In this document: positions 1 through 63,357 of the stretch, piece by piece
Layout of the letters: each line of letters opens with the position of its first letter
Position numbering within the stretch: the stretch's first letter is position 1
NCBI GenBank assembly: GCA_041659985.1
Contig: JBAZXE010000004.1
Location: 1-63,357 of the forward strand
Origin: Thermoplasmatota archaeon
GTDB lineage: Archaea; Thermoplasmatota; E2; JACPAO01; JAHFTW01
Reading direction: 5' to 3'
Length of the DNA stretch: 63,357 nucleotides
Program-made: the position numbers and the translations under genes
The notes under the pieces: generated by a model
What the model was told of the DNA's origin: nothing
Seen by the model: the letters and a program-made list of their open reading frames with translations, nothing else
Databases searched by the model: none

Positions 1-722
1 CAGCCCAGGAATGCGACGATCCAGTTGTTGGTGGATTGGTCGGCGCTTTCGTAAGGGCGCGTGCCGAACTTGTGGCCAAGGGAGTTGACGGTCCACGTGA
101 TGTGGTGGCCGATGAACACACGGAGCTGGCCGCCCCACACGAACCCATTGAGAGCACCAAGAGCGGTCCCCGAGATGGCGTAGCCAATCGCTGCCGGGGC
201 AACGAGCCCAAGGCCTGCCCAGACCCACCAGGTGCGCGTGACGAACCGCACGATGGGGTCGGTCATGAGTTTGTCGTGGGCCAGGCCGTTGCGCACGAAT
301 CGGTCGCGCAGGAGCCAGAGGAAGTGGGCGTGCCAGAAGCCGTCTTGGGGGCTGTGAGGATCGCCGTTGCGGTCGGACCTGGAGTGGTGACGCGTGTGGG
401 TGGCAGCCCAATCAGCAGCGGGCCCCTGCAATGCCATGGAGCCCGCGATCAGAAGGATGAGCCTCGTGGGGGCGCGCATCGTGACGGCCTTGTGGGTGAG
501 CATGCGGTGGAAGCCGACGCTGATGCCGAGGCCCGTGAAGGTCCACATTCCCAGGAGAAGTGCAATGTCGGCCCGGCTTGGTCCGAGGCCGAGCCCGGGG
601 GACGCGATGGCGTACACCGCGGCGAGGGCAGGCAGGATCAGCGCGGCGACAACGATGGCCTTGTGGCCGGTCGAATCCTTGTGGAAGGGGAACGGGTCGT
701 GCGTCGCCGCAGCGCCTGGCAT
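1..722 (-). CDS. Membrane fatty-acid desaturase (acyl-CoA/acyl-lipid delta-9 type), 3' end cut by window edge
   Basis: Not listed as an ORF. My own minus-strand translation from ATG 722 reads MPGAAATHDPFPFHKDSTGHKAIVVAALIL...GFHRMLTHKAV...THTRHHSRSDRNGDPHSPQDGFWHAHFLW...IGHHITWTVNSLGHKFG with no stop down to position 1. His boxes HRxxxH and HxxHH plus TM helices are the desaturase signature. The + strand ORFs 36..863 and 394..828 are antisense shadows. Confidence 0.8.
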   Translation of the reverse strand, partial: MPGAAATHDPFPFHKDSTGHKAIVVAALILPALAAVYAIASPGLGLGPSRADIALLLGMWTFTGLGISVGFHRMLTHKAVTMRAPTRLILLIAGSMALQGPAADWAATHTRHHSRSDRNGDPHSPQDGFWHAHFLWLLRDRFVRNGLAHDKLMTDPIVRFVTRTWWVWAGLGLVAPAAIGYAISGTALGALNGFVWGGQLRVFIGHHITWTVNSLGHKFGTRPYESADQSTNNWIVAFLG

Positions 723-873
723 CGAATCGGAATCGGCACACGCGAGGGCCTCAAAGTTTGTCGTCAGGGGGTGCAGGCAACCTGGGCCGGATTCGGGCGC
801 AATTCCAGTGACGAGCCTTGGACCATAACGAGAGCAGTGCTCAGCTCGCCGCCAGGTTTCTGACGGGACACCA

Positions 874-885
874 GACCTATCGGGG
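874..885. promoter_or_regulatory. 12-nt copy (GACCTATCGGGG) of the palindromic copper-island motif, copy C
   Basis: Exact 12-mer shared with 3465..3476 and 5626..5637. Lies in the 240-nt gap between the MCO stop (964) and the desaturase start (722). Confidence 0.4.
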
Positions 886-963
886 TTAGCGTCCCTGCTC
901 GTCCTTGTCCGGCGCCGCAAACGGCCACGGCTACAAACCGGAGAAAACCCAATTGCGGCCGCG

Positions 964-2313
964 TCAATGCTCGTGGCCTCCGCGTTCTTGCAGGATGCGC
1001 ATGGCTTCCGTGGCGCAGTCGGCCGAGGTTGCCATTGCGAACGCGTCAATGCCTTCGAAGCCATCGTACGGCATGCATGCCATGATTCCTCCGGGGTGGA
1101 CGTTGTCGTTGGCTGCGTACTGCGTCATGCCGTCGTGGATGATCCAGATGCCCGGGTTCTCCATTTTGATGACGAAGTCGTAACGTTCACCAGGAGCAAT
1201 AGCCAACGTGTCGGCCCGGTACGGCGAGTCGAGAAGGTAGCCGTCCTTCGCAATGACATTCATCGTGTGGCCATGGGGGTGCCAGGTGTGTAGAAGGTTG
1301 CCGGCATTGATGAGGCGGAACCGCACGGTTTCCCCTTCCCGGGCAGGGAAGACTGGCGTCTCGGGGAACGCCTTGCCGTTGACGAGGAACGTGTTGTACA
1401 GCGGATTGTAGAGCGGATGCGTCTCCGGCCACCATTGCCGCGGCGTCTGCTGGACGGGCGTGGCTCCATGCTGGTGCGCGCGCATGCAGCCGGCTGCGAC
1501 GAGGGCGTTGCTGCGTTCTGGCTCCGGAATATTGGCGAATGCGGTCACCATGGCGGGGCAATACGTGTCCTTGGCTGCTTGTGGCACGGTGGAATTCGCC
1601 GTCTGTCCCGCTTGGGAGACCGCACGGTTCTGGGCGAAGTTGTCCATGAGGAACCGGTAGTAGCATTCGGACTGCGCCTGGTAGTCGGCGCTGGATTCCT
1701 GGCCATTGCCGGCCACCGGTACGGGGTCGAGGTTGCCGTGGACGTGGCAGGAGTCGAATTCGTCCAGGAAGATGACGTAGTCGCGGTCGGCCTTGACGGG
1801 TGGATTCCGCTCCTCGACGATGAGCGCGCCGTACATGCCGAAGTCCGTGTGGTGCGCGGCGTCAACGTGGCAGTGGTACCAGTACGTTCCTGCCTTCAGG
1901 TTGGCGTACGTGTACGTGTGCTCTTGGCCGGATGCGATTGGGTACTGCGTCAGGTAGTCTACGCCGTCCTCCTCCCAGGGAATCAGGCCGCCGTGCAAAT
2001 GGATGGTGTGCGAGAGGGCGTTCGGGTTGGTGACGTGGATGATGACGGTGTCGCCTTCCTTCACGCGGATTTCCGGTCCCGGGATGGCCTGCGGGTCATC
2101 GGGGTTCGCCTTGAACGTGATGGCCACGGCGCGTTGCTCGGAGAGGTCGTTCCGCGGGTAGAGGGCCACGGTTCCGCTGGAGCCGGCTTCGACGAAGAGG
2201 TCGAACTCATGCGTCTGGGGTTTCCATGTGGCCGCGTCATCGCCTGAGAAGCAACCGCCCAGCGAGATGACGACGGCCATGACACCCAAAGCCATTGCGA
2301 AAGGACTGTTCAT
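964..2313 (-). CDS. Two-domain multicopper oxidase, lipoprotein (type-1 Cu site in N-terminal domain only; type-C-like)
   Basis: ORF 964..2358. Likely start is ATG 2313 (MNSPFAMALGVMAVVISLGGC lipobox). Domain 1 has HTIHLHG and WYHCHVDAAHHTDFGM. Domain 2 has HTWHPHGH but IWIIHDG where HCH is expected. ATG 2313..2311 overlaps TGA 2312..2310 of the upstream gene (ATGA). Confidence 0.85.
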   Translation of the reverse strand: MNSPFAMALGVMAVVISLGGCFSGDDAATWKPQTHEFDLFVEAGSSGTVALYPRNDLSEQRAVAITFKANPDDPQAIPGPEIRVKEGDTVIIHVTNPNALSHTIHLHGGLIPWEEDGVDYLTQYPIASGQEHTYTYANLKAGTYWYHCHVDAAHHTDFGMYGALIVEERNPPVKADRDYVIFLDEFDSCHVHGNLDPVPVAGNGQESSADYQAQSECYYRFLMDNFAQNRAVSQAGQTANSTVPQAAKDTYCPAMVTAFANIPEPERSNALVAAGCMRAHQHGATPVQQTPRQWWPETHPLYNPLYNTFLVNGKAFPETPVFPAREGETVRFRLINAGNLLHTWHPHGHTMNVIAKDGYLLDSPYRADTLAIAPGERYDFVIKMENPGIWIIHDGMTQYAANDNVHPGGIMACMPYDGFEGIDAFAMATSADCATEAMRILQERGGHEH

Positions 2314-3461
2314 GGAGTTCCGCCTCGCATCGAGATCCAATCTTGGTCGAACGCCCACGCGAGGTGTTCCTCGTCGTCCGCGGATGGCAAAGATTCGGCC
2401 AGGTAGGCTTCCATAGCGTCGGCGGGGAGCGTCTGTCCATGGGCCGTGACGCAGGAGTTGACGTGGTTTCCGACGCGGCGGTGGAATCGAAGGTCAGGCG
2501 CATACAATGGGACTTGGCCTTTGGCGCGGTGCCGATTCAGTTCCTCGAGGATGCTTTGGACCTCGGCTGCGTAGAGGCTGCGGTTGTGCTCGTTGAGGGC
2601 TTGCCGGTTGGCCTCAGCTGGGTTCGTTACCTCGTCGAAGCGGCCCTTCAGGCCCCATTCGTAGGCCCAAGCCGCGGTGCTGCTGCTTTCCTTGCCGAAG
2701 CAATCGTAGGCAGCGCTCACCCACCAGTTGACGTACTTCTGCAGGATGGGCGTCGGAATCACGCCGGCTTGCACAATCCGTTTCAGGCCGGTGACGCCGG
2801 TGCCGAGGTGAAAGGCCTCCTCCTTGAGCATCGGCCCCATGCTGGCCGCGATTGGCCAGAACGCGCATTGGTGTAGCATGGCCAATTGATACTTGCCGTC
2901 GCGGTCCATGAAGGCCGTGAAGCAGAACAGGTCCACCCAGTGGCGCACCTGGTCGTTGAAGGCCTTCAGCAAGCGCGTCCCTTTGGTGGCCCGCCTCTCG
3001 AGCAAACCGGCGGCCTCCTGCCGGCCGGCGTCGCCAAAGTTCGTGGTCAGGATGTGTGCCATCTGGAGCCCGTGCCGCATCTCCTCCGCGTTGATGCGAA
3101 CCAGGGACTTGGCATCGTAGTCGCTGGGCGCCACGTCCAGGAGATGGCGTTGCTGCTCGACGCTGGCGAATTCGGTGTCGCCCTGGACGCGGAGCAAGTC
3201 CAGCAACGCGTCCCGGATTGGTTGCTGGGGCACGTCGCGGACGCTGCGCCATTTCAGCTGTCCTTTGAAGGCGCCGAAGCCGATGGTCGGCGCGGCCGAC
3301 TCGTCGTACTTGGGAACCATCAGAAAATCGCCGAGGCGGTCTACTGGGTAGCGAATGTCGGCTTGCCAATCGGCCAGCAGTCCTTCCCAGTTGGCGAAGG
3401 CTTCGTAGCCAGCCATGCGGTTCATGCCCGTTCTCAGGATGTACGCCCCATAGCCGCCCAC
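2310..3461 (-). CDS. BoxB-like diiron oxygenase (benzoyl-CoA 2,3-epoxidase subunit B family)
   Basis: 383-aa ORF. Blocks QGDTEFASVEQQRHLL, RINAEEMRHG, FMDRDGKYQLAML, MLKEEAFHLGTG, ILQKYVNWW and GLKGRFDE match, from memory, the conserved blocks of BoxB of Azoarcus/Aromatoleum. The N-terminus is shorter than BoxB. Start is uncertain (GTG 3461, ATG 3425 or ATG 3416). Confidence 0.7.
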   Translation of the reverse strand: MGGYGAYILRTGMNRMAGYEAFANWEGLLADWQADIRYPVDRLGDFLMVPKYDESAAPTIGFGAFKGQLKWRSVRDVPQQPIRDALLDLLRVQGDTEFASVEQQRHLLDVAPSDYDAKSLVRINAEEMRHGLQMAHILTTNFGDAGRQEAAGLLERRATKGTRLLKAFNDQVRHWVDLFCFTAFMDRDGKYQLAMLHQCAFWPIAASMGPMLKEEAFHLGTGVTGLKRIVQAGVIPTPILQKYVNWWVSAAYDCFGKESSSTAAWAYEWGLKGRFDEVTNPAEANRQALNEHNRSLYAAEVQSILEELNRHRAKGQVPLYAPDLRFHRRVGNHVNSCVTAHGQTLPADAMEAYLAESLPSADDEEHLAWAFDQDWISMRGGTP

Positions 3462-3476
3462 CCCGACCTATCGGGG
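3461..3476. promoter_or_regulatory. 16-nt palindromic motif CCCCGACCTATCGGGG, copy A
   Basis: Arms CCCCGA and TCGGGG are inverted around CCTA. An identical 16-mer is at 5622..5637. Sits in the divergent intergenic region between the BoxB-like gene and the HTH_10 regulator. A partial inverted copy CCGATAGGT is at 3536..3544. Confidence 0.5.
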
Positions 3477-3551
3477 CCCCTCAGGGAGGAGTGATTCTCA
3501 TGCGTGGGAATCGAGGCAAAGTGTTTCCTCCCCAGCCGATAGGTAGTCGTC

Positions 3552-4184
3552 ATGGCTTGGCGCACCGCCACCGTCATCCTGGAAAAGGCGAGCTGCCCCG
3601 CGGTGGCTGCCCTTGGGCCGGGGTCACGGCTACAATGCGCACGCCAAGGTGCCGGCAGCCCACCCGTTGGCTGGCTCGAGGGCAAGGCCCCGGCTGGCTG
3701 GAAGACCATCGCGCAAGGCCAAGGAGGCCGCCTCGCCACCAACCCGTCCCTTGCGTGCTCGCAATGCCCGCTGGCCAAGGCCCTGTCCGGGCTGGTTGTC
3801 TCCGACACGCTAGTGCGCGACGCTGGCGTTTTCGTTCGTTTTCTGTACGAGGATCCGGAATCCCTGCAGAACGCATTGCAGGATCTCGCCTCCGCCGGCC
3901 AGGGGCCGCGGCTGCAAGGATGCAGCAACGGCGGCCTGCGTGGCCATCCTGCATCGGCACCCCAAGCCTTGACGGCGCGGCAGGAGGAATGTCTGCGCCT
4001 TGCCCAGCAGCTTGGCTACTTCGACGCCGACCGCCGAGCCTCCGTGCGTGATCTGGCCGACGCCATGGGTTGCCATGCGGCGACCGCGCACGAGCACCTA
4101 CGCAAGGCCGTCCAGAAGGCGGTCGCCGCCTGCGCCCCCGTCCCAACGCGAGCCACGCAAGCTGCCGACGGACTCGCCGCTTGA
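3552..4184 (+). CDS. HTH_10 (bacterio-opsin-activator-type) transcriptional regulator
   Basis: C-terminal LTARQEECLRLAQQLGYFDADRRASVRDLADAMGCHAATAHEHLRKAVQK is the archaeal HTH_10 DNA-binding domain. Divergent from the BoxB-like/MCO pair. The N-terminal start is uncertain. Confidence 0.7.
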   Translation: MAWRTATVILEKASCPAVAALGPGSRLQCARQGAGSPPVGWLEGKAPAGWKTIAQGQGGRLATNPSLACSQCPLAKALSGLVVSDTLVRDAGVFVRFLYEDPESLQNALQDLASAGQGPRLQGCSNGGLRGHPASAPQALTARQEECLRLAQQLGYFDADRRASVRDLADAMGCHAATAHEHLRKAVQKAVAACAPVPTRATQAADGLAA

Positions 4185-4245
4185 GCGAGGCCCTGGGTGC
4201 CTTCGACTCCGCCTTGGCATGGGCAGAGCACGGGGGGTCGCAGGT

Positions 4246-4770
4246 TCACTCGATAACGAGGGTGGCCTTCATGCCTTCTTCGAAGTGCCCTGGGACGAAG
4301 CAGCCAATTTCCCAGGTTCCCTTCAACTCGTCCGGGAACGTGGCGCGAATCCAGACCTGGCCGCCTGGTCCGATTTCGATTTCAGCCAAACCTCGTTCGG
4401 TGGCGACCTCCGTCTTCGCCGGTTGGTACACGAAGACGTCAGCAGCCACGTCTTCGAACAGGAGCTCCTCGAAGCCATGCGGCATGCCATCTTCGTTGGC
4501 GACGGTTCGACCGAACATGATCTCGTGCAAGACTGCGCCATCGTTTTGGACATGGATGCCGATGGTCTTTCCAGCATTGATGTGGAATGCGCCACCGTGG
4601 ACCCCGGACGCGTCTGCAAGGAAGTCGTCGCCCATGGTGATGAAGACGGTTTGTTCGACGCGGCTTGGCTGGGGGGCCAAGGTTGAATCGGCAGCATCTG
4701 GCGATTGCGTGCATCCGCTAAAGAAGGCCGTGAAAACGAGCGAGGCGACAACAAGGAGTTGCTTGGCCAT
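4246..4770 (-). CDS. Cupredoxin-fold type-1 copper protein, lipoprotein
   Basis: MAKQLLVVASLVFTAFFSGC lipobox. His in VLHEIMFG and C-terminal GCFVPGHFEEGM (Cys-x4-His-x4-Met) give a blue-copper ligand set. Confidence 0.85.
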   Translation of the reverse strand: MAKQLLVVASLVFTAFFSGCTQSPDAADSTLAPQPSRVEQTVFITMGDDFLADASGVHGGAFHINAGKTIGIHVQNDGAVLHEIMFGRTVANEDGMPHGFEELLFEDVAADVFVYQPAKTEVATERGLAEIEIGPGGQVWIRATFPDELKGTWEIGCFVPGHFEEGMKATLVIE

Positions 4771-4883
4771 GAGCCGACAAACGGCTGGGGTCTCCTAGTT
4801 CTATCGCCTCGCCGCGACCGGTGCACGACTGGACTGGCTGCAACCGCCCCTTAACCCACCTCTGTCCGCGTGGTGAGTGAAGG

Positions 4884-5177
4884 TCACTTGGGTTTGTAGG
4901 TCCAAACCGAGTAAACCAGGACAGCGAAGCCGGCGAGGGTGAATAGGCCCTCAATGATGTGCGCTTGATCCAGGGAGAGGCCCAGCGCCTGGAAGGCCAA
5001 CCCCTCCGCAACTGCAGCGATGGTCATCAGGACGACCGCGATGAACAGGACCAAGATGCCACGGTTCGGTTGCCGCCGGTAGGCGCGCCACGTGATGCCA
5101 AGGAACACGGCGCCCAAGGCGACGGTGATAATCTTGATGATGCTTAGGAGCAGGATTGGGTCCGTTGGGTCCGCCAT
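4884..5177 (-). CDS. Small integral membrane protein (3 TM) co-transcribed with the ArsR-type regulator
   Basis: 97 aa and hydrophobic (ILLLSIIKIITVALGAVFLGI, ILVLFIAVVLMTIAAVA, LFTLAGFAVLVYSVW). Starts 3 nt after the stop of 5181..5537. Confidence 0.65.
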   Translation of the reverse strand: MADPTDPILLLSIIKIITVALGAVFLGITWRAYRRQPNRGILVLFIAVVLMTIAAVAEGLAFQALGLSLDQAHIIEGLFTLAGFAVLVYSVWTYKPK

Positions 5178-5180
5178 TGT

Positions 5181-5537
5181 CTAGCCTCGCAAGGAATTCC
5201 ACATGTGTTGGAGTCGTTCGTCCAGGGATGAATTGAGGTCCCACGTCACGCGCAAGCCGTCCGCGTCCATTTCAATTCGGCACGACTTGAGCGTCGAGCG
5301 GTACAGGTCGTATGGCTTGCCGTCGTGGGTCATGGCGCTGCGTTCGACGTAGAGCAGGCCGTCTTCCACGAGGCCATTGACGTGGCGGTAGGCCGACGGC
5401 AGGGGGATGCCGGTCTTGTCGCTCAGGTCCTTGACGGAGTGCGCTTTCAGGATACAGTGGGACATGATGTGCCGGGCGGACTCCGAGTTGAGGGCCGCCA
5501 CGACCTTCTCCTCCCGGACTTGGACCACCCGCACCAT
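5181..5537 (-). CDS. ArsR-family winged-helix transcriptional regulator
   Basis: 118 aa. HSVKDLSDKTGIPLPSAYRHVNGLVEDGLLYV is a typical wHTH recognition region. Confidence 0.8.
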   Translation of the reverse strand: MVRVVQVREEKVVAALNSESARHIMSHCILKAHSVKDLSDKTGIPLPSAYRHVNGLVEDGLLYVERSAMTHDGKPYDLYRSTLKSCRIEMDADGLRVTWDLNSSLDERLQHMWNSLRG

Positions 5538-5621
5538 GATGATTGGCGCTGCTCATCCTCTGAGATGAGAATAACCCATCCATGCGCTAGTCGTCCTGCT
5601 TAACTGAACCGTGACCCCGGG

Positions 5622-5637
5622 CCCCGACCTATCGGGG
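5622..5637. promoter_or_regulatory. 16-nt palindromic motif CCCCGACCTATCGGGG, copy B
   Basis: Identical to 3461..3476. Lies in the divergent region between arsR (start 5537) and the membrane protein (ATG 5674). A CTTAAC box is at 5599..5604. Confidence 0.5.
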
Positions 5638-5673
5638 CCGCACCTCAAGTCATGCAACGCTGAAGCAGCGGCA

Positions 5674-6471
5674 ATGCGGATGCTCCTCGCCGTGCTCGCC
5701 GCAGGAATCTTGGTTGGCCTTGCATCCCTGCTGGCCACCCGCGCTGCTACGGCGTGGGCTGGATTCTTGGCCGCGGCCCCCATCACGCCAACGCTGGCTG
5801 TCCTGGGCTCAACGGCGCTCCAGCCTCAGGATTTGCTGAATGGTCTCCCGATCGTTGCGGGTGCGACCGGGGCGATGGCCGTGGCCCTTCTTCTACAACG
5901 CAAGCGGTGGATGCCGACTCCAGCCCTCGTCATCCTTGTAGGCATTCCACTCCTATTGCCGATGGCCAAAAATGTTCCATCCGGCGTGCTGTTCATCGCG
6001 GTCGCCGCGGTCTGCCTCAGCCTCGACGTCGCGCTACCGATTGCGCCCCCGGGGGCCCGGGCCCGGCGATTTCCTTGGTACGCTTCGGGGATTCTGGGCG
6101 GCCTAGCCTTCGCGGCGATTCTGGCAGCCGCTTCTGCCGTGCCAGCCATCGCGCCTTTGGTCGCGATGTACCCGGCCCTCCTGGTGATCTCGTTGGCAGC
6201 CATTCGCTTCGGCGCAGGGCCCGATGCCGCCTTGCGAGTATGCCGTGCGGCCTTGGGAGCCAACGTCGCGGTGGCCACTTTCGCGGCCACACCCGCGCTA
6301 TTCCCCCGAGTTTCCTCGGCGATTTCACTTGTGCTGGCCTGGATGGTCTTTGCCCTCGTTGCCGGAGTGTGGCCCCTCCTGGTCCGTTCCCTTCGTATGC
6401 AAATCCCGCCCGCTGCGACTCCAAGCCCCGCACCATGCCCGAACCCACCCTGTGTCGATTCTCGCCTCTGA
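5674..6471 (+). CDS. Polytopic membrane protein, unknown function
   Basis: Ala/Leu-rich hydrophobic ORF (listed as 5611..6471). Start taken at ATG 5674 (MRMLLAVLAAGILVGL). Support is weaker than for its neighbours because several long alternative frames exist here. Confidence 0.55.
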   Translation: MRMLLAVLAAGILVGLASLLATRAATAWAGFLAAAPITPTLAVLGSTALQPQDLLNGLPIVAGATGAMAVALLLQRKRWMPTPALVILVGIPLLLPMAKNVPSGVLFIAVAAVCLSLDVALPIAPPGARARRFPWYASGILGGLAFAAILAAASAVPAIAPLVAMYPALLVISLAAIRFGAGPDAALRVCRAALGANVAVATFAATPALFPRVSSAISLVLAWMVFALVAGVWPLLVRSLRMQIPPAATPSPAPCPNPPCVDSRL

Positions 6472-6530
6472 GAATCACGCCCGAAAACCGGCCCCACGTT
6501 CTATGGATGACTCCTGCCTCACCGGAAACC

Positions 6531-6950
6531 ATGCCTCAACTCCGCGGCACCGCGACGCTGGCACTCGGACTGACTTTCCTCCTGCTTGCAGGCTGTTCCG
6601 CAGCCCCCGCCGAATCAGCGGAGGGGGGAGATTCCGATGACGCTTCCGACAGCCAACAAATCGTCATGCAGAACATGGCCTTCAGTCCGAAATCCATGAC
6701 CGTCCACGTTGGCGAAGCCGTCACCTGGGTCAACCAGGACTCGATGGGCCACACCGTCAGTGCCGACGACCCCGACCAGTGGGGCACCCCTGGATCTGGC
6801 GACAACTCGGCGGACTGGATGATGAAGGGCGACTCGTGGAGCCACACCTTCACCGAGCCGGGCACCTACCACTACTACTGCAAGCCGCACGCCTCCGGCT
6901 CCATGGGCAACCGCATGGGAATGGTCGGCACCGTTATCGTGGAGGCCTAG
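6531..6950 (+). CDS. Plastocyanin/halocyanin-like blue copper protein, lipoprotein
   Basis: C-terminal part of listed ORF 5754..6950. MPQLRGTATLALGLTFLLLAGC lipobox (alternative ATG 6507). Ligands GHTV ... YHYYCKPHASGSMGNRMGMVG (Cys, His, Met). Confidence 0.85.
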   Translation: MPQLRGTATLALGLTFLLLAGCSAAPAESAEGGDSDDASDSQQIVMQNMAFSPKSMTVHVGEAVTWVNQDSMGHTVSADDPDQWGTPGSGDNSADWMMKGDSWSHTFTEPGTYHYYCKPHASGSMGNRMGMVGTVIVEA

Positions 6951-6953
6951 ACG

Positions 6954-7961
6954 ATGGCTGAAGGCGCAAGCCAAAGTGGAGTCCCGGGCCGCCGCATGAT
7001 GGCCGTCGTGGCCGCCATTGCGTTCGCTGTCGGCGCCTTCGCGCCTGGCATCATCAAGGGAGTCGTCGAGGACGATTCCTGGAGCGCGCAGGCCGCAACT
7101 GGCCCCCAAGTGCGCGAATTCAACCTTGACATCAAGGCCGCCGACATCGACATGGGCGAAGGCACCGTTTGGCATGCTTGGACCTTCAACGGCACCGTCC
7201 CAGGCCCGACTCTGACGGCCAACGTCGGGGACATTATCCGCGTCACCGTCAAGAACAAGATGGACCTCATGCACAGCTTCCACACCCACCTCTCGCCCTA
7301 TGGGCTGGAGAGCGACGGGTCGCAGCTCAACATCATCACCGGCACCGGTTACATGGCCATGATTCACCCCGGTGACTCGTACACCTATGAGTTCCAGGCC
7401 ACCATCCCCGGCCTGTTCTACTACCACTGCCACAGCGCAGACGGCGACCACACCATCAGCGAACACATGGCGCAGGGCCTCTACGGTGCCATCATCATCA
7501 AGGGACCCGAAGAAGTCCCTGTTCGCGACGTGCCCCTGTTCATGGCAGAGCGCGGCTTCGATGCCAGCGATGGCGCCCCGTACTACATCATGAACGGCCA
7601 CGGATTGCCCGGCGGCGAACACAAGCTCGAAGAGATCTTCGCTGAAGGCGGCGTCGACGCCGTCGTCGCCCAGTTCGGTAAGACGCTGCCCGTCATCACA
7701 GGCAAAGTCGGCGAACCCGTCCGGCTCAGCGTCGTCAACATCGGCGATATGATCCACTCCTTCCACATGCACGCCATGACCGCGTACTACGTGGACCACG
7801 ACAAGGGCGACCCGGTCCCGGCCCAAGTCCTCGGCTTAATCCCCGGTGAAGCGGACCGCATCCTCATCACGCCCACCGAGCCCGGCGTCTGGCTCTTCCA
7901 CTGCCACGTCGTCAGCCACGCCGACGCAGGAATGATTGGCGTCTTCGTCGTGGAGGCCTAA
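6954..7961 (+). CDS. Two-domain multicopper oxidase with HCH/type-1 motifs in both domains (type-A-like), twin-arginine leader
   Basis: GRRMMAVVAAIAFAVGA leader. Domain 1 has HSFHTH and YYHCHSADGDHTISEHMAQGL. Domain 2 has HSFHMH and LFHCHVVSHADAGM. Starts 3 nt after the cupredoxin stop. Confidence 0.9.
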   Translation: MAEGASQSGVPGRRMMAVVAAIAFAVGAFAPGIIKGVVEDDSWSAQAATGPQVREFNLDIKAADIDMGEGTVWHAWTFNGTVPGPTLTANVGDIIRVTVKNKMDLMHSFHTHLSPYGLESDGSQLNIITGTGYMAMIHPGDSYTYEFQATIPGLFYYHCHSADGDHTISEHMAQGLYGAIIIKGPEEVPVRDVPLFMAERGFDASDGAPYYIMNGHGLPGGEHKLEEIFAEGGVDAVVAQFGKTLPVITGKVGEPVRLSVVNIGDMIHSFHMHAMTAYYVDHDKGDPVPAQVLGLIPGEADRILITPTEPGVWLFHCHVVSHADAGMIGVFVVEA

Positions 7962-8168
7962 GTGGCGGAGAACGTCGGCATCCGCGACGGGCAGGCCCGC
8001 ACAACCCTCGGGGTCGTCGCCTTGTTCGTGACTGGATTCCTGGTCGCCTACGCCCAAGCCTCCCCGTGGTCTTTGGTCCTCATGGGCCTGGCCCTCGTGC
8101 TCCTGGCATCTGGGACCTTGCGGTCATGTCCGCTGTACGGCCTCTTCGGCTACAGCACGTGCAAGTAG
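7962..8168 (+). CDS. DUF2892 (YgaP-like) small membrane protein
   Basis: 68 aa with a GTG start directly after the MCO stop. Two TM helices and the C-terminal SCPLYGLFGYSTC motif characteristic of DUF2892. Confidence 0.75.
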   Translation: MAENVGIRDGQARTTLGVVALFVTGFLVAYAQASPWSLVLMGLALVLLASGTLRSCPLYGLFGYSTCK

Positions 8169-8216
8169 GACCCGTCCCCCTTCCCCACTTCTCCTCTCTT
8201 TCCTGCTTGGTGTTCC

Positions 8217-9836
8217 ATGGTTGCCCGCCCCTTCGTCCTGCTTGCCGCCCTGACCGCCCTTCTGGCTGCTTCGCTGTCAGGCTGTTTCGGCGCCGAGTCG
8301 GAGGCCTTCGTGCCCGGAACGAATTACAAAGAAACCGGCCACATCGTCCACCTCAAGGCAACCGTCGTCGACCTTGCCGGCCAGGAAATCTATCCAGGCT
8401 TCAAGGCGAACCTCTGGGCGTACTGCTTCGCCCCCGTCGACCCCACCGACACGTACTCCGCCAACGCCATCGAAGCCCGCGAACCCCTCGCTGGCGACAT
8501 TGTCCCGGCGGGTTGGGAGCGTGGCCAATGTGGCGTCCCGGGGCCGACCCTGCGCGTCAAGCAGGGGGACCACGTGAAGGTCGAGTTCAGCAACTCCCAC
8601 TTCCACCCGCACACCATCCACTGGCACGGCCAATTCGTGCCCTGGGAATCGGACGGCGTACCCGGCGGCACACAGGACACCGTCGCTTCAGGCGGCTCGT
8701 TCACCTACGACTTCATCGCCAAACGCGCCGGAACCCTGTGGTACCACTGCCACGTCGACACCCAACTGCACGTCATGCAAGGCCTGTACGGCGTCATCAT
8801 CGTCGAACCCCAAGACGACCGCTGGGAACCCGAGGATGTCGACCACGATGAGACCATTGTCATCAGCAGTCTCCGCCGCGAACTGGTGGAAGCGATTCCA
8901 GGTGTCGGATTGCACAACCACCCCGCCGGCTGCGCCTCCGGGTTCGTGGGTTGCGAGAACCCCGCCGTCAAGGTCCAACCGGACGTGTTCCTGCTCAACG
9001 GCCACAGCCTTCCCTACACCTTGGATGACCCAGCCACGATGCTGCACCTGAAGGAAGGTGAACGCATGCGGCTCCGCTTCGTCAACGCCGGCACCACCGT
9101 GGAGGAGATGCACCCCCATGGCCACGACATGCTCGTGACGCACAAGGACGGCAACCCCATCCCGCCCAACCAGCGTCTCTGGGTGGACACTCTCATCATC
9201 GGCCCCGGCGAACGCTACGATGTCATCATCGAGGGCAACAATCCAGGTATCTGGGCGTTCCACACCCACGTCACCGACCATGAGACCAACTGCTGGAAGG
9301 CTCCCGGCGGCATGCACACCATGCTGGTTTACGACGGCTTCGAGGACCAGATGGGGGCCTTCCGGGGTGAAGCCCTGGCGACTTGCGCGTACCAATCCGG
9401 ACTCGTCCTGCCCGGCGACTTCGCGGACTCTGCGACGTTCGACTTCGGCGCCGTCACGCCCGCCGAACCCGTGGTGCAGTCGTGGGGCTTCCCCGTGACG
9501 TTGGCGTGCGCCGTGCGTAAACTCGACGCCCGCGCCCGCCTCGAGACCATGGCCACCACTGCAGCCTTCAACGACCTCCAGGTCACCATCCGGGACCCGG
9601 AAGGTGCCGATGCCGCTACCTTCGCTTTGGGCGAGGCCCGCAACGCGACTTACGCCTTGGAGGGCAGCGGATTGTCCGACCTGCGGCAAGGCAACTACAC
9701 GCTCGCGGTCACGGCCAACCAGGCATTGGAAGCCACGGTGGAGCTCTCGGTTGCCATCGACTACTACGAGACCTTCGAACAGAGCCGGACCGCCCACCTC
9801 GTCAACAAGGTGGGGGGATGTCCGGGATACACATGA
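8217..9836 (+). CDS. Two-domain multicopper oxidase with C-terminal extension, lipoprotein (type-C-like; paralog of 964..2313)
   Basis: LLAASLSGC lipobox. Domain 1 has HTIHWHG and WYHCHVDTQLHVMQGL. Domain 2 has MHPHGH and FHTHV (Cys replaced by Thr). An extra C-terminal region of about 150 aa follows. Confidence 0.9.
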   Translation: MVARPFVLLAALTALLAASLSGCFGAESEAFVPGTNYKETGHIVHLKATVVDLAGQEIYPGFKANLWAYCFAPVDPTDTYSANAIEAREPLAGDIVPAGWERGQCGVPGPTLRVKQGDHVKVEFSNSHFHPHTIHWHGQFVPWESDGVPGGTQDTVASGGSFTYDFIAKRAGTLWYHCHVDTQLHVMQGLYGVIIVEPQDDRWEPEDVDHDETIVISSLRRELVEAIPGVGLHNHPAGCASGFVGCENPAVKVQPDVFLLNGHSLPYTLDDPATMLHLKEGERMRLRFVNAGTTVEEMHPHGHDMLVTHKDGNPIPPNQRLWVDTLIIGPGERYDVIIEGNNPGIWAFHTHVTDHETNCWKAPGGMHTMLVYDGFEDQMGAFRGEALATCAYQSGLVLPGDFADSATFDFGAVTPAEPVVQSWGFPVTLACAVRKLDARARLETMATTAAFNDLQVTIRDPEGADAATFALGEARNATYALEGSGLSDLRQGNYTLAVTANQALEATVELSVAIDYYETFEQSRTAHLVNKVGGCPGYT

Positions 9837-9851
9837 CTGGGGAGAGACTCG

Positions 9852-10526
9852 ATGGACGACGACCCTGCAGCATCCGCTAATCCCCGAAACCCGGATTCCT
9901 TGACTATCCGGGAGCGACGCGCAAGGAACGCGAAGGCGCAGGCACGAAAGCAACTCCCCAAAGAATTGGTGCGCAGGTCGATGATACCAGCAATCGTCAT
10001 CTTGATTCTGGGCGCCATTGCTCTCGGACTGAACTTCAAGTCCACTGGCACGGAGGACTGCCCCGGCCACTGGCATGCTGCATTCGCCATCTTCGTCAAC
10101 GATGCACGGTTGAACTACTCAGAGCCCGAGCAGCACCCGGTCGCCTACGGGGCGGCCGGCCACGACCACCACCTCCATGGCGACGACGGCATCTACCATT
10201 TCCACCCACCCGTCGAACGCTGCATTCCCGTCCGCGCCATGCTCGAGCGGCTCGACGTAGGCATCGACGGAGATTCCTTGCTTGTCGGATCGACGCACGG
10301 CCCACTGGCCGGAACCTACAACGCAACCGCAGACGCAACGCTGCAGATTTGGCATCAGCCCTACGGCGGCGCTTGGGAGATTGCGGCTTGGCCCAAAATC
10401 AAGGAACTCCAGCTGGGCGACGGCGATCGCATCCTGTTCACGTACGGTGACCAGAATCCAGCGACCCTTGAGGCCCAGAAGAATTCCATGAAGGACTTGG
10501 GGACCTACGACCCCGGAGATGTCTAG
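9852..10526 (+). CDS. Membrane-anchored histidine-cluster protein, putative metal binding
   Basis: 224 aa. Basic N-tail, one TM (MIPAIVILILGAIALGL), then CPGHWHAAFAIFVND ... GHDHHLHGDDGIYHFHPP. Confidence 0.7.
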   Translation: MDDDPAASANPRNPDSLTIRERRARNAKAQARKQLPKELVRRSMIPAIVILILGAIALGLNFKSTGTEDCPGHWHAAFAIFVNDARLNYSEPEQHPVAYGAAGHDHHLHGDDGIYHFHPPVERCIPVRAMLERLDVGIDGDSLLVGSTHGPLAGTYNATADATLQIWHQPYGGAWEIAAWPKIKELQLGDGDRILFTYGDQNPATLEAQKNSMKDLGTYDPGDV

Positions 10527-10983
10527 CGAGCGTGAGACAATGAAGGACGAAACCCGACGCATGTTCCGCCGCCGCCCCGACCCGGTGCGCGTCATTGTGG
10601 CCAAGGCCCGCATCGACGGCGGCGTCGCCATCGAGCCCAACGCGCCGAAGCAGGTCAAAGTCGCTCCCGGCCAAGCCTTGGAGCTCGCCTTCCCCTACAG
10701 TTTGCGGGAAGCCAGCCCAGACCGCGAGGCCTACTCGCTTCGGCTCTCATCCCACATCGGCGTCATGGCCGTTCCCCCTGACGAGAAACGGTGGGGCGAC
10801 CGCTGGGGCTGGCCAGAGGCCCTCGACGGATTCCTACTGCAACGCTACCACCTTGAGCGCGGCCGGCACGAGTTGGCGTACACGACCGAAGCCAGCTACC
10901 GCGTCACGCCGTGGAGGGGCAATGGCCCAGGCATTCCTCAAACCAAGCGGCTTGACGGAACCATTGAGGTGATCTGCAAGTGA
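10519..10983 (+). CDS. Hypothetical protein in the copper operon
   Basis: 154 aa. Its start overlaps the upstream stop by 8 nt and its stop overlaps the next start by 4 nt (GTGA). I recognise no motif. Confidence 0.55.
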   Translation: MSSERETMKDETRRMFRRRPDPVRVIVAKARIDGGVAIEPNAPKQVKVAPGQALELAFPYSLREASPDREAYSLRLSSHIGVMAVPPDEKRWGDRWGWPEALDGFLLQRYHLERGRHELAYTTEASYRVTPWRGNGPGIPQTKRLDGTIEVICK

Positions 10984-11261
10984 GCCTCATCCCAATCCTG
11001 ATTGCCTGCACCATGGGCCTCGCCGCGGGCGTCGGCGTCATCGGAAACGAAGTCACCCACGGAGCATGGTCAGAATCCATGGGCCTGGGCCACCACCACC
11101 TAGCCGACTACGGCGGATACCATTGCGCCGCCCACGAATCACAGGCGCACATGCAACACATGCACAACGGAACGTTCACCGATCACCAGCATTGTCCGGG
11201 TGGAGTGCACATGCATGGCGATGGCCACCGTCACAACCACGGCGGTATGCACGATGCGTAA
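10980..11261 (+). CDS. Membrane-anchored His/Met/Cys-rich small protein (cassette copy 1)
   Basis: 93 aa, N-terminal TM, then NEVTHG..MGLGHHHLADYGGYHCAAH..QHMHNGT..HQHCPGGVHMH. Paralog of 25410..25694. Confidence 0.7.
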   Translation: MSLIPILIACTMGLAAGVGVIGNEVTHGAWSESMGLGHHHLADYGGYHCAAHESQAHMQHMHNGTFTDHQHCPGGVHMHGDGHRHNHGGMHDA

Positions 11262-11433
11262 GCATCTGCCAATCCTCTGGATGTGCAGCGGATTCTTGGC
11301 GCTGATGCTCACCCTCAGCTTCACCGGAAACGGAACCCTTGGAACCGGAGTTCCCGTCTGGTTATCCGTGACGCTGGCGCTAACGGCGGTGGCCGTAGGC
11401 ATTTGGGCAGCGGCGCGAGCTACCCATGCCTAG
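11254..11433 (+). CDS. Small two-TM membrane protein (cassette copy 1)
   Basis: In-frame ATG 11254 within listed ORF 11200..11433 (MRKHLPILWMCSGFLALMLTLSFTGNGT...). 8-nt overlap (ATGCGTAA) with the upstream gene. Shares the SFTGNGT and IWAA motifs with 25687..25917. Confidence 0.6.
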   Translation: MRKHLPILWMCSGFLALMLTLSFTGNGTLGTGVPVWLSVTLALTAVAVGIWAAARATHA

Positions 11434-11557
11434 TCACGGGCCGCTGAATCGTGTTGGTGGTGAAGGCTTGACCAAAATCGCTCGCAATTTCAACGTCGAT
11501 TTGGGGCGGACTCCCTAAAACTCCCCGCCACTTCGAATCGGACCTTCCGACAGATGC

Positions 11558-11702
11558 GGAACCCGTACGGCATGACGCCTATACCTTCCATGAGGTTCGG
11601 TAGCTCTTGCCCCCCAATGCGCCCACAAAGCGGCCGCCAATAGTGGGAGATCCTCGGCATGTTGTAGGCATATTGTCAGCAACGGCGCCGGGACCCACTA
11701 CA
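11558..11702 (+). repeat. 145-bp imperfect direct repeat, copy 1
   Basis: Hand alignment with 16394..16538 gives about 114/145 identical positions without gaps. Near-perfect cores are CGGCATGA(C/G)GCCTATACCTTCCATGAGGTTCGGTAGC and GTTGTAGGCATATTGTCAGCAACGGCGCC. Confidence 0.8.
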
Positions 11703-11752
11703 TGGACCACGGCCTGGAGACCACAAAATATCGGTGTTTGTGGGCGTCCGGC

Positions 11753-11932
11753 TCAGTTGAGCAGCATGGATAGTCGGACCATTCCATAGACGACGACGCC
11801 CAAGATGCCGCCTACAATTCCACCGCCAACGGCGATACTCGCGTCCTTGGCAAGACTGCCAGCTACGGCGGATCCAATCATGCCGGGCACTACCAAAGCG
11901 ATGACAAAAATCGCGAGGTCCACCAGTGCCAT
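11753..11932 (-). CDS. Small Gly-rich membrane protein
   Basis: Internal ATG 11932 of ORF 11753..12001 gives MALVDLAIFVIALVVPGMIGSAVAGSLAKDASIAVGGGIVGGILGVVVYGMV. The two Gly-rich TM helices are reminiscent of GlsB/YeaQ-type stress proteins. Confidence 0.5.
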   Translation of the reverse strand: MALVDLAIFVIALVVPGMIGSAVAGSLAKDASIAVGGGIVGGILGVVVYGMVRLSMLLN

Positions 11933-12019
11933 GGGCCAATGACCAACGCGGAGCTCTTGAAGCCGACCGGGTGGAGTGAATGCAACCTCCCTGCAGGTCA
12001 CGTTGCCTGCGACGGCAAA

Positions 12020-13441
12020 CTAGCGGAACGTTGCTCCTTCGATGCGCAGAACGCCCCGGAACGTCGAGACGCCACTGTCGATGTGGACCCCATGAAGGCC
12101 TGCGGCCACGTCGCACTTCGCGTCCAGCAGCCAGGTGCCACTGGTGGAGACTCCGATGAGGGCAACGAACGTTCCCTTGGCGTCGCACTTGCCTGGTCCC
12201 TCCAGCACGAGTTCGCGACTGCCGCCGTTGTAGAGGCCTAGCCAGACTTTCAGTGACCCGCCCTTGGATGCCACGGTGAAGTCATACCCGCTGCCGGGCG
12301 TCACGATGATTTCGCGTTCGTCCCTTTGCCCCGCGCTAGACCCTTCGGCCATGGTGGTTCGTTGGAGGCCAGGCGAGAAGGGGACGGGGTGCATGGGCTC
12401 ATGGCGGTACGCCGTGGCCGTGATGGTGTAGGTGGCGCCCTCTACGGTGCGGGCGGGGCTGCTCGGGCCCGTCACCAAGAAGCCCCATAGGCTCCGCTTG
12501 GCGTATGGACCGTCGCCGTTGCCTTCCACCGCGATGCGGTAGATGCGTTCCGAGTCGCTGGATTCGGCGGGCTCCACAATGCGCAGGGCACGTGTGTCGC
12601 CGGCATGGTACTGGAACTGTAGGCCGTTGGGCAGTTCCTGTGATGTCACGACGCGGATCTCCACGTAAGCAGCATCGGTGGGAACAATGGCGCCGTCCAT
12701 GGGCACGTGCTCGACGGGGCAGTTGAAGGCCATCATCGGGAATGGCTGGCACCCACCAAAGGGCTCGAGCCAAAGGTCGTAGATTGCCTGATCCTCTTCG
12801 ATCAAGAGGATTTCGTTGGTTCCGTTCCATTGGTCCGGGTGTCCGGGGTACAATGGAATGGGGCGTCCGCGTTCCGCCTCCACAATCAATCGCATCGTGC
12901 CTTTGAATCGCTCGAAGCCGTCCTCGCCGGTGCCAAGCACAACGAACCTCCAACTGGAGACGACTTGGTGGGGAAGGTCGTTGTCGACGTCTTCGGCGGG
13001 CAGCTCGACTTTGCCGTCCTGGAAGGCGACAGGGTCCGAGAGGTTGGTCGAGGCGGCCGTGCTGTAGCGGACGGACAGGTCGCCGACGCGGTCACCGGGG
13101 GCGGCTGCGTACTCGAGAGCCAAGTGGACCTGGGCGGTGCCTTGCGGGACAACGCTTCCGTCGGGCGGGAGGAATTCTGCCATCCAGACCATGTTGTCGC
13201 CATTGATGGTCAGTTCGTGCCGGCCTTGCCAGGTTTCATCGAGGATGCCAATGCGGTCTCGTCCGCCCCAGTAGTCATGGACGTGCGGGCGGGCCAACGC
13301 GTTGCTCTCGTTGAGGTACGTGTAGTCGCCAGGAGAGGTCACCAGAATTGGATCGTCCGCAGCGGCCTGTTCGTCGGACGGGCCAGCGCAGCCCGCAAGG
13401 AGCAGGATTGCCAAAGCGGCCAGGGTGCGGGTGGGATTCAT
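12020..13441 (-). CDS. Secreted lipoprotein, unknown function
   Basis: MNPTRTLAALAILLLAGC lipobox, 473 aa. Its ATG 13441..13439 overlaps the TGA 13440..13438 of the upstream regulator gene (ATGA). Confidence 0.75.
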   Translation of the reverse strand: MNPTRTLAALAILLLAGCAGPSDEQAAADDPILVTSPGDYTYLNESNALARPHVHDYWGGRDRIGILDETWQGRHELTINGDNMVWMAEFLPPDGSVVPQGTAQVHLALEYAAAPGDRVGDLSVRYSTAASTNLSDPVAFQDGKVELPAEDVDNDLPHQVVSSWRFVVLGTGEDGFERFKGTMRLIVEAERGRPIPLYPGHPDQWNGTNEILLIEEDQAIYDLWLEPFGGCQPFPMMAFNCPVEHVPMDGAIVPTDAAYVEIRVVTSQELPNGLQFQYHAGDTRALRIVEPAESSDSERIYRIAVEGNGDGPYAKRSLWGFLVTGPSSPARTVEGATYTITATAYRHEPMHPVPFSPGLQRTTMAEGSSAGQRDEREIIVTPGSGYDFTVASKGGSLKVWLGLYNGGSRELVLEGPGKCDAKGTFVALIGVSTSGTWLLDAKCDVAAGLHGVHIDSGVSTFRGVLRIEGATFR

Positions 13442-15450
13442 GCTAGGCCATCCATTGCCCGGTCCTTCTTAGGGCGCTTGGCGGACCCTTCGAGAGTTGC
13501 GTTCGCTTCGTGCGCGAGGCGGCGGCCGAATTCCGTGAGGCGGAACCGCCGGGCCTTGCCATCGCGCTCGCTGGCCAGGAGGCCAGCCTTCCAAAGGCGT
13601 TGGGCATGGTGGTGGACAGTGGCGTATCCGAGGCCCGTGGCTGCCATCAGGCCCTTGAAGGAAGGAGCGCCGTGGACCTCTACGGCCAGCAGGACCGCCT
13701 GAGCTCCACGGGATTTCAGGACGGGCACGGCCTCTTGGAGGCGCTCGTCGAGGCTGCCGCGCGGGAAGTAGCAGTGGTAGGCGCCAATCTGTCTCTCGCC
13801 CAGGTAGCCGGCTCCGCTGAGCCGGTTCAGGTGGTGGATGGCAGTGTTGCTTGAGATGCCGAGACGCTGGGCGACTTGGCTCGGATGGATTCCCGGTTCT
13901 TCGTGGACCAGGTCATGCACACGGCGCCGCAAGGGGTGGTCGAGCATGCGGCTAGCTTCGATGCGGCTGAAGAGGGGGATGGCGACTTTGAGAGAAGGCC
14001 AGGCCACCGCAAGGAACGCCGCGATAAGGCTGACAATCCCAACCGTCACCGCAGCAGGCGAGCTGGGTTCTGGGAATGGTGCGCGCCTGTCGGGGACCTG
14101 GGCCGCAGGCTCAAATGGACCATCGGAGAGGAGGTCAGGCCTCGCCTCACCGAGTTCAAGCTGCTCGACGGCAAGAAGCCCGCCGTCGCCAGCCACGCGC
14201 AGGACAGCCGACGAGGCCAGGGGGCGTTGCCAGCGCTCGGTGGACGGCCTTGCAGCCCCGAACGTTTCGGCAAAGACCTGGACCTCGGATCGGATGGCGG
14301 TGCAGGAGATCGTAGTGCAGGCAATGGAGAAACCCCAGGCCGTCGGCTCCTTGCCGGTTGCTGCCGCGAAGGCCAAGTTAAGGCCGCCCAGCGCCGGCAG
14401 CTTGGTAGGCGCCAAGGTCAAGGGTGGAAGCACGGAGGGGGGTGGGTCAATGGGATAGTCAAGCGCGTCTGGCCCCGCCACTCTCAGCGAAGACGGCAAG
14501 GCGTCGAGGGCGGCCGGCTCGCGGATGACGACGCGTTCCACGCGATTGGGGCCGGCCGCCACGACCAGGTGCCACGTCTCTTGCATGAGGCCGGCGGCAT
14601 CTGTGGCCGTGTAGAGGCGGGCATAGGCGACGTAGGCGTCTGGCCGCTCGAGGAGGTCGCCTGCAGCGGAGTCGGCTGGTGCGCTTCGCAATGCGTCCAA
14701 TGCCTCGACGATACCGAAAGCACCGGGGCCATCACCAGTTGGGCCCGGTACGCCGCGCGGTTCAAGCGTCAAGCGGGGCAGGGCGGCCACGGCGGCCGGG
14801 GCGGACCAGTCGGCGACGCTGCGACCAGACTCGACCAGTTCCAGGCGGTGGACGGTTTGGCCGGGGCCGGCAGATCCCAGGAGGTCGGAGGTCGGCCATG
14901 TGACTACGGTGGGCCAAGGGGTCCCGGGTTGGATGGCGGAGGCGCAGGCCGGAACTTTGCCTTGCGCCAGGAGGCTGAAACCGCATGGCAAGGCGGCCTG
15001 GCCCCACTCAAGCCGGCTCCATGACATGGGCTGCGACGAATCAGCGGCGCCTGGAAGGCCGGGTTCGCCCTGTGACATCGTAGCAGCACCCGCCTTCCCC
15101 ACTGCGACGACGACGTCGTTTTCGGTTACCCAGTACGTCCACGCGACTTGCCCGCGCCCATCCAGGGTCTCGTGCTCGAAGGAGAACACGATGGGCGTCG
15201 CAAACGCTGGCAAGCCGTGACGGTCCGCAACCGTGGCAGGCGCCCCGGCGTCGACGTTGAGAGACTCCATGACGGCCTGGCCTGAAATGCCCGTGGCGAG
15301 TTCCATCGTCATGACCCGGTACTCGCCGTGGTCGCCGAATGCCAAGGCCGGCGCGGCCGGCTCCTCAGCGCTTGCCGTGATGGCGTGCATGCCAAGGCCC
15401 AGCCCCAGCACCAGCAGAAACGCCACAATGCCCCTCCTGGTGGCCGCCAA
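13438..15450 (-). CDS. Single-pass membrane protein: large extracytoplasmic domain plus two cytoplasmic winged-helix DNA-binding domains
   Basis: 670 aa. Signal-like N-terminus, an outside region of about 470 aa, TM VTVGIVSLIAAFLAVAW, then HPSQVAQRLGISSNTAIHHLNRLSGAGYL and FKGLMAATGLGYATVHHHAQRLWKAGLL wHTH units. TTG start 15450 (alternative GTG 15426). Confidence 0.8.
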   Translation of the reverse strand: MAATRRGIVAFLLVLGLGLGMHAITASAEEPAAPALAFGDHGEYRVMTMELATGISGQAVMESLNVDAGAPATVADRHGLPAFATPIVFSFEHETLDGRGQVAWTYWVTENDVVVAVGKAGAATMSQGEPGLPGAADSSQPMSWSRLEWGQAALPCGFSLLAQGKVPACASAIQPGTPWPTVVTWPTSDLLGSAGPGQTVHRLELVESGRSVADWSAPAAVAALPRLTLEPRGVPGPTGDGPGAFGIVEALDALRSAPADSAAGDLLERPDAYVAYARLYTATDAAGLMQETWHLVVAAGPNRVERVVIREPAALDALPSSLRVAGPDALDYPIDPPPSVLPPLTLAPTKLPALGGLNLAFAAATGKEPTAWGFSIACTTISCTAIRSEVQVFAETFGAARPSTERWQRPLASSAVLRVAGDGGLLAVEQLELGEARPDLLSDGPFEPAAQVPDRRAPFPEPSSPAAVTVGIVSLIAAFLAVAWPSLKVAIPLFSRIEASRMLDHPLRRRVHDLVHEEPGIHPSQVAQRLGISSNTAIHHLNRLSGAGYLGERQIGAYHCYFPRGSLDERLQEAVPVLKSRGAQAVLLAVEVHGAPSFKGLMAATGLGYATVHHHAQRLWKAGLLASERDGKARRFRLTEFGRRLAHEANATLEGSAKRPKKDRAMDGLA

Positions 15451-15476
15451 CAGCTGACCACCCCCGCCTGGACCTC

Positions 15477-15526
15477 AAAACCCCTGTGGTGGAAGTTCCG
15501 ATAGATGCGGGTCAAATCCCCTGTGG
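15477..15526 (-). promoter_or_regulatory. Two direct repeats AA(A/T)CCCCTGTGG upstream of the membrane-bound regulator gene
   Basis: Repeats at 15477..15489 and 15514..15526, 37 nt apart, about 27-76 nt upstream of the start at 15450. The proximal one overlaps a T-rich stretch on the coding strand (GGGGTTTTGA). Confidence 0.35.
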
Positions 15527-15596
15527 CGAGCCGCGGATCGGCAGTTCGGCGCCATAGTTCGTCATCGGCATGGCCAGATGGCCTGCTGCATGCCAG

Positions 15597-16361
15597 CTAA
15601 GGGTCTTGACGCGGCCAGACTTGGCGGGCCCACGTCTTCGCGGCGGCAAGCAGCAGGGCAATCGGCAAGCCAATGATGATGGTGGGAACGAGGGCGAAAC
15701 CGCGGCCCGGCCCTTCGCAGAATTCCGTTGGCGGGCAGGGGTTTGACCCCCACAACAGGTCCGGCAACCCGTCGATGGCGAGAAGTAGGAAGGCCAGGAG
15801 GCAGCCGGCCAGCGCCGGCCAGGGGCGCAATGCCACCACGGCGGCGGGGGTGACGATGAGTGGCACGAGGAAGCCCACGTCGTCAATGCGGACGGCTGCC
15901 GCAATGGCTGCCAGCATGGCGACGGTGGCCAGCGCGGTCATCCAAATCCAGGCCCCCGTCGCCTGGCCAACCGTCTCGCCGGGCCGTCGCAAGTCCCGCC
16001 GCGCCAGCTCCCCGACGGCCAAGCCGAGCAAGAGCGGTATCAGGTCGCTGGCCAGTGACGGCGGCGCTGCGATGGCTGTGCAACCTTCGGGGGTGCACGA
16101 CGTGGCCATGGAGCGGATTGCCGAGCGCAGGACAAGGCCCAGCAGCCACCCCGTCCCCACGCCGGCGGCCGCCGCCCAGCGCGGCCTGGTCGTGGCCTGC
16201 AGCGCGATGCAGGCGAGCGTGAAGACTACAACGCCTTGCAGCCCATGGCGGCCAGGCCACGCCATGAACACGGCCGCGGCGGCCAAGCCGAGGCCGCCGA
16301 AGAGGACAGCCCATGCGGCGTCGCGACGCTCCACGCGGCCTGTGCGGCGGCGGGAGGCCAT
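15597..16361 (-). CDS. Polytopic membrane protein with paired Cys motifs
   Basis: ORF 15597..16463. Start taken at ATG 16361 (MASRRRTGRVERRDAAWAVLFGGLG) because the upstream 100 nt belong to the non-coding repeat. Contains the CTPEGC and CPPTEFC motifs. Confidence 0.6.
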   Translation of the reverse strand: MASRRRTGRVERRDAAWAVLFGGLGLAAAAVFMAWPGRHGLQGVVVFTLACIALQATTRPRWAAAAGVGTGWLLGLVLRSAIRSMATSCTPEGCTAIAAPPSLASDLIPLLLGLAVGELARRDLRRPGETVGQATGAWIWMTALATVAMLAAIAAAVRIDDVGFLVPLIVTPAAVVALRPWPALAGCLLAFLLLAIDGLPDLLWGSNPCPPTEFCEGPGRGFALVPTIIIGLPIALLLAAAKTWARQVWPRQDP

Positions 16362-16393
16362 GAGGGTTGTGGCCGGATCCGCGAACGGCGATT

Positions 16394-16538
16394 GGAACCG
16401 GTACGGCATGAGGCCTATACCTTCCATGAGGTTCGGTAGCGATTGCCCCCAAAGAGCCCACAAAGTCGGCCGCCAACCTGTTGGTGTTCCACGCGTGTTG
16501 TAGGCATATTGTCAGCAACGGCGCCTACACCCACTACA
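16394..16538 (+). repeat. 145-bp imperfect direct repeat, copy 2
   Basis: See 11558..11702. Same orientation, 4.8 kb downstream. Confidence 0.8.
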
Positions 16539-16565
16539 AGGTTCGTTAGGCGGACCGGGCAGACC

Positions 16566-17516
16566 CTAGGTCTTGGCCGCCCCTTTCCCCGCGGTCTCGG
16601 CGGCGCGTTCAATCGCGGCATCGAGCCACTTGGGGAACCCCATGAACGCGCGGAACAACCAGGCTTCCGCTCGCACGACGCCGTCCACTGTCTCGGCGCG
16701 CCGGCGCAGGGCCTCTACGTCCGCCGTCGTGCGCGCAAAGAGGAGCATGTCGAAGTGCCCGAGCTCGGCCGACGCGGGCACGTAGGCATACACGTGTTCG
16801 TCATGGAATGCGGCCCGCAAGGCCGCCATCGGACGTGGCCCGGAGCCCGGCCGCAGGTAGACCAGCAGTTCGAAGAGAAAGAGTCCGTCTGCCTTGCTGG
16901 GGTCCACGATGGGCACGAGGAAGACGCTTCCTTCTGCCGCCATCTGCTCTAGACGGCGTTTCACCGTCCGCGCACTCACGCCGATGGCGGGCGCAAGGGC
17001 CGCAGGCAGGGCCCGGGGATCCGCCCGCAGCGCTTGCAGGATGCGCCAATCCAAGGCCGTAAGGGTGCGTTCCACGGGGGGCATCTCACGGGAGTAGAAG
17101 GGCCGCGACTTCCCGTCGCCGGAGACCTGTCCCAGGAACGCCAGCTTGCGCTGCATCTCCCCGTCGTCGTGGAAGGCAAAATCGGCGCAGGCTCCTCGAC
17201 CCAGGAAGTCGTGGAATTCGAGGAGGCCCTCAAGCTCCAGGAGGCGCGGGAGCGCCGCGTCCTTGGCTTCGTCGCTGGGGAATCGGAAGTGGTATGCCTC
17301 GCCCCGCAACCCCAAGTGGCGTAGGTTGGGCACGGCGTAGTAGCCGGCGATGATGCCGCGTTCCGTCATTCGCGCGATGCGGTCCTTGACGGTGTTCATG
17401 CTGGCGCCCGTCACGCGCGCTAGGCGCGCCGGCTGCAAGACGTCGAGGGGTTTCGGGACGCGCTCGTAAGGACGGATCCCCATCGCTCGGATGATTCCGA
17501 CGTCGAGCGCGTCCAT
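16566..17516 (-). CDS. Tandem Lrp/AsnC-family transcriptional regulator (two HTH plus two ligand-domain units)
   Basis: In-frame ATG 17516 of ORF 16566..17810. MDALDVGIIRAM...ARVTGASMNTVKDRIARMTERGII and a second unit LDWRILQALRADPRALPAALAPAIGVSARTVKRRLEQMAAEG. Confidence 0.8.
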   Translation of the reverse strand: MDALDVGIIRAMGIRPYERVPKPLDVLQPARLARVTGASMNTVKDRIARMTERGIIAGYYAVPNLRHLGLRGEAYHFRFPSDEAKDAALPRLLELEGLLEFHDFLGRGACADFAFHDDGEMQRKLAFLGQVSGDGKSRPFYSREMPPVERTLTALDWRILQALRADPRALPAALAPAIGVSARTVKRRLEQMAAEGSVFLVPIVDPSKADGLFLFELLVYLRPGSGPRPMAALRAAFHDEHVYAYVPASAELGHFDMLLFARTTADVEALRRRAETVDGVVRAEAWLFRAFMGFPKWLDAAIERAAETAGKGAAKT

Positions 17517-17559
17517 CGCGCTGCCATTCGGGGTCGTCCGAAAGTGTTTGCGCTCCCCG

Positions 17560-17955
17560 TCACGCTTGGATTGGGACGATTTCTTGCCCCGCTTCCTTCC
17601 AGGCCTTGAACCCGCCGTCGAGGTGTGCGACGCGCTCATACCCGAGGCGTCGCAGCGTGGCCCCGGCCAGCGCCGACCGGCCACCCGAGGCGCAGTAGAG
17701 AAGGACGCGCCGGGCGGGATCGAAGTCCGTCTTGTGGTACGGCGTTGCCGGGTCGGCGTAGAACTCCAGCATCCCGCGTGGCGCGGGGAGGGCGCCTGGA
17801 ATTGTGCCATGTTCCGCGCGCTCGCCAGGCTCGCGCAGGTCCACCAGGAGGACGTTTGGCGCTTCCAAAGCCCGAGCCATCTCGGCGGCGGGCAGGTTGT
17901 CGATCTTGGTTCGGGCTTCAGCGATGAGGTCTTTCACGGTTGTTTTGGCAGTCAT
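17560..17955 (-). CDS. Single-domain rhodanese sulfurtransferase
   Basis: In-frame ATG 17955 of ORF 17560..18447. LLVDLREPGERAEHGTIPGA ... VLLYCASGGRSALAG active-site loop. Confidence 0.85.
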   Translation of the reverse strand: MTAKTTVKDLIAEARTKIDNLPAAEMARALEAPNVLLVDLREPGERAEHGTIPGALPAPRGMLEFYADPATPYHKTDFDPARRVLLYCASGGRSALAGATLRRLGYERVAHLDGGFKAWKEAGQEIVPIQA

Positions 17956-18167
17956 GTGGTTGACCCAACCCCAGTAAGGTCCTCCCCCATACCAAAGGCC
18001 CGCCGGCCCGGCTGATGAAATTGGACAAGTGACCGTACCAAAGGCATGCCTTGGGCATGGCCTACTCGTTGCTGGCGCGCACTTCGGTGAACGCCAATCC
18101 GAATCATGGCCAGAACGGGGTGGAATTGGGCAAAACCATGACCTGAACAGACGTGCTTGGATTCTCG

Positions 18168-19415
18168 CTACGGCGCCATCGGAGGGGTCTCCTCCTTGGG
18201 CCCCATCTCGTCGCCGGGGACTTGCGGGAGCCGATGCGTGGCGGTGGGTCCGAAGTACAATTCGAACATCCACTCCAATTTTCCGGACAAGGCGCTCCAG
18301 TACATGCGGTTGAAGGCCTTCTTCATGGCGTACTTGATGATGGTCGGCTTGTTTTCTTCGGGCGGCTGCTCGTACGTGGCGGAGACGAACAGCAGGCGGT
18401 GATCGCCGACCTCCATGGGGCAGTTGATGCGACCATTGTAGGCCCAATCGCCGAAGTCCCGGCCGAGGTCTGCCAAGACGTTCTTGGCCACGACGAGAGA
18501 CTGCAGGTGCGCCACGACGCCGGATTTGCTGATGGGGATGTTCGTGCAGTCCCCCAAGGCATACGTTCCGGGCTGCCCCGTGACCCGCATCGTCTGCTTG
18601 TCGGTGGGGACCCAGCCCTCCTTGTCTCCGAGGCCGGAGTCGGCGATGAGGCGCGCGCCGCGGTGGGGCGGCACGACGATGGCCAAGTCGCAGGCGACCT
18701 CATCGCCTTCCAGGGACACGAGGGCGCCGGGCTTGGCTTCCCCGATACTGAAGAAGGTCCCCAACTCGATGCCGAGTTTCTTGAAGCGCTCCTCGACTTG
18801 GTGCGAGACCTTCTCGGCGGGGTAGGCTCTGGGATACGGGGTCAGGAGCGTGATGCGGGTCTTGTCGCGCAACCCCCGCTTGCGCAGCAGCTCATCCAGC
18901 AGGAAACAGGCCTCGTTGGGACTGGGCGGGCACTTGTAGGGGAACTCCGCGATGGCCACCGCGATGTGGCCGCCGCGGAAGTCCTGCAACCGCTCCCAGA
19001 TGCGCTGGGCCACCTTGGGGCCAAGGTGGAAGGACAATGTGTGCTCGGCCAAACCAGGGATGAGGTCCTGCCGAGCCTCCGCGCCGGTGGCAAGGATGAG
19101 GTGGTCGTAGGCGAGCGTTTGGCCGTCCGTCAAGACGACGGTGCGTTCGGTCGTGTCGATGCGCGCGGCCCCGGAATCGATGAACCGCACCTGCTTCTCC
19201 AACAAGGGGCGCTCCGCGTGAAGGAACCGCGCGGGGGAAACGCCGCGGAACGCGACGTCGAGATTGCCCGGCTGGAAGCAGTGCTGGGCCGAGTCGCCCA
19301 CGACGGTCAAGGTGATGGCGTCGCTGGCTAGGTCCTGCTTGAGTTCTCGCGCCAGGAGGTTGGCGGTCATCGTCCCGCCGGTGCCGGCACCAATCACGAC
19401 GATGCGATGGCCCAT
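18168..19415 (-). CDS. sqr: Sulfide:quinone oxidoreductase-like flavoprotein
   Basis: IVVIGAGTGGT FAD fold, FPYKCPPSPNE and LGDCTNIP cysteine motifs, 415 aa. Follows tusA by 1 nt. Confidence 0.8.
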   Translation of the reverse strand: MGHRIVVIGAGTGGTMTANLLARELKQDLASDAITLTVVGDSAQHCFQPGNLDVAFRGVSPARFLHAERPLLEKQVRFIDSGAARIDTTERTVVLTDGQTLAYDHLILATGAEARQDLIPGLAEHTLSFHLGPKVAQRIWERLQDFRGGHIAVAIAEFPYKCPPSPNEACFLLDELLRKRGLRDKTRITLLTPYPRAYPAEKVSHQVEERFKKLGIELGTFFSIGEAKPGALVSLEGDEVACDLAIVVPPHRGARLIADSGLGDKEGWVPTDKQTMRVTGQPGTYALGDCTNIPISKSGVVAHLQSLVVAKNVLADLGRDFGDWAYNGRINCPMEVGDHRLLFVSATYEQPPEENKPTIIKYAMKKAFNRMYWSALSGKLEWMFELYFGPTATHRLPQVPGDEMGPKEETPPMAP

Positions 19416-19416
19416 G

Positions 19417-19647
19417 CTACGCCTTCTTGGTGACTTTGACGAGGATCTTGAGCACGTTGCCGTCTTGGTTCACGGAGACGAGCTGGTTGCCGGTCTTTTT
19501 GCACCAAGCCGTGACGTCAGGCTTGGCTGCGGGATCGGTGGCCCACAGCTCGAGCTCGTCGCCTTGCTTGGCGGAGCGATAGGCCTTGAACAGGTCAGTC
19601 AGCGGTCCGGGGCAGAAAGCGCCGCGGCTGTCAATCGTGGTTGGCAT
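19417..19647 (-). CDS. tusA: TusA/SirA-family sulfur carrier
   Basis: 76 aa with the GAFCPGPL (CPxP) active-site motif. Confidence 0.85.
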   Translation of the reverse strand: MPTTIDSRGAFCPGPLTDLFKAYRSAKQGDELELWATDPAAKPDVTAWCKKTGNQLVSVNQDGNVLKILVKVTKKA

Positions 19648-19658
19648 CGTGAGTCACC

Positions 19659-20159
19659 TCAAATGAAAATGATCTGTCCGCCTTCGCTCATGCCGAGGAA
19701 GCTGGCGGCCCCGACGACGTCCTCGACCTCGGGGATGAAGTCTTCTTCCGTTAGGCCCAGCATCTCCATGCTCGTCGAGCAGGCGTGCAAATGGACGCCG
19801 AGGTCCTTGGCGCTGGCAATCATTTCGGGGATCGGTGGAATCTTCAGTTTCTTGATCTTCCCGCGCAGCATCGCGGTCATCATGGGCGTAGCCCCGGGAA
19901 GGATGCCCGCAAGGTTCGGCATGTGGGCGGCGGGGTTCCCCACGGGCGTCGCTTTCAGGCGGCCGTAGCGCTTCTTGGTGATGACATCCATGCCCCAGAA
20001 CGTGAAGAACAGGTGCACTTCGTAGCCCATGATGGCCGCGGCGTTGCCCAGGATGAACGGCGGATAGGCCATGTCCAGGCTGCCTTTCGACACGATGATG
20101 CTCAACTTGTGGACCGGCGGTCCGGCCATGGCCATCGAAGCTGGTTTCTTTGCCGCCAT
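19659..20159 (-). CDS. DsrE/DsrF-like sulfur-relay protein
   Basis: KLSIIVSKGSLDMAYPPFILGNAAAIMGYEVHLFFTFWG ... HLHACSTSMEM. Start taken at ATG 20159 (alternative ATG 20135). The GTG at 20189 overlaps the promoter box. Confidence 0.8.
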   Translation of the reverse strand: MAAKKPASMAMAGPPVHKLSIIVSKGSLDMAYPPFILGNAAAIMGYEVHLFFTFWGMDVITKKRYGRLKATPVGNPAAHMPNLAGILPGATPMMTAMLRGKIKKLKIPPIPEMIASAKDLGVHLHACSTSMEMLGLTEEDFIPEVEDVVGAASFLGMSEGGQIIFI

Positions 20160-20188
20160 TGAATCACAAGTCATTGTGCAAGCCGACA

Positions 20189-20194
20189 CTTAAG
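20189..20194 (-). promoter_or_regulatory. TATA-like box CTTAAG for the dsrE-tusA-sqr operon
   Basis: Centre is about 32 nt upstream of ATG 20159. Same hexamer as at 20312, 24518 and 47114. Confidence 0.45.
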
Positions 20195-20311
20195 CCTGCC
20201 CGGCTGGATTTCACGTCTCGATCCTTCGGGGGCCGACGCGGCGGGCCAGCGACCGCATCCGCCCCCGCCCTCGTCCCAGAGTCCGGGGTGCCTCTTGTGC
20301 GCCATGCCGAC

Positions 20312-20317
20312 CTTAAG
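20312..20317 (+). promoter_or_regulatory. TATA-like box CTTAAG for the persulfide dioxygenase operon
   Basis: Centre is 27-28 nt upstream of ATG 20342, which implies a leaderless or near-leaderless mRNA. Confidence 0.5.
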
Positions 20318-20341
20318 TAGCGCTTCGGGGCCTATGGAGGC

Positions 20342-21739
20342 ATGATCCTCCAGCCGTACTATCTCGGGTGCCTCTCGCACGCCTCCTATCTCCTGGGGGA
20401 CACGGCGACCAAGACCGCCATCGTCGTCGACCCGCAACGCGACATCGACCAGTACGTACGCGATGCCCAACGGCTGGGGCTCACCATCCGCCACGTCGTG
20501 CTGACGCATTTCCACGCCGACTTCCTGGCCGGGCACCTCGAACTCCGCGAACGCACCGGCGCCACAATCCACCTTGGGCATCGCGCCCAAGCCGATTACC
20601 CGTTCACTCGCCTGCATGAAGGCCCCGTGTGGGATTTCCCGCGCTTGCGCGTCGATGTCCTGGAAACTCCGGGCCACACGCCGGAGATGGTGAGCCTTGT
20701 CCTCTATGACAAGGCCGAATCGATGACCGAACCGCAGGCCGTCCTCACCGGCGATACCCTGTTCAACGGCGACGTCGGCCGTCCCGACCTGGTTGCCAGC
20801 CGCGGCTTCACCGCTGAGACCCTTGCCGGCATGCTCTTCGAGTCGCTGCAGAAGCTCAAGGCCCTTCCCGACGCCACCAAGGTTCTTCCAGCGCACGGCG
20901 CCGGCTCTTCCTGCGGCAAAAGCATCGCCGGGCTGGAGACCACCATCGGGGAGCAGAAGGCAATGAATGCCGCCTTCAAGCTCGAAGACCGCGCCGCCTT
21001 CGTGCAAGCCGTCACCCATGACCTGCCCCCGCCGCCAGCCTACTTCGCCGTTGACGCCGAGCTCAACCGCCGGGAACGCGGCGTCCTCGACGACACTCTC
21101 GCCCAGGACAAACCCCTGCCCACCGAGGCCGCCCTCGCCCTTGCCAACCAAGGGGCGCAACTCGTGGACACGCGCAGCCCCAAGACCTTCGCCCAAACCC
21201 ACCTCGCCGGTTCGATCAACGTCGGCATCGACGGCAACTACGCCCCGTGGGCCGGCGCCGTCCTCGACGCCAAGCGCTCCATCGTCCTCATCGCCGAACC
21301 CGGCCGCGTGCGGGAATCCATCCTGCGCCTGGGCCGCATTGGCTTCGATTCAGTCGCCGGACACCTGGCCACTCCCTTGGAGGATGTCGCCCAAACCAAC
21401 CCGGACGCCGTGGTCTCCACACCGCGAGCCCGCCCCGACGACGCCGTCGACCTGGCCCGCAAGGGCCTGCACGTGCTCGATGTGCGCACCGCCTCGGAGC
21501 ACGCCGCCTTGCGGCTGGCCGGAAGCCAGAACGTCCCTCTGGCCGAACTATCCCACCGTCTCGGCGACGTGCCGCGTGACCGCCCCGTTCTCGTGCACTG
21601 CGCCAGCGGTTACCGTTCCAGCATCGCCGCCAGCCTGCTGCGCAAGGCCGGTTGGACGCAAATCTATGACGTCGAGGGCGGCCTGAACGCCTTGGCGCTC
21701 GCCCCGGACGTCCAAAATCTCCTGGAGACCCACGCATGA
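20342..21739 (+). CDS. Persulfide dioxygenase (metallo-beta-lactamase fold) fused to two rhodanese-like domains
   Basis: LTHFHADFLAG metal motif and ETPGHTPE in the N-terminal half. The C-terminal rhodanese has the VLVHCASGYRSS loop. 465 aa. Confidence 0.85.
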   Translation: MILQPYYLGCLSHASYLLGDTATKTAIVVDPQRDIDQYVRDAQRLGLTIRHVVLTHFHADFLAGHLELRERTGATIHLGHRAQADYPFTRLHEGPVWDFPRLRVDVLETPGHTPEMVSLVLYDKAESMTEPQAVLTGDTLFNGDVGRPDLVASRGFTAETLAGMLFESLQKLKALPDATKVLPAHGAGSSCGKSIAGLETTIGEQKAMNAAFKLEDRAAFVQAVTHDLPPPPAYFAVDAELNRRERGVLDDTLAQDKPLPTEAALALANQGAQLVDTRSPKTFAQTHLAGSINVGIDGNYAPWAGAVLDAKRSIVLIAEPGRVRESILRLGRIGFDSVAGHLATPLEDVAQTNPDAVVSTPRARPDDAVDLARKGLHVLDVRTASEHAALRLAGSQNVPLAELSHRLGDVPRDRPVLVHCASGYRSSIAASLLRKAGWTQIYDVEGGLNALALAPDVQNLLETHA

Positions 21740-22164
21740 CCAACGACCCGACCCTTGAAGCCATCCGAAACGCAAAACTGCTCGAATTGCAGGCTATTTC
21801 CGCCCGAGCTGCGCCATCTGCCCGACCGGCTGGCGTCCTCGAGGCCACCGACGCCAGCATCGCGGACGTCGTCACAAAGCAGCCCCTCGTGGCCGTGGAT
21901 GCCTACGCGACTTGGTGCGGGCCCTGCAAGGTGTTCGCTCCCACGTTCGCCCGCGCCGCCCAAGCCCACCCCCGGGTCGCCTTCGTCAAGGTGGACGTCG
22001 ACCGCAACCCGCGTTTTGCCGGGCAGCACCAGATCCAGTCCATTCCGACCCTGCTCCTCTTCGCCCGCGGCACATTGGTCGGCCGCATCAACGGCGCCTT
22101 GCGCCCCCCTGACCTCGAAAACGTCCTCGCCCAGCTCGAAGCCCTCCCGGAGAGTCCCGCATGA
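21736..22164 (+). CDS. trx: Thioredoxin
   Basis: WCGPCK active site. ATGA overlap with the upstream gene. Confidence 0.85.
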   Translation: MTNDPTLEAIRNAKLLELQAISARAAPSARPAGVLEATDASIADVVTKQPLVAVDAYATWCGPCKVFAPTFARAAQAHPRVAFVKVDVDRNPRFAGQHQIQSIPTLLLFARGTLVGRINGALRPPDLENVLAQLEALPESPA

Positions 22165-22475
22165 ACGACATCACGCCCCAGAAAGCCAACGACCTGCACG
22201 CCACCGGCGACGCCGTCATCCTCGACGTCCGCGAAGAGGACGAAGTGGCGTACGCGCGCATCCCGGGCAGCGTCCACATCCCTCTCTTCGAGTTGCAAAC
22301 CCGCATCCGGGAGCTTCCCAAGGACCGCCTCGTCGTTTGTCAATGTGCCTCCGGCGGCCGCAGCATGGGCGCCACCGCGACGTTGCTGCGCCACGGCCTC
22401 AAGGCCGCCAACCTCACCGGGGGAATCATGGCCTGGGCCCGGTCGGGACTTCCGGTCGCGCGCGGGGAGGCCTGA
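22161..22475 (+). CDS. Single-domain rhodanese
   Basis: VILDVREEDEVAYARIPGS ... VVCQCASGGRSMGA. ATGA overlap with trx. Confidence 0.85.
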   Translation: MNDITPQKANDLHATGDAVILDVREEDEVAYARIPGSVHIPLFELQTRIRELPKDRLVVCQCASGGRSMGATATLLRHGLKAANLTGGIMAWARSGLPVARGEA

Positions 22476-22477
22476 AC

Positions 22478-22816
22478 ATGGGCCTCTTCGCCAGGCTGTT
22501 CGGTTCCGGGTATCGCAACGTCCCCCCCGTCGAAGCCAAGAAACTCGTCGAGGCCGGTGCCCAATTCATCGACGTGCGCAACCGCGGCGAGTACAAGGAG
22601 GGCCATGCGCAAGGGGCCCGCAACCTCGCCCTGAACGTCCTGCCGCAGCAGGTGCATGCGTTGGATGCGGCCAAACCCATCGTGGTCATCTGCCGCAGCG
22701 GTCGCCGCAGCGCTGGCGCCGCCAAGTTCCTCGCCAAGAACGGCTTCACGGACGTCCATAACGTGTCTGGCGGAAGCCTGGCTTGGAAGTCGTACGGCCT
22801 GCCCTGGAACGACTGA
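22478..22816 (+). CDS. Single-domain rhodanese
   Basis: ATG 22478 inside listed ORF 21755..22816. FIDVRNRGEYKEGHAQGA ... VVICRSGRRSAGAA. Confidence 0.8.
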   Translation: MGLFARLFGSGYRNVPPVEAKKLVEAGAQFIDVRNRGEYKEGHAQGARNLALNVLPQQVHALDAAKPIVVICRSGRRSAGAAKFLAKNGFTDVHNVSGGSLAWKSYGLPWND

Positions 22817-22817
22817 G

Positions 22818-23708
22818 ATGACCGCCGAACCGGCCGCATCGACCGCCGACGCTTCGCGCATCTCGCTCGTCGTGCCGCGGCCGGCGTGGGCCTGGTCCCT
22901 GACGGCGCTCTTGGCAGCGGGCCTGTTCGCTCTTGCGCGGGGCTCCGACCAAGGTCTGGCCTGGCACGCGCGAGCCGCCGGCATCGGCTTTGCGGGCGGC
23001 TTCGCGGGCGGCATGGTGGCGGGGGCCATCGGCCTCATCGCCATCCCCCTGCTCGTCTTCGGCCTGGGCTTGCCCATCCATCAAGCCGCGGCCACCAACC
23101 TTGTGCAGACGGCGGCCACCGCCGGCTTCGGTGCGTGGCGCCATTGGCGCATGCGCCTGCTCGACCTGCGCAACGCCAGCTTCGTTCTCGGCGGCAGCCT
23201 GGTCGGCGCCCCGCTGGGCTCATGGACTTCCTTGCAGATGCCCGCCGACCGTCTATCCCTGCTCTTCGTGGCGGCCTTGGTGGCCGCGGCAGCAGGCATG
23301 GCCTGGCGTGCCTACCGGCCCAAGGTCCGCAACGACCGCCAGACCCACCTAGCCCGCAACCCGGGTTGGAAGGGCCTGGTCCTCGGCGTCGGTCTCGGTT
23401 TCGCCAGCGGCCTATTGGGCGTCGGTGCCGGCTTCCTCGTCGCCCCAAGCCTGGCTGCCGTGCTCGGCCTTCCCCTCCATTTGGCCGTCGGCACCGGATT
23501 GGCCGTCATCGCGGGCAACAGCGTCCTGGCCAGCATCCCGCATTTTGCGGCAGGCCAGGTCCAGTGGCTGGCTGCGGGGTTCATGGCGTTCGGCGGCGCG
23601 TTCGGCGTCCGCCTCGGCGCGACGCTGGGTCGCCGCACGAACGAGCGGGTCCTGCGGACCGGGATGGCCGTCGTGCTCGCCGCGGCGGCGTATTCGCTGC
23701 TGCCGTGA
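22818..23708 (+). CDS. TauE/SafE-family sulfite/anion exporter
   Basis: ATG 22818 inside ORF 22656..23708. Gly-rich polytopic membrane protein with repeated GxGGG-like segments (GFAGGFAGGMVAG, GFASGLLGVGAGFLV). Confidence 0.75.
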   Translation: MTAEPAASTADASRISLVVPRPAWAWSLTALLAAGLFALARGSDQGLAWHARAAGIGFAGGFAGGMVAGAIGLIAIPLLVFGLGLPIHQAAATNLVQTAATAGFGAWRHWRMRLLDLRNASFVLGGSLVGAPLGSWTSLQMPADRLSLLFVAALVAAAAGMAWRAYRPKVRNDRQTHLARNPGWKGLVLGVGLGFASGLLGVGAGFLVAPSLAAVLGLPLHLAVGTGLAVIAGNSVLASIPHFAAGQVQWLAAGFMAFGGAFGVRLGATLGRRTNERVLRTGMAVVLAAAAYSLLP

Positions 23709-23739
23709 GGTTCATCCTCGTCGTCGCGGTGGTCGCCTC

Positions 23740-24522
23740 GTGGAGGCCTGCCCGGGATGCGGGAACAAGCGCTTCGTCGTGGACGAGGCCCGCGGCGAGG
23801 AATCGTGTTCCCGTTGCGGCCTGGTGCGTGACCTTCCGCCTATCGCGCAGCCAAGCCACCTGCAGTCCACGCCGCCGGGACGCAACGCAAAGGAGCGCTT
23901 GCCGATTCGCCTCCAGAGATGGGATCGCCAACGCGGCGAACCGGGCAACGTCCACCGCTTGCGATTGGCGCAAGACGAGGCCCGCCGCATGGCCGCTGCA
24001 CTCGGCTGCCCCCTCGACGTCGGCGAGCGCGCCGCGACGCTGCTGGCCCGCGCCCGCAAAGCCCGGTTGACCCAAGGCCGCTCGCTCGATGCCTTCGCGC
24101 CTGCGGCCCTGATGGCGTCCTGCCGCCTGCTGCTGCTGGCCCGGACCGAGAAGGAGATTACGGCGGCCAGTCGCGTGTCGTGGGCCGAGGTGCAGGCCGC
24201 GTACAAGGCCCTGGTGCGCGGCCTGGCCCTGGAGGTGCCGGCCCTGACCGCCAAGGAATACCTTGGGCAGGTCGCCTCTGCCGTGGGTCTCGACGGACGC
24301 GTCCAGGCCGAAGCCTACCGCATCCTCCAACCGATTTGTGGCACCACGCAATCGGCTGGGAAAAGCCCGCTCGGCTGGAGCGCCGCTGCCTTGTTGCTGG
24401 CTGCGCGGGCCAAGGGCAAGGCGCCATCCGTGGGCCGCATGGCCGAAGCGGCAGGCGTCAGCCCCAGCACGCTGCTGGCGCGAGCCAACGAGCTGCAAGA
24501 CCGCCAGCCCGCCAGTCCTTAA
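23740..24522 (+). CDS. tfb: Transcription initiation factor B (TFIIB-like), short form
   Basis: GTG 23740 inside ORF 23425..24522. Zn ribbon CPGCGNKRFVVDEARGEESCSRCGLV followed by two cyclin-like repeats (GRSLDAFAPAALMASCRLL; SPLGWSAAALLLAARAKG). Confidence 0.75.
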   Translation: MEACPGCGNKRFVVDEARGEESCSRCGLVRDLPPIAQPSHLQSTPPGRNAKERLPIRLQRWDRQRGEPGNVHRLRLAQDEARRMAAALGCPLDVGERAATLLARARKARLTQGRSLDAFAPAALMASCRLLLLARTEKEITAASRVSWAEVQAAYKALVRGLALEVPALTAKEYLGQVASAVGLDGRVQAEAYRILQPICGTTQSAGKSPLGWSAAALLLAARAKGKAPSVGRMAEAAGVSPSTLLARANELQDRQPASP

Positions 24523-24523
24523 G
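24518..24523 (+). promoter_or_regulatory. TATA-like box CTTAAG for osmC, embedded in the tfb stop codon
   Basis: Centre is 26-27 nt upstream of GTG 24547. The tfb TAA stop is inside the box. Confidence 0.45.
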
Positions 24524-24546
24524 TCGCGCCGGCCACATTTCCCGCC

Positions 24547-24993
24547 GTGGCCGGCACACCAGGCATCCGACCGAAGACCTACACGTACCAGACCCGGGTC
24601 GAGTGGGTTGGTTTCCGGGCCGGCCAGCTCCACGCCGCAGGCAAGCCCAGCTTCCGCGTCGCCAGCCCCCCCGAGTTCAAGGGCGAACCAGGAGTCTGGA
24701 GCCCGGAAGACCTGTTCGTCGCCAGCGTCAACATCTGCACCATGACAACGTTCCTGTCCTTCGCCGAACGCGCCAAGCTGGTCCTGACGTCGTACGCGAG
24801 CACTGCAGAAGGGACCCTGGAATTGGTGGAAGGCTCGTTCCGGTTCACGCGCATCGTCATCAAGCCCCAACTCCACGTGCCGGCAGACCAGGTCGAGCAG
24901 GCCCAGCAACTCATGCACGATGCGCACGCCAAGTGTCTGGTCTCGAATTCGATGCGTTGTGTGGTCGAGGTTGAGGCCACGGTGAACGCCTAG
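24547..24993 (+). CDS. osmC: OsmC/Ohr-family peroxiredoxin
   Basis: 148 aa. SPEDLFVASVNICTMTTF and AHAKCLVSNS carry the two conserved Cys. Confidence 0.85.
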   Translation: MAGTPGIRPKTYTYQTRVEWVGFRAGQLHAAGKPSFRVASPPEFKGEPGVWSPEDLFVASVNICTMTTFLSFAERAKLVLTSYASTAEGTLELVEGSFRFTRIVIKPQLHVPADQVEQAQQLMHDAHAKCLVSNSMRCVVEVEATVNA

Positions 24994-25096
24994 GCAAAGG
25001 TGGCCACCCCCGGGTTGGACGCACCGTTTCGCCCCGCTCGAGATGAGGCAGAATAGGCGCCCAGCAATCAGTTCGGTCCGCGAACGCACTGGTGAC

Positions 25097-25267
25097 TTAC
25101 TTGGCGTACTGCGCCGGGTTGGCAACGAACTTCTGCTTGCAGCCCGCGCTACAGAAGTGGTACGTCTTGCCGGCGTGCTCGGCGGAGCCCGCAGCCGATT
25201 TTGGGTCGACGCTCATGCCGCAGACCGGGTCCTTCCCCTGTTTCTTGCCGAATCCGAACAAGCCCAT
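25097..25267 (-). CDS. YHS/TRASH-domain metal-binding protein
   Basis: DPVCGMSVDPKSAAGSAEHAGKTYHFCSAGCKQKFVANP. Start taken at ATG 25267 (MGLFGFGKKQ). Confidence 0.7.
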   Translation of the reverse strand: MGLFGFGKKQGKDPVCGMSVDPKSAAGSAEHAGKTYHFCSAGCKQKFVANPAQYAK

Positions 25268-25409
25268 GCAAGGGCATCGTGGGCGCATCGGTTAGGTGCT
25301 TCGCTGCAGGCGCTGGCCCCGGTGCCCAGTCGAATCGCGGCCGACGCCCGGCCGGGGGATCTTGTCAAGCCTTATCGTGGGCTAATCAAATGACCCCCCG
25401 GTCCGTCCC

Positions 25410-25694
25410 ATGCTTGCAGCCAACTTGATTGCGGCCCTGGTTGTCGCCGGCGTTGCCGGGGCGGGCACCATGGCCAACGAAGCCATGCACGGTGACCTGG
25501 CCGACGGGATGGGGTTCGGGCACAGCCACATGACCGATTACGATGGGGCCCATTGCGCCAGCCACACTGGCCCGCATGCCCCCCAGCACATGGAACACAT
25601 GCACAATGGCACCATGGTCCCGCACGACAGCTGCGCAGGCGGCGCCGGCATGCACAACAGCGGCACCGCCCGCGGAGGGATGATGCATGGCTGA
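25410..25694 (+). CDS. Membrane-anchored His/Met/Cys-rich small protein (cassette copy 2)
   Basis: 94 aa. [46 protein letters not shown]. Paralog of 10980..11261. The box CTAATCAAA at 25382..25390 lies about 24 nt upstream. Confidence 0.7.
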   Translation: MLAANLIAALVVAGVAGAGTMANEAMHGDLADGMGFGHSHMTDYDGAHCASHTGPHAPQHMEHMHNGTMVPHDSCAGGAGMHNSGTARGGMMHG

Positions 25695-25917
25695 ACAACG
25701 CACGGGCCAAATCATCGCCTGGGTCGCCGCAGGACTCCTTGTTGCCGTCCTTGCCATGAGCTTCACCGGCAACGGCACCTGGATGGGCGGCATCGGGATG
25801 GGCTGGATGATGGCCGTGCCCCTTCTGCTGCTCGCATTGGCGATTTGGGCCGCTTACCGTTATGGCCGCATGGAAGCCAAGGTCGAACAAGCGGAAGGGG
25901 AACGCAGGACCCGCTGA
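25687..25917 (+). CDS. Small two-TM membrane protein (cassette copy 2)
   Basis: 76 aa. 8-nt overlap (ATGGCTGA) with the upstream gene. Carries the MSFTGNGT and IWAA motifs as in 11254..11433. Confidence 0.6.
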   Translation: MAEQRTGQIIAWVAAGLLVAVLAMSFTGNGTWMGGIGMGWMMAVPLLLLALAIWAAYRYGRMEAKVEQAEGERRTR

Positions 25918-26028
25918 CCAAGGCAACTCGAGCCACCGCGAGGCGTTGGTCGCGGCGCCCGCCTCCAAAGGCTTCACAACCCATGCATCGCCTGCCGCGA
26001 TTTGCAACGTGAGAGTGTGCCGATTCGA

Positions 26029-26853
26029 ATGAAACCTCCCCGCCTGCTCTACGGCACCGCCTGGAAGGAAGGCGACACGGAACGCCTCGTTGGCCTTGCC
26101 GTCAAGGCAGGGTTCCGCGGCATCGACACCGCCAACCAGCGCAAGCACTACTTCGAGGAGGCCGTCGGGGCGGCGCTGAAATCGGCGTTCAAGACGGGGC
26201 TGGTTGAGCGTGATGCCCTGTTCTTGCAGACGAAGTTCACCCATCTCGGCGGCCAGGACCATCGCCTCCCTTACGACGCGAACGCCCCGGTGGGCCGACA
26301 AGTCGAGCAATCGTTTGCCAGCTCACTACAGCACCTCGGCGTCGACCAGCTTGACTCCTACGTCCTGCACGGCCCGTCCGTCGCGCTGGGCTGGGCGGAC
26401 GAGGATTGGGAGGCGTGGGCTACCATGGAGGACCTGCAACGGGCAGGTCGCACCAAGCACCTAGGCGTCTCCAATGTCTCCGCGGACCAGTTGGAGGAGC
26501 TGCACCAGCGGGCCACCGTCAAGCCGGCATTCGTGCAGAACCGCTGCTTCACGCGGCCGCATGCCGACTTTGCCGTCCGGGAGTATTGCACTGCGAACTC
26601 GATTTCCTACCAGGGGTTTTCCTTGTTGACCGGGCACCGCGCCCTCATGCAAAGCCCCGCAGTTCAGGCCATGGCGAAGCGTTTGGAGGCAACGCTGGCG
26701 CAGGTCGTATTCGCCTATTGCCTGGCGCGGGGAATTCTGGTTCTCACGGGGACGACCTCGTCCGTCCACATGGCGCAAGACCTGGAAGCAGAGCGAATCC
26801 AATTGACTCCAGCGGAGATGGCGGCCATCGATCGGATCCTCGGATGGGCCTAG
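26029..26853 (+). CDS. Aldo/keto reductase
   Basis: LLYGTAWKEGDTERLVGLAVKAGFRGIDTANQRKHY ... LDSYVLHGP ... KHLGVSN. ATG 26029 inside the TTG-started ORF 26002..26853. Confidence 0.85.
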   Translation: MKPPRLLYGTAWKEGDTERLVGLAVKAGFRGIDTANQRKHYFEEAVGAALKSAFKTGLVERDALFLQTKFTHLGGQDHRLPYDANAPVGRQVEQSFASSLQHLGVDQLDSYVLHGPSVALGWADEDWEAWATMEDLQRAGRTKHLGVSNVSADQLEELHQRATVKPAFVQNRCFTRPHADFAVREYCTANSISYQGFSLLTGHRALMQSPAVQAMAKRLEATLAQVVFAYCLARGILVLTGTTSSVHMAQDLEAERIQLTPAEMAAIDRILGWA

Positions 26854-26992
26854 CCCTCCAGTAGGTGCCGGCGGTCGGCAAGGGACGTCGACGGGTGGAC
26901 GCGTCGGACCCCATCGACGGCATCCGAACCCTTGTTTTCCCTGCCAAACAGGCAGCCGACGCACTCATGAACAAGAAGGGCTTGCCCGCGGC

Positions 26993-27301
26993 ATGGCCAC
27001 TTCAGCCAGGACAACGGACATCGCCGAGCATGTCGCCAAGCAGACCGGGCTCAGCACCAAGCAGGCCCGCCAGGCCGTCACCGCCACCTTCGAGGGCGTC
27101 GCGAAGCTTCTCAAGAAGAACGAGCGCGTCACTGTCACCGGCCTCGGCGCCTTCTCCAAGAAGGTCAAGCCGGCCACCAAGGGCGGCAAGAAGGCCATCA
27201 ACCCCTTCACCAAGGAGCCCTACACGACGAAGTCGAAGCCGGCCTCCACCAAGGTCCGCTTCCGCGCCGGCAAGGGCTTCACCGCCCACCTCGGCAAGTA
27301 A
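26993..27301 (+). CDS. hup: HU-family (bacterial-type) DNA-binding protein
   Basis: 102 aa. DIAEHVAKQTGLSTKQARQAVTATFEGVAKLLKKNERVTVTGLGAFSKK...VRFRAGKGF follows the HU/IHF pattern. Confidence 0.85.
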   Translation: MATSARTTDIAEHVAKQTGLSTKQARQAVTATFEGVAKLLKKNERVTVTGLGAFSKKVKPATKGGKKAINPFTKEPYTTKSKPASTKVRFRAGKGFTAHLGK

Positions 27302-27311
27302 GCCGCACGAA

Positions 27312-27347
27312 TCCCTCTCTTCCCTTTCCCCTTCCTTTCTTTGCTTC
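27312..27347 (+). terminator. Polypyrimidine tract downstream of hup (candidate archaeal terminator)
   Basis: TCCCTCTCTTCCCTTTCCCCTTCCTTTCTTTGCTTC fills the convergent gap. A similar tract follows rpl11 at 49452..49491. Confidence 0.4.
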
Positions 27348-27873
27348 AACCCGACGGCTTGCCCGAGGGCCCGCTGGCCTGCAACTGTTTGCGCAGGGCG
27401 GGCGTCAAGTTGAGGTGGAGCACCATCGGGAACGACAAACGGCTCAGCGTTTGACCTCGCGCGGTCAGGCGGTAGGAGACGTGCGGTGGCTTGTCGTTCG
27501 ACACTTTGCGCACCACGAGGCCGTGGCGCTCCATCCCGTCGAGCTCGAGGCTGAGGCTGCGGCCGCTGATGCCGTGGACCCTGGCCCGGATCTCCGAGTA
27601 CCGCAGTTCGTGCGTGGGTTCCAAGGACAGCATGTAGAGGATGGGCAGCGTCCAGCGCTGGAACACCAGTTTCGTCGCCTCCGCGAGGCGTTGGATCAAA
27701 TCGGCGACGGCTTCCGGGTCATGCCGCACCTGGTCGGCCACCAGGCGCGAGAACTCCTCGGAGCGCAGCACGAGGTCGTCGTACTTCGCCATGAGGGGGC
27801 CCGATGCGGACAGGATTGCGCTGGGCAGCTTGTACTCCGCTTCCGGTAGGGAAGCCGCGGTAACCTTCGGCAC
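27346..27873 (-). CDS. HxlR-type winged-helix transcriptional regulator with N-terminal extension
   Basis: FQRWTLPILYMLSLEPTHELRYSEIRARVHGISGRSLSLELDGMERHGLVVRKV. Confidence 0.8.
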   Translation of the reverse strand: MPKVTAASLPEAEYKLPSAILSASGPLMAKYDDLVLRSEEFSRLVADQVRHDPEAVADLIQRLAEATKLVFQRWTLPILYMLSLEPTHELRYSEIRARVHGISGRSLSLELDGMERHGLVVRKVSNDKPPHVSYRLTARGQTLSRLSFPMVLHLNLTPALRKQLQASGPSGKPSG

Positions 27874-27932
27874 TCCTTGTTCCTCCGTGGACTAAGTAGC
27901 GTGATGGCCTCTCACGGGTCAAGAGGATACCG

Positions 27933-28076
27933 ATGCTCCCAGCGCATGCCCACCCTGGCCCCGCGGCCCCGCACGCCTCCAGTGCGGTCAGCTGGGCCAT
28001 CCTCATGGGCTTCCTGGCCTTCACGCTCTTCGGCGTCATCCTGTACCTCGTGCGCCTCGCGCAGGCCGCACCCTAG
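27933..28076 (+). CDS. Possible 47-aa single-TM protein (below the ORF-track cutoff)
   Basis: My translation: MLPAHAHPGPAAPHASSAVSWAILMGFLAFTLFGVILYLVRLAQAAP. A CTAAGTAG box at 27892..27899 lies upstream. Speculative. Confidence 0.3.
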   Translation: MLPAHAHPGPAAPHASSAVSWAILMGFLAFTLFGVILYLVRLAQAAP

Positions 28077-28109
28077 ACCTTCAAGCCCGGGGCCGCCGTC
28101 CGTCCTCCG

Positions 28110-28616
28110 TTGCGCCCGGACCGTGCCCTAGCCGTCGCCGCCTTCCTCCTCGCCGCCACGGCGCTCCTGCTGCCCTGGTGGCAGGTCACGCTCGACGACG
28201 GGACGTTCGTCGACCGCTACACGTTCCGCGCCTTCCAGCCCGTGGAGCCGTGGACGACGGCATGGGCTCCCTGGCTCACGGGCCTTCTCGCCGCCGCGGC
28301 CATCGCTCTTCTCTTCCTGCGCTTGGCTGCCAACAGCCACGAGCACGAACCCGCCTCGTGGCGCCGCGACCTAAGCCTGGCCACAGGTTTGCTGGCCGCC
28401 GCCGTGGCGTCGTGCCTGCTGTGGCCCAACATCGTGCCTTCGTTCTGGGGCGGACGGACCTACACCGTCGCGACCGGACCGCCCACGACGGAGACCGCGA
28501 TGCCAGGACTGGGCTGGTGGCTGGCGCTTGTCGCCACTCTTCTGGCGGCCCTTGCCTCCTGGAAATCACGGCAAAACCCGGCTGGACAAGGGGCCCACGA
28601 CGCAACCACCAAGTAG
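28110..28616 (+). CDS. Membrane protein, unknown function
   Basis: 168 aa, TTG start, four hydrophobic, Trp-rich segments. Confidence 0.55.
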   Translation: MRPDRALAVAAFLLAATALLLPWWQVTLDDGTFVDRYTFRAFQPVEPWTTAWAPWLTGLLAAAAIALLFLRLAANSHEHEPASWRRDLSLATGLLAAAVASCLLWPNIVPSFWGGRTYTVATGPPTTETAMPGLGWWLALVATLLAALASWKSRQNPAGQGAHDATTK

Positions 28617-28637
28617 GGGCCCCTCGTCGGCCCGGTC

Positions 28638-28877
28638 ATGCCCTTGGTGCTCGGCGAACGCGACTACAAGCTGGTCACGCTCTTCACCAAGATTGCGGGC
28701 ATCTTCACCTTCGCCGCCGGCAGCATCATGCTGGTCGACCACGGCCGCGTCGCCCTTGGACTCATCCTCGTGCTCCTCGGCATCGTCGTCACGTTGGCGC
28801 CGGTGCCCATGACCATCCTCATGCCGGATTCCGTCGACAAGGCCGAACGCGAAGAGCAGCTCACCCTCAACGAGTAA
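28638..28877 (+). CDS. Small two-TM membrane protein
   Basis: 79 aa. IAGIFTFAAGSIMLV and LGLILVLLGIVVTLAPV. Confidence 0.5.
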   Translation: MPLVLGERDYKLVTLFTKIAGIFTFAAGSIMLVDHGRVALGLILVLLGIVVTLAPVPMTILMPDSVDKAEREEQLTLNE

Positions 28878-28880
28878 GCA

Positions 28881-30560
28881 TCACGCAACAGGGCGCAATG
28901 CGCCGGCCATTGCGTCCGGCAACGGGCCCTCGTCGTACTGCGGCTCGATGCAGTGGAAGCGCGTCCCCACTTGCGCGTCGAGCGCCTCCCGTGGTAGTGC
29001 GCGCTCCCCCATGGTGCCCGCGTCGAACCGCGACAGGTCCTCGGCCAGCGCGGACCAATGGCTCCAGCGACCGGAGACGGCGTCGTAGAAGACATTGGCA
29101 TCCGTGAAGCGAAGGCCCATTGGATCGTTCGGGTCGTCCCCGGAGTCGCTGAAAAGCCAGGCCCCCATCTGGAGCCCGGCCAACACCGTGCCGGACCGTC
29201 CGGCCTCGAGCCAGAGTGTCGGGCGGACCTCAAGCAAGCATGGGTAACCGGCGAGGAGGTCGACGATCCAGATGTCCTGCATGGCCTGATTGGGCGTCAG
29301 GACCGCCCCGGGGGAAGCGTCGCACCGGAAGGCGAAGTCGGTCGCCTGCCCTTTGCCGCCGGACTCCGGCGCGCTGTATCCCGGCGTCTCGATGATGCTG
29401 ATCAAGCCGCCGCTTGCGGAGTACCGGATCTCCCAGCCCTCCATGGCGTCCGACGTGGCCAGGAAAGCGTGCACCGCCACCTCGTCCCCTGAGCCCAAGG
29501 GATCGAGCACCTCGGTGTAGCGATAGCCGCCCCCGAAGTAGGCCATGACCCTCATGGCGCACAGCCGGTCGAACCGTTCTTTTGCGGCGGGCGCCCGGGC
29601 CAGGAGTTCGTCGAGCATGTCACGGAACGTCACGCCCATCGTGAAGGCCTCGTCCGTGTCGCCTGCGAAGTAGAGGTCGCTGGCCGGCACCGGCGTGGCG
29701 TCCCGCAGCGGCCAGGCGGCGATGGGGTCCAAGGCCTCGCCCAATTCCAGGGAAGTCCGCTGCGCGGCCTTCGTCCAGATGGGCCCGTTGGCAGGGTCCC
29801 GTCCGCTTGTCCCGTAGCCTTCTTGGACGAAGCGCTCGGGAATTCCGTGGCCGTCGAGTTGCACGGCGAGGTTGGGGTCGAGGTCGTAGGCCAGAGGCAG
29901 ACGCCAGCCCGGCGGCAGTCGAAGCGTCCCCCCTTGTTTCACCAGAGCGACCTCCTGCCATTGGCCAGCTTGGTGCACCCGCATGGTCTCCTGCCAGCCG
30001 TAACCGAACGGGGCGGGCGACCCCTTGACGGCCCACGAGACGTCGACAAAGTCGCCGCATCGCTCGGCGGGCTCGCAGCATTCCGGGCAATCGTGGACAG
30101 GGACCTCGCGGCGTTCCCAGTCTACGTAGCGTTCATGGTCGCAGGGCTGCAGGGCTCGGCAAGGGCGGTCGCTGCGCATGAGCAGGCCATCGCCGTCCAG
30201 GTAGTGGCGCGTCGGAACAAGGTCGTCCAGCGACTCGGCGGTGGACCCGACCGGCCAGAGCGCCTGGACGGATTCAAGGACGTAGGCCGTCCGGAGTTCT
30301 CCCGTATCGTCCGCGATGACTACGGGAGGCTTCAACTGCAGCTTCATCCGGCCGATGTACTCACTCGGCCGGTCCTCCAGCAGCTGCGGCCCGCGTTCGA
30401 ACTCGGCTTGAACGAAGGCCAAGTCGTACGTCGCCACGAAGGCACGCGGACCGAGCAGGTCCTCACCCTGCGGCACCGTGATGCAGCCGCCGATGGCCGT
30501 GGCAATCAGAATGGCTGCCAGCCCAAAACGCACGCTCTCCAGGCCGGCCGCCACCAGCAT
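28881..30560 (-). CDS. Secreted lipoprotein, unknown function
   Basis: 559 aa. AILIATAIGGC lipobox and a CPECCEPAERC cysteine cluster. Confidence 0.75.
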   Translation of the reverse strand: MLVAAGLESVRFGLAAILIATAIGGCITVPQGEDLLGPRAFVATYDLAFVQAEFERGPQLLEDRPSEYIGRMKLQLKPPVVIADDTGELRTAYVLESVQALWPVGSTAESLDDLVPTRHYLDGDGLLMRSDRPCRALQPCDHERYVDWERREVPVHDCPECCEPAERCGDFVDVSWAVKGSPAPFGYGWQETMRVHQAGQWQEVALVKQGGTLRLPPGWRLPLAYDLDPNLAVQLDGHGIPERFVQEGYGTSGRDPANGPIWTKAAQRTSLELGEALDPIAAWPLRDATPVPASDLYFAGDTDEAFTMGVTFRDMLDELLARAPAAKERFDRLCAMRVMAYFGGGYRYTEVLDPLGSGDEVAVHAFLATSDAMEGWEIRYSASGGLISIIETPGYSAPESGGKGQATDFAFRCDASPGAVLTPNQAMQDIWIVDLLAGYPCLLEVRPTLWLEAGRSGTVLAGLQMGAWLFSDSGDDPNDPMGLRFTDANVFYDAVSGRWSHWSALAEDLSRFDAGTMGERALPREALDAQVGTRFHCIEPQYDEGPLPDAMAGALRPVA

Positions 30561-30623
30561 AACGGTTGCGGTCGATTCGGAGAACCGGCACGATTGAAGC
30601 CGGCCGCCGGCGTCGGACGGTTT

Positions 30624-31247
30624 GTGGCGGTGCTGTCAGGCGAGGCCCTGGTCCTCCTGGCAATCCTGACTCTCATCCCCGGCCCGGACACGTTCCTCAC
30701 GCTGCGGCAAGGTCTCGTCGGCGGCCTCCGGCTGGCGTGGCCGACCATCGCCGGCATCAGCACAGGCACGGTCGTCCATGCTACGGTTTCGGGCGCTGGG
30801 CTGGCCCTCCTGTTCAAGCATTCCCCGACGGCGTTCCGGGTCGTGCAGTTCGCCGGTGTCGGGTACCTGGCGTTCCTCGGCATCCGGTCGTTGTGGTCAG
30901 CCTTGAATTCAAAGCCCTCGGAGGTCGTCGAATCTGATTCCCGGCGCAGCGGTGGATGGCGCGGCTACCGCGATGGCCTTGCGACGAACCTGCTCAACCC
31001 CAAAGTGGCGCTGTTCTACCTCGCATTCCTCTCGCCCTACATCCCGGCAGGCCAGGACATCCTGCTGACGTCGATGCTGTACGGGTTGTGCCACGCCATC
31101 ATGGGGGAAGTCCAGCTTGGCTCCGTCGCAATCCTCGCCGACCAGGTCCGGACGCGGGTGGCAAGCCCAGGATTTCGCCGCGGGACGGAAGCGGTGGCGG
31201 GAACGGTTCTCCTCCTGTTCGCCCTCAGGCTGGCCATGGACCGATAA
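30624..31247 (+). CDS. LysE/RhtB-family amino-acid exporter
   Basis: C-terminal part of ORF 29823..31247. LLAILTLIPGPDTFLTL ... NLLNPKVALFYLAFL. Start guessed at GTG 30624 (alternative TTG 30594). The box GATTGAAG at 30591..30598 lies about 27 nt upstream. Confidence 0.8.
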   Translation: MAVLSGEALVLLAILTLIPGPDTFLTLRQGLVGGLRLAWPTIAGISTGTVVHATVSGAGLALLFKHSPTAFRVVQFAGVGYLAFLGIRSLWSALNSKPSEVVESDSRRSGGWRGYRDGLATNLLNPKVALFYLAFLSPYIPAGQDILLTSMLYGLCHAIMGEVQLGSVAILADQVRTRVASPGFRRGTEAVAGTVLLLFALRLAMDR

Positions 31248-31340
31248 GGAGAAAACGCTCATGGTTGTGAGAAAACGAGTGAACATGGCGCAAAATTGCA
31301 TTATTTTTGCTTCAAACGTATCGCTTTTCTCGCAGTAGTG

Positions 31341-31348
31341 TTATCAAT
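31341..31348 (+). promoter_or_regulatory. TATA-like box TTATCAAT in the AT-rich amt upstream region
   Basis: 31250..31370 is the most AT-rich intergenic stretch I saw in the window. The box centre is about 31 nt upstream of ATG 31375. Confidence 0.4.
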
Positions 31349-31374
31349 CGAGCCTTGACTTGGAGAGGGCAAGG

Positions 31375-32769
31375 ATGCACGTCCGCCGACTCGCCCCTTC
31401 CCTGTTGCTCCTCCTGGTGCCCAGTGTCGCCGCCCAGGATGCCGCCTCCACCATCTCCGCTGGCGACACCGCTTGGCTGCTCACCGCGTCGGCGCTCGTC
31501 ATGCTCATGGTGCCCGGGTTGGCCCTGTTCTACGGCGGCATGGTGCGCCACAAGAACATCGTCTCGACGCTGCTGCAGTGCTTCCTCGTCCTCGCCGTCG
31601 TCTCCATCCAGTTCGCCGTCATCGGCTACACCCTGGCCTTCGGCCCCGACATCGGCGGCGTGATCGGCGGTCTTGACTTCGCCTTCCTCAACGGCATCGG
31701 ACCCAACGACGCCGCCCCGCTTGCCCCGACCGTACCGCACTACGCTTTCGTTCTGTTCCAGGCGATGTTCGCCGCCATCACTCCCGCCCTCATCATCGGC
31801 GCCTTCGTCGAGCGCTTCTCGTTCAAGGCCGTCCTCGTCTTCACCACGCTCTGGGCCACCCTCGTCTACGACCCCGTCGCGCACGCCGTGTGGGGCGGCG
31901 GCATCCTCGCGCAGATGGGCGCCCTCGACTTCGCAGGCGGAACTGTCGTCCACCTCACGGCGGGCGTCGCCGCCTTCGCCTGCGCGCTCTACGTCGGTCG
32001 CCGCAAGGGCTTCGGGACGACGCCCATGCCGCCCAACAACATCCCGCTCACCATGCTGGGCGCAGGATTGCTGTGGTTCGGTTGGTTCGGTTTCAACGCC
32101 GGCTCCGCCCTCGCCGCCGGAGGCTTGGCTGCCGTGGCCTTCGCCACGACTCACCTCGCTGCCGCAGCTGCTTGCCTCTCGTGGTGCGGCACGGAATGGC
32201 TGGCGAAGGGCAAACCCACCGCGCTGGGAGCGGCCACCGGCCTCGTCGCGGGCCTCGTCGCCATCACACCGGCCTCCGGTTTCGTGACACCGATGGCAGC
32301 CATCCTCATCGGTCTCGCAGTCGGCCCGCTGTGCTACGGAGCGGTCCTTCTCGTCAAGCATCTCTTGAAACTCGACGACAGCCTGGACGCCTTCGGGGTG
32401 CACGGCGTCGGCGGCGCCTTCGGCTCCATCGCCACCGGCCTGCTCGCGACGCCGTTCATCAACGGCCTGGCGCGCACCGGATTGTTGGCGACCCCTGATG
32501 GTGGGCTGGGCTTCACCGCCTCCGGCATGGACCTGCTGGCCGACCAGACCCTCGCGGTCGCAGGAGTCGCGACCTACACCTTGCTGACCACGTTCGCCAT
32601 TCTATGGGTGACGGACAAGGTCATCGGGCTCCGCGTTCCTGCCGAAGCTGAACAAGTCGGACTTGACCTCTACGAGCACGGCGAGAAGGCGTACAGCCAC
32701 ACGGACGTGCCGACGCACACGCCGACGAAGGTCGTGCACTTCAGCGCCCACGACGGCGTCGGGAAGTGA
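31375..32769 (+). CDS. amt: Ammonium transporter (Amt family) with signal peptide
   Basis: AGDTAWLLTASALVMLMVPGLALFYGGMVR ... DFAGGTVVHLTAG ... DDSLDAFGVHGVGG. No glnK follows. Confidence 0.9.
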   Translation: MHVRRLAPSLLLLLVPSVAAQDAASTISAGDTAWLLTASALVMLMVPGLALFYGGMVRHKNIVSTLLQCFLVLAVVSIQFAVIGYTLAFGPDIGGVIGGLDFAFLNGIGPNDAAPLAPTVPHYAFVLFQAMFAAITPALIIGAFVERFSFKAVLVFTTLWATLVYDPVAHAVWGGGILAQMGALDFAGGTVVHLTAGVAAFACALYVGRRKGFGTTPMPPNNIPLTMLGAGLLWFGWFGFNAGSALAAGGLAAVAFATTHLAAAAACLSWCGTEWLAKGKPTALGAATGLVAGLVAITPASGFVTPMAAILIGLAVGPLCYGAVLLVKHLLKLDDSLDAFGVHGVGGAFGSIATGLLATPFINGLARTGLLATPDGGLGFTASGMDLLADQTLAVAGVATYTLLTTFAILWVTDKVIGLRVPAEAEQVGLDLYEHGEKAYSHTDVPTHTPTKVVHFSAHDGVGK

Positions 32770-32782
32770 GCCGCCTTCGCCG

Positions 32783-34234
32783 TTAGAAGGGCAGGCTAGT
32801 CGGCTTGACCGTCAAGTGAAGGATGGCTCCCGTCGGCCCATCGATCCGGGCGTAGTATGGATAGAAGACGCCCGTCGTGGCCGTGAAATTCGGGTCATCG
32901 AAACTGACGTACACCTCGTACCCAGCCAAGTCCCTTGGTAGGGGGACGGACATGGTCCAGATCGTGGTCGCGTTGAGCCGCCGCTCATGCGAGAACCCCA
33001 TGGCTTGGAATTGATTGCTCAGGCCGCCGGCAAGGTCCGACGACCAGTTGGATGCCAAGACGGGATCGACGGTGGCGGACGAAGGGCTTGGCTCATCCTG
33101 GTGCCCTTCGTTGGAGGTCACTACATCGTACGTCGTGGAGGGGATGCCGGCGACGTAGGTGAGGGACTTGTGGAGCTTCACCCGGAGGGAATCGTGCGCC
33201 AGGGACGCGACCAGGATGACGTCGCTGTTGCGTTCGCCGTAGAGGTCGTTCGGGCTCTCGACGCGGGAGTCGAGCGTATGCTCGAACTGCTCCAGGATTC
33301 CGCCGTTCCCCATGAGGGCAGCATAGGCCGGAACCTCGCGGGTCGCGACGTCATGGGCCTCCGCGACCGGGAAGGCCAGCCCCTGGCCGAGACCTTGAAC
33401 GTAGAAAGGGGCATGGCGGGGCTCAGGCTCGAGGCCTTGCGACGCGCTCTGGAAGGCATCGTTCCCGCTCCCCCAGGATATGGGAGTCGCGCCGGCTGCG
33501 AACGATGAACGGGCGTAGACAATCGGCTCGGCCGCATCGTAGGATGACCCAGTCAAGAGCGCCAGGATTCGGGTCGGAGTCGCTTCGAACTCGACGGGCC
33601 AAGGGTCGTGCGGGCACAGGGTGAACGGCCGCCCTGAGCCACTCCATGGCAGGGTTCGAACTACGCGGGCCCCGACGTCGAAGGAGCGGCAATGCCTGTC
33701 CATGTCGTCACGGGATCGACTTCCAACGTTGTAGTGGAGTGTCACCGACTCGACGAGCCGGTCAAGGGGGGCGATCGAGAAACCTGACTCAACGGAGCGC
33801 CCAGGAATCCAAGTCGGGCCCGAGCCGAACCCGCCTGGTAGGCCGCCGGCCGACCCAATGACGACAGCACGGTCATCGTGGCATACGAATGGGCCGGATA
33901 GTCCGCTGCCGGCGCCACGCAGATTGCCGCAGAATGCGATCTGGTTGACAATCAGCCCCGTGCGGAGCGCCACGACCTCCTCAAACCTGAACGACGCCCC
34001 ATCATCCCCCCTGGGCGAGTACGCCCAATCGATGACGGCGGCTTGGTGCGGACGGAGCAAACCGTCCCGGCGTTCCGCCAGGCCGGTGAGTTCGACGGTC
34101 AAGGTCGAGCCGTCGGACCCGGAATAGGTTACCCGATCGCCGATTCTTGGGGACGCGAAGTCGAACTCGGGTTCGCCGCTTAGGTCAACGCAACCAGACA
34201 GCAGGACAACGAATGCAACAGCGACAATCTTCAT
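32783..34234 (-). CDS. Secreted lipoprotein, unknown function
   Basis: MKIVAVAFVVLLSGC lipobox, 483 aa. Confidence 0.75.
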   Translation of the reverse strand: MKIVAVAFVVLLSGCVDLSGEPEFDFASPRIGDRVTYSGSDGSTLTVELTGLAERRDGLLRPHQAAVIDWAYSPRGDDGASFRFEEVVALRTGLIVNQIAFCGNLRGAGSGLSGPFVCHDDRAVVIGSAGGLPGGFGSGPTWIPGRSVESGFSIAPLDRLVESVTLHYNVGSRSRDDMDRHCRSFDVGARVVRTLPWSGSGRPFTLCPHDPWPVEFEATPTRILALLTGSSYDAAEPIVYARSSFAAGATPISWGSGNDAFQSASQGLEPEPRHAPFYVQGLGQGLAFPVAEAHDVATREVPAYAALMGNGGILEQFEHTLDSRVESPNDLYGERNSDVILVASLAHDSLRVKLHKSLTYVAGIPSTTYDVVTSNEGHQDEPSPSSATVDPVLASNWSSDLAGGLSNQFQAMGFSHERRLNATTIWTMSVPLPRDLAGYEVYVSFDDPNFTATTGVFYPYYARIDGPTGAILHLTVKPTSLPF

Positions 34235-34282
34235 TGCAGGCCTCGAAGGAAAAGAAGGGGGAAAAGGGATCGGGTGGCGTGC

Positions 34283-34783
34283 CTAGAGGCCGCAGAACGT
34301 CGATTGGTCGACCGCGCTGATGCCCAAGAGCGAGTTCGACGTGGCAATGGCTGTGCCGCAACCGAAGTCGGGGCCGACAGCGATGCCGTTGCCGTTCGTC
34401 GTGCAGCCCGTTCCGACCCAGAGGCAGGCGATGCCGGGGTCAGACCCCGTCAACGACCCGACTCCTCCGACCAAGCCGCCGTGGAATCCCTTGGCCGTGG
34501 CGGCGCAGTTGCCGCCGGCCCAGGAGTGGCAGGAGGCGTCCCAACCGGCGCAGGCATAGACCAGGGTGCCGCCGCATCCGAGGCTGCCAATGTCGATGTC
34601 CCGGATTTCGGGCACCTCAGGGACGTTCACTTCCCTGCATTGGAGGCTTGCATCGGTGAGCGTGTCCAACATCTCGCCGGCGGCCTCGCAGGCATCCGGC
34701 GCCACGAAAGCGCTGCTCGCCGGCGTGGTCGCCAGCGCAATCAAAAACACACTCATCACGGCAGTCATCGTCGTTCGCATCAT
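34283..34783 (-). CDS. Secreted Cys/Gly-rich protein (10 Cys), unknown function
   Basis: In-frame ATG-ATG at 34783 of ORF 34283..35449. MMRTTMTAVMSVFLIALATTPASSAF signal, then 10 Cys in about 140 aa. Third codon positions are strongly G/C. The upstream part of the listed ORF is R/P/S-rich junk. Confidence 0.6.
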   Translation of the reverse strand: MMRTTMTAVMSVFLIALATTPASSAFVAPDACEAAGEMLDTLTDASLQCREVNVPEVPEIRDIDIGSLGCGGTLVYACAGWDASCHSWAGGNCAATAKGFHGGLVGGVGSLTGSDPGIACLWVGTGCTTNGNGIAVGPDFGCGTAIATSNSLLGISAVDQSTFCGL

Positions 34784-34793
34784 CAGAAACACC

Positions 34794-34811
34794 GAACTCG
34801 CAATCGAGTTC
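34794..34811. promoter_or_regulatory. Perfect palindrome GAACTCG-CAAT-CGAGTTC just upstream of the Cys-rich gene
   Basis: 7-nt arms with a 4-nt spacer, 11-28 nt upstream of ATG 34783. Confidence 0.4.
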
Positions 34812-34862
34812 AATCTACAGGGCGGCCGTGGGGGCATGAATCTTCGCGCTTTGGGCCCGGAC

Positions 34863-36140
34863 CTATCGACTCGCTGGCCCCCAAGGGTAGTCGCCGGCTG
34901 CCAGCGCCGCATTCGGCTCCGAACGGACGTACTGCAGCTGCTCCTCGGGACCGCCCTCGGTCGGGCGCAACTTGCTGTATGCAACGTGGACGGCGCCGTC
35001 GGGACCGACCTCGCACTGGAAGAAATCCAAGAGGTCGCGGCCCAAGGCACCCGTGAAGACCGGTTCCGCATCGGCGATGGTGACCGCCCAGGTGCCGTTC
35101 TCGCCGTTGCCCAGGCTGTGCGCCACGTGCACGAACCACTCGGAGGTCGGGCCGATCTTGGCGTCGGGAGTGCCGTACCAGCATAGCGCCGCAGTGCCTG
35201 CCGCGGCGCCCGTGGCGAACCACGGCATGCGATGATTGCCGGCGGGCGAGACCTTGACCGGCTCGTTCCAGGCCCCGTCCGCGTCGCGGCGAGCCACGAA
35301 CAGTTCGTCATCTTCGCCGCCGGCGCCGAACATGGAGCCCGCCCCATCGAAGGCGGCGACGGGGAAGTTGCCCCCGGCCGGGATGGTGCTGGTCTCCTGC
35401 GACCACGTGAGGCCGCCGTCGCGCGTGACGTCGGCGAGGCGGAAGCCATCCTGTGATGAACCGCCGATGACCCACAGTTCGCCGTCGGCGGGGCCTTTCA
35501 CGGCGTTGCCCAACCCATACCCTGCCGTGAACACGGGCTGCGGTGTCCAGGTGCGCCCGGTGTCTTGCGACGTGTAGACGTTCGTGCTCGTGCCGGTGTT
35601 GTAGACGTAGTAGAGGCGCCCATCGCCCTCGGCGCGGATCCAGTCGCGGTCCACGATGGGGACGGCGGGCCATTTGGTGTGGTGCAGGAAGGTGCCGTCC
35701 TTGTCCCATACCGTGACTTGGAACGTGCCGGCGAACTCGATGTCAGCGAAGTAGATGCGACCCTCGCCGTCGACGGCGAAGTCCCCTTCGATGCCGAACT
35801 GTTCGCGCACTTGCGTGCTGGTGGCAAGGTCCGTGAAGGTTGCTCCGCCGTCGCGACTGACCAAGACGGGCGGAGGCACCGTAAGGCAGCAGACGCCGGA
35901 GACATAGATGGTGCCCGCACCGTCCACCTCGACGCTGGGTTCGCCCAACCCGCAATCGCCGTCGGTGAGCGAATCCTGGCAGTTCGTTCCGAAAGCGCCG
36001 GGGCGTGAGACAGAACCGAGGTCGACGAAGGGGCGGAAGCGCAGGGTCGTGCCGTCGTCCCCGTCGTCATCCATGGTGTCGGGTTCCCCGCTGAGGCAAC
36101 CGGGCAGAACTAGAAGGAGACCCAGGAGAAGGGCGCGCAT
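34863..36140 (-). CDS. BNR/Asp-box repeat (sialidase-like beta-propeller) lipoprotein
   Basis: LLLVLPGC lipobox. Asp-box motifs SRDGGATF, SQDTGRTW and TRDGGLTW. Confidence 0.8.
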   Translation of the reverse strand: MRALLLGLLLVLPGCLSGEPDTMDDDGDDGTTLRFRPFVDLGSVSRPGAFGTNCQDSLTDGDCGLGEPSVEVDGAGTIYVSGVCCLTVPPPVLVSRDGGATFTDLATSTQVREQFGIEGDFAVDGEGRIYFADIEFAGTFQVTVWDKDGTFLHHTKWPAVPIVDRDWIRAEGDGRLYYVYNTGTSTNVYTSQDTGRTWTPQPVFTAGYGLGNAVKGPADGELWVIGGSSQDGFRLADVTRDGGLTWSQETSTIPAGGNFPVAAFDGAGSMFGAGGEDDELFVARRDADGAWNEPVKVSPAGNHRMPWFATGAAAGTAALCWYGTPDAKIGPTSEWFVHVAHSLGNGENGTWAVTIADAEPVFTGALGRDLLDFFQCEVGPDGAVHVAYSKLRPTEGGPEEQLQYVRSEPNAALAAGDYPWGPASR

Positions 36141-36206
36141 GCGAACCGACCCTGATGTCCGCTCAAGGGCTTTGTGGGCCAGTGCAACGGGGCACTGCGC
36201 GATTGC

Positions 36207-36587
36207 TCAGAACCAGTGGAATGGCGGATCGAACAATGGGGTGAGCACCCAGACGCCCAACGCGACGCCGAGGCAGTCGAAGACGATGTCGGAAAGGGAG
36301 TTCTTCAGGGACTCGTGGCCGAACAGGATGCCGAAGCGAGCGAAGAACGGCGACAGGACGAGGATTTCCAACGGCTCCCACAACACCAGGATGAGGAGCG
36401 CGACGAAGGGCGCCATGACCCAGGCCATGAGCATCCCCGTGACCAAGTGGACCAGGCTCCAGATGTCGAACAGGGAGTTGTTGCGGCGATGCCGGGCGAG
36501 AAACTCGCGATGCGCGGGCCGGGCGCGTTCCGTCAACGGCCGATGCGATGACAGGCCGGCGGGAAAAGGATGTTGAGCGCGCTGCAC
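36207..36587 (-). CDS. Small membrane protein, unknown function
   Basis: 126 aa. Three hydrophobic segments after a basic N-terminus. Confidence 0.5.
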   Translation of the reverse strand: MQRAQHPFPAGLSSHRPLTERARPAHREFLARHRRNNSLFDIWSLVHLVTGMLMAWVMAPFVALLILVLWEPLEILVLSPFFARFGILFGHESLKNSLSDIVFDCLGVALGVWVLTPLFDPPFHWF

Positions 36588-36773
36588 CGGAAACTGAGCG
36601 AGGGCCGACCGTCGCCCTCAAGATGCCCCCGTCGTTCATTCCGGCAATGGCCAACTCCCATCCGAGGCCGCGGTCCAGGACGCCCGACAAGCCGTTGCCA
36701 GTGGTGCGGTTGCGGTCCGACGAGGGCGACGATGCCCCGCCGATGCAAGCGATGGCGGCGGCCTAGCCGACGG

Positions 36774-38048
36774 TTAAGCTGCGGCCTTGTGGACGACCTG
36801 GATGCCGTCCATGTTGCCGATGATGGCGTCGCCGAACTCGCTGCACTTGAGCAGCTTGGCCCCCGTCATGAGGCGCTCGAAGTCGTAGGTGACGCGCTTC
36901 TGCGCAATGGTCTTCTCGAGGGCGTGCTCGATGAGATCGGCGGCTTCGTTCCAGCCGAGGTGGTCGAGCATCATGACGCCGGACAGGATGACCGAACCGG
37001 GGTTGACCTTGTCCTGGTTGGCGTACTTGGGCGCCGTGCCGTGCGTGGCCTCGAAGACGGCGTGGCCGGACAGGTAGTTGATGTTCCCGCCGGGCGCGAT
37101 GCCGATGCCGCCGACTTGTGCCGCGAGAGCGTCGGAGAGGTAGTCGCCGTTGAGGTTCAGGGTCGCGATGACGTCGTACTCGGCCGGGCGCAGCAGGATC
37201 TGCTGCAGCATGGCGTCGGCGATGGCGTCCTTGACGACGATGCCGTTGGGCAGCTTGACCCACGGACCGCCGTCGAGCAACTGTCCGCCGAACTCCTTCA
37301 CGGCGACCTCGTAGCCCCAGTCGCGGAAGCCGCCCTCGGTGAACTTCATGATGTTGCCCTTGTGGACGAGGGTAACCGACTTGCGTTCGTGGTCGATGGC
37401 GAATTGGATGGCGGCGCGCACCAGGCGCTTCGTGCCCTCCTCGCTAACGGGCTTGATGCCGAAGGAGGATGTCTCGGGGAAGCGGATCTTCTTGACGCCG
37501 AGCTCGCTGACGAGGAAGTCGCGCAGTTTCTTGGCCTCGGGGGTGCCGGCCTTGAACTCGATGCCGGCGTAGATGTCCTCGGTGTTCTCGCGGAAGATCA
37601 CCATGTGGACCTTCTCTGGCTCCTTGACGGGGCTGGGAACGCCCGGGTAGTACGTCACCGGGCGAAGGCAAACGTAGAGGTCGAGGTGCTGGCGCAGCGC
37701 GACGTTGAGGCTGCGGATGCCGCCGCCGACGGGCGTCTCGAGCGGGCCCTTGATGGCCACGAGGTAGTGGTCGATGAGGTCGAGCGAGGCCTGCGGGAGC
37801 CAGTCGCCGGTGAGGTTGAACGCCTTCTGCCCGGCGAGAACTTCCATCCAGGCGATCTTGCGCTTGCCCTTGTAGGCCTTCTCGACGGCGGCGTCGAGCA
37901 CGCGCTTGCTGGCGCGCCAGATGTCGGGACCGGTGCCATCGCCCTCGATGAAGGGGATGATGGGGCGGTCAGGGACCTTGAGATGTCCGTTCTCGAGCGT
38001 GATGGCCGAACCGTCTTGCGGCACGACCGGGGCCCACACCTTCGCCAT
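36774..38048 (-). CDS. icd: NADP-dependent isocitrate dehydrogenase
   Basis: In-frame ATG 38048 of ORF 36774..38225. [57 protein letters not shown]. Confidence 0.95.
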
Positions 38049-38072
38049 TGGGGGCCCGCTCACCTGAAGGGG

Positions 38073-38078
38073 TTTATC
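38073..38078 (-). promoter_or_regulatory. TATA-like box (GATAAA on the coding strand) for icd
   Basis: Centre is 27-28 nt upstream of ATG 38048. Confidence 0.45.
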
Positions 38079-38147
38079 AGGATTCGGGGCCGGCCACCAG
38101 GAAAAACGTCGGCAAAGCCCTGAAACCGCCACCCCCAATGCAGGAGC

Positions 38148-38966
38148 GTGCAACTGCGGTTCGGCCTCACCGCGTGGTCCAACTCCCACTTCGACAACGC
38201 GTTGTTCCCCCTCGGCACGCCGCACGACGAGTACCTGCCGCGCTATTCCAGCCTATTTTCCGTCGCCGAGGCCGACCAACTCTACCACCGTCTTCCCGGC
38301 GCGAAACTCTTGGAACCATGGATCGAGCAGACCCCGAAGGGCTTCAAGTTCCTCCCGAAAATGTGGAAGAAGGTCACGCACGAAGGCGGCGGCGTAGAGG
38401 AGGCGAAGACCTGGCTCGGCCTGCTTGAGCCGTTGCGCGCGGCGGGCAAACTTGGACCTATCCTTCTGCAACTTCCGCCCTCGATGAAGCGCGAGAAGGG
38501 CTGGGACCTCATCGCGCAGATTCTTGCGCTGGAGGAGCCGGGGACGTTTGCGTTGGAAGTGCGGAACCCATCGTGGTTCGTCGACGCCACGCAGGACCTC
38601 CTGACCACGCATGAGGCCGCCCTGGTGTGGGGGACGCACCCGAAAGCCTTCGCGCCGCCGTGGGCCACTGCGGAGTTCGGCTACGTGCGCTTCACCGGCA
38701 ACCTCGTCGATGTCAAGGGCCGCTACGTCACGCAGGCGGACCGCTTGCCCGACATCCTGGAGGTCCGCAAGCGCTTGCAGCAGGCGCCGTGGAAGGAGGC
38801 GTACGTCATCTCGACCAACCCGTTCGAGGGAAATGCCGCGGATTCCTTGCCCCGCATCGCCGCTGCCCTCGGCGACGAGGCGCTGGCCAAACGCCTGGAG
38901 CGCAAGCCTGGCGAAGTGTGGTTCCCCGCCGGCAAAGACGGCCGCAAGCAAGGCACTCTATTCTAG
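38148..38966 (+). CDS. DUF72-family protein
   Basis: [16 protein letters not shown]...[19 protein letters not shown]...[20 protein letters not shown] start. Confidence 0.85.
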
Positions 38967-39111
38967 CGACCGGACCCGAGAGCAACTTGACCAACAAGGA
39001 ACCCACGGAAACGCACGGAAAACTGCCGTTCCTTGGGCTCCATGCACACCTTGTCCCGTTCGGCGGGCGGTTGCGTCGGCTTTTTCGGGTGAAGGGACCG
39101 TCGCAGATCAC

Positions 39112-39729
39112 GTGCCCTCCTTCACGCGTTCCATCGTCGTCCGCCGCAGCCCCGAGCAGGTCTTCGCCGTCCTCGACGATCTCGAGCAAGCGCCACAGTG
39201 GATGCCCGCCATCCGGCGCATCGACATCCTGACCCCCGGCATGCGCATGGGCGCCGGCTTCAAGTGGCGCGAAACGCGGCGCATCTTCGGCGTCTTCCCG
39301 TTCAAGGTCGTCCTCACCGTCGTGGCGCACCATCAGCCGGAGACCTGGGGTCTCATGTTCAACGACGGCAAGGTGCAGGCGACGGCCACGTTCGAACTGG
39401 CCGCGCTGCCGGCAGGGACGCAAGTCACGTTCGTGGAAGAGGTCGAGGACCTGCAAGGAAAACCGGGGCGGGCCGAGCGGACGATGCGGAGGATGGAGAA
39501 GCAGGACGACGACCTGCTGGACCGGCTCAAGGCGCACGTCGAACGCACGACCGAAGAGCCCGCCGGATTGGTGCAGGACGCACCCGTCCTCAAGCCGGCC
39601 CGGGCCAGCAAGCCGAAGTCGAAGGCACGCAAGCCGACGAAGGATGCGAAGGCCAGCATCGCCACCAAGGCCAAGGCTGCCTCGGGCAAATCTGCCGCAA
39701 AGAAACGCGGTGCAGGCAAACCCAAGTAG
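39112..39729 (+). CDS. SRPBCC (START/polyketide-cyclase-like) protein with Lys/Ala-rich C-terminal tail
   Basis: GTG 39112 inside ORF 38611..39729. FTRSIVVRRSPEQVFAVLDDLEQAPQWMP ... and tail KPARASKPKSKARKPTKDAKASIATKAKAASGKSAAKKRGAGKPK. Confidence 0.7.
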   Translation: MPSFTRSIVVRRSPEQVFAVLDDLEQAPQWMPAIRRIDILTPGMRMGAGFKWRETRRIFGVFPFKVVLTVVAHHQPETWGLMFNDGKVQATATFELAALPAGTQVTFVEEVEDLQGKPGRAERTMRRMEKQDDDLLDRLKAHVERTTEEPAGLVQDAPVLKPARASKPKSKARKPTKDAKASIATKAKAASGKSAAKKRGAGKPK

Positions 39730-39749
39730 AGCCGGCCCGATTCCATCGC

Positions 39750-40427
39750 ATGGCCGGCCCCATCTCGCGCCGCGACTTCGTCAAGGGCGCCGCCGTCGCA
39801 GGTGCTTCCGCCGTGCTGGGAGTCGGGGCGTTGTCCCGAGTCCTGCCGATGCTGTCGGACGACCCGCCGGGGCCCGCGCCCATCGTGCGCCGCGACCCTG
39901 AAATGGACACCCTCACGCCGGTGACCCTGGCCGACCTTGTGGGCGACCCCGTCGTCGTCCACGTCGGCGAATGGGGCAGCCTCCCGGCCATCGTTTACAA
40001 GGTCCGCAGGGCGACATTGGAGGCCTCGTCGCGCCTGCGCGGCTACAACACCGCACAGCACGCCATCCAGCATCCCTCGGATTCCACCCTCGCAATTCTG
40101 GCCTACGGCGGGCAATGCACCCACCTGGGGTGCACGGTGGGATTCAATCGCACGCTCGGCGCGTCCACTGACGTCGACGACTACGACGGCGATGGCGTGC
40201 GGGAGGGGCGCGTCATGTGCCCCTGCCATCAATCGCAGTTCGACGTCTTCGACCTCGGCCGCAACATGCCGGGGCAGCCCGCCAAGCGTCCCCTGGACGT
40301 GTTGCCCATTCGTCTGGGTGAAGCGTTCGAGGGGTCGCCGACCCTCGTGGCGTCGCGCCGCATCGTGCAGGGCGCCTACCGGTCCGCCGACCTGCAGGGT
40401 TTGGGCGCGTCGTTCCGCCTCCCGTAG
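39750..40427 (+). CDS. Rieske [2Fe-2S] protein with twin-arginine signal
   Basis: ATG 39750 inside ORF 39198..40427. SRRDFVKGAAVAGASAV Tat signal, plus CTHLGC and CPCHQSQF cluster ligands. Confidence 0.85.
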   Translation: MAGPISRRDFVKGAAVAGASAVLGVGALSRVLPMLSDDPPGPAPIVRRDPEMDTLTPVTLADLVGDPVVVHVGEWGSLPAIVYKVRRATLEASSRLRGYNTAQHAIQHPSDSTLAILAYGGQCTHLGCTVGFNRTLGASTDVDDYDGDGVREGRVMCPCHQSQFDVFDLGRNMPGQPAKRPLDVLPIRLGEAFEGSPTLVASRRIVQGAYRSADLQGLGASFRLP

Positions 40428-41017
40428 TGAGGACTGACCGCGCAGGCTTTCCGAGGGGGCTGTCTCGCGGCGGCGTGGCCAAGCCTCTGCCGCAGCCGAC
40501 CGGCTGGGAATACATCCGCATCGGGCGCTCGGGCGTGCATGGGCGCGGCCTGTTCGCGGCGCGCGATTTGCCCAAGGGCACGTGCGTCATGGAATACAAG
40601 GGCGAGCGCGTGTCGAAGGCGGAAGGCAACCGCCGCACCGATGCCCAGTGGGCCAAGGGACGCGTCTACACCTTCGAATTGAGCACCCGCGTGGACCTGG
40701 ACGGCAGCGTGCGCTCCAACATGGCTCGCCTCGCCAATTTTTCCTGCGACCCGAACTGCGAGTCGGAGAACGAGGGCGGCCGCCACATCTGGATCAAGGC
40801 GGTGCGCGCCATCAAGGCGGGCGAGGAGATCACCTACGACTACAACTTCCCGCTCGTCGAACCTCCACCGGTGTGCAAGTGCGGCGCGAAGACCTGCCGC
40901 GGCTACATCGTCGGCGAAGACCATGTCAAGGACCTCAAGGCGTGGCTGGCCAAGCAGGCGGAACACAAGCCGGAGCGCAAGGCGGCGCGCCGGACGAAGG
41001 CCAAGCGGGCGCGCTGA
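40427..41017 (+). CDS. SET-domain protein lysine methyltransferase
   Basis: GVHGRGLFAARDLPKGTCVMEYKGE, RLANFSCDPNCE, EEITYDYNF, post-SET CKCGAKTCRG, and a basic tail. GTG 40427 overlaps the last base of the Rieske stop. Confidence 0.85.
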   Translation: MRTDRAGFPRGLSRGGVAKPLPQPTGWEYIRIGRSGVHGRGLFAARDLPKGTCVMEYKGERVSKAEGNRRTDAQWAKGRVYTFELSTRVDLDGSVRSNMARLANFSCDPNCESENEGGRHIWIKAVRAIKAGEEITYDYNFPLVEPPPVCKCGAKTCRGYIVGEDHVKDLKAWLAKQAEHKPERKAARRTKAKRAR

Positions 41018-41019
41018 GG

Positions 41020-41451
41020 CTACTTTTTCTTCGCCAGCTTCGCTTTGGCGAAGGCGGAGCCGACGGCGGCGTCCAGCGCCGGTTCAGGTCCCTGCATGGG
41101 ATTGATGCGGACCCAGCCGAACAGCTTGAACACCTGGCCGGCCGGCTCGCGCAGCGTGAACCCGGCGGCGGCCAAGGCCTTCTTTCCATCCTCGGGCAGC
41201 AAGAGCTCGACGGCGCCGGGCTCGGGGCCGGCGCGGAACAGGCGCACGAACTGGTTGCAGCCGACGATGAGGGCGACGTGCTCGGCGCCGAACTCGGCCT
41301 GCAGCTCGGCTCCGGCGGCCGCCGCCTGGGCCTGGCCTTCGCGCACGACGTGGAACAGGCGCTCCTTGTGCTCGGGCCCGACCGGCGTCCGCTCCAGAAG
41401 GCGGAGGGGGCGGTCGTCGCCGGCGGGCTGCGTCGGCGTGTGGCTGTCCAC
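41020..41451 (-). CDS. Hypothetical protein with Lys-rich C-terminus
   Basis: C-terminal part of ORF 41020..41943. The upstream part would overlap the PEBP gene start, so GTG 41451 is guessed. Ends in AFAKAKLAKKK. Confidence 0.4.
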   Translation of the reverse strand: MDSHTPTQPAGDDRPLRLLERTPVGPEHKERLFHVVREGQAQAAAAGAELQAEFGAEHVALIVGCNQFVRLFRAGPEPGAVELLLPEDGKKALAAAGFTLREPAGQVFKLFGWVRINPMQGPEPALDAAVGSAFAKAKLAKKK

Positions 41452-41527
41452 GACAGGCGGTGGGGGCTTCAGGACTTCAGGGCTTCGCTGCCAGCAGGCC
41501 TTTGGCCGCACGCCGCGATGACGTGGC

Positions 41528-41983
41528 ATGCCCGGGCTCAAGGTCACGTCGTCCGCATACTCGGAAGGCCAGGCCATCCCCGCCGAGTTCACTTGTGACG
41601 GGTCGGACCAGTCGCCGCCGCTGGTCGTCGAGGGAATCCCTCCTGGCGCCGCCTTCCTGGCCATCATTCTGGACGACCCGGATGCCCCGCGCGGGACGTG
41701 GACGCACTGGACGCTCTGGGACCTTCCCGCCAAGCACAACCACTTGCCGGCCGGCGTCGCCGTCAACTCCCTGGGAGCGCGGCAGGGGATGACGACGGCT
41801 GGGACCGTCGGATACCATGGGCCTTGCCCGCCCAGCGGGACGCACCGGTACATCGTGCACGCGTTCGCAACGGCGAAACCGTTGGGGTTGCCGGCGGGCG
41901 CCTCGGTCGAGGCCGTGCACGCCGCTCTCGCGGGCGTGGCCATGGCAAAGGGAACGTTGACCGGACGTTACGCCAGGTCCTGA
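41528..41983 (+). CDS. YbhB/YbcL-family phosphatidylethanolamine-binding protein (PEBP)
   Basis: FTCDGSDQSPPL, LDDPDAPRGTWTHWTLWD, GYHGPCPPSGTHRY. Confidence 0.9.
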   Translation: MPGLKVTSSAYSEGQAIPAEFTCDGSDQSPPLVVEGIPPGAAFLAIILDDPDAPRGTWTHWTLWDLPAKHNHLPAGVAVNSLGARQGMTTAGTVGYHGPCPPSGTHRYIVHAFATAKPLGLPAGASVEAVHAALAGVAMAKGTLTGRYARS

Positions 41984-42115
41984 GGAAAAACCCGGACAAG
42001 CGTTGGCCTGTGCAGGCAAGGTCAAATGCCGGTGAGCCACGCTTCTAAGCCGACTGGTACGGCGGTTGGTGTTGTCGCGACAGGCCTCAAAGGGACCTGC
42101 GGGTCTGATTGGAGT

Positions 42116-42268
42116 CTAGTTCTCGTGGATGGGGTCCAGTTCCAGCTTGAGCTTGCGGGGGCGGTCGGCCCAGGAATCCAAGATTTCCGTGGCGTCGCCG
42201 TCGAGGGAGAAGGCATCGACGCCGAGGTTGCGCCGCAGAACGGCCTGAAGGGGGTTGGGTTCGCTCAT
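42116..42268 (-). CDS. Possible 50-aa protein
   Basis: In-frame ATG 42268 of ORF 42116..42400 (MSEPNPLQAVLRRNLGVDAFSLDG...). No recognisable motif. Confidence 0.3.
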   Translation of the reverse strand: MSEPNPLQAVLRRNLGVDAFSLDGDATEILDSWADRPRKLKLELDPIHEN

Positions 42269-42519
42269 GCATCCACCAGGAAACGTTGCGACACCCCGCC
42301 AGGTCTTGAGCCTATCGTTGACAGGTTCGACATTCCGCGATAGGTCCACTGTCCTTTGCTCGCATCTTAGAACAGGCAAGCCAAACTCGAATATGTTCAC
42401 CCCCAGCGGCTCTGCTGGTCAATTTTGTTCAATGGACTGGTCGTTTCGGCGGTCTGTTGTCGAACAGCGCCATGCTCGTCATATTCGCCCTCCGGCCCTG
42501 TTGGCCTGAGGTCGCCACA

Positions 42520-43200
42520 ATGAACCCCCTCTCCAAAGCCATCAGCACCGTCCTCGTCCTCGCCGCCGGGACCCTCGGCACATCCCTCGGGGACGGCCTT
42601 CCCTTCCCCAACCCCTTCGATGGCCCCGCCTCCACGGACGACGGCAGCGCCACCGGCAACGAGACCGGCAACAACACGACGGGGGACGGCGGCGCCGGGA
42701 ACGGCACTGCGGACAACTCCACCGCCGGAAACAACACGGCCGACGGAAACAGCACCGCGCCCGACGGCAACCAGACCGCACAGGGCAACACGACGGCCGG
42801 AAACGAGACCGCCGGGACAGGCAACGAGACGGCCGAGCCGGCCCCCGCTGCGGAACCGCCGTCGGCGGTCTGCTCGTTCAACGTCTACGAATCCGGGTAC
42901 GACTTGACGCCCAGCCACCACGAATGGGAATGGCTCGTCACCAAGGACGTGCAGCGCCTGGAGGTCACCTTCTACAGCTACGGGGGCGTCCCCGTGAGCC
43001 TCGGCGGCCAGCCCGACGTCCGCTTGATCGATGGCTCCGGGCGTACCCTCGCGCACAGCGCGTCCGGGGACGACATGCTGCACGTCGCGCTTGAACGCGG
43101 GACCGACTACCTGGCCAGCGGCCAATGGCGCCTGGTCTTCGACTCCAGCGACGCCTTCGCGGATTACTACGCCGAGGTCACCCTCGGCTGCACCGCCTAG
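42520..43200 (+). CDS. Secreted protein with an N-glycosylation-sequon-rich linker
   Basis: ATG 42520 inside ORF 42457..43200. Signal MNPLSKAISTVLVLAAG. Residues about 47-104 read GNETGNNTTGDGGAGNGTADNSTAGNNTADGNSTAPDGNQTAQGNTTAGNETAGTGNET. Confidence 0.7.
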   Translation: MNPLSKAISTVLVLAAGTLGTSLGDGLPFPNPFDGPASTDDGSATGNETGNNTTGDGGAGNGTADNSTAGNNTADGNSTAPDGNQTAQGNTTAGNETAGTGNETAEPAPAAEPPSAVCSFNVYESGYDLTPSHHEWEWLVTKDVQRLEVTFYSYGGVPVSLGGQPDVRLIDGSGRTLAHSASGDDMLHVALERGTDYLASGQWRLVFDSSDAFADYYAEVTLGCTA

Positions 43201-43757
43201 GAGACGGCTGCGGCCGTCCACACGCGGTGGACAACGACATCGTGTGCCTGCACGGGCACGGCCGCCATCACCTGGACATCGAAGCCGACGCCCCAGGCCA
43301 GGCGCAAGTCGGGGAGGAGGCGGTCGTAGAAACCGCCACCCCGGCCGAGCCGGGCGCCCTCCCGCGTCCACGCCACCGCCGGCACGATGGCGAGGTCGAC
43401 CGCAGCGGGCGCGATGACGGGTAGCGACACGTCCGGCTCATGGATGCCGAAGGCCCCGCCCGGGCGCAAGTCCGTCCAGGCCCGCACCTCGTGCAAGACC
43501 AAGCGGTCCGGTCCGGCCACGCGCGGCATCGCGACGCGCTTGCCAGCCCGCCAGGCACCGTTGGCAAGGCCGACCGTGGAGAACTCGCCCGGCAGGTTGC
43601 GATACAGGAGGATGGTGCCGGCGGCGCGCCACTCGGGAGAGTCCTGGATGGCCGCCGTGACCAGCTCCTCCTCGAGGGCCCGCTGGGCTGGTCGGAGCTG
43701 GCCGAGGCGACGCAGCACCTCGGAACGGAGCCGCTTCTTTTCCGCGGCTGCGTCCAC
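43197..43757 (-). CDS. 5-formyltetrahydrofolate cyclo-ligase
   Basis: GTG 43757 inside the 727-aa ORF 43197..45380. VDLAIVPAVAWTREGARLGRGGGFYDRLL. Shares CTAG (43197..43200) as a mutual stop with the convergent gene. Confidence 0.8.
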   Translation of the reverse strand: MDAAAEKKRLRSEVLRRLGQLRPAQRALEEELVTAAIQDSPEWRAAGTILLYRNLPGEFSTVGLANGAWRAGKRVAMPRVAGPDRLVLHEVRAWTDLRPGGAFGIHEPDVSLPVIAPAAVDLAIVPAVAWTREGARLGRGGGFYDRLLPDLRLAWGVGFDVQVMAAVPVQAHDVVVHRVWTAAAVS

Positions 43758-43884
43758 GCACGGCGAAGACCGCGTGCCCGTTTCAGGTCTCGCCCCTACG
43801 ACCGGATGAGGCTTGTTTGGTGGGTCCGCCCGAGGCGGACCCGCCAGCCGTTTCCAAAGGGCGCAGCCCTTTGGGGGCGAACCC

Positions 43885-43892
43885 GTTATAGC
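43885..43892 (+). promoter_or_regulatory. TATA box GTTATAGC for purP
   Basis: TTATA centre is 26 nt upstream of ATG 43914, which implies a leaderless mRNA. Confidence 0.5.
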
Positions 43893-43913
43893 ACACCGCG
43901 CCGTCGGAGCGAC

Positions 43914-45014
43914 ATGGGACAGGAGAAGGCACAGGCGCGGGCCCCGGGCAAACCGGAGGTCGCCGCGTGGCTGCGGGGCTACGACCCCAAGGACCTCACC
44001 ATCGCGACGGCGGTGAGCCACAGCAGCCTGCAGATTTTTCACGGCGCCAAGCTCGAGGGCTTCAAGACGCTGGGAATCGCCGCCGGCGGGCGCGACATCC
44101 GCTACTACGACGCCTTCCCCAAGGCCAAGCCGGACCGCATGCTGCAGTTGGGCAAGTACCAGGATCTCGTCGGCCTGGCGGAGGAACTGCGTGCCGAGAA
44201 CGTCATCCTCGTCCCGCACGGCTCGCTGGTCGAATACCTCGGGCCTGACAACTACGTCAACATCGGCCTGCCCATCTACGGCAACCGCCAGGTCCTGCAC
44301 TGGGAATCCGACCGCGACCTGCAGCGCGAATGGCTCGAGGCGGCCAACATCCGCATGCCGCGCAAGGTCGAGCACGCCAAGGACATCCAGGAGCCGGTCA
44401 TCGTCAAGTACCACGGCGCCAAGGGCGGCCGCGGCTTCTTCATCGCCAAGACGCCGGACGACTTCAAGCGCCACATCCAGCCCGGCGAGCCGTACACGAT
44501 CCAGGAGTTCGTGCTCGGGACGCGCTACTACCTGCACTACTTCCACAGCCCCATCACCAAGGACGGCTACAAGGTCAACGACGGAACGCTGCAGCTCCTT
44601 TCCATCGACCGCCGTGACGAGTCGAACATCGACGAGATGGGCCGCCTGGGAACGCACCGCGACCTCGAGGAAATCGGAATCGCGCCGACCTTCGTCGTCA
44701 CCGGCAACATCCCGATGGTCATCCGCGAGTCCCTGCTGCCCGAGGTCTTCCGCATGGGCGAGGACGTCGTCAAGGAAGCCGCGAAACGCTTCGGCGGCCT
44801 GTGGGGCCCCTTCTGCTTGGAGACTGTCGTCACCGACAAGCTGGAGTTCCGCGTCTTCGAAATCAGCGCCCGCATCGTGGCCGGCACCAACCCGTTCATC
44901 GGCGGCTCGCCGTACTCGGAAATGATTGCGCCCGGCCTCAGCACGGGTCGCCGCATTGCTCAAGAGATTAAGCAGGCGGCCGCAACCGGGCAGCTTGGAA
45001 AAATCCTCAGCTAG
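43914..45014 (+). CDS. purP: 5-formaminoimidazole-4-carboxamide ribonucleotide (FAICAR) synthetase PurP
   Basis: ATG 43914 inside ORF 43440..45014. IATAVSHSSLQIFHGAKLEGF, VKYHGAKGGRGFFIA, FCLETVVTDKLEFRVFEISARIVAGTN. Archaea-specific ATP-grasp enzyme. Confidence 0.9.
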   Translation: MGQEKAQARAPGKPEVAAWLRGYDPKDLTIATAVSHSSLQIFHGAKLEGFKTLGIAAGGRDIRYYDAFPKAKPDRMLQLGKYQDLVGLAEELRAENVILVPHGSLVEYLGPDNYVNIGLPIYGNRQVLHWESDRDLQREWLEAANIRMPRKVEHAKDIQEPVIVKYHGAKGGRGFFIAKTPDDFKRHIQPGEPYTIQEFVLGTRYYLHYFHSPITKDGYKVNDGTLQLLSIDRRDESNIDEMGRLGTHRDLEEIGIAPTFVVTGNIPMVIRESLLPEVFRMGEDVVKEAAKRFGGLWGPFCLETVVTDKLEFRVFEISARIVAGTNPFIGGSPYSEMIAPGLSTGRRIAQEIKQAAATGQLGKILS

Positions 45015-45190
45015 ACCTTCGTCGCGATGAGGTAGGCGATGATGCCGAAGCCCAGCGCCGTGTAGACGAGGACGATCCAGTTCGCCCACTTCAAAAACCG
45101 CGCGCGGCGGGCGGCCGACGGATTCGAAGCCCCGAGGCCGTCGCGCTCCTGCGGCCGGGTGGGGTCGAACTTGGAGAAGGCCACGCGCAT
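45011..45190 (-). CDS. Possible 59-aa tail-anchored membrane protein (below the ORF-track cutoff)
   Basis: My translation: MRVAFSKFDPTRPQERDGLGASNPSAARRARFLKWANWIVLVYTALGFGIIAYLIATKV. Shares CTAG as a mutual stop with purP. Confidence 0.35.
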   Translation of the reverse strand: MRVAFSKFDPTRPQERDGLGASNPSAARRARFLKWANWIVLVYTALGFGIIAYLIATKV

Positions 45191-45256
45191 GGCGACTTCG
45201 AGGGCCTACATGATTCTGAGGGAAGGGCCAAGAACGGCGCCCGGCGTCGCCGACTC

Positions 45257-45610
45257 GTGCCTGGCAAGGATCGCCTCTACCTCCTGAAACCCGACTTCCT
45301 CGACGGCGGCAACAAGTTCTTCTGTGCCGAATGCGCGATGGTGGAAGGCATGCTGAGCTTCTACCCGCAGTTGCGCTCACAGCTCGACGTCAAGTACATC
45401 GCCTACGCCAAACCGCGGCCGGAAATTGTCTCCGAGCTCGGTGCCGAACACCAGTCCTCGCCCTGCCTCGTCGTGGCCGACGCGCAACGCGCCGCCCGCT
45501 TGGCCCCAAACGTCCCGCTGCAATCCTCCAACGGCAAATCGTTCGTCAACGACCCGCACCTCGTTTGCAACTACCTCGCTGCCACGCTGGGCACTGGAAA
45601 GCCGCACTGA
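45257..45610 (+). CDS. DUF3088-family protein
   Basis: LYLLKPDFLDGGNKFFCAECAMVEGMLSFYPQL. GTG start. Confidence 0.7.
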   Translation: MPGKDRLYLLKPDFLDGGNKFFCAECAMVEGMLSFYPQLRSQLDVKYIAYAKPRPEIVSELGAEHQSSPCLVVADAQRAARLAPNVPLQSSNGKSFVNDPHLVCNYLAATLGTGKPH

Positions 45611-45636
45611 ACTCGACGACTCCCAAACAGGGATTA

Positions 45637-45683
45637 CGGGGAAAACGGGGACTCAGATTCCCCGGGCTTCCCCGAAATCCCCG
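45637..45683. promoter_or_regulatory. Phased hexamer array: 2x CGGGGA followed by 3x TCCCCG at 9-10-nt spacing
   Basis: CGGGGA at 45637 and 45646. TCCCCG at 45659, 45669 and 45678. Lies between the DUF3088 stop and the nep1 start. It could also fold as an interrupted hairpin. Confidence 0.35.
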
Positions 45684-45732
45684 TTTCGTCGGCGGCGGTA
45701 GGGTCATGGGGGAGGGCCGGTCTGGACGACCT

Positions 45733-46404
45733 ATGCTGAAAGTCCTGCTCGTTGGCGCGGAGCTCGAACTTGTGCCGCACGAAATCGCTGGCCACCCCGC
45801 CGTGCGCATGAACCTGCAGGCCGGCCGCAAACCGTCCGAGGTCCTCCTCGACCAGAATCTGCACGCGACCGCAAGCCGGCCATTGCCCGGCGGCGAACGG
45901 CGCGGCCGCCCCGACATCGTGCACTACACGCTGCTGACGTTGCTTGAATCGCCAGTTGCGAAAGCCGGCAAACTCGAGGTCGCCGTGCACACGCGCGACA
46001 ACGAGCTCATTCGCATCCGCACCGACACGCGCCTGCCGCGCGGCGAGGCCCGCATGCACGGCCTCCTTGCCAAAGTGCTGCGCGACGGGCGCAGCCAAGA
46101 CAAGGAGCCCCTGGTTTGGGTCGAGGCGACGATGACGCCACCCAAGGTGCTGGAGGCCTTCGCCAAGGGCCCCGTGCTGCGTCTCGACGAGGGCGGCACC
46201 GCGCTGTCGCCGGCCGAGGTCGTGGGGCGCGCCGTGGGTGGCGACTTGACCCTCGTTCTTGGCGGGTTCCCGTCCGGGGACTTCTCCCCCGCTTGGAAAG
46301 ACGCGGCGCCCGACGCAGTCTCCATCTGGAAGGAACCGCTCAACGCGTGGGCCGTGGCCGGCGAACTGGTCGCGGCATGGCGGGCCAAGCATGGGCCGGC
46401 GTGA
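45733..46404 (+). CDS. nep1: Ribosomal RNA small-subunit pseudouridine methyltransferase Nep1/EMG1
   Basis: ATG 45733 (alternative 45706) inside ORF 45331..46404. GRPDIVHYTLLTLLESPVAKAGKLEVAVHT. Confidence 0.85.
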   Translation: MLKVLLVGAELELVPHEIAGHPAVRMNLQAGRKPSEVLLDQNLHATASRPLPGGERRGRPDIVHYTLLTLLESPVAKAGKLEVAVHTRDNELIRIRTDTRLPRGEARMHGLLAKVLRDGRSQDKEPLVWVEATMTPPKVLEAFAKGPVLRLDEGGTALSPAEVVGRAVGGDLTLVLGGFPSGDFSPAWKDAAPDAVSIWKEPLNAWAVAGELVAAWRAKHGPA

Positions 46405-46407
46405 CCG

Positions 46408-47088
46408 TTAAGGCTGCTTGGGTTCAACGGCGGCGGGAAGGGCTTCGGCGGGCGTGGGCGCGGGAGTCGGTTCAATGACCTCGCTGGGCCAGCGCCGCAT
46501 CACGATGGCGACGCCGAGGAACCACGCAAGGATGGCGGCCACCATGATGCGCTGCGTGATGCCGACGACGAGCGGCGACAACCACATTTCCGATAGTTGG
46601 TAGGCCGTCTGTGCGAGGGCGGCGAGCAGGCCCATGCCGAGGGTGAAGTTGGCCAGCGGACGCCACTGTTCGTGGGCGCGAAGGCCGGGCACGAGGGCCA
46701 GCATGGCCGCCGTGACGAAGAAGAAGAGTGGGAACACGGAGAACTGGTGCACGTTGCCCGACAGGGTCGTGTCGCCGGTGGCGTCGACGGGGAACGTGGC
46801 CACGAGGAGGCCGAAGGGGACGGCAAGAAGCAGGAGCCCGATTCCGGCCTGCGAACTCCAGCCGCGCGGCAGCGTGCGACGCAGGCAGAGCATGGCGGAG
46901 ACGACGGCGAGGACGAAAGCGTAAGCTCCGGCGAAGAAAATGAGCCCGTACTGAGTTCGGGCGAAGTCGCTCATGTGCTCCGGCAGGTGCCGGATCTTCA
47001 GGATGTGGAGGACCAGCAGGCAGCCCAGGAAAACCAAGGTGCCCCCCAACGCGAGCAATGAAAGCTTGCGGTGGGGGCGCGCGTGCAT
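46408..47088 (-). CDS. Polytopic membrane protein (DUF998-like?)
   Basis: 226 aa, six hydrophobic segments. A CTTAAG box at 47114..47119 lies 28 nt upstream. Confidence 0.7.
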   Translation of the reverse strand: MHARPHRKLSLLALGGTLVFLGCLLVLHILKIRHLPEHMSDFARTQYGLIFFAGAYAFVLAVVSAMLCLRRTLPRGWSSQAGIGLLLLAVPFGLLVATFPVDATGDTTLSGNVHQFSVFPLFFFVTAAMLALVPGLRAHEQWRPLANFTLGMGLLAALAQTAYQLSEMWLSPLVVGITQRIMVAAILAWFLGVAIVMRRWPSEVIEPTPAPTPAEALPAAVEPKQP

Positions 47089-47113
47089 CAGGGGAGATTG
47101 CCCTGGCCGGACA

Positions 47114-47119
47114 CTTAAG
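47114..47119 (-). promoter_or_regulatory. TATA-like box CTTAAG
   Basis: Centre is 28-29 nt upstream of ATG 47088. Confidence 0.45.
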
Positions 47120-47234
47120 GTTGGTCGGACAACGCTCTAAGGGAAGCTCCAGGGGGGTTGACCGGTCCGACCCTTGCGCGAACCAATTGATGCGTCCCTG
47201 TGGCGCGCTCAAACTGACCGAATCGACCCCGTAG

Positions 47235-47705
47235 TCAACCGGAGGACGGCAGCGGCGTGCAGCCGCTGGCGATGAGGGAGAGCGTGTACGTGACTTGGGC
47301 CGCGATGGGCGCCCCCTCGAGTTCAAGGGTATAGTTGCCCGTCGTTTGGACGCGGCCTCCCGTGCTCGACCAGGTCTGACCGGTCTCGACTTCGCTCGCG
47401 GTCGGCCCGTCGTAGCGGGCGTTGATGTCGCCCCCGGCGGCGGCCCACGTCGCCACGGCGGTCAAGGTCTGGCCGGCGCGGGCCGGCACGGTGATGCGGG
47501 CAATCGGGCCGAAAGGCTCACGCACCTCATCGGGAACGGAAGCGGACATCAAGAGGTCGGCCTGTGCGGCGACGACGACGGCCTGGTTGGACGAGCAGTC
47601 CAATCCGACTTGAAAGACGCCGCCCGAGGAATCAATGCAGCCCGAGACGGCAATCGCGAGCAAAGCCAACAACCAACGCATAGCCCGACGTCGAAGCGGC
47701 CCCAT
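47235..47705 (-). CDS. Small secreted lipoprotein
   Basis: ATG 47705 (or 47681) inside ORF 47235..47804. MRWLLALLAIAVSGC lipobox. Confidence 0.65.
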   Translation of the reverse strand: MGPLRRRAMRWLLALLAIAVSGCIDSSGGVFQVGLDCSSNQAVVVAAQADLLMSASVPDEVREPFGPIARITVPARAGQTLTAVATWAAAGGDINARYDGPTASEVETGQTWSSTGGRVQTTGNYTLELEGAPIAAQVTYTLSLIASGCTPLPSSG

Positions 47706-47742
47706 TTCAACTCTGCGGGCCAACCGTTGGCCGCGCGCCGGC

Positions 47743-48369
47743 CTATTTCGTCTTCGCCTTGATGCGCTTGAGCGTGAACAAGCTCTCGCGCTCCATTTCC
47801 TCAAGGCGCAGGGCGATGAACTTCTTGATCTCGTCCAACTCGGGCAACACCTTGAACTCCAAGGCGTTGACGCGGCGCTTCGTCTTCTCGACCTCGTCGA
47901 GGAGGCGCTTGATGGCGGTCTCCAGTTCGGCAGCCAGGATGACCTGCTCGACGAGGGCTTCGTAGCCGCCTACGGCGTCGTCGATGGCGGGGCTGGTGCC
48001 GATGAGGCCGTAGCCGCGTTCGCTGAGGGGGTGGCGCACGGAGGTTGCCGTGATCTTCGGCACCTTGACGCCCATGATGTTGTGCTCCTTCAGGTGGACC
48101 TGGGGAGGCTTGGTGACGGTGAAGGCGACGGAGCGGACGGCGATGGCGCCATCGGTGGCCGCGGCCATATTGATGGATTCCTGGGCGGCCGCGTAGCGCT
48201 TGATGAGGTCGCTGCGAATCGACTTGACCTTCGGGAGGATGGCGAAAATCTCGTACATCAGGCCGTCGCGCTTCTTCTTCAGAAGGTTGTAGCCGGACTT
48301 GGACAGCGCAATCTTGCGCTTGACGTTGATGAGCTCAGAGCGTGTCGGGGTGACGTTCTGGGCGGCCAT
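47743..48369 (-). CDS. atpD: A/V-type ATP synthase subunit D
   Basis: ATG 48369 inside ORF 47743..48426. PTRSELINVKRKIALSKSGYNLLKKKRDGL ... TKRRVNALEFKVLPEL. Confidence 0.9.
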   Translation of the reverse strand: MAAQNVTPTRSELINVKRKIALSKSGYNLLKKKRDGLMYEIFAILPKVKSIRSDLIKRYAAAQESINMAAATDGAIAVRSVAFTVTKPPQVHLKEHNIMGVKVPKITATSVRHPLSERGYGLIGTSPAIDDAVGGYEALVEQVILAAELETAIKRLLDEVEKTKRRVNALEFKVLPELDEIKKFIALRLEEMERESLFTLKRIKAKTK

Positions 48370-48512
48370 GGGATGAACGCGCCGACTTGGACCTCGGTCA
48401 TAAGCGTTGGCCGAACCCCAAACCAAGGCCCGAGCTGGCGGGCCGGGGAACGGCCCCGGAGCCAGTCCCCTGCGGGAATCCCCGGGAAAAAGGGGAAAGG
48501 TGGACGGATGGC

Positions 48513-48749
48513 CTACGCTTCGGCTTCCATGCCGCGGCGGTCCTTGCCCTCGGCGGGGACTTCCGGGGCGGCGGGCCTTTCGGCCTTGGGCTCGTCAGCG
48601 CGCCCCTTGTGGCGGTCCTGGTTGGCCTGCCGGTTCTGGTCGGCGTCGCGGCCGCCCTCATAGCGGCCCTTGGCGTGGTCTGCCCTGAGGTCATCCTTGC
48701 TGTGCTCCCTCTTCTCGTCCTTCCTAGTGGCTTGCTTTGAGGCATCCAT
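48513..48749 (-). CDS. Small highly charged, probably disordered protein
   Basis: 78 aa rich in K/R/D/E/A. Third codon positions are strongly G/C. Confidence 0.45.
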   Translation of the reverse strand: MDASKQATRKDEKREHSKDDLRADHAKGRYEGGRDADQNRQANQDRHKGRADEPKAERPAAPEVPAEGKDRRGMEAEA

Positions 48750-48964
48750 GCCCGAACCTCTGACCGGCCTTGCACAAACGGCCTCCGGAATGGGGCCCCC
48801 AAGACCTTGGTTTCGCCCCCGTTTCGTTCAAATAGGCCTTCACCTGAGCGGAACCCGACCTCCATCCCTGCGCGCCGGAGACGGCCAGCCCAGCTGGCTG
48901 CCGCGGTGACTACCAGGAACGTCCGACGCCTCGCGTCGGGTGAAACGGGTCGGAGCAAACACAC

Positions 48965-49438
48965 ATGGCACAAACCATCGAGACAGTCGTCGACGGCGGC
49001 AAGGTCGCCCCCGGCCCCCTGGGCCCGGTTCTGGGCCCCACGGGCGCGAACATGGGCCAGGTCATCGCCAAGATCAACGAGGCGACGAAGGCCTACATGG
49101 GCATGAAAGTCCCCGTGAAGATCATCATCGACGACAAGAAGCAGGCCACCGTCGAGGTCGGCACGCCCCCGGTCAGTCAACTGATCATCCAGAAGACCAA
49201 GATCGAGAAGGGCTCCGGCCGCCCGAAGGACACCTTCGTCGGCAACCTGACCATCAAGCAGGCCATCGAAATCGCCGCCATGAAGGGCGACGACATGCTC
49301 GGCGGCTCCATCAAGCAGCGCGTCAAGGAAGTCGTCGGCACCTGCGTCTCCATGGGCGTCAACGTCGAGGGGCGCAACCCCCGCGAAGTCTCCATCGCCA
49401 TCGGCAAGGGCGAGTTCGACGCCCAACTGAAGGAGTAA
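48965..49438 (+). CDS. rpl11: 50S ribosomal protein L11 (uL11)
   Basis: VVDGGKVAPGPLGPVLGPTGANMGQVIAKINEATKAY ... SGRPKDTFVGNLT. Confidence 0.95.
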   Translation: MAQTIETVVDGGKVAPGPLGPVLGPTGANMGQVIAKINEATKAYMGMKVPVKIIIDDKKQATVEVGTPPVSQLIIQKTKIEKGSGRPKDTFVGNLTIKQAIEIAAMKGDDMLGGSIKQRVKEVVGTCVSMGVNVEGRNPREVSIAIGKGEFDAQLKE

Positions 49439-49451
49439 TCGTCTACGGACG

Positions 49452-49491
49452 CTTCCTCTTCCCTTCCATCCCCTTCTTCCTCCGTTTCTTC
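49452..49491 (+). terminator. Polypyrimidine tract downstream of rpl11
   Basis: CTTCCTCTTCCCTTCCATCCCCTTCTTCCTCCGTTTCTTC resembles the tract after hup. Confidence 0.4.
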
Positions 49492-49558
49492 GTCGCCTGA
49501 GGCCACCGAGCCGTCGGGCAAGCGCGTCGTCTTCTGGCTCTTCGTCGGCCTGTGGATC

Positions 49559-49717
49559 ATGACTGCCGTGACGCTCGTCTATTTCGCGCTCATCACGGAG
49601 ACCGATTTCCGGCGACGCATCTGGGTGGCGCTCGTAGTGAACCTGATGCTGCCGCTGATTGCGTGGCAGGCGTTCAGGTGGATTGAGCAGCGCCGAGTTA
49701 GAAAACAAGCTCACTAA
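49559..49717 (+). CDS. Possible 52-aa two-TM protein (below the ORF-track cutoff)
   Basis: My translation: MTAVTLVYFALITETDFRRRIWVALVVNLMLPLIAWQAFRWIEQRRVRKQAH. Speculative. Confidence 0.3.
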   Translation: MTAVTLVYFALITETDFRRRIWVALVVNLMLPLIAWQAFRWIEQRRVRKQAH

Positions 49718-49776
49718 GTAATCGAAGAAGTGGTGTCTCCAGCACAATTACATTACCCGGGCAAGTACGAGGTTAG

Positions 49777-50577
49777 ATGCCGGAGTCTAGCATGGTAAAA
49801 CGCTTGCTGGCAGACGCCGCGATTCTGGTTGCTTTGGCACCGGCACTTCTGTTCTTCATGGGCTGGCATGAAATCCGAGCCTATCAGCATCGTCTGGGGC
49901 TCCATGATGACAGTGCGTTACCTCAGACGCCGGATTTACTGATGCATGGCTTGACCTTGCTATTGTTGCCAATTGGCTGCCTTGCGGTTCTCTACGTTTT
50001 GATTTGGGTTTTGGTCAGCCGGCAAGAAAAGCGGCTTGTCGAACCGTTCGATGGAGAAATCCCGCTCTTTCCATTCATGGTCGCAGCCTCGTGGCTTGCA
50101 GCAACATTTTCGGTGACTGACATTGGAGATGGGACTCGGCAATTGATCGCCGATTTCACTTTGTTCGATCTAGTAGTCACGCTGATTGGAATCGTGTTTG
50201 CATCTGCCTTGGCTGTTGGTTCTCTCAGACCCGGAAAAATCGGCCGGCTCTTGATGGGCGATACTGTCAGCGGCACGATTGTGCTTGTTCTCCTGTTGAT
50301 TGCCGGTCTCGTCTTGCATGCGTCGTCCGTAGGAGCAGACGAAGGCTCCGACCATGCTTGGGGCTGTACGCCTTACCCCGGCGTACGCCTTCAGACGAAT
50401 ATTCACGAGCTTGATGCGAACAAGACGTACCTGCTTGTTTCTCATGAAAATGACTTCCATTACATCCGGAATCCAGACCTACCCGGCAATATCACCCTAG
50501 TCGTCGCCGTGCCAGACCAATCAATCCATTGGGCAATCTACGTTCAAGGCGAGCCTGTGCGCAAGTGTGATTCCTAG
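49777..50577 (+). CDS. Five-TM membrane protein with a C-terminal soluble domain of about 70 aa, unknown function
   Basis: 266 aa. An AT-rich box AATTACATTA at 49746..49755 lies about 27 nt upstream of the ATG. Confidence 0.6.
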   Translation: MPESSMVKRLLADAAILVALAPALLFFMGWHEIRAYQHRLGLHDDSALPQTPDLLMHGLTLLLLPIGCLAVLYVLIWVLVSRQEKRLVEPFDGEIPLFPFMVAASWLAATFSVTDIGDGTRQLIADFTLFDLVVTLIGIVFASALAVGSLRPGKIGRLLMGDTVSGTIVLVLLLIAGLVLHASSVGADEGSDHAWGCTPYPGVRLQTNIHELDANKTYLLVSHENDFHYIRNPDLPGNITLVVAVPDQSIHWAIYVQGEPVRKCDS

Positions 50578-50586
50578 AACAGGCTT

Positions 50587-50913
50587 TCAGCCGGGCTTGT
50601 TGGCGCTTGCTAGCCAATAACCAATGGCAGTCCCCAAGAAACCCGTCAATGCCTCGGGCGGCAGGCGATCAACCCAGGTCAATGCGCCCAGCAGGAATGT
50701 GACCACAATCAGTGTCAAGTAATTCCAGGCAAGGCGAGTTTTGTTGACCACGAACCCTCGGTGGCTCCAAGATTCAACAATTTTCTCGGTCATTCCGAGG
50801 AACTTGTCAATGTGTTCCTGCGTCAGATTCTTGGCGACGGCCTCAGCAATTGGACCTGCGGGCATAGCGTCTTCTTCGTCGTCATCCAAATCTGGCTCGG
50901 GTTTCCTGGCCAT
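50587..50913 (-). CDS. Small protein with an acidic N-terminus and two C-terminal TM helices
   Basis: ATG 50913 inside ORF 50587..50967 (MARKPEPDLDDDEEDAM...). A CCTAAG box (50938..50943) lies 27-28 nt upstream. Confidence 0.5.
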   Translation of the reverse strand: MARKPEPDLDDDEEDAMPAGPIAEAVAKNLTQEHIDKFLGMTEKIVESWSHRGFVVNKTRLAWNYLTLIVVTFLLGALTWVDRLPPEALTGFLGTAIGYWLASANKPG

Positions 50914-50963
50914 GCTGACGATACGCAAACAAGCAGGCTTAGGGTTTTGCAACCCTGCCGAAT

Positions 50964-51971
50964 TCACGCGAAGCAGTAGACTTCGTGCAAGAACGCCGGT
51001 ACGCTGGAGGTCGGAATCTTCGCGCCCGCCGAGTTGGGGTGCCCACCGCCCACGATGCCGTGCTGCTGCGTGAACTCCGACACGAACTGCCCGAGGTTGA
51101 ATGAGTCGGGGTCCAATCCCGTGGACCGCATGGAGAGCGAGGAGAGGTTGTTGCGCCGGTTCAGCATGACCGCAACACTCGCGCCCATCTCCTTGGCAAC
51201 CTCGGTGAGGGCGCGGCTGCCGAAGCCGAAGAGGCTGACCTTGTGGCGGCCGAAGCGCAAGAGAGCGACGTTGTGCTTGAGCTCGATGCGTTCGCGCACG
51301 CGGTCGAGGGCGCGGTCCCAGCGGTGCTCGTTAACCATCTGGTGGTAGCGCGCCTTGATCTCGGAGACCTCGGAGGGCCAGCGACCGGCGGCGAGCTTGC
51401 GGGCGGCGTTGTAGCGGAAGCGGTCGTCGTCAACGCGGTAGCGCCAAGCGAAGTCCAACATGCGGGCCTCCTCCTCGAGGCGATCCATGCCGAACGTCTT
51501 CTCCGCGTCGCTCAGAAGCGGGGAGTCACAGTACTCGACGAGGTCGGCGAGGGCGACGAGGTGCCGGTGCTCACCGTTGAGGCCGAGGTGGTCATAGGCG
51601 ACACCGGCCGCAGAGACCCCTTGGCGGACGACGCCCTCCATTTCGCCGTCGAGGGCGTCCAATTGGAACTCCGATTGCTCGTGGTGGTCGAGGTAAGTGA
51701 CCTTCTGGCGCGTCTTCGCCTTGTCATTGAGGGTCTTGATGAGGCGGGGCGTCAAGCCCAGGTCGCACAAGTAGAACTCGTGGCTGGAGATGTCCTTGCG
51801 CAGGATGTCGACGGCCATGTCGCCGGAGGGAACGAAGGAGATGCGCGCCCCGGGGTCGTGCGCCAAAAAGAGCGCGGCAGAGACAATCCCGTCGACATTC
51901 CCCCGCGTCAGCAGGTGGACTCGGCGGTCGTCTTTGGAACGGAGTTCCGACGCCAGTGCAATCCCACTCGC
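50964..51971 (-). CDS. DHH/DHHA1-family phosphoesterase; the N-terminal motif lies upstream of the first canonical start (possible frameshift or atypical start)
   Basis: YLDHHE (DHH motif) and GGGHPNSAGAKI (DHHA1). The listed ORF starts at TTG 51866, but the same frame reads ASGIALASELRSKDDRRVHLLTRGNVDGIVSAALF from 51971 to 51867 and contains DHH motif I. The in-frame TGA 51974..51972 overlaps an ATG at 51975 in the +1 frame. Confidence 0.7.
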   Translation of the reverse strand, partial: ASGIALASELRSKDDRRVHLLTRGNVDGIVSAALFLAHDPGARISFVPSGDMAVDILRKDISSHEFYLCDLGLTPRLIKTLNDKAKTRQKVTYLDHHEQSEFQLDALDGEMEGVVRQGVSAAGVAYDHLGLNGEHRHLVALADLVEYCDSPLLSDAEKTFGMDRLEEEARMLDFAWRYRVDDDRFRYNAARKLAAGRWPSEVSEIKARYHQMVNEHRWDRALDRVRERIELKHNVALLRFGRHKVSLFGFGSRALTEVAKEMGASVAVMLNRRNNLSSLSMRSTGLDPDSFNLGQFVSEFTQQHGIVGGGHPNSAGAKIPTSSVPAFLHEVYCFA

Positions 51972-52047
51972 TCATCCGGCTCCCAAGATTTAGCCCTTGG
52001 CAATTCCTCTCCTGGGCCGAAGGGCGCTGTTTCCTCTGGAGAGCGAC

Positions 52048-52356
52048 TTATTTTCCACGCGAAGCGGGGGTGTGGCCACAATGCCGGCAGGGGCCTTTCC
52101 GGGCCGTTGGATGGCCACAACGGGCACACCATCGCTCGGATGACCGTGGTGCGGCGAAGAGGTCCTTCAGCGGAACCGCGGCGGGGCGCCAGCGGCCCCA
52201 CCACGGAAGCAAGGTCAACGCCATCCCCAAAGCGGCAAGGAGGCAGATTCCTGCGAAGAGATTCCATGCGCGGCCTCCCGGCAGGTCCCGGCCTGCGACG
52301 CCGAGGGCCAAACCGAGGGCGAAAACCCCGCCGGCAATCCAGGCCCGCCGTCGCAC
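52048..52356 (-). CDS. Small membrane protein with a C-terminal zinc-ribbon (CxxC...CxxC)
   Basis: 102 aa, GTG start, two TM helices, then CARCGHPTARKGPCRHCG. A CTTAAC box at 52380..52385 lies 26-27 nt upstream. Confidence 0.5.
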   Translation of the reverse strand: MRRRAWIAGGVFALGLALGVAGRDLPGGRAWNLFAGICLLAALGMALTLLPWWGRWRPAAVPLKDLFAAPRSSERWCARCGHPTARKGPCRHCGHTPASRGK

Positions 52357-52379
52357 GCGCGTCGAACCTTGGAACCGGT

Positions 52380-52385
52380 GTTAAG
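52380..52385 (-). promoter_or_regulatory. TATA-like box (CTTAAC on the coding strand), overlapping the dphB stop
   Basis: Centre is 26-27 nt upstream of GTG 52356. Confidence 0.4.
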
Positions 52386-53172
52386 CCGACCGGGACGAGC
52401 CCGCTGCGCCCAAGCCAAAGGTGCCCCACGCTTCCTGCTCGACGACTTGCATCTGGCCCGGAACGACGATGCAGTGCAACGGAGGGCCAAACTCCGCATC
52501 CTTGAGTTCGCCTACGGCGCCCGTGGTGACTCCCGGATTCGCCGCCCCCGCCCGGGCCACGACACCGACTTGCGTCGAGGGGCCAAACCAGGTGTTCCCC
52601 GTTCGTTGCGCCAGGTCGAGAAGAAGCGCCAGTCCCTCGTTGGCCGTCATGAAGTAGCCGAGATCTGCCTTGATGTCCAGAAGGACCAACGTGTGCAGAC
52701 CGCGTGCGTGGTTCTCGGCAACGGCATCGAACGGCGACGTCGGGGACCAGCCCTTCTCCGGCTTCACCAATGTTGTGGCTCGGCCGAACTTGTAGTGCTG
52801 CAATCCCAAAAGACCCGGAGCCGCGGAGAAGATGCTGGGCGCATGGACGACCTGTAGGGCGACTCCGGCCTGGCGGAAGCGGACGAGGAGGTCGGCGTGC
52901 GTCGTGGCGGCCATCGGGTCACCGGCGACTAGGAGGACAACGTCCTTCGTCCGCGCTTCCTCCAGGAGCTTGGGTCCTCCTTTCTCGACGCCAAGCCGGT
53001 CGAGCACCTGGACGGGGCGGCCCAGGAAGGCCTCCAACTCCTCCTTCGTGGCGGATAGGATGGCGGTGTAGAACTCCGCATACACCGTATCAGCGGCGCG
53101 GGCGACCTCGAGGCCGCGCACCGTCATGGACTTGGGGTCATGCAGGCCCAGGCCGACGAGGTGCAGCGCCAC
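52381..53172 (-). CDS. dphB: Diphthine synthase
   Basis: GTG 53172 inside ORF 52381..53439. ALHLVGLGLHDPKSMTVRGLEVARAADTVYAEFYT, LLVAGDPMAATTH, TLVLLDIK. Confidence 0.9.
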   Translation of the reverse strand: MALHLVGLGLHDPKSMTVRGLEVARAADTVYAEFYTAILSATKEELEAFLGRPVQVLDRLGVEKGGPKLLEEARTKDVVLLVAGDPMAATTHADLLVRFRQAGVALQVVHAPSIFSAAPGLLGLQHYKFGRATTLVKPEKGWSPTSPFDAVAENHARGLHTLVLLDIKADLGYFMTANEGLALLLDLAQRTGNTWFGPSTQVGVVARAGAANPGVTTGAVGELKDAEFGPPLHCIVVPGQMQVVEQEAWGTFGLGAAGSSRSA

Positions 53173-53287
53173 GACCCGCCGACTCGCCGCCTCCTCAAGG
53201 CTTTGCCGCGCAGCCCCTGACCCGAGCCGGCCGCCGGGCCGGTCTGTTGGGTCAAGGGCTAAACCCCCTGCACCGCCTCTCCATGCT

Positions 53288-54295
53288 GTGGTCCAGGCCC
53301 CTGGCATCCGCGTCCCGCGCAGCGAGGCGGAAAGCACACGGCGGCGCCTGCTCGAGCTGCAGGTCCTGCGCATCGACTTGCAGGTGGCCCGCGACGGTGA
53401 CGACGTCGTCTTCCCCGTCGCCGACAGCTGCGGGCCCACGCTGCCTACGGCGCCGTTCGACTTCGTTGCCCGCCCCGTGCGTCCGGAAGGATATCAGGAC
53501 CTCCTGCGCTGGCCGCCAGAGTTGCTGGCGCAGGCGCCGCGCGCCTTCGACCAGGTCGGAGACATCATCGTCGTCAAGATTCCTCCCGAGCTCGCGGACC
53601 GCACCGGGGAACTCGGCGAGGCGCTGCGCGATTTCCATGACGCGCGCGCCGTCTTCCACGACAACGGCGTCAAGGATCCCTACCGCGTCCGCGACCTCGT
53701 CCTCATCGCCGGCGAAGGCGAGGCGCTGACGCAGGTCGGCGAGAACGGCGTCCGTCTTTGGGTTGACTTGTCGAAGGCGTACTTCTCGCCGCGACTGGCC
53801 TCGGAACGCGCGCGGGTCGCCGGTTTGGTGCAGCCGGGCGAGACGGTGGCCGACCTTTTCGGCGGCGTCGCCCCCTTCGGCGTGCAGGCGGCCAAGCGCG
53901 GCGCCACCGTGGACTCCGTCGACATCAACCCCGAAGCCGTGGCGCTGGCGAAGCTCAACGTCGCCGACAACGGGCTCATCGGGCACGTGCGCCTGTGGCT
54001 GGGCGACGCCCGTGAAGTCGTCAAAGAACTCCAGCCGGCTGACCGCGTGGTGATGAACCTCCCGCACGGCGCCAAGCATTTCCTCGACGTGGCAGCCCGC
54101 GTCGCCAAACCGACTGCGATGGTGCACTACCACGAAATCCTCGCACCGGCGCAGGCCCCGATGCGGGCCCTCAAGGTGTTGGAGGAGATGGGGCTTTGCG
54201 GTTGGACGGGCCGCCTCGCCGGCCACCGCGTCGTGCGCAACTACTCGCCACAGGAAGCCCACATCGTCTTCGACCTGCAGGGAGTCGCAACGTGA
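53288..54295 (+). CDS. trm5: tRNA (guanine37-N1)-methyltransferase Trm5 family
   Basis: GTG 53288 inside ORF 53126..54295. FDQVGDIIVVKIP, VDLSKAYFSPRLASER, VADLFGGVAPFGVQAAK, VMNLPHGA. A CTAAAC box at 53259..53264 lies upstream. Confidence 0.85.
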   Translation: MVQAPGIRVPRSEAESTRRRLLELQVLRIDLQVARDGDDVVFPVADSCGPTLPTAPFDFVARPVRPEGYQDLLRWPPELLAQAPRAFDQVGDIIVVKIPPELADRTGELGEALRDFHDARAVFHDNGVKDPYRVRDLVLIAGEGEALTQVGENGVRLWVDLSKAYFSPRLASERARVAGLVQPGETVADLFGGVAPFGVQAAKRGATVDSVDINPEAVALAKLNVADNGLIGHVRLWLGDAREVVKELQPADRVVMNLPHGAKHFLDVAARVAKPTAMVHYHEILAPAQAPMRALKVLEEMGLCGWTGRLAGHRVVRNYSPQEAHIVFDLQGVAT

Positions 54296-54975
54296 CGGCC
54301 GACGGGGGGCGCTTCGACCTCGTCACACTCGATTTGGACGGGACGCTCATTCCGCACGACACGGTCTTCGCCGCCATCCTGCGCGACAACGGGTTCGCCA
54401 AGCAAGCCGAGGAGACCGATGGAGCGTACTTCGCTGGCCGAATGAGTCTGGAGGAGTGCTTCTGGGCGCAATGGCGGCTCATCCAACCTCTCACCCTCGC
54501 GGATTTGCACCGTTCCTTGCGCAAGGCGACGTGGCTGCCGGGAATCGCCGAGGGAGTGGCGCGATTGAAGGCGGCGAGCTTGCGGGTTTGCCTGCTCACC
54601 GACCAGCCATCGACGTGCACGGATTTCCTGGGTCGCTGGGGCCTCACCGAGGCTATCTGCAGCCCCGTCGCCGTCAAGGAAGGCAAGCAAATGGCCATCG
54701 AGGCGCGCTTCGACAAGCTGGCGAACCTGCGACGCCGCCTGGTGGAGTGGGGCCTTCCGGAATCCCGCGTCTGCCATGTCGGCAACGGCGTCAACGATAT
54801 CCCCGTGTTCGGCGCTGTCGGTGGCTCCGTCGCCGTCTACGACAACGTGCAGGTGCGTTCCGCTGCGCAGGCCTGGCTCCCCGAACCCGCCAGCCTCAAC
54901 GACGTCGTCGACGCGGTTTTGGCACTTCACGCCGGGAAGACGGAATCCAGGGTGAAATCGCCCCAAACGCGGTAG
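54292..54975 (+). CDS. HAD-superfamily hydrolase (phosphoserine-phosphatase-like subfamily IB)
   Basis: GTG 54292 (GTGA overlap with the trm5 stop). LVTLDLDGTLIP motif I and HVGNGVNDIPVF motif IV. Confidence 0.8.
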   Translation: MTADGGRFDLVTLDLDGTLIPHDTVFAAILRDNGFAKQAEETDGAYFAGRMSLEECFWAQWRLIQPLTLADLHRSLRKATWLPGIAEGVARLKAASLRVCLLTDQPSTCTDFLGRWGLTEAICSPVAVKEGKQMAIEARFDKLANLRRRLVEWGLPESRVCHVGNGVNDIPVFGAVGGSVAVYDNVQVRSAAQAWLPEPASLNDVVDAVLALHAGKTESRVKSPQTR

Positions 54976-56102
54976 TCCAGGGTCACAGGGAGCGTGCCGG
55001 TGTTCTCCCACAGCAGCGAGTAGCCGCCTTTGCGGTGGTTGGTGAAGTTCCCCCGACCGCTGTCCGCCTCTTCATCGACGTGGTTCTCCACGACGTCGTT
55101 GAAGTGGCTGTGCACATCGAAGTGGACCGTACTGGACGTCGACCAAGTCCAGTAGAACGTCGTGTGGTTCTCCATCTGGGTGTTGATCTCGAAGAACTGC
55201 CCAGGCGCGATGGCGCGGGATCCGGCCAGAAGTTCCTCGTCGCCGGCCACGACGGACATGCGCACCGAAAGCGTCCACGCAGCATTGACGGCCAAGTCGC
55301 TGGCGATGGCGTACGTCCAGGAGCCGGTCTTGGGGGCGTCCACCTCAACGTTGAGCGCGCCGTTGGCCATGTTGCCGGTGAACGCGCCGCCGCCGTCGGG
55401 GTCGGACAAGTCGATGCGCATCTCGTACTGTGTGGGCGTCCACAAGAGTGTCGCCTCGAGGAGAACGGTCCCGTTGGGCACGCGGAATGCCCCCGTGGAT
55501 TGCGCAGGCTGGAGCGGAGAAGACGTCAGCTGCCCCGTCGCGTTGTAGTATTCGACCGTTGGACCGGCGTGGTCGTGCATGCCGTCGTCAATGTCGGCGT
55601 CGGCCGAGACGAGGGGGACGACTTGCGTGAGGGCGCCGAGGACAGCGGCCACCACGATGCCGAGGGCCACCAGCACGACGCCGAGACGGTGGCCAAGCGG
55701 ACTCGCCTCACCGAGGGTCCCGGCCTTGTGCGCCTTGACGAGGCGAGGGGCAACGACTTCGAAGAGATAGATGGCGGCGCCTTGCCCGATGAATAGGAAG
55801 AGATGCTTGATTGCAATGGCTCGCACCCATGGGGACTCGCCGAATTGCTCCAAAGTCGGGTGGCCGGTCTGGAACGTCCGCATGAATCCGCCGAGGAGGT
55901 TCATGACGATGGACAGGTAGGTCACGAAGGCCGCCGTGTCGAGCACCTTGCGGTGGTTGTGCCCCTGGGCGACCAAGTGGCGGTGCCAGGCAATGTACCC
56001 GACGAGACCGCCGAGGAAGGCGATGGCGCCCAGGGTGTGCAGGACGCTGCCTAGCACGACACCAAGCTGGGAATCGTTGAACTCGGCGAACGGGTTGGCC
56101 AC
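54927..56102 (-). CDS. Membrane protein: N-terminal His-containing multi-TM domain plus C-terminal extracytoplasmic beta-rich domain
   Basis: 391 aa, GTG start. TM region has WHRHLVAQGHNHRK. The C-terminal domain has HFDVHSHFNDVVENHVDEE. The family is unknown to me. Confidence 0.65.
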   Translation of the reverse strand: MANPFAEFNDSQLGVVLGSVLHTLGAIAFLGGLVGYIAWHRHLVAQGHNHRKVLDTAAFVTYLSIVMNLLGGFMRTFQTGHPTLEQFGESPWVRAIAIKHLFLFIGQGAAIYLFEVVAPRLVKAHKAGTLGEASPLGHRLGVVLVALGIVVAAVLGALTQVVPLVSADADIDDGMHDHAGPTVEYYNATGQLTSSPLQPAQSTGAFRVPNGTVLLEATLLWTPTQYEMRIDLSDPDGGGAFTGNMANGALNVEVDAPKTGSWTYAIASDLAVNAAWTLSVRMSVVAGDEELLAGSRAIAPGQFFEINTQMENHTTFYWTWSTSSTVHFDVHSHFNDVVENHVDEEADSGRGNFTNHRKGGYSLLWENTGTLPVTLDYRVWGDFTLDSVFPA

Positions 56103-56312
56103 GGCAGCGACGACTTCCAGGAATGCGGGATGAAGGTTGTGGTGTTGCGTACCGGGCTTCGGGCGGCCTGGGATTGAGCAGATTGGATTGGCACGTTTCC
56201 GGGAGAGGCGAGCCAGAATTCATCCGATGGCCGGTTCAATTGTCGAAGGCAGCGACGGCCAAGTTCCCATGGACTAATTCAAGCCGCAGTCTCCCGCACT
56301 TCGGACGCTAAC

Positions 56313-59300
56313 CTACCGTTTCCAGTACATGTTGGTCCGTGCGAACGTCAACTCCGCCGTCAGGATCTCGCGCCAGAATCCCGGGCTTTCCGGGTCCTGG
56401 ACCTTCTGCAGGATGCGCGCCGCCGTGTCGGGGCCGACACCACGCGCCACGAGGCAGCGGCAGGCGATGTTGCCGTAGGCGGCCACCATGGCGCCGTTGC
56501 GCACCATGCGCTCGCGTTCGTGGCGTTCCTCCGGTGTCAGTTTCTTCGGTTCTTTGTGCTTGAGCAGGGGAACTTTGTCCTCGTTCCACGGTCGCAGGCA
56601 AGCGACTTGGATGCTCTGGCAGCGCCGGCAGGCAATCTTGCGGGGAAGGAGGAGGACCTTGCTCTGCCAATGGTTGCCGCATGTCGTGCAGGCCAGCAGA
56701 GCATCGGAATCCTCGATGCGGGAGCGGACGGCCGCCAAGACGGCCTCGTCGGTCTTCGGGGACGCCATCAACCGGCGGCTCTCGTCCTGGCCGAGGAAGG
56801 AGAGCGGGCCTTGCCCTTGGATGGTGAAGAGGAGGCCGGCGGCAATCTGGGCGCAGAAGGCGGCGACGGCGGCGACGTCCATGCGGTCGTGGATGAGGCG
56901 GGCGAGCGTCTCTTCCTGCAGGGCGATGTGCTCGAAGAGGGCGTCGAGCTTGCGGCGGCCGAAGCGGTTGGGGTCGAGCTCCTTGGGCAGCGCCCCGAAG
57001 TGCTTGGCGACGTGGACGAGGTGGTAGCGCACCATGGGCGAATCGCGCAGCACGAGCGCCAGCAGCAGGCCAAGGCTGGCCGGGTCGATGGCCTTCCACG
57101 TGTCGACGAGTTCCTGGCTCGGTCGTGGCTGCGGGAGGGTGAAGTGGATGCGGTAGGCGTCGGCCTCCATGCCCAAGGGGGCGCCGAGTCGTTGGTGCAT
57201 GAGCGATTGCGTAATGCGGCCAAGCGCCTCGTTGCCGCGCGTGCCGAGAGCGACGTTGACGATGACGATGCGGCGGTTGACCTCCAAGGTCACGCGGGTG
57301 TCCGTCGGCACCTGAAGGCCCTGCGCCTTCTGTTTCTCGATGGGCTCCAAGGCCTTGGCGCGGATGGCCGGTGACAACGGATAGGCCGCCAGGGCCTTCT
57401 CGTCGCCCTCGGCGAGGTGGCGGCGCAGGCGGGCGACCTCCTGCGCGACGTCGAAGGACACGGGAAGTTGCGCTCCCGTCCATTGCGGGATGGGGCCGAG
57501 TTCCTTGACGGGCGCAACGCGGACGCGGGCGGTCTCCACGTCCACTTCCAAGACGCGCCAGGAACGGCCGGCCATGACGATGAGGGCACCTTGCGCCATG
57601 CTGGCGGCCACGAAGGCATCGTCCACGGTGCCGATGCTGCGTTTCGTGGACTCGTCGATGACGCGGTACGTCTTCTCGTCGGGGATGAGCGAGATGTGGT
57701 CGAGGAAATGCCGGCGCGCGCGGCCCGACCGGCCGTAGGTGTTGACCGTCTTGGATGGCGGCGACAGATCGGGTCCGTCATCGAACGGCGCCAGGATGGG
57801 GCCTTCGTCGCGGTCTTCGCGGTCGTCATCCGGGTCCGCCTTGGCCACCCAACGTTGTCCGGCCGGCCCGCCGTCGTCGGGGAAGACCGTCTTGACGTCG
57901 AGCAGCGTTTCCCAGGTGGCGTCGAACAGGTTGTCGTCGAGGTCGAGGAAGCAGCCGGCGCGCTGCACGAGGGTGCGCGCCCAGGCGCGGTCGAGGCCGG
58001 CGTACTCGTTCGTCAAGGCGACGAGCTGGTTGGCCAGCACGACGAGCGGGTCGAGGCGCAGCACAAGCGGTTCGAGGCGGCCTTCCTTGGCGCGGCGGGC
58101 GACGGCCAGACACTCCAGGATGTCCTCGGGGCCGGTCGCCACCAGCGTGCCGTCGGAGATGGCGCCGACGCGGTGGCCGGAGCGACCCAGGCGCTGCACG
58201 AGGCGGGCGACGCTGCGCGGGCTGCCGACTTGCACGACATGGTCGATGGCGCCCACGTCGATGCCCAACTCGAGGCTTGACGTGGCGACGAGGGCGCGGA
58301 TGCGGCCGGCCTTGAAGCCCTCCTCCACTTCGGTGCGCACCTCGGCGGAGAGCGAACCATGGTGCAGGCCCAGCAGGGGCTCCCGTCCGGCCTCCTGGTC
58401 AAGCAATCCGCTTCGGCTGGCCAAGAGTTCGGCGCCGTCGCGCGTGTTGTGGAAGACGAGGACGCGCTTGTGCTCCTGGCAAAGGTTGCGGATGGCGTGC
58501 ATCTGCGCCACGATGTTCGGGGGCACGGCCAGCCGGGCTGCAAGTTCTGCATCCCCGGGACCCGGCTCCGGGTGGATGACCTGGAGTTGGATGACCTTGG
58601 AGCCCTTGACGACCACGACTTCGACGAGGCGGTCACGGCCGCCCAGCCAGCGAGCGACGGAGGCTGGATCGGCGACGGTGGCGGAGACACCGATGCGCTG
58701 GAACGCGCCGCCCGGCCGCGCGTGGCTGGCCTTGGGGCCCGGTCGTTCGGGGGCCTTGGATTCGCGCAGGGCGGCCGGTTGGCCGATGACCTCCTCGATG
58801 CGTTCGAGGGCGACCAGGAATTGCGCTCCGCGTTCGGACACCGCCAAGTCGTGCACTTCATCGAGGATGACGAAACGCGTGGTCGCCAGATGCTTGCGCA
58901 ACGTGTCGCCGTAGAGCAGAAGCTGCACCGTCTCCGGCGTCGTGATGAGCAGGTCGGGAGGATCCTTCGACTGCCGGGTGCGCTCGCCTGCACTAGTGTC
59001 GCCGTGGCGGACCCCGATGTTGAAGCCGAGCGCCTCGCCCCAGGATTCCAGGCGGCCCATGAGGTCGCGGTTGAGGGCGCGCAGCGGCGTCACGTAGAGG
59101 ACCTTGAATCCCTTCGGCCACGGCTTTCCGTCGCGGGCCAAGCGGTCGCGTTCGATCATCATGCGGCTGAGGACCGGGATGAGGCTGGCCTCCGTCTTGC
59201 CGTATCCCGTCGGGGCGACGAGAAGGGTGTGCTTGCCGGCCAGGAGCGGCGCCAGCGCCTGGTCTTGCGCGATGGTGAGCCCGTCCCAACCTTGGTCGCG

Positions 59301-59342
59301 CAGGAGCTGGACCAGGCGCGGATGCAGTCCAAGCTCCTCCAT
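56313..59342 (-). CDS. lhr: Lhr-like large ATP-dependent DEAD/DEAH-box helicase
   Basis: 1009 aa. LLVAPTGYGKTE (motif I), ILDEVHDL (motif II), VATSSLELGIDVG, QRLGRSGH, and a C-terminal Cys cluster CTTCGNHW...CRRC. Confidence 0.9.
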   Translation of the reverse strand: MEELGLHPRLVQLLRDQGWDGLTIAQDQALAPLLAGKHTLLVAPTGYGKTEASLIPVLSRMMIERDRLARDGKPWPKGFKVLYVTPLRALNRDLMGRLESWGEALGFNIGVRHGDTSAGERTRQSKDPPDLLITTPETVQLLLYGDTLRKHLATTRFVILDEVHDLAVSERGAQFLVALERIEEVIGQPAALRESKAPERPGPKASHARPGGAFQRIGVSATVADPASVARWLGGRDRLVEVVVVKGSKVIQLQVIHPEPGPGDAELAARLAVPPNIVAQMHAIRNLCQEHKRVLVFHNTRDGAELLASRSGLLDQEAGREPLLGLHHGSLSAEVRTEVEEGFKAGRIRALVATSSLELGIDVGAIDHVVQVGSPRSVARLVQRLGRSGHRVGAISDGTLVATGPEDILECLAVARRAKEGRLEPLVLRLDPLVVLANQLVALTNEYAGLDRAWARTLVQRAGCFLDLDDNLFDATWETLLDVKTVFPDDGGPAGQRWVAKADPDDDREDRDEGPILAPFDDGPDLSPPSKTVNTYGRSGRARRHFLDHISLIPDEKTYRVIDESTKRSIGTVDDAFVAASMAQGALIVMAGRSWRVLEVDVETARVRVAPVKELGPIPQWTGAQLPVSFDVAQEVARLRRHLAEGDEKALAAYPLSPAIRAKALEPIEKQKAQGLQVPTDTRVTLEVNRRIVIVNVALGTRGNEALGRITQSLMHQRLGAPLGMEADAYRIHFTLPQPRPSQELVDTWKAIDPASLGLLLALVLRDSPMVRYHLVHVAKHFGALPKELDPNRFGRRKLDALFEHIALQEETLARLIHDRMDVAAVAAFCAQIAAGLLFTIQGQGPLSFLGQDESRRLMASPKTDEAVLAAVRSRIEDSDALLACTTCGNHWQSKVLLLPRKIACRRCQSIQVACLRPWNEDKVPLLKHKEPKKLTPEERHERERMVRNGAMVAAYGNIACRCLVARGVGPDTAARILQKVQDPESPGFWREILTAELTFARTNMYWKR

Positions 59343-59392
59343 GGCTTGCGACCCAGGGCGTGTCCTACTTCAAGGGATGCCAGGCGGGGCCC

Positions 59393-60913
59393 TCAGGCGA
59401 GTCGCGCCATCACCTGGGACAAGATGAGTTCCAGGCTGGAAAGCAGCATGGTCCAGGCCCCGATGAGGAACCCGACAATGCTGGCCACGGCGCCCGCGAG
59501 CCCCATGAATGTGCCCTGGTGCAGAAGCAGGCTGGTGTTGCGCAGCAGGATGCGCAGCGGCGCAATGGCCGCAAACGATAGCAGGCCGAACGTCGCGATC
59601 TGCAGCAACGCCACGAAGAGGAGGACTTGGCCCGACGCGGTCCCGGACAGGACGCTGAGGCCGAACACGGCGCGCAGCTCCAGGTCCCACAGGAAGAAAA
59701 CGAGGAGGAAGGCTAGCGGGGACGCCACCCATCCGATCCACTTGTAGCGGTCCCAGGTGGGATGGGTCTTGTCGGGCTTGCGCACGAGCCGGACAATCCA
59801 CACCGTCAAGGCGGCAATCCACAGCAGCCAACCCCACCACGGCAGGGCGAAGAACCCGAATCCGAGCAATGGTTGCGCTCCCTCGACGTGCCCGTCGCGG
59901 ACGTCCAGGGTCGCCTGGCCGGACCATTCGAGGCCCCCGCTGGAGGTTCCGTCAACGTCAAGCCGCGTGGTGCGCGCGAAGGCCAGTTCCTGGCTGGCTT
60001 GCGAAGAGTTGCCATCGGTTGGAAGGCTGATGACGGCGCCGCCGAACAGCGCAGCCACCGCGTCCTGGTAGGGACCGAAGGCGCCTTCGTCGACCTCGTC
60101 GGCCTGGGTGGCCTCGTCCTGGTTGGCAGAGTAGAGGAGCCCCATGAGGCGGTTCATGCGCGCGATGTCGAGTCCCACGACGGCGTCGTCCCGGTCCGCC
60201 GTTTCGAAGTGGGCCGTGGCCTCGCGTCCTTCAAACGGAATCACCACGAGGTCCGCTTCGATGGGCGCAATGGCCGGGCGTCCGGCGAAGGTCACAGGGT
60301 CGACCTTTCCGGTCAACGAGGCGCGTTGCGCGCCGCCGTCGCGCACTTCGACCACGGTGCCCGAATCGGTGGCTGCGAGGGCGCCGCCGTTTTGGGAGGT
60401 CGGGTCGAGGATGACGGACGAGGGAATGTCGGCGATCGTGGTGAAGTCGACTTCGCCTCCGACGGCGGGGGCCAGAAGCGACTTGCCAAGCTGGAGGGAG
60501 TTGAGGTCGCCCGTCTCACCGAGGTCGACGAACATTGCCAGGGCATGGTTGGCCGTGAGGGTTGCCCCGGCGGCCGCAGGGAACTGCACACCGAAGGAGC
60601 CGCCGGGCAGGACGCGGATGGACAGCGCGCCGGCCGCCGAGTCGGCGCACTGCCGGATTGTGGCGGTCCAGCAGACTCGGGTCAGCCCAGTAATCTCAGC
60701 GCCTTCCGTGGCGAAGAAGCCCCAGGTCCCGTCCCCTTCTGCGACCCCGGCATCCATTTGGCCGGAGACCATGGTGATTCGCGACCCGCCAAGGCCCGGC
60801 AGGTAGCCAAACGTTGCCTCGTAAGGACGCGGGCTGTTGAAAGCGGCCTCCGCGCTGGGGAGGACCGTCAGGGCCAGCATGAGGGCCGTCGAAGCCAGAA
60901 GCAGCACTCGCAC
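59393..60913 (-). CDS. Secreted-domain plus C-terminal polytopic membrane protein, unknown family (paralog of 62347..63357)
   Basis: GTG 60913 inside ORF 59393..61465 (VRVLLLASTALMLALTVLPSAEA signal). The C-terminal TM region shares WDRYKWIGW and QGTFMGLAG with the paralog. Confidence 0.7.
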   Translation of the reverse strand: MRVLLLASTALMLALTVLPSAEAAFNSPRPYEATFGYLPGLGGSRITMVSGQMDAGVAEGDGTWGFFATEGAEITGLTRVCWTATIRQCADSAAGALSIRVLPGGSFGVQFPAAAGATLTANHALAMFVDLGETGDLNSLQLGKSLLAPAVGGEVDFTTIADIPSSVILDPTSQNGGALAATDSGTVVEVRDGGAQRASLTGKVDPVTFAGRPAIAPIEADLVVIPFEGREATAHFETADRDDAVVGLDIARMNRLMGLLYSANQDEATQADEVDEGAFGPYQDAVAALFGGAVISLPTDGNSSQASQELAFARTTRLDVDGTSSGGLEWSGQATLDVRDGHVEGAQPLLGFGFFALPWWGWLLWIAALTVWIVRLVRKPDKTHPTWDRYKWIGWVASPLAFLLVFFLWDLELRAVFGLSVLSGTASGQVLLFVALLQIATFGLLSFAAIAPLRILLRNTSLLLHQGTFMGLAGAVASIVGFLIGAWTMLLSSLELILSQVMARLA

Positions 60914-60939
60914 GGCGCGACCATTGCGGCTCAGGCTTA

Positions 60940-62313
60940 TTATCGGACGAGGTCGGCCACGGCGTCGCGCTCGACGGGGAGGCGACGAGTCAGGTTGCGG
61001 TGGCCATCTCCAGTGACCACCAAGTCGTCCTCGATGCGGATGCCAATGCCCACGGTCTTGGGCGGGCAGTCGGCGAAGTCCGGATTGAAGTAGAGGCCGG
61101 GCTCGACGGTGAGGCACATGCCTTCCTGCAGGACGCGCGGCTTGCCGTCGGCGCCGTTGGGACTTCCGGCGTCGTGGACATCGAGCCCGAGCCAATGGCT
61201 GGTTCCATGCATGAAGAAACGCCGGTACGTCTGTTCCTTGATGGCGTGCTCGAATGATCCGTCCAGGAACCCGTGGTCCAGCAGCCCAGCCGTGATGACG
61301 TCGACGGCCTTGAGGTGCGGGGCGCGAAACGGCTTGCCGGGCTGGACCTCGCGCATCGCCGCCTTCTGCGCCGCCGCGACGAGGTCGTACACGTCCCCCT
61401 GCATGCGCGAGAAGGCGCCGCCGACCGGATAGGTGCGCGTGATGTCGGAGGTGTACCAGCCCCACTCGCAGCCGGCGTCGATGAGGAACAGGCTGCCTTT
61501 GCGCAGGCGGTCGCGGTTCGTGACGTAGTGCAGAACGGCGGCGTTTGGACCGCAGCCACAGATGGAGGGGTAGCCGACGCCCGTCGAGCCGGCCGAGCGG
61601 GCGTGTTCGGCGAAGGCGGCCTCGACGGCGGACTCGCGCCCACCGGGCTTGATGCGAGCCGCCGAGTCGAGGTGGGCTTGCACGCCGAGGTCGCAGGCGG
61701 CCTTGAGCAGTCGCAGCTCTTCGGGTTCCTTGACGAGGCGCATCTCATGCAGCAAGTCGCGCCCATGGTTCGTGGTCGGCGCCCGCTTGCCGCGCAGCAG
61801 AGCGCTCTCCGGACCTCCGACCTTGACGGCGACCGGGTTCGGCAGCAGCCGGTTGCCGGCGGCCCGCACGATGCGACGGCGCACGGCGGGGTCGTGGTCC
61901 GCCACGGCGTGCACTTTGGCCTTGCCGAAGACCGCCGGGAGTTTGGCCGCGAGGTCCTCGAAGGAATGCGCGCGGTCGATGCCGAGGGCCGACGGGGCGC
62001 GCTCGACGCCGAGGCGGCGGCCGGTCCAGATTTCCGCTTCCTTGCGCCGCGGCTGGACGAAGAGATCCGTCGCGCCGGAGCCGCCGTGCAGCACCAGGAC
62101 GGCGCGCGGCTCGTCGAAACCGGTCAGGTACCAGAAATCGGAATGCGGACGGTACAGGTACTCGACGTCATTGGAGTACTGCTTGGGCGTGTGCGTCGCC
62201 ACGACGAGAACATGCCCCGCACCGAGACGGCGCGCCAGCAGACGGCGACGGCGACGGTACACGTCGAGCGGCAGCTGCGGCGCCGGGCCGACATTGAGGT
62301 CCGCGAAGTTCAC
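60940..62313 (-). CDS. pepP: Xaa-Pro aminopeptidase (M24B)
   Basis: YRPHSDFWYLTGF, LIDAGCEWGWYTSDITRT, HGTSHWLGLDVHD, VEPGLY, GIGIRIEDD. Confidence 0.9.
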   Translation of the reverse strand: MNFADLNVGPAPQLPLDVYRRRRRLLARRLGAGHVLVVATHTPKQYSNDVEYLYRPHSDFWYLTGFDEPRAVLVLHGGSGATDLFVQPRRKEAEIWTGRRLGVERAPSALGIDRAHSFEDLAAKLPAVFGKAKVHAVADHDPAVRRRIVRAAGNRLLPNPVAVKVGGPESALLRGKRAPTTNHGRDLLHEMRLVKEPEELRLLKAACDLGVQAHLDSAARIKPGGRESAVEAAFAEHARSAGSTGVGYPSICGCGPNAAVLHYVTNRDRLRKGSLFLIDAGCEWGWYTSDITRTYPVGGAFSRMQGDVYDLVAAAQKAAMREVQPGKPFRAPHLKAVDVITAGLLDHGFLDGSFEHAIKEQTYRRFFMHGTSHWLGLDVHDAGSPNGADGKPRVLQEGMCLTVEPGLYFNPDFADCPPKTVGIGIRIEDDLVVTGDGHRNLTRRLPVERDAVADLVR

Positions 62314-62346
62314 GGACGGGCAGCGCCCTGGGCCTTTGAAAGCACG

Positions 62347-63357
62347 CTATTGCACCAGGCGCAATGCGAGGTCGACGAACCCGAGCAGCAGTTGCGTGCC
62401 GGCCAGGATTCCGACGAGGCTGGCCAGCGGCCCGGCCAAGCCCATGAACGTTCCCTGTTGAGCCCCCCGGAACAGCCGCGAGGCCAGAAGCCGGGCGGGC
62501 AGGACCACCATGAGAAGCATGGCCGCGAGGGTGCCTGCTTCGATGGCGCCGACCAGGAGGCGCGAATTGGTGTCGAGTCCGGCGCTGGTCGCATCCACAC
62601 CGAGGACCTTGCCGAAGTTCAGGTGCCACACCAGGGCCAGGGCCGTCCATGCGATGGCCCCTGCGACGCGCCCAATCCACTGCAGCCGGTCCCATCGCTC
62701 ACTGTGTTTGGGCGCATGCGTGACGGCGGTGATGACGATGGCGACGAGGGCGGCGCCCCATAGGAAGTAGCTCCACAACGGCATGCCGAAGTAGCGGTTG
62801 CCCACGAACTCCGGCGAGCCCTGCACGGTCCCTTGCTGGATGACCAGGGGTCCGCTGCCGTTGCTCGCCGGGGCGCCGGGGTAGAGGGCAGCCCGGAAGG
62901 ATTCGAAGCGCACGAAGGTCAGGTTTGCGATGCGGAACTCGGCGGCGTTGGCGACCAGCGGCAGATCGAGGAAGATGCCATCGGCGACCGGGTTGAGAAG
63001 TCCGGCCCACGGACCAAGATCGAAGAGGGGCGACGCGGAGCCTTGCGCTACCTCAACCAACGCCAGGATGGACGCGGACGCGGCGGTGAGGTCCGCCGTC
63101 ACGCCGCGGTCCAGGACCTGGACATCGCAGCGCACCGGGCAGGGGAGCACGAACGCCTCGGCCTTTACCGGGTCCACGCGGAGGGTTCCCTGCAGCAGCA
63201 CACCGCCGTAGCCGGTCACCGTGTGCACGACGCGTCCGGCGTCCACGAGCTCCATGCTGGAGTTTTCCGTCAAGGTCGCGAGGACGGCGCCGTCCTCGTC
63301 GGTGGGGTCCGGCGCCTGGAAGAAACCGGCCACGAGACCGGGCAGGCCAGGCGGGGA
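62347..63357 (-). CDS. Paralog of 59393..60913; 5' end runs off the window
   Basis: ORF 62347..63333 continues in frame without a stop to 63357. Shares WDRLQWIGR and QGTFMGLAG and the C-terminal TM topology. Confidence 0.65.
   Translation of the reverse strand, partial: SPPGLPGLVAGFFQAPDPTDEDGAVLATLTENSSMELVDAGRVVHTVTGYGGVLLQGTLRVDPVKAEAFVLPCPVRCDVQVLDRGVTADLTAASASILALVEVAQGSASPLFDLGPWAGLLNPVADGIFLDLPLVANAAEFRIANLTFVRFESFRAALYPGAPASNGSGPLVIQQGTVQGSPEFVGNRYFGMPLWSYFLWGAALVAIVITAVTHAPKHSERWDRLQWIGRVAGAIAWTALALVWHLNFGKVLGVDATSAGLDTNSRLLVGAIEAGTLAAMLLMVVLPARLLASRLFRGAQQGTFMGLAGPLASLVGILAGTQLLLGFVDLALRLVQ

Follow-up and report, generated by a model that had tools for sequence, protein, structure and literature searches.

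Eight open reading frames, all on the plus strand, occupy positions 6531-11433 of a 63,357-nt window (the whole stretch of DNA analysed) from an uncultured Thermoplasmatota archaeon. Successive genes, here g1 to g8, are separated by gaps of 3, 0, 48 and 15 nt and then overlap by 8, 4 and 8 nt. The coordinates bear out the close same-strand spacing (gaps of 0-48 nt, overlaps of 4 or 8 nt) described in a sequence-only reading of this DNA, and the genes may be co-transcribed. The boundaries drawn in that reading are right for the open reading frames but not for the extent of the island, which reaches upstream to about 960 and includes a membrane gene (g0d), a divergent pair encoding winged-helix (wHTH) and DUF7521 proteins, a cupredoxin-like lipoprotein (4246-4770) and a third multicopper oxidase (MCO). 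The features are:

964..2358, minus strand: MCO3, a lipoprotein two-domain MCO, type-C-like (Cu-oxidase_3 1.5e-28, Cu-oxidase_2 1.8e-25)
2310..3461, minus strand: ferritin-like (PaaA_PaaC) protein (PF05138, E 2.2e-10)
3462..3475: palindrome B, CCCGACCTATCGGG, exact copy at the 5' end of the PaaA-like gene
3494..3511: palindrome A copy, ATTCTCATGCGTGGGAAT, one mismatch, 32 nt 5' of the PaaA-like/MCO3 unit
4246..4770, minus strand: cupredoxin-like lipoprotein (lipobox FSGC; C-x4-H-x4-M motif)
4884..5177, minus strand: DUF7521 protein with three transmembrane (TM) segments (PF24365, E 2.9e-15)
5181..5537, minus strand: winged-helix protein of 118 aa, candidate regulator of the island (HTH_IclR/HTH_20/MarR_2 matches)
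5555..5572: palindrome A copy, one mismatch, 17 nt 5' of the regulator gene
5623..5636: palindrome B, exact copy, 5' of g0d
5674..6471, plus strand: g0d, polytopic membrane protein of unassigned family (multiple hydrophobic segments)
6458..6475: palindrome A, exact, ATTCTCGCCTCTGAGAAT, candidate operator 55 nt 5' of g1
6531..6950, plus strand: g1, lipoprotein cupredoxin of plastocyanin type (PF00127, E 1.1e-16; motifs)
6954..7961, plus strand: g2, type A two-domain MCO (Cu-oxidase_3 and Cu-oxidase_2 domains; ligand alignment)
7962..8168, plus strand: g3, DUF2892/YgaP-like two-TM protein with a C-terminal CP...C motif (PF11127, E 7.8e-13)
8217..9836, plus strand: g4, lipoprotein type C two-domain MCO (alignment to the solved relatives 2zwn and 3g5w)
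9852..10526, plus strand: g5, anchored protein of an unannotated family (one TM anchor, His cluster)
10519..10983, plus strand: g6, rare soluble protein lacking an export signal (the start may be 10540)
10980..11261, plus strand: g7, N-terminally anchored His/Cys-rich protein (conserved motif NE.THG...G.GH.H...HC.. H)
11254..11433, plus strand: g8, two-TM protein (TGNGT motif), in every case following g7
25410..25917, plus strand: paralogous g7-g8 pair elsewhere in the window (44% identity for g7, 41% for g8)

The oxidase core and the variable slot

The product of g1 has the lipobox LAGC and the T1 copper ligands H74, C117, H120 and M125, which with the PF00127 match confirm the earlier call of a blue-copper lipoprotein. 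As had also been noticed, g2 carries an RR leader (R13R14, then a hydrophobic stretch) and HCH motifs in both domains (residues 158-160 and 316-318); alignment placed the copper-ligand motifs of the MCOs at true ligand positions. The T1 site of g2 domain 1 consists of H107, C159 and H171, with L176 in the axial position, and that of domain 2 of H268, C317, H322 and M327. All eight trinuclear histidines are present (110, 112, 158, 160, 271, 273, 316 and 318). No T1 or trinuclear ligand is conserved in fewer than 119 of 121 family members, and both HCH motifs persist in 117 of the 120 best g2 homologues; the family also occurs in Dehalococcoidia, Actinomycetota and Deinococcus. The gene at 7962 is indeed DUF2892, with a YgaP-like_TM/DUF2892 match at E 8e-13.

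What might donate electrons to g2? In 18 of the 120 best g2 homologues a cupredoxin with T1 ligands is fused to the C-terminus, and these fusions support an electron-transfer link between cupredoxin and MCO. Among related loci (L numbers), g1 is kept ahead of the type A MCO in L001, L026, L027 and L028, and g3 follows the MCO in L001, L026 and L027. A six-frame motif scan of the window detected no quinol:cupredoxin oxidoreductase or other electron source for g1.

The second oxidase, g4, has the T1 ligands H132, C178 and H185 with L190 axial. In domain 2, E296 and T350 replace the T1 His and Cys and the motif reads H349-T-H351, as expected from its description as a lipoprotein two-domain MCO with HCH in domain 1 only. 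Full-length homologues occur in L007-L014, L025 and L026. The closest solved structures are mgLAC (PDB 2zwn, E 7e-56) and the Nitrosomonas europaea blue copper oxidase (PDB 3g5w, E 5e-49), with which g4 aligns over both domains and shares a T1 site in domain 1 only. Unlike these bacterial enzymes, g4 is a lipoprotein (lipobox LSGC) with a Cys-containing linker and an extra C-terminal domain of ~160 aa, and its domain 2 lacks the vestigial T1 His (E296).

In this window and in one 94% relative, a type C MCO fills the slot after the core. A cupredoxin-fused nitrite reductase (NirK) adjoins the core in three other relatives: in L027 and L028, with the order g1-MCO_A-(g3)-NirK, it lies in the g4 slot (NirK profile scores 351 and 334 bits; cut-off 296), and in L001 (326 bits) the fusion lies outside the slot, divergent and beyond the regulator pair. 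The slot holds a type C MCO or NirK and therefore accepts alternative cupredoxin-fold terminal enzymes. The locus had been described as pairing two unlike two-domain MCOs; in relatives the type A MCO does recur beside another two-domain copper enzyme of different build, but this partner is usually NirK and not a second oxidase. No NirK was found in the window, nor at the locus in L026, L003 or L022.

Accessory genes, mosaic gene order and a shared palindrome

The g5 protein, correctly described before as a membrane-anchored His-cluster protein, has one TM segment, histidines 73, 75, 107, 109 and 116 and a Cys pair (70, 124); the five histidines are invariant in a family of 334 representative clusters. 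Its structure model, of moderate confidence, gave no fold match, and that of g6 was unusable. The g6 sequence contains neither a hydrophobic segment nor a lipobox and is probably cytoplasmic, an exception to the earlier claim of a lipobox, RR leader or TM anchor on all products; homologues occur in L018, L025, L027, L028 and L003. The anchored, His-rich character of g7 (17 His in 93 aa) and the two TM segments of g8 agree with the earlier description. In L018, L022, L025, L027, L028 and L029, genes like g7 adjoin a gene for an MCO, NirK or Cu-ATPase. The tail genes g5-g8 look like copper-handling helpers, not redox components.

Is the array inherited as a unit? It is broken up differently in seven related arrangements. 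Rather than a fixed operon, the eight genes form three modules that have been shuffled independently. L026 has the order g0d-g1-MCO_A-g3-MCO_C, L025 has MCO_C-g6-g7-g8 and L022 has MCO_A-162 aa-g7-g8. L018 keeps g5-g8 at 38-84% identity beside a clean 3976-bp deletion scar, for which the start codon of g0d is the junction, and a nos cluster adjoins these genes. Among more distant g2 homologues, that in L024 is solitary in a housekeeping neighbourhood and that in L023 adjoins a cation-efflux gene. The g4 homologues of other Thermoplasmatota have a PKD-like lipoprotein as their sole partner and adjoin housekeeping genes. Near the locus in L001 and L018 are Met/His-rich proteins, called SHOCT-like on the basis of sequence rather than a family search.

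Upstream, g0d has no Pfam match; a homologue (53%) occupies the same position in L026, and the gene is absent from L001. The cupredoxin-like lipoprotein also lacks a Pfam match, and its 68% identical L001 homologue directly follows DUF2892. MCO3, which probably starts at the ATG at 2313, is 42-45% identical to g4 in both domains and has a ~100-aa linker with Cys; it has HCH in domain 1, and its last domain-2 motif is HDG instead of HxH. The PaaA-like gene is directly 5' of MCO3 in the same orientation.

Palindrome A, conserved as ATTCTC-N6-GAGAAT, occurs in the window at three sites with at most one mismatch, against 0.04 expected, and all three are promoter positions of copper-protein or regulator genes. 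Exact copies occur in five other lineages; they lie 5' of g1 or the MCO in L001, L003-L006 and L026 and at the regulator gene in L022. Palindrome B is also found in L018 and L026. The DUF7521 gene is likewise 5' of the type A MCO in L001, L003 and L022, and wHTH homologues hold the same divergent position in L001 (85%) and L022 (56%). The wHTH/DUF7521 pair probably controls the island through palindrome A.

Related systems and the role of the island

Type A two-domain MCOs are a sequence-defined class of Nakamura et al. (definition as given in PMC13151041, PMC3192119), known from sequences alone and noted in haloarchaea; a literature search found no biochemical or structural study of them. g2 fits the class: both of its cupredoxin domains carry T1 ligands, and it has eight trinuclear histidines. 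It differs in its setting in Thermoplasmatota, where a dedicated cupredoxin, DUF2892 and a candidate operator accompany it. The same-strand copper-protein cluster, with its type A MCO and blue-copper partner, resembles known MCO/NirK clusters. In Nitrosomonas europaea, ncgABC-nirK combines a two-domain MCO with small electron carriers and NirK (PMC10781756). L027 and L028 similarly line up cupredoxin, MCO and NirK, and L015-L017, with an MCO, a CxxCH-containing protein and a second two-domain copper protein, show a putative resemblance. However, cupredoxins serve here as carriers instead of cytochromes c, the MCO belongs to type A and not to the type C of that cluster, and in this window a type C MCO replaces NirK; the Nitrosomonas cluster has no counterpart to g5-g8 or DUF2892.

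The cop, pco and cue systems share an extracytoplasmic MCO with metal-binding helpers, and L028 also has a Cu-ATPase and TRASH regulator nearby, but the window lacks a three-domain Met-rich oxidase, PcoB/C/D, CopRS and, by motif scan, CopA and CopZ. A cop/pco-type locus was rejected for want of a three-domain Met-rich CopA/PcoA, PcoBCD and CopRS. Scores far under the cut-offs led to rejection of copper_res_A, CueO or NirK identity for both MCOs. The six-frame scan, a motif search and not a full annotation, detected no signature of a P-type ATPase, of haem-copper oxidase subunit I or of CuA and no credible CxxCH or CopZ-type MxCxxC in a plausible coding frame of the window, in agreement at motif level with the reported lack of CopA-type ATPase, CopZ, cytochrome and haem-copper oxidase. 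Of the earlier contrast between a dedicated oxidase/electron-transfer module and a cop/pco operon, the exclusion of a cop/pco type stands; a single conserved unit does not, and the tail looks helper-like.

The explanation that we prefer, at about even probability, is a copper-protein island of three separately inherited modules, head to tail on one strand, acting as a cupredoxin-fed outer-face oxidase. Module 1 (about 6458-8168) comprises the candidate palindromic operator, lipid-anchored cupredoxin, type A MCO and DUF2892 membrane protein. The g1 cupredoxin would pass electrons to the two T1 coppers of each g2 subunit, each predicted to be wired through a His-Cys-His triad to a trinuclear cluster at the subunit interface, and g2, presumably a trimer, would reduce O2 to water on the outer membrane face. 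In module 2 (8217-9836) the type C MCO would be a swappable second copper enzyme in the variable slot. In module 3 (9852-11433) the five-His g5 and His/Cys-rich g7 proteins probably bind copper outside the cell, where it would serve Sec-exported apo-enzymes; soluble g6 and two-TM g8 would complete the set. Against this explanation, the motif scan of the window gave no electron source for g1, the fluid gene order resembles that of accessory or resistance islands, the lone or efflux-adjacent distant g2 homologues form a typical stress-gene pattern, and copper detoxification would account just as well for the His-rich helpers and neighbouring Cu-ATPases.

Could the island instead serve copper homeostasis or resistance? 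The MCOs would then be outer-face cuprous oxidases like CueO or PcoA, with the cupredoxin and anchored His-rich proteins buffering or shuttling copper and the wHTH/DUF7521 pair sensing it. In its favour, the tail genes lie near Cu-exporting P1B ATPases in relatives: g7-like genes are beside a P1B ATPase in L029, and in L028 they have a copper ATPase (TIGR01511, 618 bits) and an Lrp/TRASH regulator at a distance of ~3 kb. The histidines of g5 and g7, the SHOCT-like proteins, CopC-CopD on the L021 contig that carries a g5 homologue, and a local regulator and mosaic order with much lost by deletion in L018 also fit. This role is less probable than the preferred one, though a strong competitor to it: both MCOs lack the Met-rich insert of the CueO/PcoA kind and score far under the copper_res_A and CueO cut-offs, the motif scan of the window found no CopA or CopZ, and the cupredoxin fusions, with NirK in the same slot, suggest protein-to-protein electron transfer.

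Alternatively, the MCOs may each oxidise a substrate independently, either phenolics in the manner of laccases or Fe(II)/Mn(II), with no joint function behind the eight-gene adjacency. The match of g4 to a metagenomic two-domain laccase (2zwn), the pairing of its homologues with only a PKD-like lipoprotein, the solitary distant g2 homologues and the automatic JGI name 'manganese oxidase' for some g2 homologues favour this. It is nevertheless unlikely, given the recurrence of g1-g2-g3 and of g2 together with another two-domain copper enzyme and g6-g8, the cupredoxin fusions and the palindrome A operator shared by several island genes; substrate-site features were not identified in the MCOs. Very improbable is a role in nitrogen-oxide metabolism as proposed for NcgA, in which g2 removes NO or O2 around NirK and the module here is a leftover after NirK was replaced. 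It draws on NirK adjoining g2 homologues in L001, L027 and L028, the nos cluster in L018 and the ncgABC-nirK precedent, but NirK is missing from the window and from the locus in L026, L003 and L022, and the copper site of g2 is a complete trinuclear set of oxidase type instead of the T2 site of a NirK.

In Thermoplasmatota, the role of cytochrome c is taken by plastocyanin-like carriers (PMC9038741). Ca. Angelarchaeales are enriched in such carriers, NirK and two-domain cupredoxins, which are encoded close to respiratory genes (PMC9038741). The two-domain proteins specific to that group have, as described, two T1 sites and no T2/T3, in contrast to the full trinuclear set of g2. The L003 locus offers a likeness to the Angelarchaeales arrangement, with its g2 homologue 1.5 kb from ctaA/ctaB.

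The array and its oxidases

The region from 6531 to 11433 carries eight + strand open reading frames (g1 to g8), which are spaced by 3, 0, 48 and 15 nt and then overlap by 8, 4 and 8 nt. The G+C content of the window is about 65%, and its nearest public relatives are metagenome-assembled genomes of Thermoplasmatota. The island extends beyond the eight genes reported at first, and its features are as follows.

Features of the island (TM, transmembrane; MCO, multicopper oxidase)
964-3461, - strand: ferritin-like PaaA_PaaC gene, then MCO3 (964-2358), a third, type-C-like lipoprotein MCO
4246-4770, upstream of the array: cupredoxin-like lipoprotein, no Pfam match
4884-5177 and 5181-5537, upstream of the array and divergent: DUF7521 membrane protein and 118-aa winged-helix (wHTH) regulator, together the regulator pair
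5674-6471, + strand: g0d, polytopic membrane protein
6531-6950, + strand: g1, cupredoxin
6954-7961, + strand: g2, putative type A two-domain MCO
7962-8168, + strand: g3, DUF2892 protein
8217-9836, + strand: g4, putative type C two-domain MCO
9852-10526, + strand: g5, single TM anchor
10519-10983, + strand: g6, very rare, with three database homologues
10980-11261, + strand: g7, N-terminal anchor, 17 His in 93 residues
11254-11433, + strand: g8, two TM segments

The 335-aa product of g2 consists of a Cu-oxidase_3 domain (64-186) and a Cu-oxidase_2 domain (240-334), and has no third domain. It aligns over its full length with the solved two-domain MCOs 7rab (E 6e-30), 3gdc and 3g5w, but these carry an HCH motif in domain 1 only, whereas g2 has one in each domain (H158-C159-H160 and H316-C317-H318). 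The type-1 copper (T1) site of domain 1 comprises H107, C159 and H171 with an axial L176, and that of domain 2 comprises H268, C317 and H322 with an axial M327; H166, a second candidate for the T1 histidine of domain 1, is not conserved in the alignment described below. Four HxH motifs supply eight invariant trinuclear histidines (H110, H112, H158, H160, H271, H273, H316 and H318). When g2 is aligned with its 120 best homologues, every one of the T1 and trinuclear residues is kept in 119-121 of the 121 sequences, so the copper motifs noticed in the sequence-only reading do lie at true ligand positions. Type A two-domain MCOs are defined by a full T1 site in both domains and all eight trinuclear histidines (PMC13151041, PMC3192119). 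Since both of its T1 sites are complete (the axial residue being Leu in one and Met in the other) and all eight trinuclear histidines are present, g2 is by its predicted ligands a type A enzyme.

The g2 family gave 572 matches at E <= 1e-10, from Thermoplasmatota, Dehalococcoidia, Actinomycetota and Deinococcus. Of the 120 top homologues, 117 keep both HCH motifs and 18 have a cupredoxin fused at the C-terminus; conservation of the twin-arginine leader is limited to the closest relatives. An exact-sequence look-up returned no record of the window's own copy of g2. Other assignments of g2 were rejected: it scores 84.8 bits against a cut-off of 296.3 for copper nitrite reductase (NirK; TIGR02376) and has the trinuclear histidine set in place of a three-His T2 site, while as a CopA/PcoA or CueO protein it reaches 99 bits against 479 (copper_res_A) and 55 against 525 (CueO) and is two-domain, not three-domain.

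The second oxidase, g4, is an MCO lipoprotein (lipobox LSGC) that can be aligned with two type C enzymes, namely mgLAC (2zwn, E 7e-56) and the blue copper oxidase of N. europaea (3g5w, E 5e-49). Its T1 ligands are found in domain 1 only (H132, C178, H185), the corresponding positions of domain 2 being E296 and T350, and all eight trinuclear histidines are there (H135, H137, H177, H179, H299, H301, H349 and H351). These residues place g4, as read from its sequence, among the type C two-domain MCOs. A C-terminal extension of about 160 aa is common to its archaeal homologues and absent from bacterial ones. NirK was again rejected (75.5 bits against 296.3, with the trinuclear set against it), as were CopA/PcoA (121 bits against 479) and CueO (66 against 525) for this two-domain protein. 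A 94-nt tRNA-Gly called by ARAGORN inside the g4 frame (9093-9186, - strand) is most likely a false positive. In the upstream oxidase MCO3, a Cys-containing linker spans about 100 aa and HDG stands in place of the last HxH; thus, MCO3 may be one trinuclear histidine short.

The product of g1 is a plastocyanin/azurin-type cupredoxin (PF00127, E 1e-16, 61.5 bits against a gathering score of 21.2) with a LAGC lipobox and the T1 ligands H74, C117, H120 and M125; it falls below the specific equivalog cut-offs for plastocyanin, amicyanin and halocyanin. The g3 product is a DUF2892/YgaP-like TM protein (PF11127, 48.8 bits against 25.3). It had been claimed that every product of the array is exported or anchored. 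This applies to seven of the proteins and fails for g6, which is without any hydrophobic segment.

Gene order and candidate operators in related genomes

Is the eight-gene order itself conserved? The synteny survey of numbered comparison loci (L001-L029) in other genomes gave a negative answer: the order as a whole is not conserved in relatives, and its pieces recur.

Comparison loci (identity to the gene named)
L001, g2 97%: regulator pair, g1-g2-g3, then a homologue of the 4246-4770 cupredoxin-like lipoprotein; no g0d or g4-g8
L026, g2 94%: g0d-g1-g2-g3-g4, then unrelated genes
L027, g2 90%: g1-g2-g3, 445-aa protein, NMO-family gene, then g6-, g7- and g8-like genes
L028, g2 86%: g1-g2, 495-aa protein, g6-like gene, two membrane genes, g7/g8-like genes, ABC transporter, then a P1B copper ATPase with Lrp/TRASH regulator
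L003, g2 86%: g2 alone, with DUF7521 upstream and ctaA/ctaB and a g6 homologue downstream
L022, g2 75%: regulator pair, g2, 162-aa protein, g7- and g8-like genes
L025, g4 75%: g4-g6-g7-g8, without g5
L018: g5-g8 (38-84% identity), adjoining a nos (N2O reductase) cluster
L007-L014, g4 44-59%: a PKD-like lipoprotein as sole constant neighbour, beside RNA-polymerase subunit genes
L024 and L023, more distant g2 homologues: stand-alone and beside a cation-efflux gene, respectively

Three of these loci encode a NirK fused to a cupredoxin at its N-terminus, each scoring above the cut-off of 296 for TIGR02376: L027 (445 aa, 351 bits; 1484-2821), L001 (474 aa, 326 bits; 5337-6761) and L028 (495 aa, 334 bits; 3417-4904). 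These fusions suggest nitrite reduction in this Thermoplasmatota clade. The array thus reads as three modules, namely a core of g1-g2-g3, a variable slot after g3 that is occupied by NirK or by a type C MCO, and an accessory block of g6-g7-g8 with or without g5. In L018, DNA alignment of 9739-9800 with 5621-5677 and 9654 onward of the window places the g0d start codon in frame with the last 62 codons of g4; here a window-like array has lost 3976 bp in a clean deletion. As a separate observation, g1 and g2 (6531-7961) share a reading frame, with a stop codon and one further codon between them, and their arrangement is collinear with the cupredoxin-NirK fusions of the relatives.

Two palindromes are candidate operators. 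An exact copy of palindrome A (ATTCTC-N6-GAGAAT) lies 55 nt before g1 (6458-6475), and copies with one mismatch lie 17 nt before the regulator gene (5555-5572) and 32 nt before the PaaA-like/MCO3 unit (3494-3511); at up to one mismatch, the window holds three sites where 0.04 would be expected. Five other lineages have an exact copy ahead of their type A MCO locus; by locus, exact copies stand upstream of g1 or g2 in L001, L003-L006 and L026 and at the regulator gene in L022. Palindrome B, CCCGACCTATCGGG, has one copy each at the 5' end of g0d (5623-5636) and of the PaaA-like gene (3462-3475), and one with a single mismatch at 871-884 of the window; it also occurs in L018 and L026. It might serve as an operator or form a 5'-UTR hairpin. 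Further downstream, copies of a 150-nt intergenic repeat, 86% identical, occupy 11558-11705 and 16394-16541. The repeat folds no better than shuffled sequences and has no Rfam match, and none was found in the window or downstream spacer.

The accessory genes g5 to g8

None of g5-g8 matches a family in Pfam or NCBIfam. Besides the window's own copy, g5 has six close relatives only, and a profile search extends its family to 334 representative clusters. Five histidines (H73, H75, H107, H109 and H116) show no variation across 28 sampled members and persist in 96% or more of the 153 members aligned; C70 and C124 are retained in about 75%. No sequence relative of g5 was found in Pfam or the PDB, NCBIfam gave three isolated, unrelated matches among the 28 family members, and an AlphaFold2 model (mean pLDDT 72.5) matched no solved fold (Foldseek against PDB, best E 0.29). 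The C-terminal half bears a weak likeness to transcobalamin-beta/DUF4430. For g6, no relative turned up when GTDB genomes were scanned with a pattern, and the structure model (pLDDT 47.6) is too poor for use.

The g7 protein has the conserved motif NE.THG...G.GH.H...HC..H. A scan built on a six-sequence alignment of g7 returned one locus, and in L029 a g7-like gene abuts a P1B ATPase. Composition and neighbourhood suggest that g5 and g7 may bind copper. The g5 five-His family, g7 and g8 represent three unannotated families of predicted extracytoplasmic or membrane proteins. Their genes accompany those of copper enzymes and Cu-ATPases, so the families may be relevant to the copper loading of exported enzymes in archaea. 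A second, paralogous g7-g8-like pair is present at 25410-25917, about 400 nt past an OsmC-family gene (24547-24993).

Possible roles of the array and its surroundings

What, then, is the function of the array? In the sequence-only reading it looked unlike a standard cop/pco operon, and we concur: g1-g8 include no families matching the pcoB/C/D, copRS or P1B ATPase companions, the window has no ATPase motifs, and both MCOs lie far under the copper_res_A and CueO cut-offs. The reported absence of CopA-type ATPase, haem-copper oxidase and cytochrome genes from the window likewise agrees, within the limits of a motif scan, with a six-frame search: signatures of P-type ATPases, of haem-copper oxidase subunit I and of CuA were all missing, as was any CxxCH in a plausible coding frame.

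The best reading, to which we give about an even chance, is an outer-face system in which g1 would pass electrons to the T1 sites of a putatively trimeric g2, which would reduce O2 outside the membrane; the slot after g3 would supply a second cupredoxin-fold enzyme, and g5-g8 would handle copper for exported apo-proteins. This reading is based on the cupredoxin fusions among g2 homologues, the conserved g1-g2 adjacency and the NirK in the slot, and on two precedents: the MCO-plus-NirK cluster ncgABC-nirK of Nitrosomonas europaea (PMC10781756) and the plastocyanin-like carriers in use in Thermoplasmatota (PMC9038741). The ncgABC-nirK pattern of MCO, carriers and nirK is found in L027 and L028, with cupredoxins as the carriers. 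The window differs in being without NirK, and a nitrogen-oxide-linked role appears highly improbable.

Copper detoxification is the main rival and, in our view, a somewhat unlikely one. It would be in keeping with the His-rich helpers, the occurrence of Cu-ATPases close by in related genomes, the presence of a local regulator and the fluidity of the gene order, but the oxidases have no Met-rich features and the window has neither CopA nor CopZ. It is quite improbable that the two enzymes are independent substrate oxidases. A larger proposal, which we regard as doubtful, is that this clade has a copper-only, outer-face electron-transport branch. The lipoprotein cupredoxin g1 would feed g2 as a non-haem terminal oxidase together with a swappable NirK or type C MCO partner, a new wHTH/DUF7521 regulator would switch the branch at ATTCTC-N6-GAGAAT, and the enzymes would receive their metal from extracytoplasmic copper chaperones of two new families, the g5 five-His family and the g7-g8 pair.

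Type A two-domain MCOs have been proposed as the 'missing link' among single cupredoxins, NirK, laccases and ceruloplasmin, and no characterisation of any type A enzyme as a protein was found in the literature searched. The locus is a natural test case for type A, with a probable physiological partner in g1 and a candidate regulator and operator; the exchange of NirK for a type C MCO across related loci also provides a basis for comparison. Type A and type C two-domain MCOs, cupredoxins, DUF2892 and MCO-plus-NirK clusters are already known. We have not seen described the association of a type A MCO with its own cupredoxin and a DUF2892 protein, the NirK/type C swap, the candidate operator or the unannotated g5, g7 and g8 families.

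Several other genes share the window with the array. The - strand of 12020-15450 encodes a 473-aa lipoprotein and then a 670-aa protein that combines a signal sequence and a large outer domain with a single TM segment and, on the cytoplasmic side, two HVO_0163-like HTH domains. The 670-aa protein is possibly a trans-membrane sensor-regulator, and in L019, L021 and L023 HTH proteins resembling it are encoded close to homologues of g5 or g2. A sulfide-oxidation-like cluster at 18168-22475 comprises an SQR-like flavoprotein, TusA, a DsrE-like protein, a metallo-beta-lactamase-rhodanese fusion, thioredoxin and rhodanese, and an ammonium transporter gene (PF00909, E 1e-116) is located at 31360-32769.

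Follow-up and report, generated by a model that had tools for sequence, protein, structure and literature searches.

A conserved pair of small membrane proteins encoded near copper genes in Thermoplasmatota, a candidate copper chaperone or buffer at the cell surface

Two gene pairs in the window

The window (the whole stretch of DNA analysed, 63,357 nucleotides) carries two copies of a pair of small genes, here called A and B (Table 1). All four open reading frames (ORFs) were found on the plus strand at the coordinates given in a preliminary description, which had regarded the pairs as paralogous copies of one two-gene cassette. This view holds: A1 and A2 are identical at 35 of 80 positions (44%; BLASTP, E = 5e-21), and B1 and B2 at 12 of 22 positions over the first transmembrane (TM) helix and the SFTGNGT motif (E = 2e-7). 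Chance does not account for either similarity, and members of both families are found in other genomes. The motif string ascribed to the two A proteins is visible in the A1-A2 alignment as well as in an alignment of five sequences, and SFTGNGT and IWAA are indeed common to B1 and B2. The 8-nt overlap reported for each copy, running from the ATG of B into the stop codon of A, can be read directly from the sequence (ATGCGTAA at 11254..11261 and ATGGCTGA at 25687..25694). The GTG start of A1 in turn overlaps the stop codon of the preceding gene by 4 nt (GTGA).

Table 1. Genes of the two A-B pairs and of their surroundings in the window.
Feature	Position	Strand	Description
Cupredoxin-domain ORF	5754..6950	+	First gene of the string; PF00127, E = 2.2e-16, residues 304-397, plastocyanin/azurin-type, C-terminal
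Two-domain multicopper oxidase	6954..7961	+	NirK-like architecture; PF07731, E = 7e-29; PF07732, E = 1e-21
Multicopper oxidase	8217..9836	+	539 aa; matches to Cu-oxidase_3, Cu-oxidase_2 and Cu-oxidase; lipoprotein-like signal ..LSGC
His-rich protein	9852..10526	+	224 aa; one TM helix; His-rich domain (CPGHWH, HDHHLHGDDGIYHFH); matches no known family
Protein of unknown family	10519..10983	+	154 aa; also near A-B in L001 (E = 6e-11) and L017 (E = 1.2e-18)
A1	10980..11261	+	93 aa; N-terminal TM helix, then NE..HG...E..GLGHHH..D.GG.HC...HM.HMHNGT..H..CPGG..MH; A-family HMM, E = 2.9e-32
B1	11254..11433	+	59 aa; two-TM hairpin, ..ILW..SFTGNGT..IWAA; B-family HMM, E = 5.6e-24
YHS/TRASH-type protein	25097..25288	-	63 aa; small, metal-binding type; PF04945 (YHS), E = 2.9e-15
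A2	25410..25694	+	94 aa; A1 paralogue, same architecture; A-family HMM, E = 1.1e-35
B2	25687..25917	+	76 aa; hairpin of TM1, loop TGNGTWMGGIGMGWMM, TM2 and basic C-terminal tail

Copy 1 closes a copper operon, as had been proposed: A1 and B1 are the last members of a tightly packed string of plus-strand genes, whose order is that of the first seven rows of Table 1. Judged by its lipoprotein-like signal, the 539-aa multicopper oxidase (MCO) is likely to be tethered to the outer side of the membrane, and its copper loading would then take place outside; close homologues of it adjoin A-B in three other loci (L006, L013, and L017). The gene for the 224-aa His-rich protein overlaps the following gene by 8 nt, and no homologue of this protein was found in the other fetched loci. 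Copy 2 likewise lies where it had been described, beside the YHS/TRASH gene, from which it is separated by a 121-bp spacer in divergent orientation. A comparison of this spacer with positions 5538..5760, which lie upstream of the copper gene string, revealed one common 8-mer and no common palindrome, and hence no shared regulatory motif.

A recent tandem-type duplication was considered as the origin of the two copies and rejected, because each copy is closer to that of another organism than to its own paralogue. The nearest relative of copy 1 is found in L017 (72% identity for A and 58% for B), while those of copy 2 are found in L019 for A2 (60%) and in L016 for B2 (55%).

Conservation and boundaries of the A and B families

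The A family comprises 38 representatives among 1.84 billion proteins, each 57-143 aa long, and this narrow distribution limits the general reach of the pair. All named genomes with A are Thermoplasmatota metagenome-assembled genomes, apart from one labelled Methanobacteriota, and the few records with a source name annotate the family members as hypothetical proteins. Homologous A-B pairs do occur elsewhere, although their absence had been raised as a possible objection to the cassette. Gene order and coupling, previously inferred from the window copies, are kept throughout: B lies directly 3' of A in 23 of the 23 places having downstream sequence (two of these look-ups were started from B), and the B start falls between 11 nt ahead of the A stop and 4 nt past it. 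A metagenome scan for further contexts yielded three short loci. Within a small Thermoplasmatota group, A and B are never inherited apart. The overlap between the stop codon of A and the start codon of B points to translational coupling, which would help to match the amounts in which the two proteins are made.

Both A and B are real genes under purifying selection. Their coding status is supported by dN/dS values below 0.5 (0.03-0.48 for A and for B, 10 pairwise comparisons). The distance matrix of A covaries with that of B (Mantel r = 0.73, p = 2e-4). The sequencing runs that contain the window sequence are all DNA runs of a groundwater metagenome, which would be compatible with the small ORFs being unexpressed chance products of high-GC DNA. 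However, conservation at the protein level extends over more than 40 clusters, dN/dS lies well below 1, the start-stop coupling is conserved, and GC3 is gene-like (0.69-0.82 for the A and B genes in a window of 65.7% GC, on a par with long ORFs matching known families). The chance origin is almost certainly wrong and is already contradicted by this conservation.

The pair had been taken to be undescribed, and profile scans agree, since neither A nor B matches any family of Pfam-A (2025 copy) or NCBIfam at the threshold, membership being defined as a score at or above the family's gathering threshold. A1 and A2 gave zero Pfam-A matches at E <= 1, and among the 45 A members no Pfam-A family was matched by more than two (best E = 0.078). 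B1 and B2 gave sub-threshold Pfam-A matches to assorted TM DUFs (e.g., DUF5518, 20.5 bits against a threshold of 27). Sequence searches of the PDB with the A and B profiles returned chance matches only (E >= 0.08), and a Foldseek search of the PDB with the AlphaFold2 (AF2) model of A2 returned 0 matches, a weak negative at a model pLDDT of just 71.8. The sole named family that gives A any score is CopL_fam (NF033807), whose members resemble A in being small and rich in Cys and His and whose genes precede copAB-type MCO genes. CopL_fam was rejected as a family for A: A2 reaches 12.5 bits (E = 0.17) against a whole-protein cutoff of 40, and only two of the 45 A members match, both weakly (best E = 0.097). 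On these searches, the A-B pair belongs to no described family. We define A by a TM helix ending in NE, the motif HG...E..G.GHHH..D.GG.HC, and a His/Met tail with a second Cys, and B as the hairpin gene immediately downstream, starting a few nt from the A stop; both window copies show all of these features.

Architecture, predicted topology and genomic context

Proteins of the A family consist of one N-terminal TM helix followed by an acidic segment of about 70 residues rich in His, Met, and Cys. On average, 71 residues of this segment include 12.1 His, 6.6 Met, and two Cys. Across 45 sequences, 11 residues are invariant (N23, E24, G28, G35, H38, H40, D43, H48, C49, H63, and C75), all of which are present in A1 and A2, and H27, H60, M64, H65, H72, and H82 are near-invariant. 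In distant members, the best conserved part is the motif next to the membrane, NE..HG...E..G.GHHH..D.GG.HC. In the B proteins, two helices form a hairpin and are joined by a Met/Gly/Trp loop (TGNGTWMGGxGMGWMM). The membrane association proposed earlier is borne out by AF2, which predicts a single N-terminal helix in A (residues 4-25 in A2, followed by short helices and coil only) and a helical hairpin in B (residues 3-26 and 39-75 in B2, pLDDT 68).

Two lines of evidence, the positive-inside rule and an enrichment of N-x-S/T sequons, suggest that the A domain and the B loop lie outside the cell. In A, about two uncharged residues precede the TM helix, and the 20 residues after it contain on average 2.1 acidic and 0.15 basic residues. 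A sequon is present in 57 of 86 A ectodomains, compared with 16.7 expected from shuffling, and clusters 18-24 residues past the invariant HC. The B loop is nearly chargeless and frequently contains NGT, while the C-terminal tail averages 3.4 K/R. We also considered A as a secreted protein with a signal peptide and rejected this assignment: directly ahead of the invariant NE, many members have V, M, or L, none of which is compatible with cleavage by signal peptidase, and a basic n-region is absent.

CupA of Streptococcus (PMC7558416) and PacL1 of Mycobacterium (PMC9374683) are single-TM membrane-anchored metallochaperones that concentrate metal at the membrane; like A, they combine an N-terminal TM anchor with a small metal-binding domain and are encoded beside metal-handling genes. 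CupA forms a cupredoxin beta-barrel and PacL1 carries Gln/Ala repeats with a short C-terminal motif, whereas A is predicted to be helical or irregular. A was rejected as a CupA-type protein, as its domain of about 70 aa is modelled in A2 as helices and coil instead of the cupredoxin-like beta-barrel with a binuclear Cu site that marks this type, and has no Foldseek match in the PDB. Moreover, CupA and PacL1 face the cytoplasm and serve P1B-ATPases, whereas A probably faces outside and is mainly linked to MCOs. With these single-TM precedents, A might still face the cytoplasm and hand metal to exporters (CopA-type ATPase, CDF, or other P-type ATPases), B serving as a scaffold; such exporters are encoded near some copies (CopA-type ATPase in L001, CDF in L020, P-type ATPase in L016), and a cytoplasmic location would keep both conserved Cys reduced. 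We nevertheless consider a cytoplasmic chaperone unlikely, because the charge distribution of A favours an N-in/C-out orientation, a domain in the cytoplasm would hardly account for the strong enrichment of sequons at a fixed position, the basic tail of B sets its Met-rich loop opposite the cytoplasm, and extracytoplasmic MCOs rather than exporters are the most frequent neighbours.

The copper link previously proposed for the pair is upheld by its contexts elsewhere. MCO genes lie within 8 kb of A-B in eight loci (window copy 1, L001, L006, L009, L010, L013, L017, and L021), and no other recognisable neighbour is nearly as common as MCO or cupredoxin genes. L001 repeats the order found in the window (cupredoxin-MCO-MCO-...-A-B) and also carries a CopA-type ATPase (HMBD, YHS) and an Lrp-TRASH regulator. 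In L021, two A-B pairs flank cupredoxin and MCO genes, and in L017 the MCO, A, and B genes are directly adjacent. There are also non-copper contexts: the pair lies between rpl11 and ATP-synt_D in L005, next to MgtC and a type-II P-type ATPase in L016, next to a CDF transporter in L020, and next to integrases in L004. Because some copies adjoin CDF, MgtC/P-type ATPase, or housekeeping genes, specificity for copper is likely rather than established.

The same contexts bear on the possibility that A-B handle Ni, Co, or Zn, or act as a general divalent-metal buffer or sensor, with the nearby copper genes reflecting clustering in a metal island. His-rich sequences bind Ni, Zn, and Co too, and GHHH and the His-rich tails of A resemble Ni/Zn-binding sequences; CDF and MgtC/P-type ATPase neighbours exist, and several copies have no copper gene nearby. 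On the other hand, the Met-rich motifs of the pair (HMxHMH and MGGxGMGWMM) are of the Cu(I)/Ag(I) kind, typical of sites in oxidising compartments. PcoE and SilE are an instance of such sites (PMC7558416). Together with the predominance of MCO and cupredoxin genes among the neighbours, this makes another metal unlikely, though far from negligible.

A and B might also be accessory or anchor subunits of membrane oxidoreductases, either docking lipoprotein MCOs or linking a redox-active Cys pair or a copper site to the quinone pool via the adjacent DoxX-like protein. The first variant would recall MnxE and MnxF of the Bacillus Mnx system, small copper-binding accessory subunits that are not known to have wider homologues and are co-encoded with the MCO MnxG. 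Compared by description, however, MnxE/F are soluble and are known only alongside MnxG, whereas A and B are membrane proteins also found away from MCOs. The contiguous MCO-A-B genes of L017 and the two invariant Cys are in line with a role as oxidoreductase subunits, as is a DoxX-like membrane protein whose gene directly precedes A in L009, L010, and L012 and is separated from it by one gene in L007. Yet its Pfam DoxX matches reach 18 bits, below the curated cutoff of 23.6, a conserved redox motif of the CxxC kind is absent, and neither MCO nor DoxX genes are near window copy 2, L005, L016, or L020, so that we regard such a role as quite unlikely.

A further comparison concerns Ctr1/COPT proteins, which have an extracellular Met/His-rich segment and three TM helices in one chain, with Met at the outer helix end, MxxxM in TM2, and GxxxG in TM3. 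The A-B pair would have an analogous Met/His segment, with the three TM helices split over two proteins. It was rejected as a Ctr1/COPT member because it lacks a Pfam Ctr match, its helices are encoded by two genes, and B1, L017, and L009 lack the Met motif, B1 and L017 forming a subtype without the Met-rich loop. It is very unlikely that A and B form a split, Ctr1-analogous channel moving Cu(I) across the membrane. The total of three TM helices, the outward His/Met-rich domain, M-G-W-M-M at the outer end of the second B helix in most members, and small-xxx-small motifs in the TM helix of A would suit such a channel; the missing Ctr match and the variable Met motif speak against it, as does the family alignments' lack of any conserved ligand deeper in an A or B helix.

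Proposed role and closest copper-binding analogues

Copper supply to extracellular copper enzymes is poorly understood in archaea, especially in Thermoplasmatota from soil and groundwater. Enrichment in blue-copper proteins marks the genomes of these archaea, and those of Ca. Angelarchaeales show it for copper monooxygenases as well (PMC9038741). The A-B pair is a candidate for this supply because it is strictly conserved, lineage-specific, rich in metal ligands, and located at the end of cupredoxin/MCO operons; with an ectodomain of about 70 aa, it is both concrete and cheap.

We infer that A and B may be partner subunits of a small membrane complex that is confined to a few Thermoplasmatota lineages. 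A would be anchored by its TM helix and display its acidic domain on the outer membrane face, and the B hairpin, with both termini inside, would present its Gly/Met/Trp loop at the outer surface beside the juxtamembrane motif of A. Together, the two would bind a soft or borderline metal; the ligand-rich conserved residues and the gene neighbourhood are what point to metal binding at the outer face, most likely of copper. The complex could hold copper near the surface as a membrane-tethered chaperone or buffer and could load lipoprotein MCOs and cupredoxins that fold outside the cell; periplasmic copper loading has been described for CueO (PMC7558416). Alternatively, it could keep excess copper away from the membrane. 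We assign a probability of about one half to A-B being a small membrane complex that acts as a copper-binding chaperone or buffer tethered at the outer face. If confirmed, the pair would count as a new family among known copper chaperones and buffers and would provide annotators with a name for proteins now labelled hypothetical. A more far-reaching proposal, improbable but worth stating, is that the wall-less Thermoplasmatota use A-B as a machine dedicated to copper delivery at the outer surface, or as a split Ctr-like conduit for Cu(I), and need it to metallate the extracellular blue-copper proteins and MCOs of which these lineages have an unusually large set. Extracytoplasmic cuproprotein biogenesis would then be solved in a new way specific to archaea, in which NE..HG..GHHH..D..HC of A and the Met/Gly/Trp loop of B form a joint metal site.

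Among described buffers, PcoE and SilE are proposed to act as a first-line buffer by binding Cu(I)/Ag(I) beyond the cytoplasm and, like A, are small, His/Met-rich, and encoded in copper-resistance or MCO operons (PMC7558416). They are soluble after signal-peptide cleavage, lack Cys, and have no known obligate membrane partner, whereas A is TM-anchored, contains two invariant Cys, is always accompanied by B, and has no sequence relationship to them. A was not assigned to PcoE/SilE-type sponges, since in place of a cleavable signal it carries about 20 hydrophobic residues without a basic n-region, modelled by AF2 as one long helix, although its His/Met composition fits a sponge of this type.

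Two cassette copies in the window

The preliminary description had proposed a duplicated two-gene cassette, and all four of its ORFs are present on the plus strand (see table). The first genes, A1 and A2, encode paralogous proteins (44% identity over 80 aligned residues, E=5e-21), as do the second genes, B1 and B2, which have the first helix and SFTGNGT in common (E=2e-7). The 8-nt overlap of A with B in each copy, ATGCGTAA and ATGGCTGA, can be read directly from the DNA. The GC3 of the four genes (0.69-0.82) is comparable to that of long window ORFs matching known protein families (window G+C, 65.7%). Public sequencing runs containing the window sequence comprise groundwater metagenome DNA only.

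Copy 1 indeed ends a string of copper genes, in which a cupredoxin ORF and two multicopper oxidases (MCOs) precede A1-B1 on the plus strand and the last four genes overlap by 8, 4 and 8 nt. Likewise, copy 2 adjoins a YHS gene (25097..25288, minus strand, divergent from A2-B2); its further neighbours encode OsmC, TFIIB, an aldo/keto reductase and an HU-type DNA-binding protein. Together with TFIIB and HU, two further window products, an ammonium transporter and subunit D of an A-type ATPase, are in keeping with a Thermoplasmatota genome.

Coordinates of genes in the window and of DoxX-like genes in loci from other genomes or metagenomes (L numbers)
Feature	Location	Coordinates	Strand	Remark
A1	window	10980..11261	+	93 aa
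B1	window	11254..11433	+	59 aa
A2	window	25410..25694	+	94 aa
B2	window	25687..25917	+	76 aa
ORF with terminal plastocyanin-type cupredoxin domain	window	5754..6950	+	first gene of copy 1 string
Two-domain MCO	window	6954..7961	+	copy 1 string
MCO	window	8217..9836	+	copy 1 string; 539 aa; lipoprotein-type signal (..LSGC)
Single-TM His-rich protein	window	9852..10526	+	copy 1 string; 224 aa
Protein of no known family	window	10519..10983	+	copy 1 string, directly before A1; 154 aa
Third MCO	window	964..2358	minus	
Pyr_redox_2 flavoprotein	window	18168..19415	minus	sulfur-related cluster
DsrE-like	window	19659..20189	minus	sulfur-related cluster
Metallo-beta-lactamase + rhodanese fusion	window	20342..21739	+	sulfur-related cluster
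DoxX-like	L009	7540..7998		
DoxX-like	L010	7345..7998		
DoxX-like	L012	6502..7071		
DoxX-like	L007	5835..6407		

Several other window features were observed. The 224-aa protein combines a single TM helix with a basic N-tail and a His-rich domain (CPGHWH ... HDHHLHGDDGIYHFH). It has no Pfam or NCBIfam match and no homologue among the other fetched loci, and is possibly a further surface protein that binds metal and has yet to be characterised. At the start of the string, the long plus-strand ORFs 5611..6471 and 5754..6950 overlap without sharing a frame; the frame of the former contains a start resembling a signal peptide (MRMLLAVLAAGILVGLASLLA, from ~5674), and the cupredoxin domain lies at the end of the latter, reflecting either two genes (the second starting well after 5754) or a frameshift. 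Convergent with the string, 12020..13441 (minus strand) encodes a 473-aa predicted lipoprotein (..LLAGCAG) without a family match. A sulfur-related cluster occupies 18168..21739.

Linkage and distribution of the A and B families

A B homologue lies directly 3' of every A gene placed on DNA with downstream sequence, so that homologous pairs occur well beyond the window (both window copies, L001, L004-L007, L009-L020, both L021 pairs, L022, which is truncated by the contig end, and L024). Reciprocally, an A gene lies just 5' of B in both B-seeded cases (search seeds P0081 and P0090). The sole exception observed to strict pairing is a short solo A-like gene of 74 aa (L013 4306..4530; L015 4553..4759), which keeps NE..H...E..GLGHHH..HC and lies ~0.7 kb (L013) or ~2 kb (L015) 3' of the canonical pair.

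B starts 11, 8, 4, 1 or 0 nt before the end of the A stop codon, or 4 nt after it, often preceded by a purine-rich GGAGG-like stretch within the final codons of A. At the junctions examined (window 11236..11253 and 25669..25686, and those of other loci), a GGAGG/GGGAGG-like run stands 5-10 nt 5' of the B start in many loci, including window copy 2 (GGAGGGATGATGCATGG); copy 1 has merely a weaker G-rich stretch ahead of B1. Because the run lies inside the codons for the C-terminal GGM residues of A, it may be a ribosome-binding site for B, explaining part of the apparent conservation of this tail.

Pairs that are more distant in A tend to be more distant in B as well (Mantel r=0.73, permutation p=2e-4), and dN/dS is 0.03-0.48 for both (ten comparisons), which supports A and B being translated, selected genes inherited as a unit; the notion that they are non-genes carries next to no weight. 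On sequence similarity, the two window copies are members of different old subtypes: copy 1 is closest to L017 (72% for A, 58% for B), and A2 is nearest to L019 (60%) and B2 to L016 (55%).

Word-indexed searching of 5.8 billion proteins yielded 45 clusters of the A family, which span 68-117 aa and lack Pfam domains throughout. When 1.84 billion representatives were scanned exhaustively with HMMER, no more than 38 proteins reached E<=1e-3; their lengths are 57-143 aa, and the A domain is therefore never fused to a larger protein. Of seven matching genome records, six bear titles of Thermoplasmatota or Thermoplasmatales MAGs, and the seventh is labelled Methanobacteriota. The earlier view of the pair as undescribed holds against Pfam, NCBIfam, PDB sequences and PDB folds: for A, no Pfam or NCBIfam family scored above threshold (window proteins and 45 members), nor did Foldseek (A2 model) or a profile search of PDB sequences give a match, and source-given names of A and B members are 'hypothetical protein' only. 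CopL_fam, the single named family to give any score, was rejected as the family of A (12.5 bits, with the cutoff at 40; only 2/45 members match). The examined part of an account of copper-protein-rich Thermoplasmatota (Ca. Angelarchaeales) describes cupredoxins and NirK-like proteins, with no mention found there of small proteins of the A or B type (PMC9038741). We regard A-B as a two-protein family, restricted in lineage and so far undescribed, for which a role with copper is plausible. As a pair it is real, strictly conserved, narrowly distributed and amenable to experiments.

Predicted membrane topology and a proposed copper-binding role

Across 45 A sequences, N23, E24, G28, G35, H38, H40, D43, H48, C49, H63 and C75 are invariant, and H27, G37, G46, H60, M64, H65, H72 and H82 nearly so; in the most distant members, conservation is reduced to the post-TM segment NE..HG...E..G.GHHH..D.GG.HC. 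On average, the 71 residues of the ectodomain include 12.1 His, 6.6 Met, 2.0 Cys, 8.3 Asp+Glu and 1.5 Lys+Arg. In the AF2 model of A2 (pLDDT 71.8), the N-terminal helix (4-25) is confident and short helices are of low to medium confidence. B features, in order, a conserved Trp in helix 1, S(F/L)TG(N)GT, an uncharged Gly/Met/Trp loop, a second helix and a basic tail, with helices at 3-26 and 39-75 in the AF2 model of B2 (pLDDT 68). The loop reads MGGxGMGWMM or FGWGFMMxMMW in most members, and the Met-rich loop is absent from the copy 1/L017 subtype; that the pair forms a split Ctr-like channel is very unlikely.

On average, two uncharged residues precede the helix of A, and among the 20 residues past it 2.1 are acidic and 0.15 basic; the B loop is almost without charge and its C-tail has 3.4 Lys/Arg. 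Under the positive-inside rule, this distribution suggests that the A domain and the B loop both face outward. Independently of charge, an N-x-S/T sequon occurs in 57/86 A ectodomains, compared with an expectation of 16.7 when those residues are shuffled, clustered 18-24 residues past the invariant HC, i.e. just after HMH, and NGT is often present in the B loop; a conserved glycosylation sequon would be sensible only on the cell exterior. Cleavage of A is improbable, since V, M or L often precedes NE and a basic n-region is missing. A cytoplasm-facing chaperone of the CupA/PacL1 type, serving exporters, is quite improbable.

We give a probability of about one half to A-B being a membrane-tethered, outward-facing copper-binding module, a chaperone or buffer. 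The juxtamembrane His/Asp/Glu/Cys motif of A and the Met/Gly/Trp loop of B would lie at the same membrane surface, the variable His/Met tail of A would provide extra metal capacity, and the pair would serve as an anchored chaperone or buffer for copper. Copper is favoured by the mixed His/Met/Cys ligands, the oxidising compartment and the need of neighbouring MCOs and cupredoxins for loading outside the cell; the window MCO at 8217..9836 is a predicted lipoprotein, and CueO is loaded with copper in the periplasm (PMC7558416). The case for this function is circumstantial. Functionally, A-B would resemble known small copper-handling accessory proteins; PcoE/SilE or CopC-type proteins have a comparable proposed role, whereas A-B is anchored.

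Neighbourhoods across loci

MCO genes occur within the fetched locus for window copy 1, L001, L006, L009, L010, L013, L017 and L021. The order in L001 matches the window (cupredoxin, two-domain MCO, MCO, a gene like that of the 154-aa protein, two membrane proteins, A, B), with an additional MacB/FtsX ABC pair, a CopA-type ATPase (HMBD and YHS domains) and an Lrp-TRASH regulator. In L017, A-B directly follows an MCO gene, and in L021 two A-B pairs (5001..5547 and 8172..8689) bracket cupredoxin and MCO genes, making this a second MAG with two pairs, both in one locus. In L009, L010 and L012, the gene immediately 5' of A encodes a DoxX-like membrane protein (18 bits against Pfam DoxX, under the 23.6 cutoff), and in L007 such a gene lies one gene off. 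This arrangement hints at a partner with a link to quinones or redox chemistry. That A-B anchors MCO or DoxX-linked redox complexes, or serves them as an accessory subunit, is decidedly improbable.

Other neighbours of A-B are a CDF transporter in L020 and, in L016, MgtC together with a type-II P-type ATPase; in L005 the pair is flanked by rpl11 and ATP-synt_D. A role with another metal, or as a general divalent-metal buffer or sensor, is unlikely. A-B is the constant element across loci; copper enzymes are its commonest recognisable neighbours, not exclusive ones.

Further small proteins recur nearby. A pair of multi-TM proteins (~197 and ~117 aa), both without a Pfam family, directly adjoins A-B in three independent loci, L001 (5038..5987), L018 (1785..2845) and L021 (4006..5004), pointing to a membrane module of four genes in some of the genomes. 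The 154-aa window protein, with no TM helix or Pfam match, has counterparts near A-B in L001 (4509..4961; E=6e-11) and L017 (7682..8215; E=1.2e-18), and a small lipoprotein of no known family recurs in L013-L015 and L006. Finally, two phage-integrase-family genes lie just 5' of A-B in L004 (2684..5366), and this copy may reside on a mobile element.
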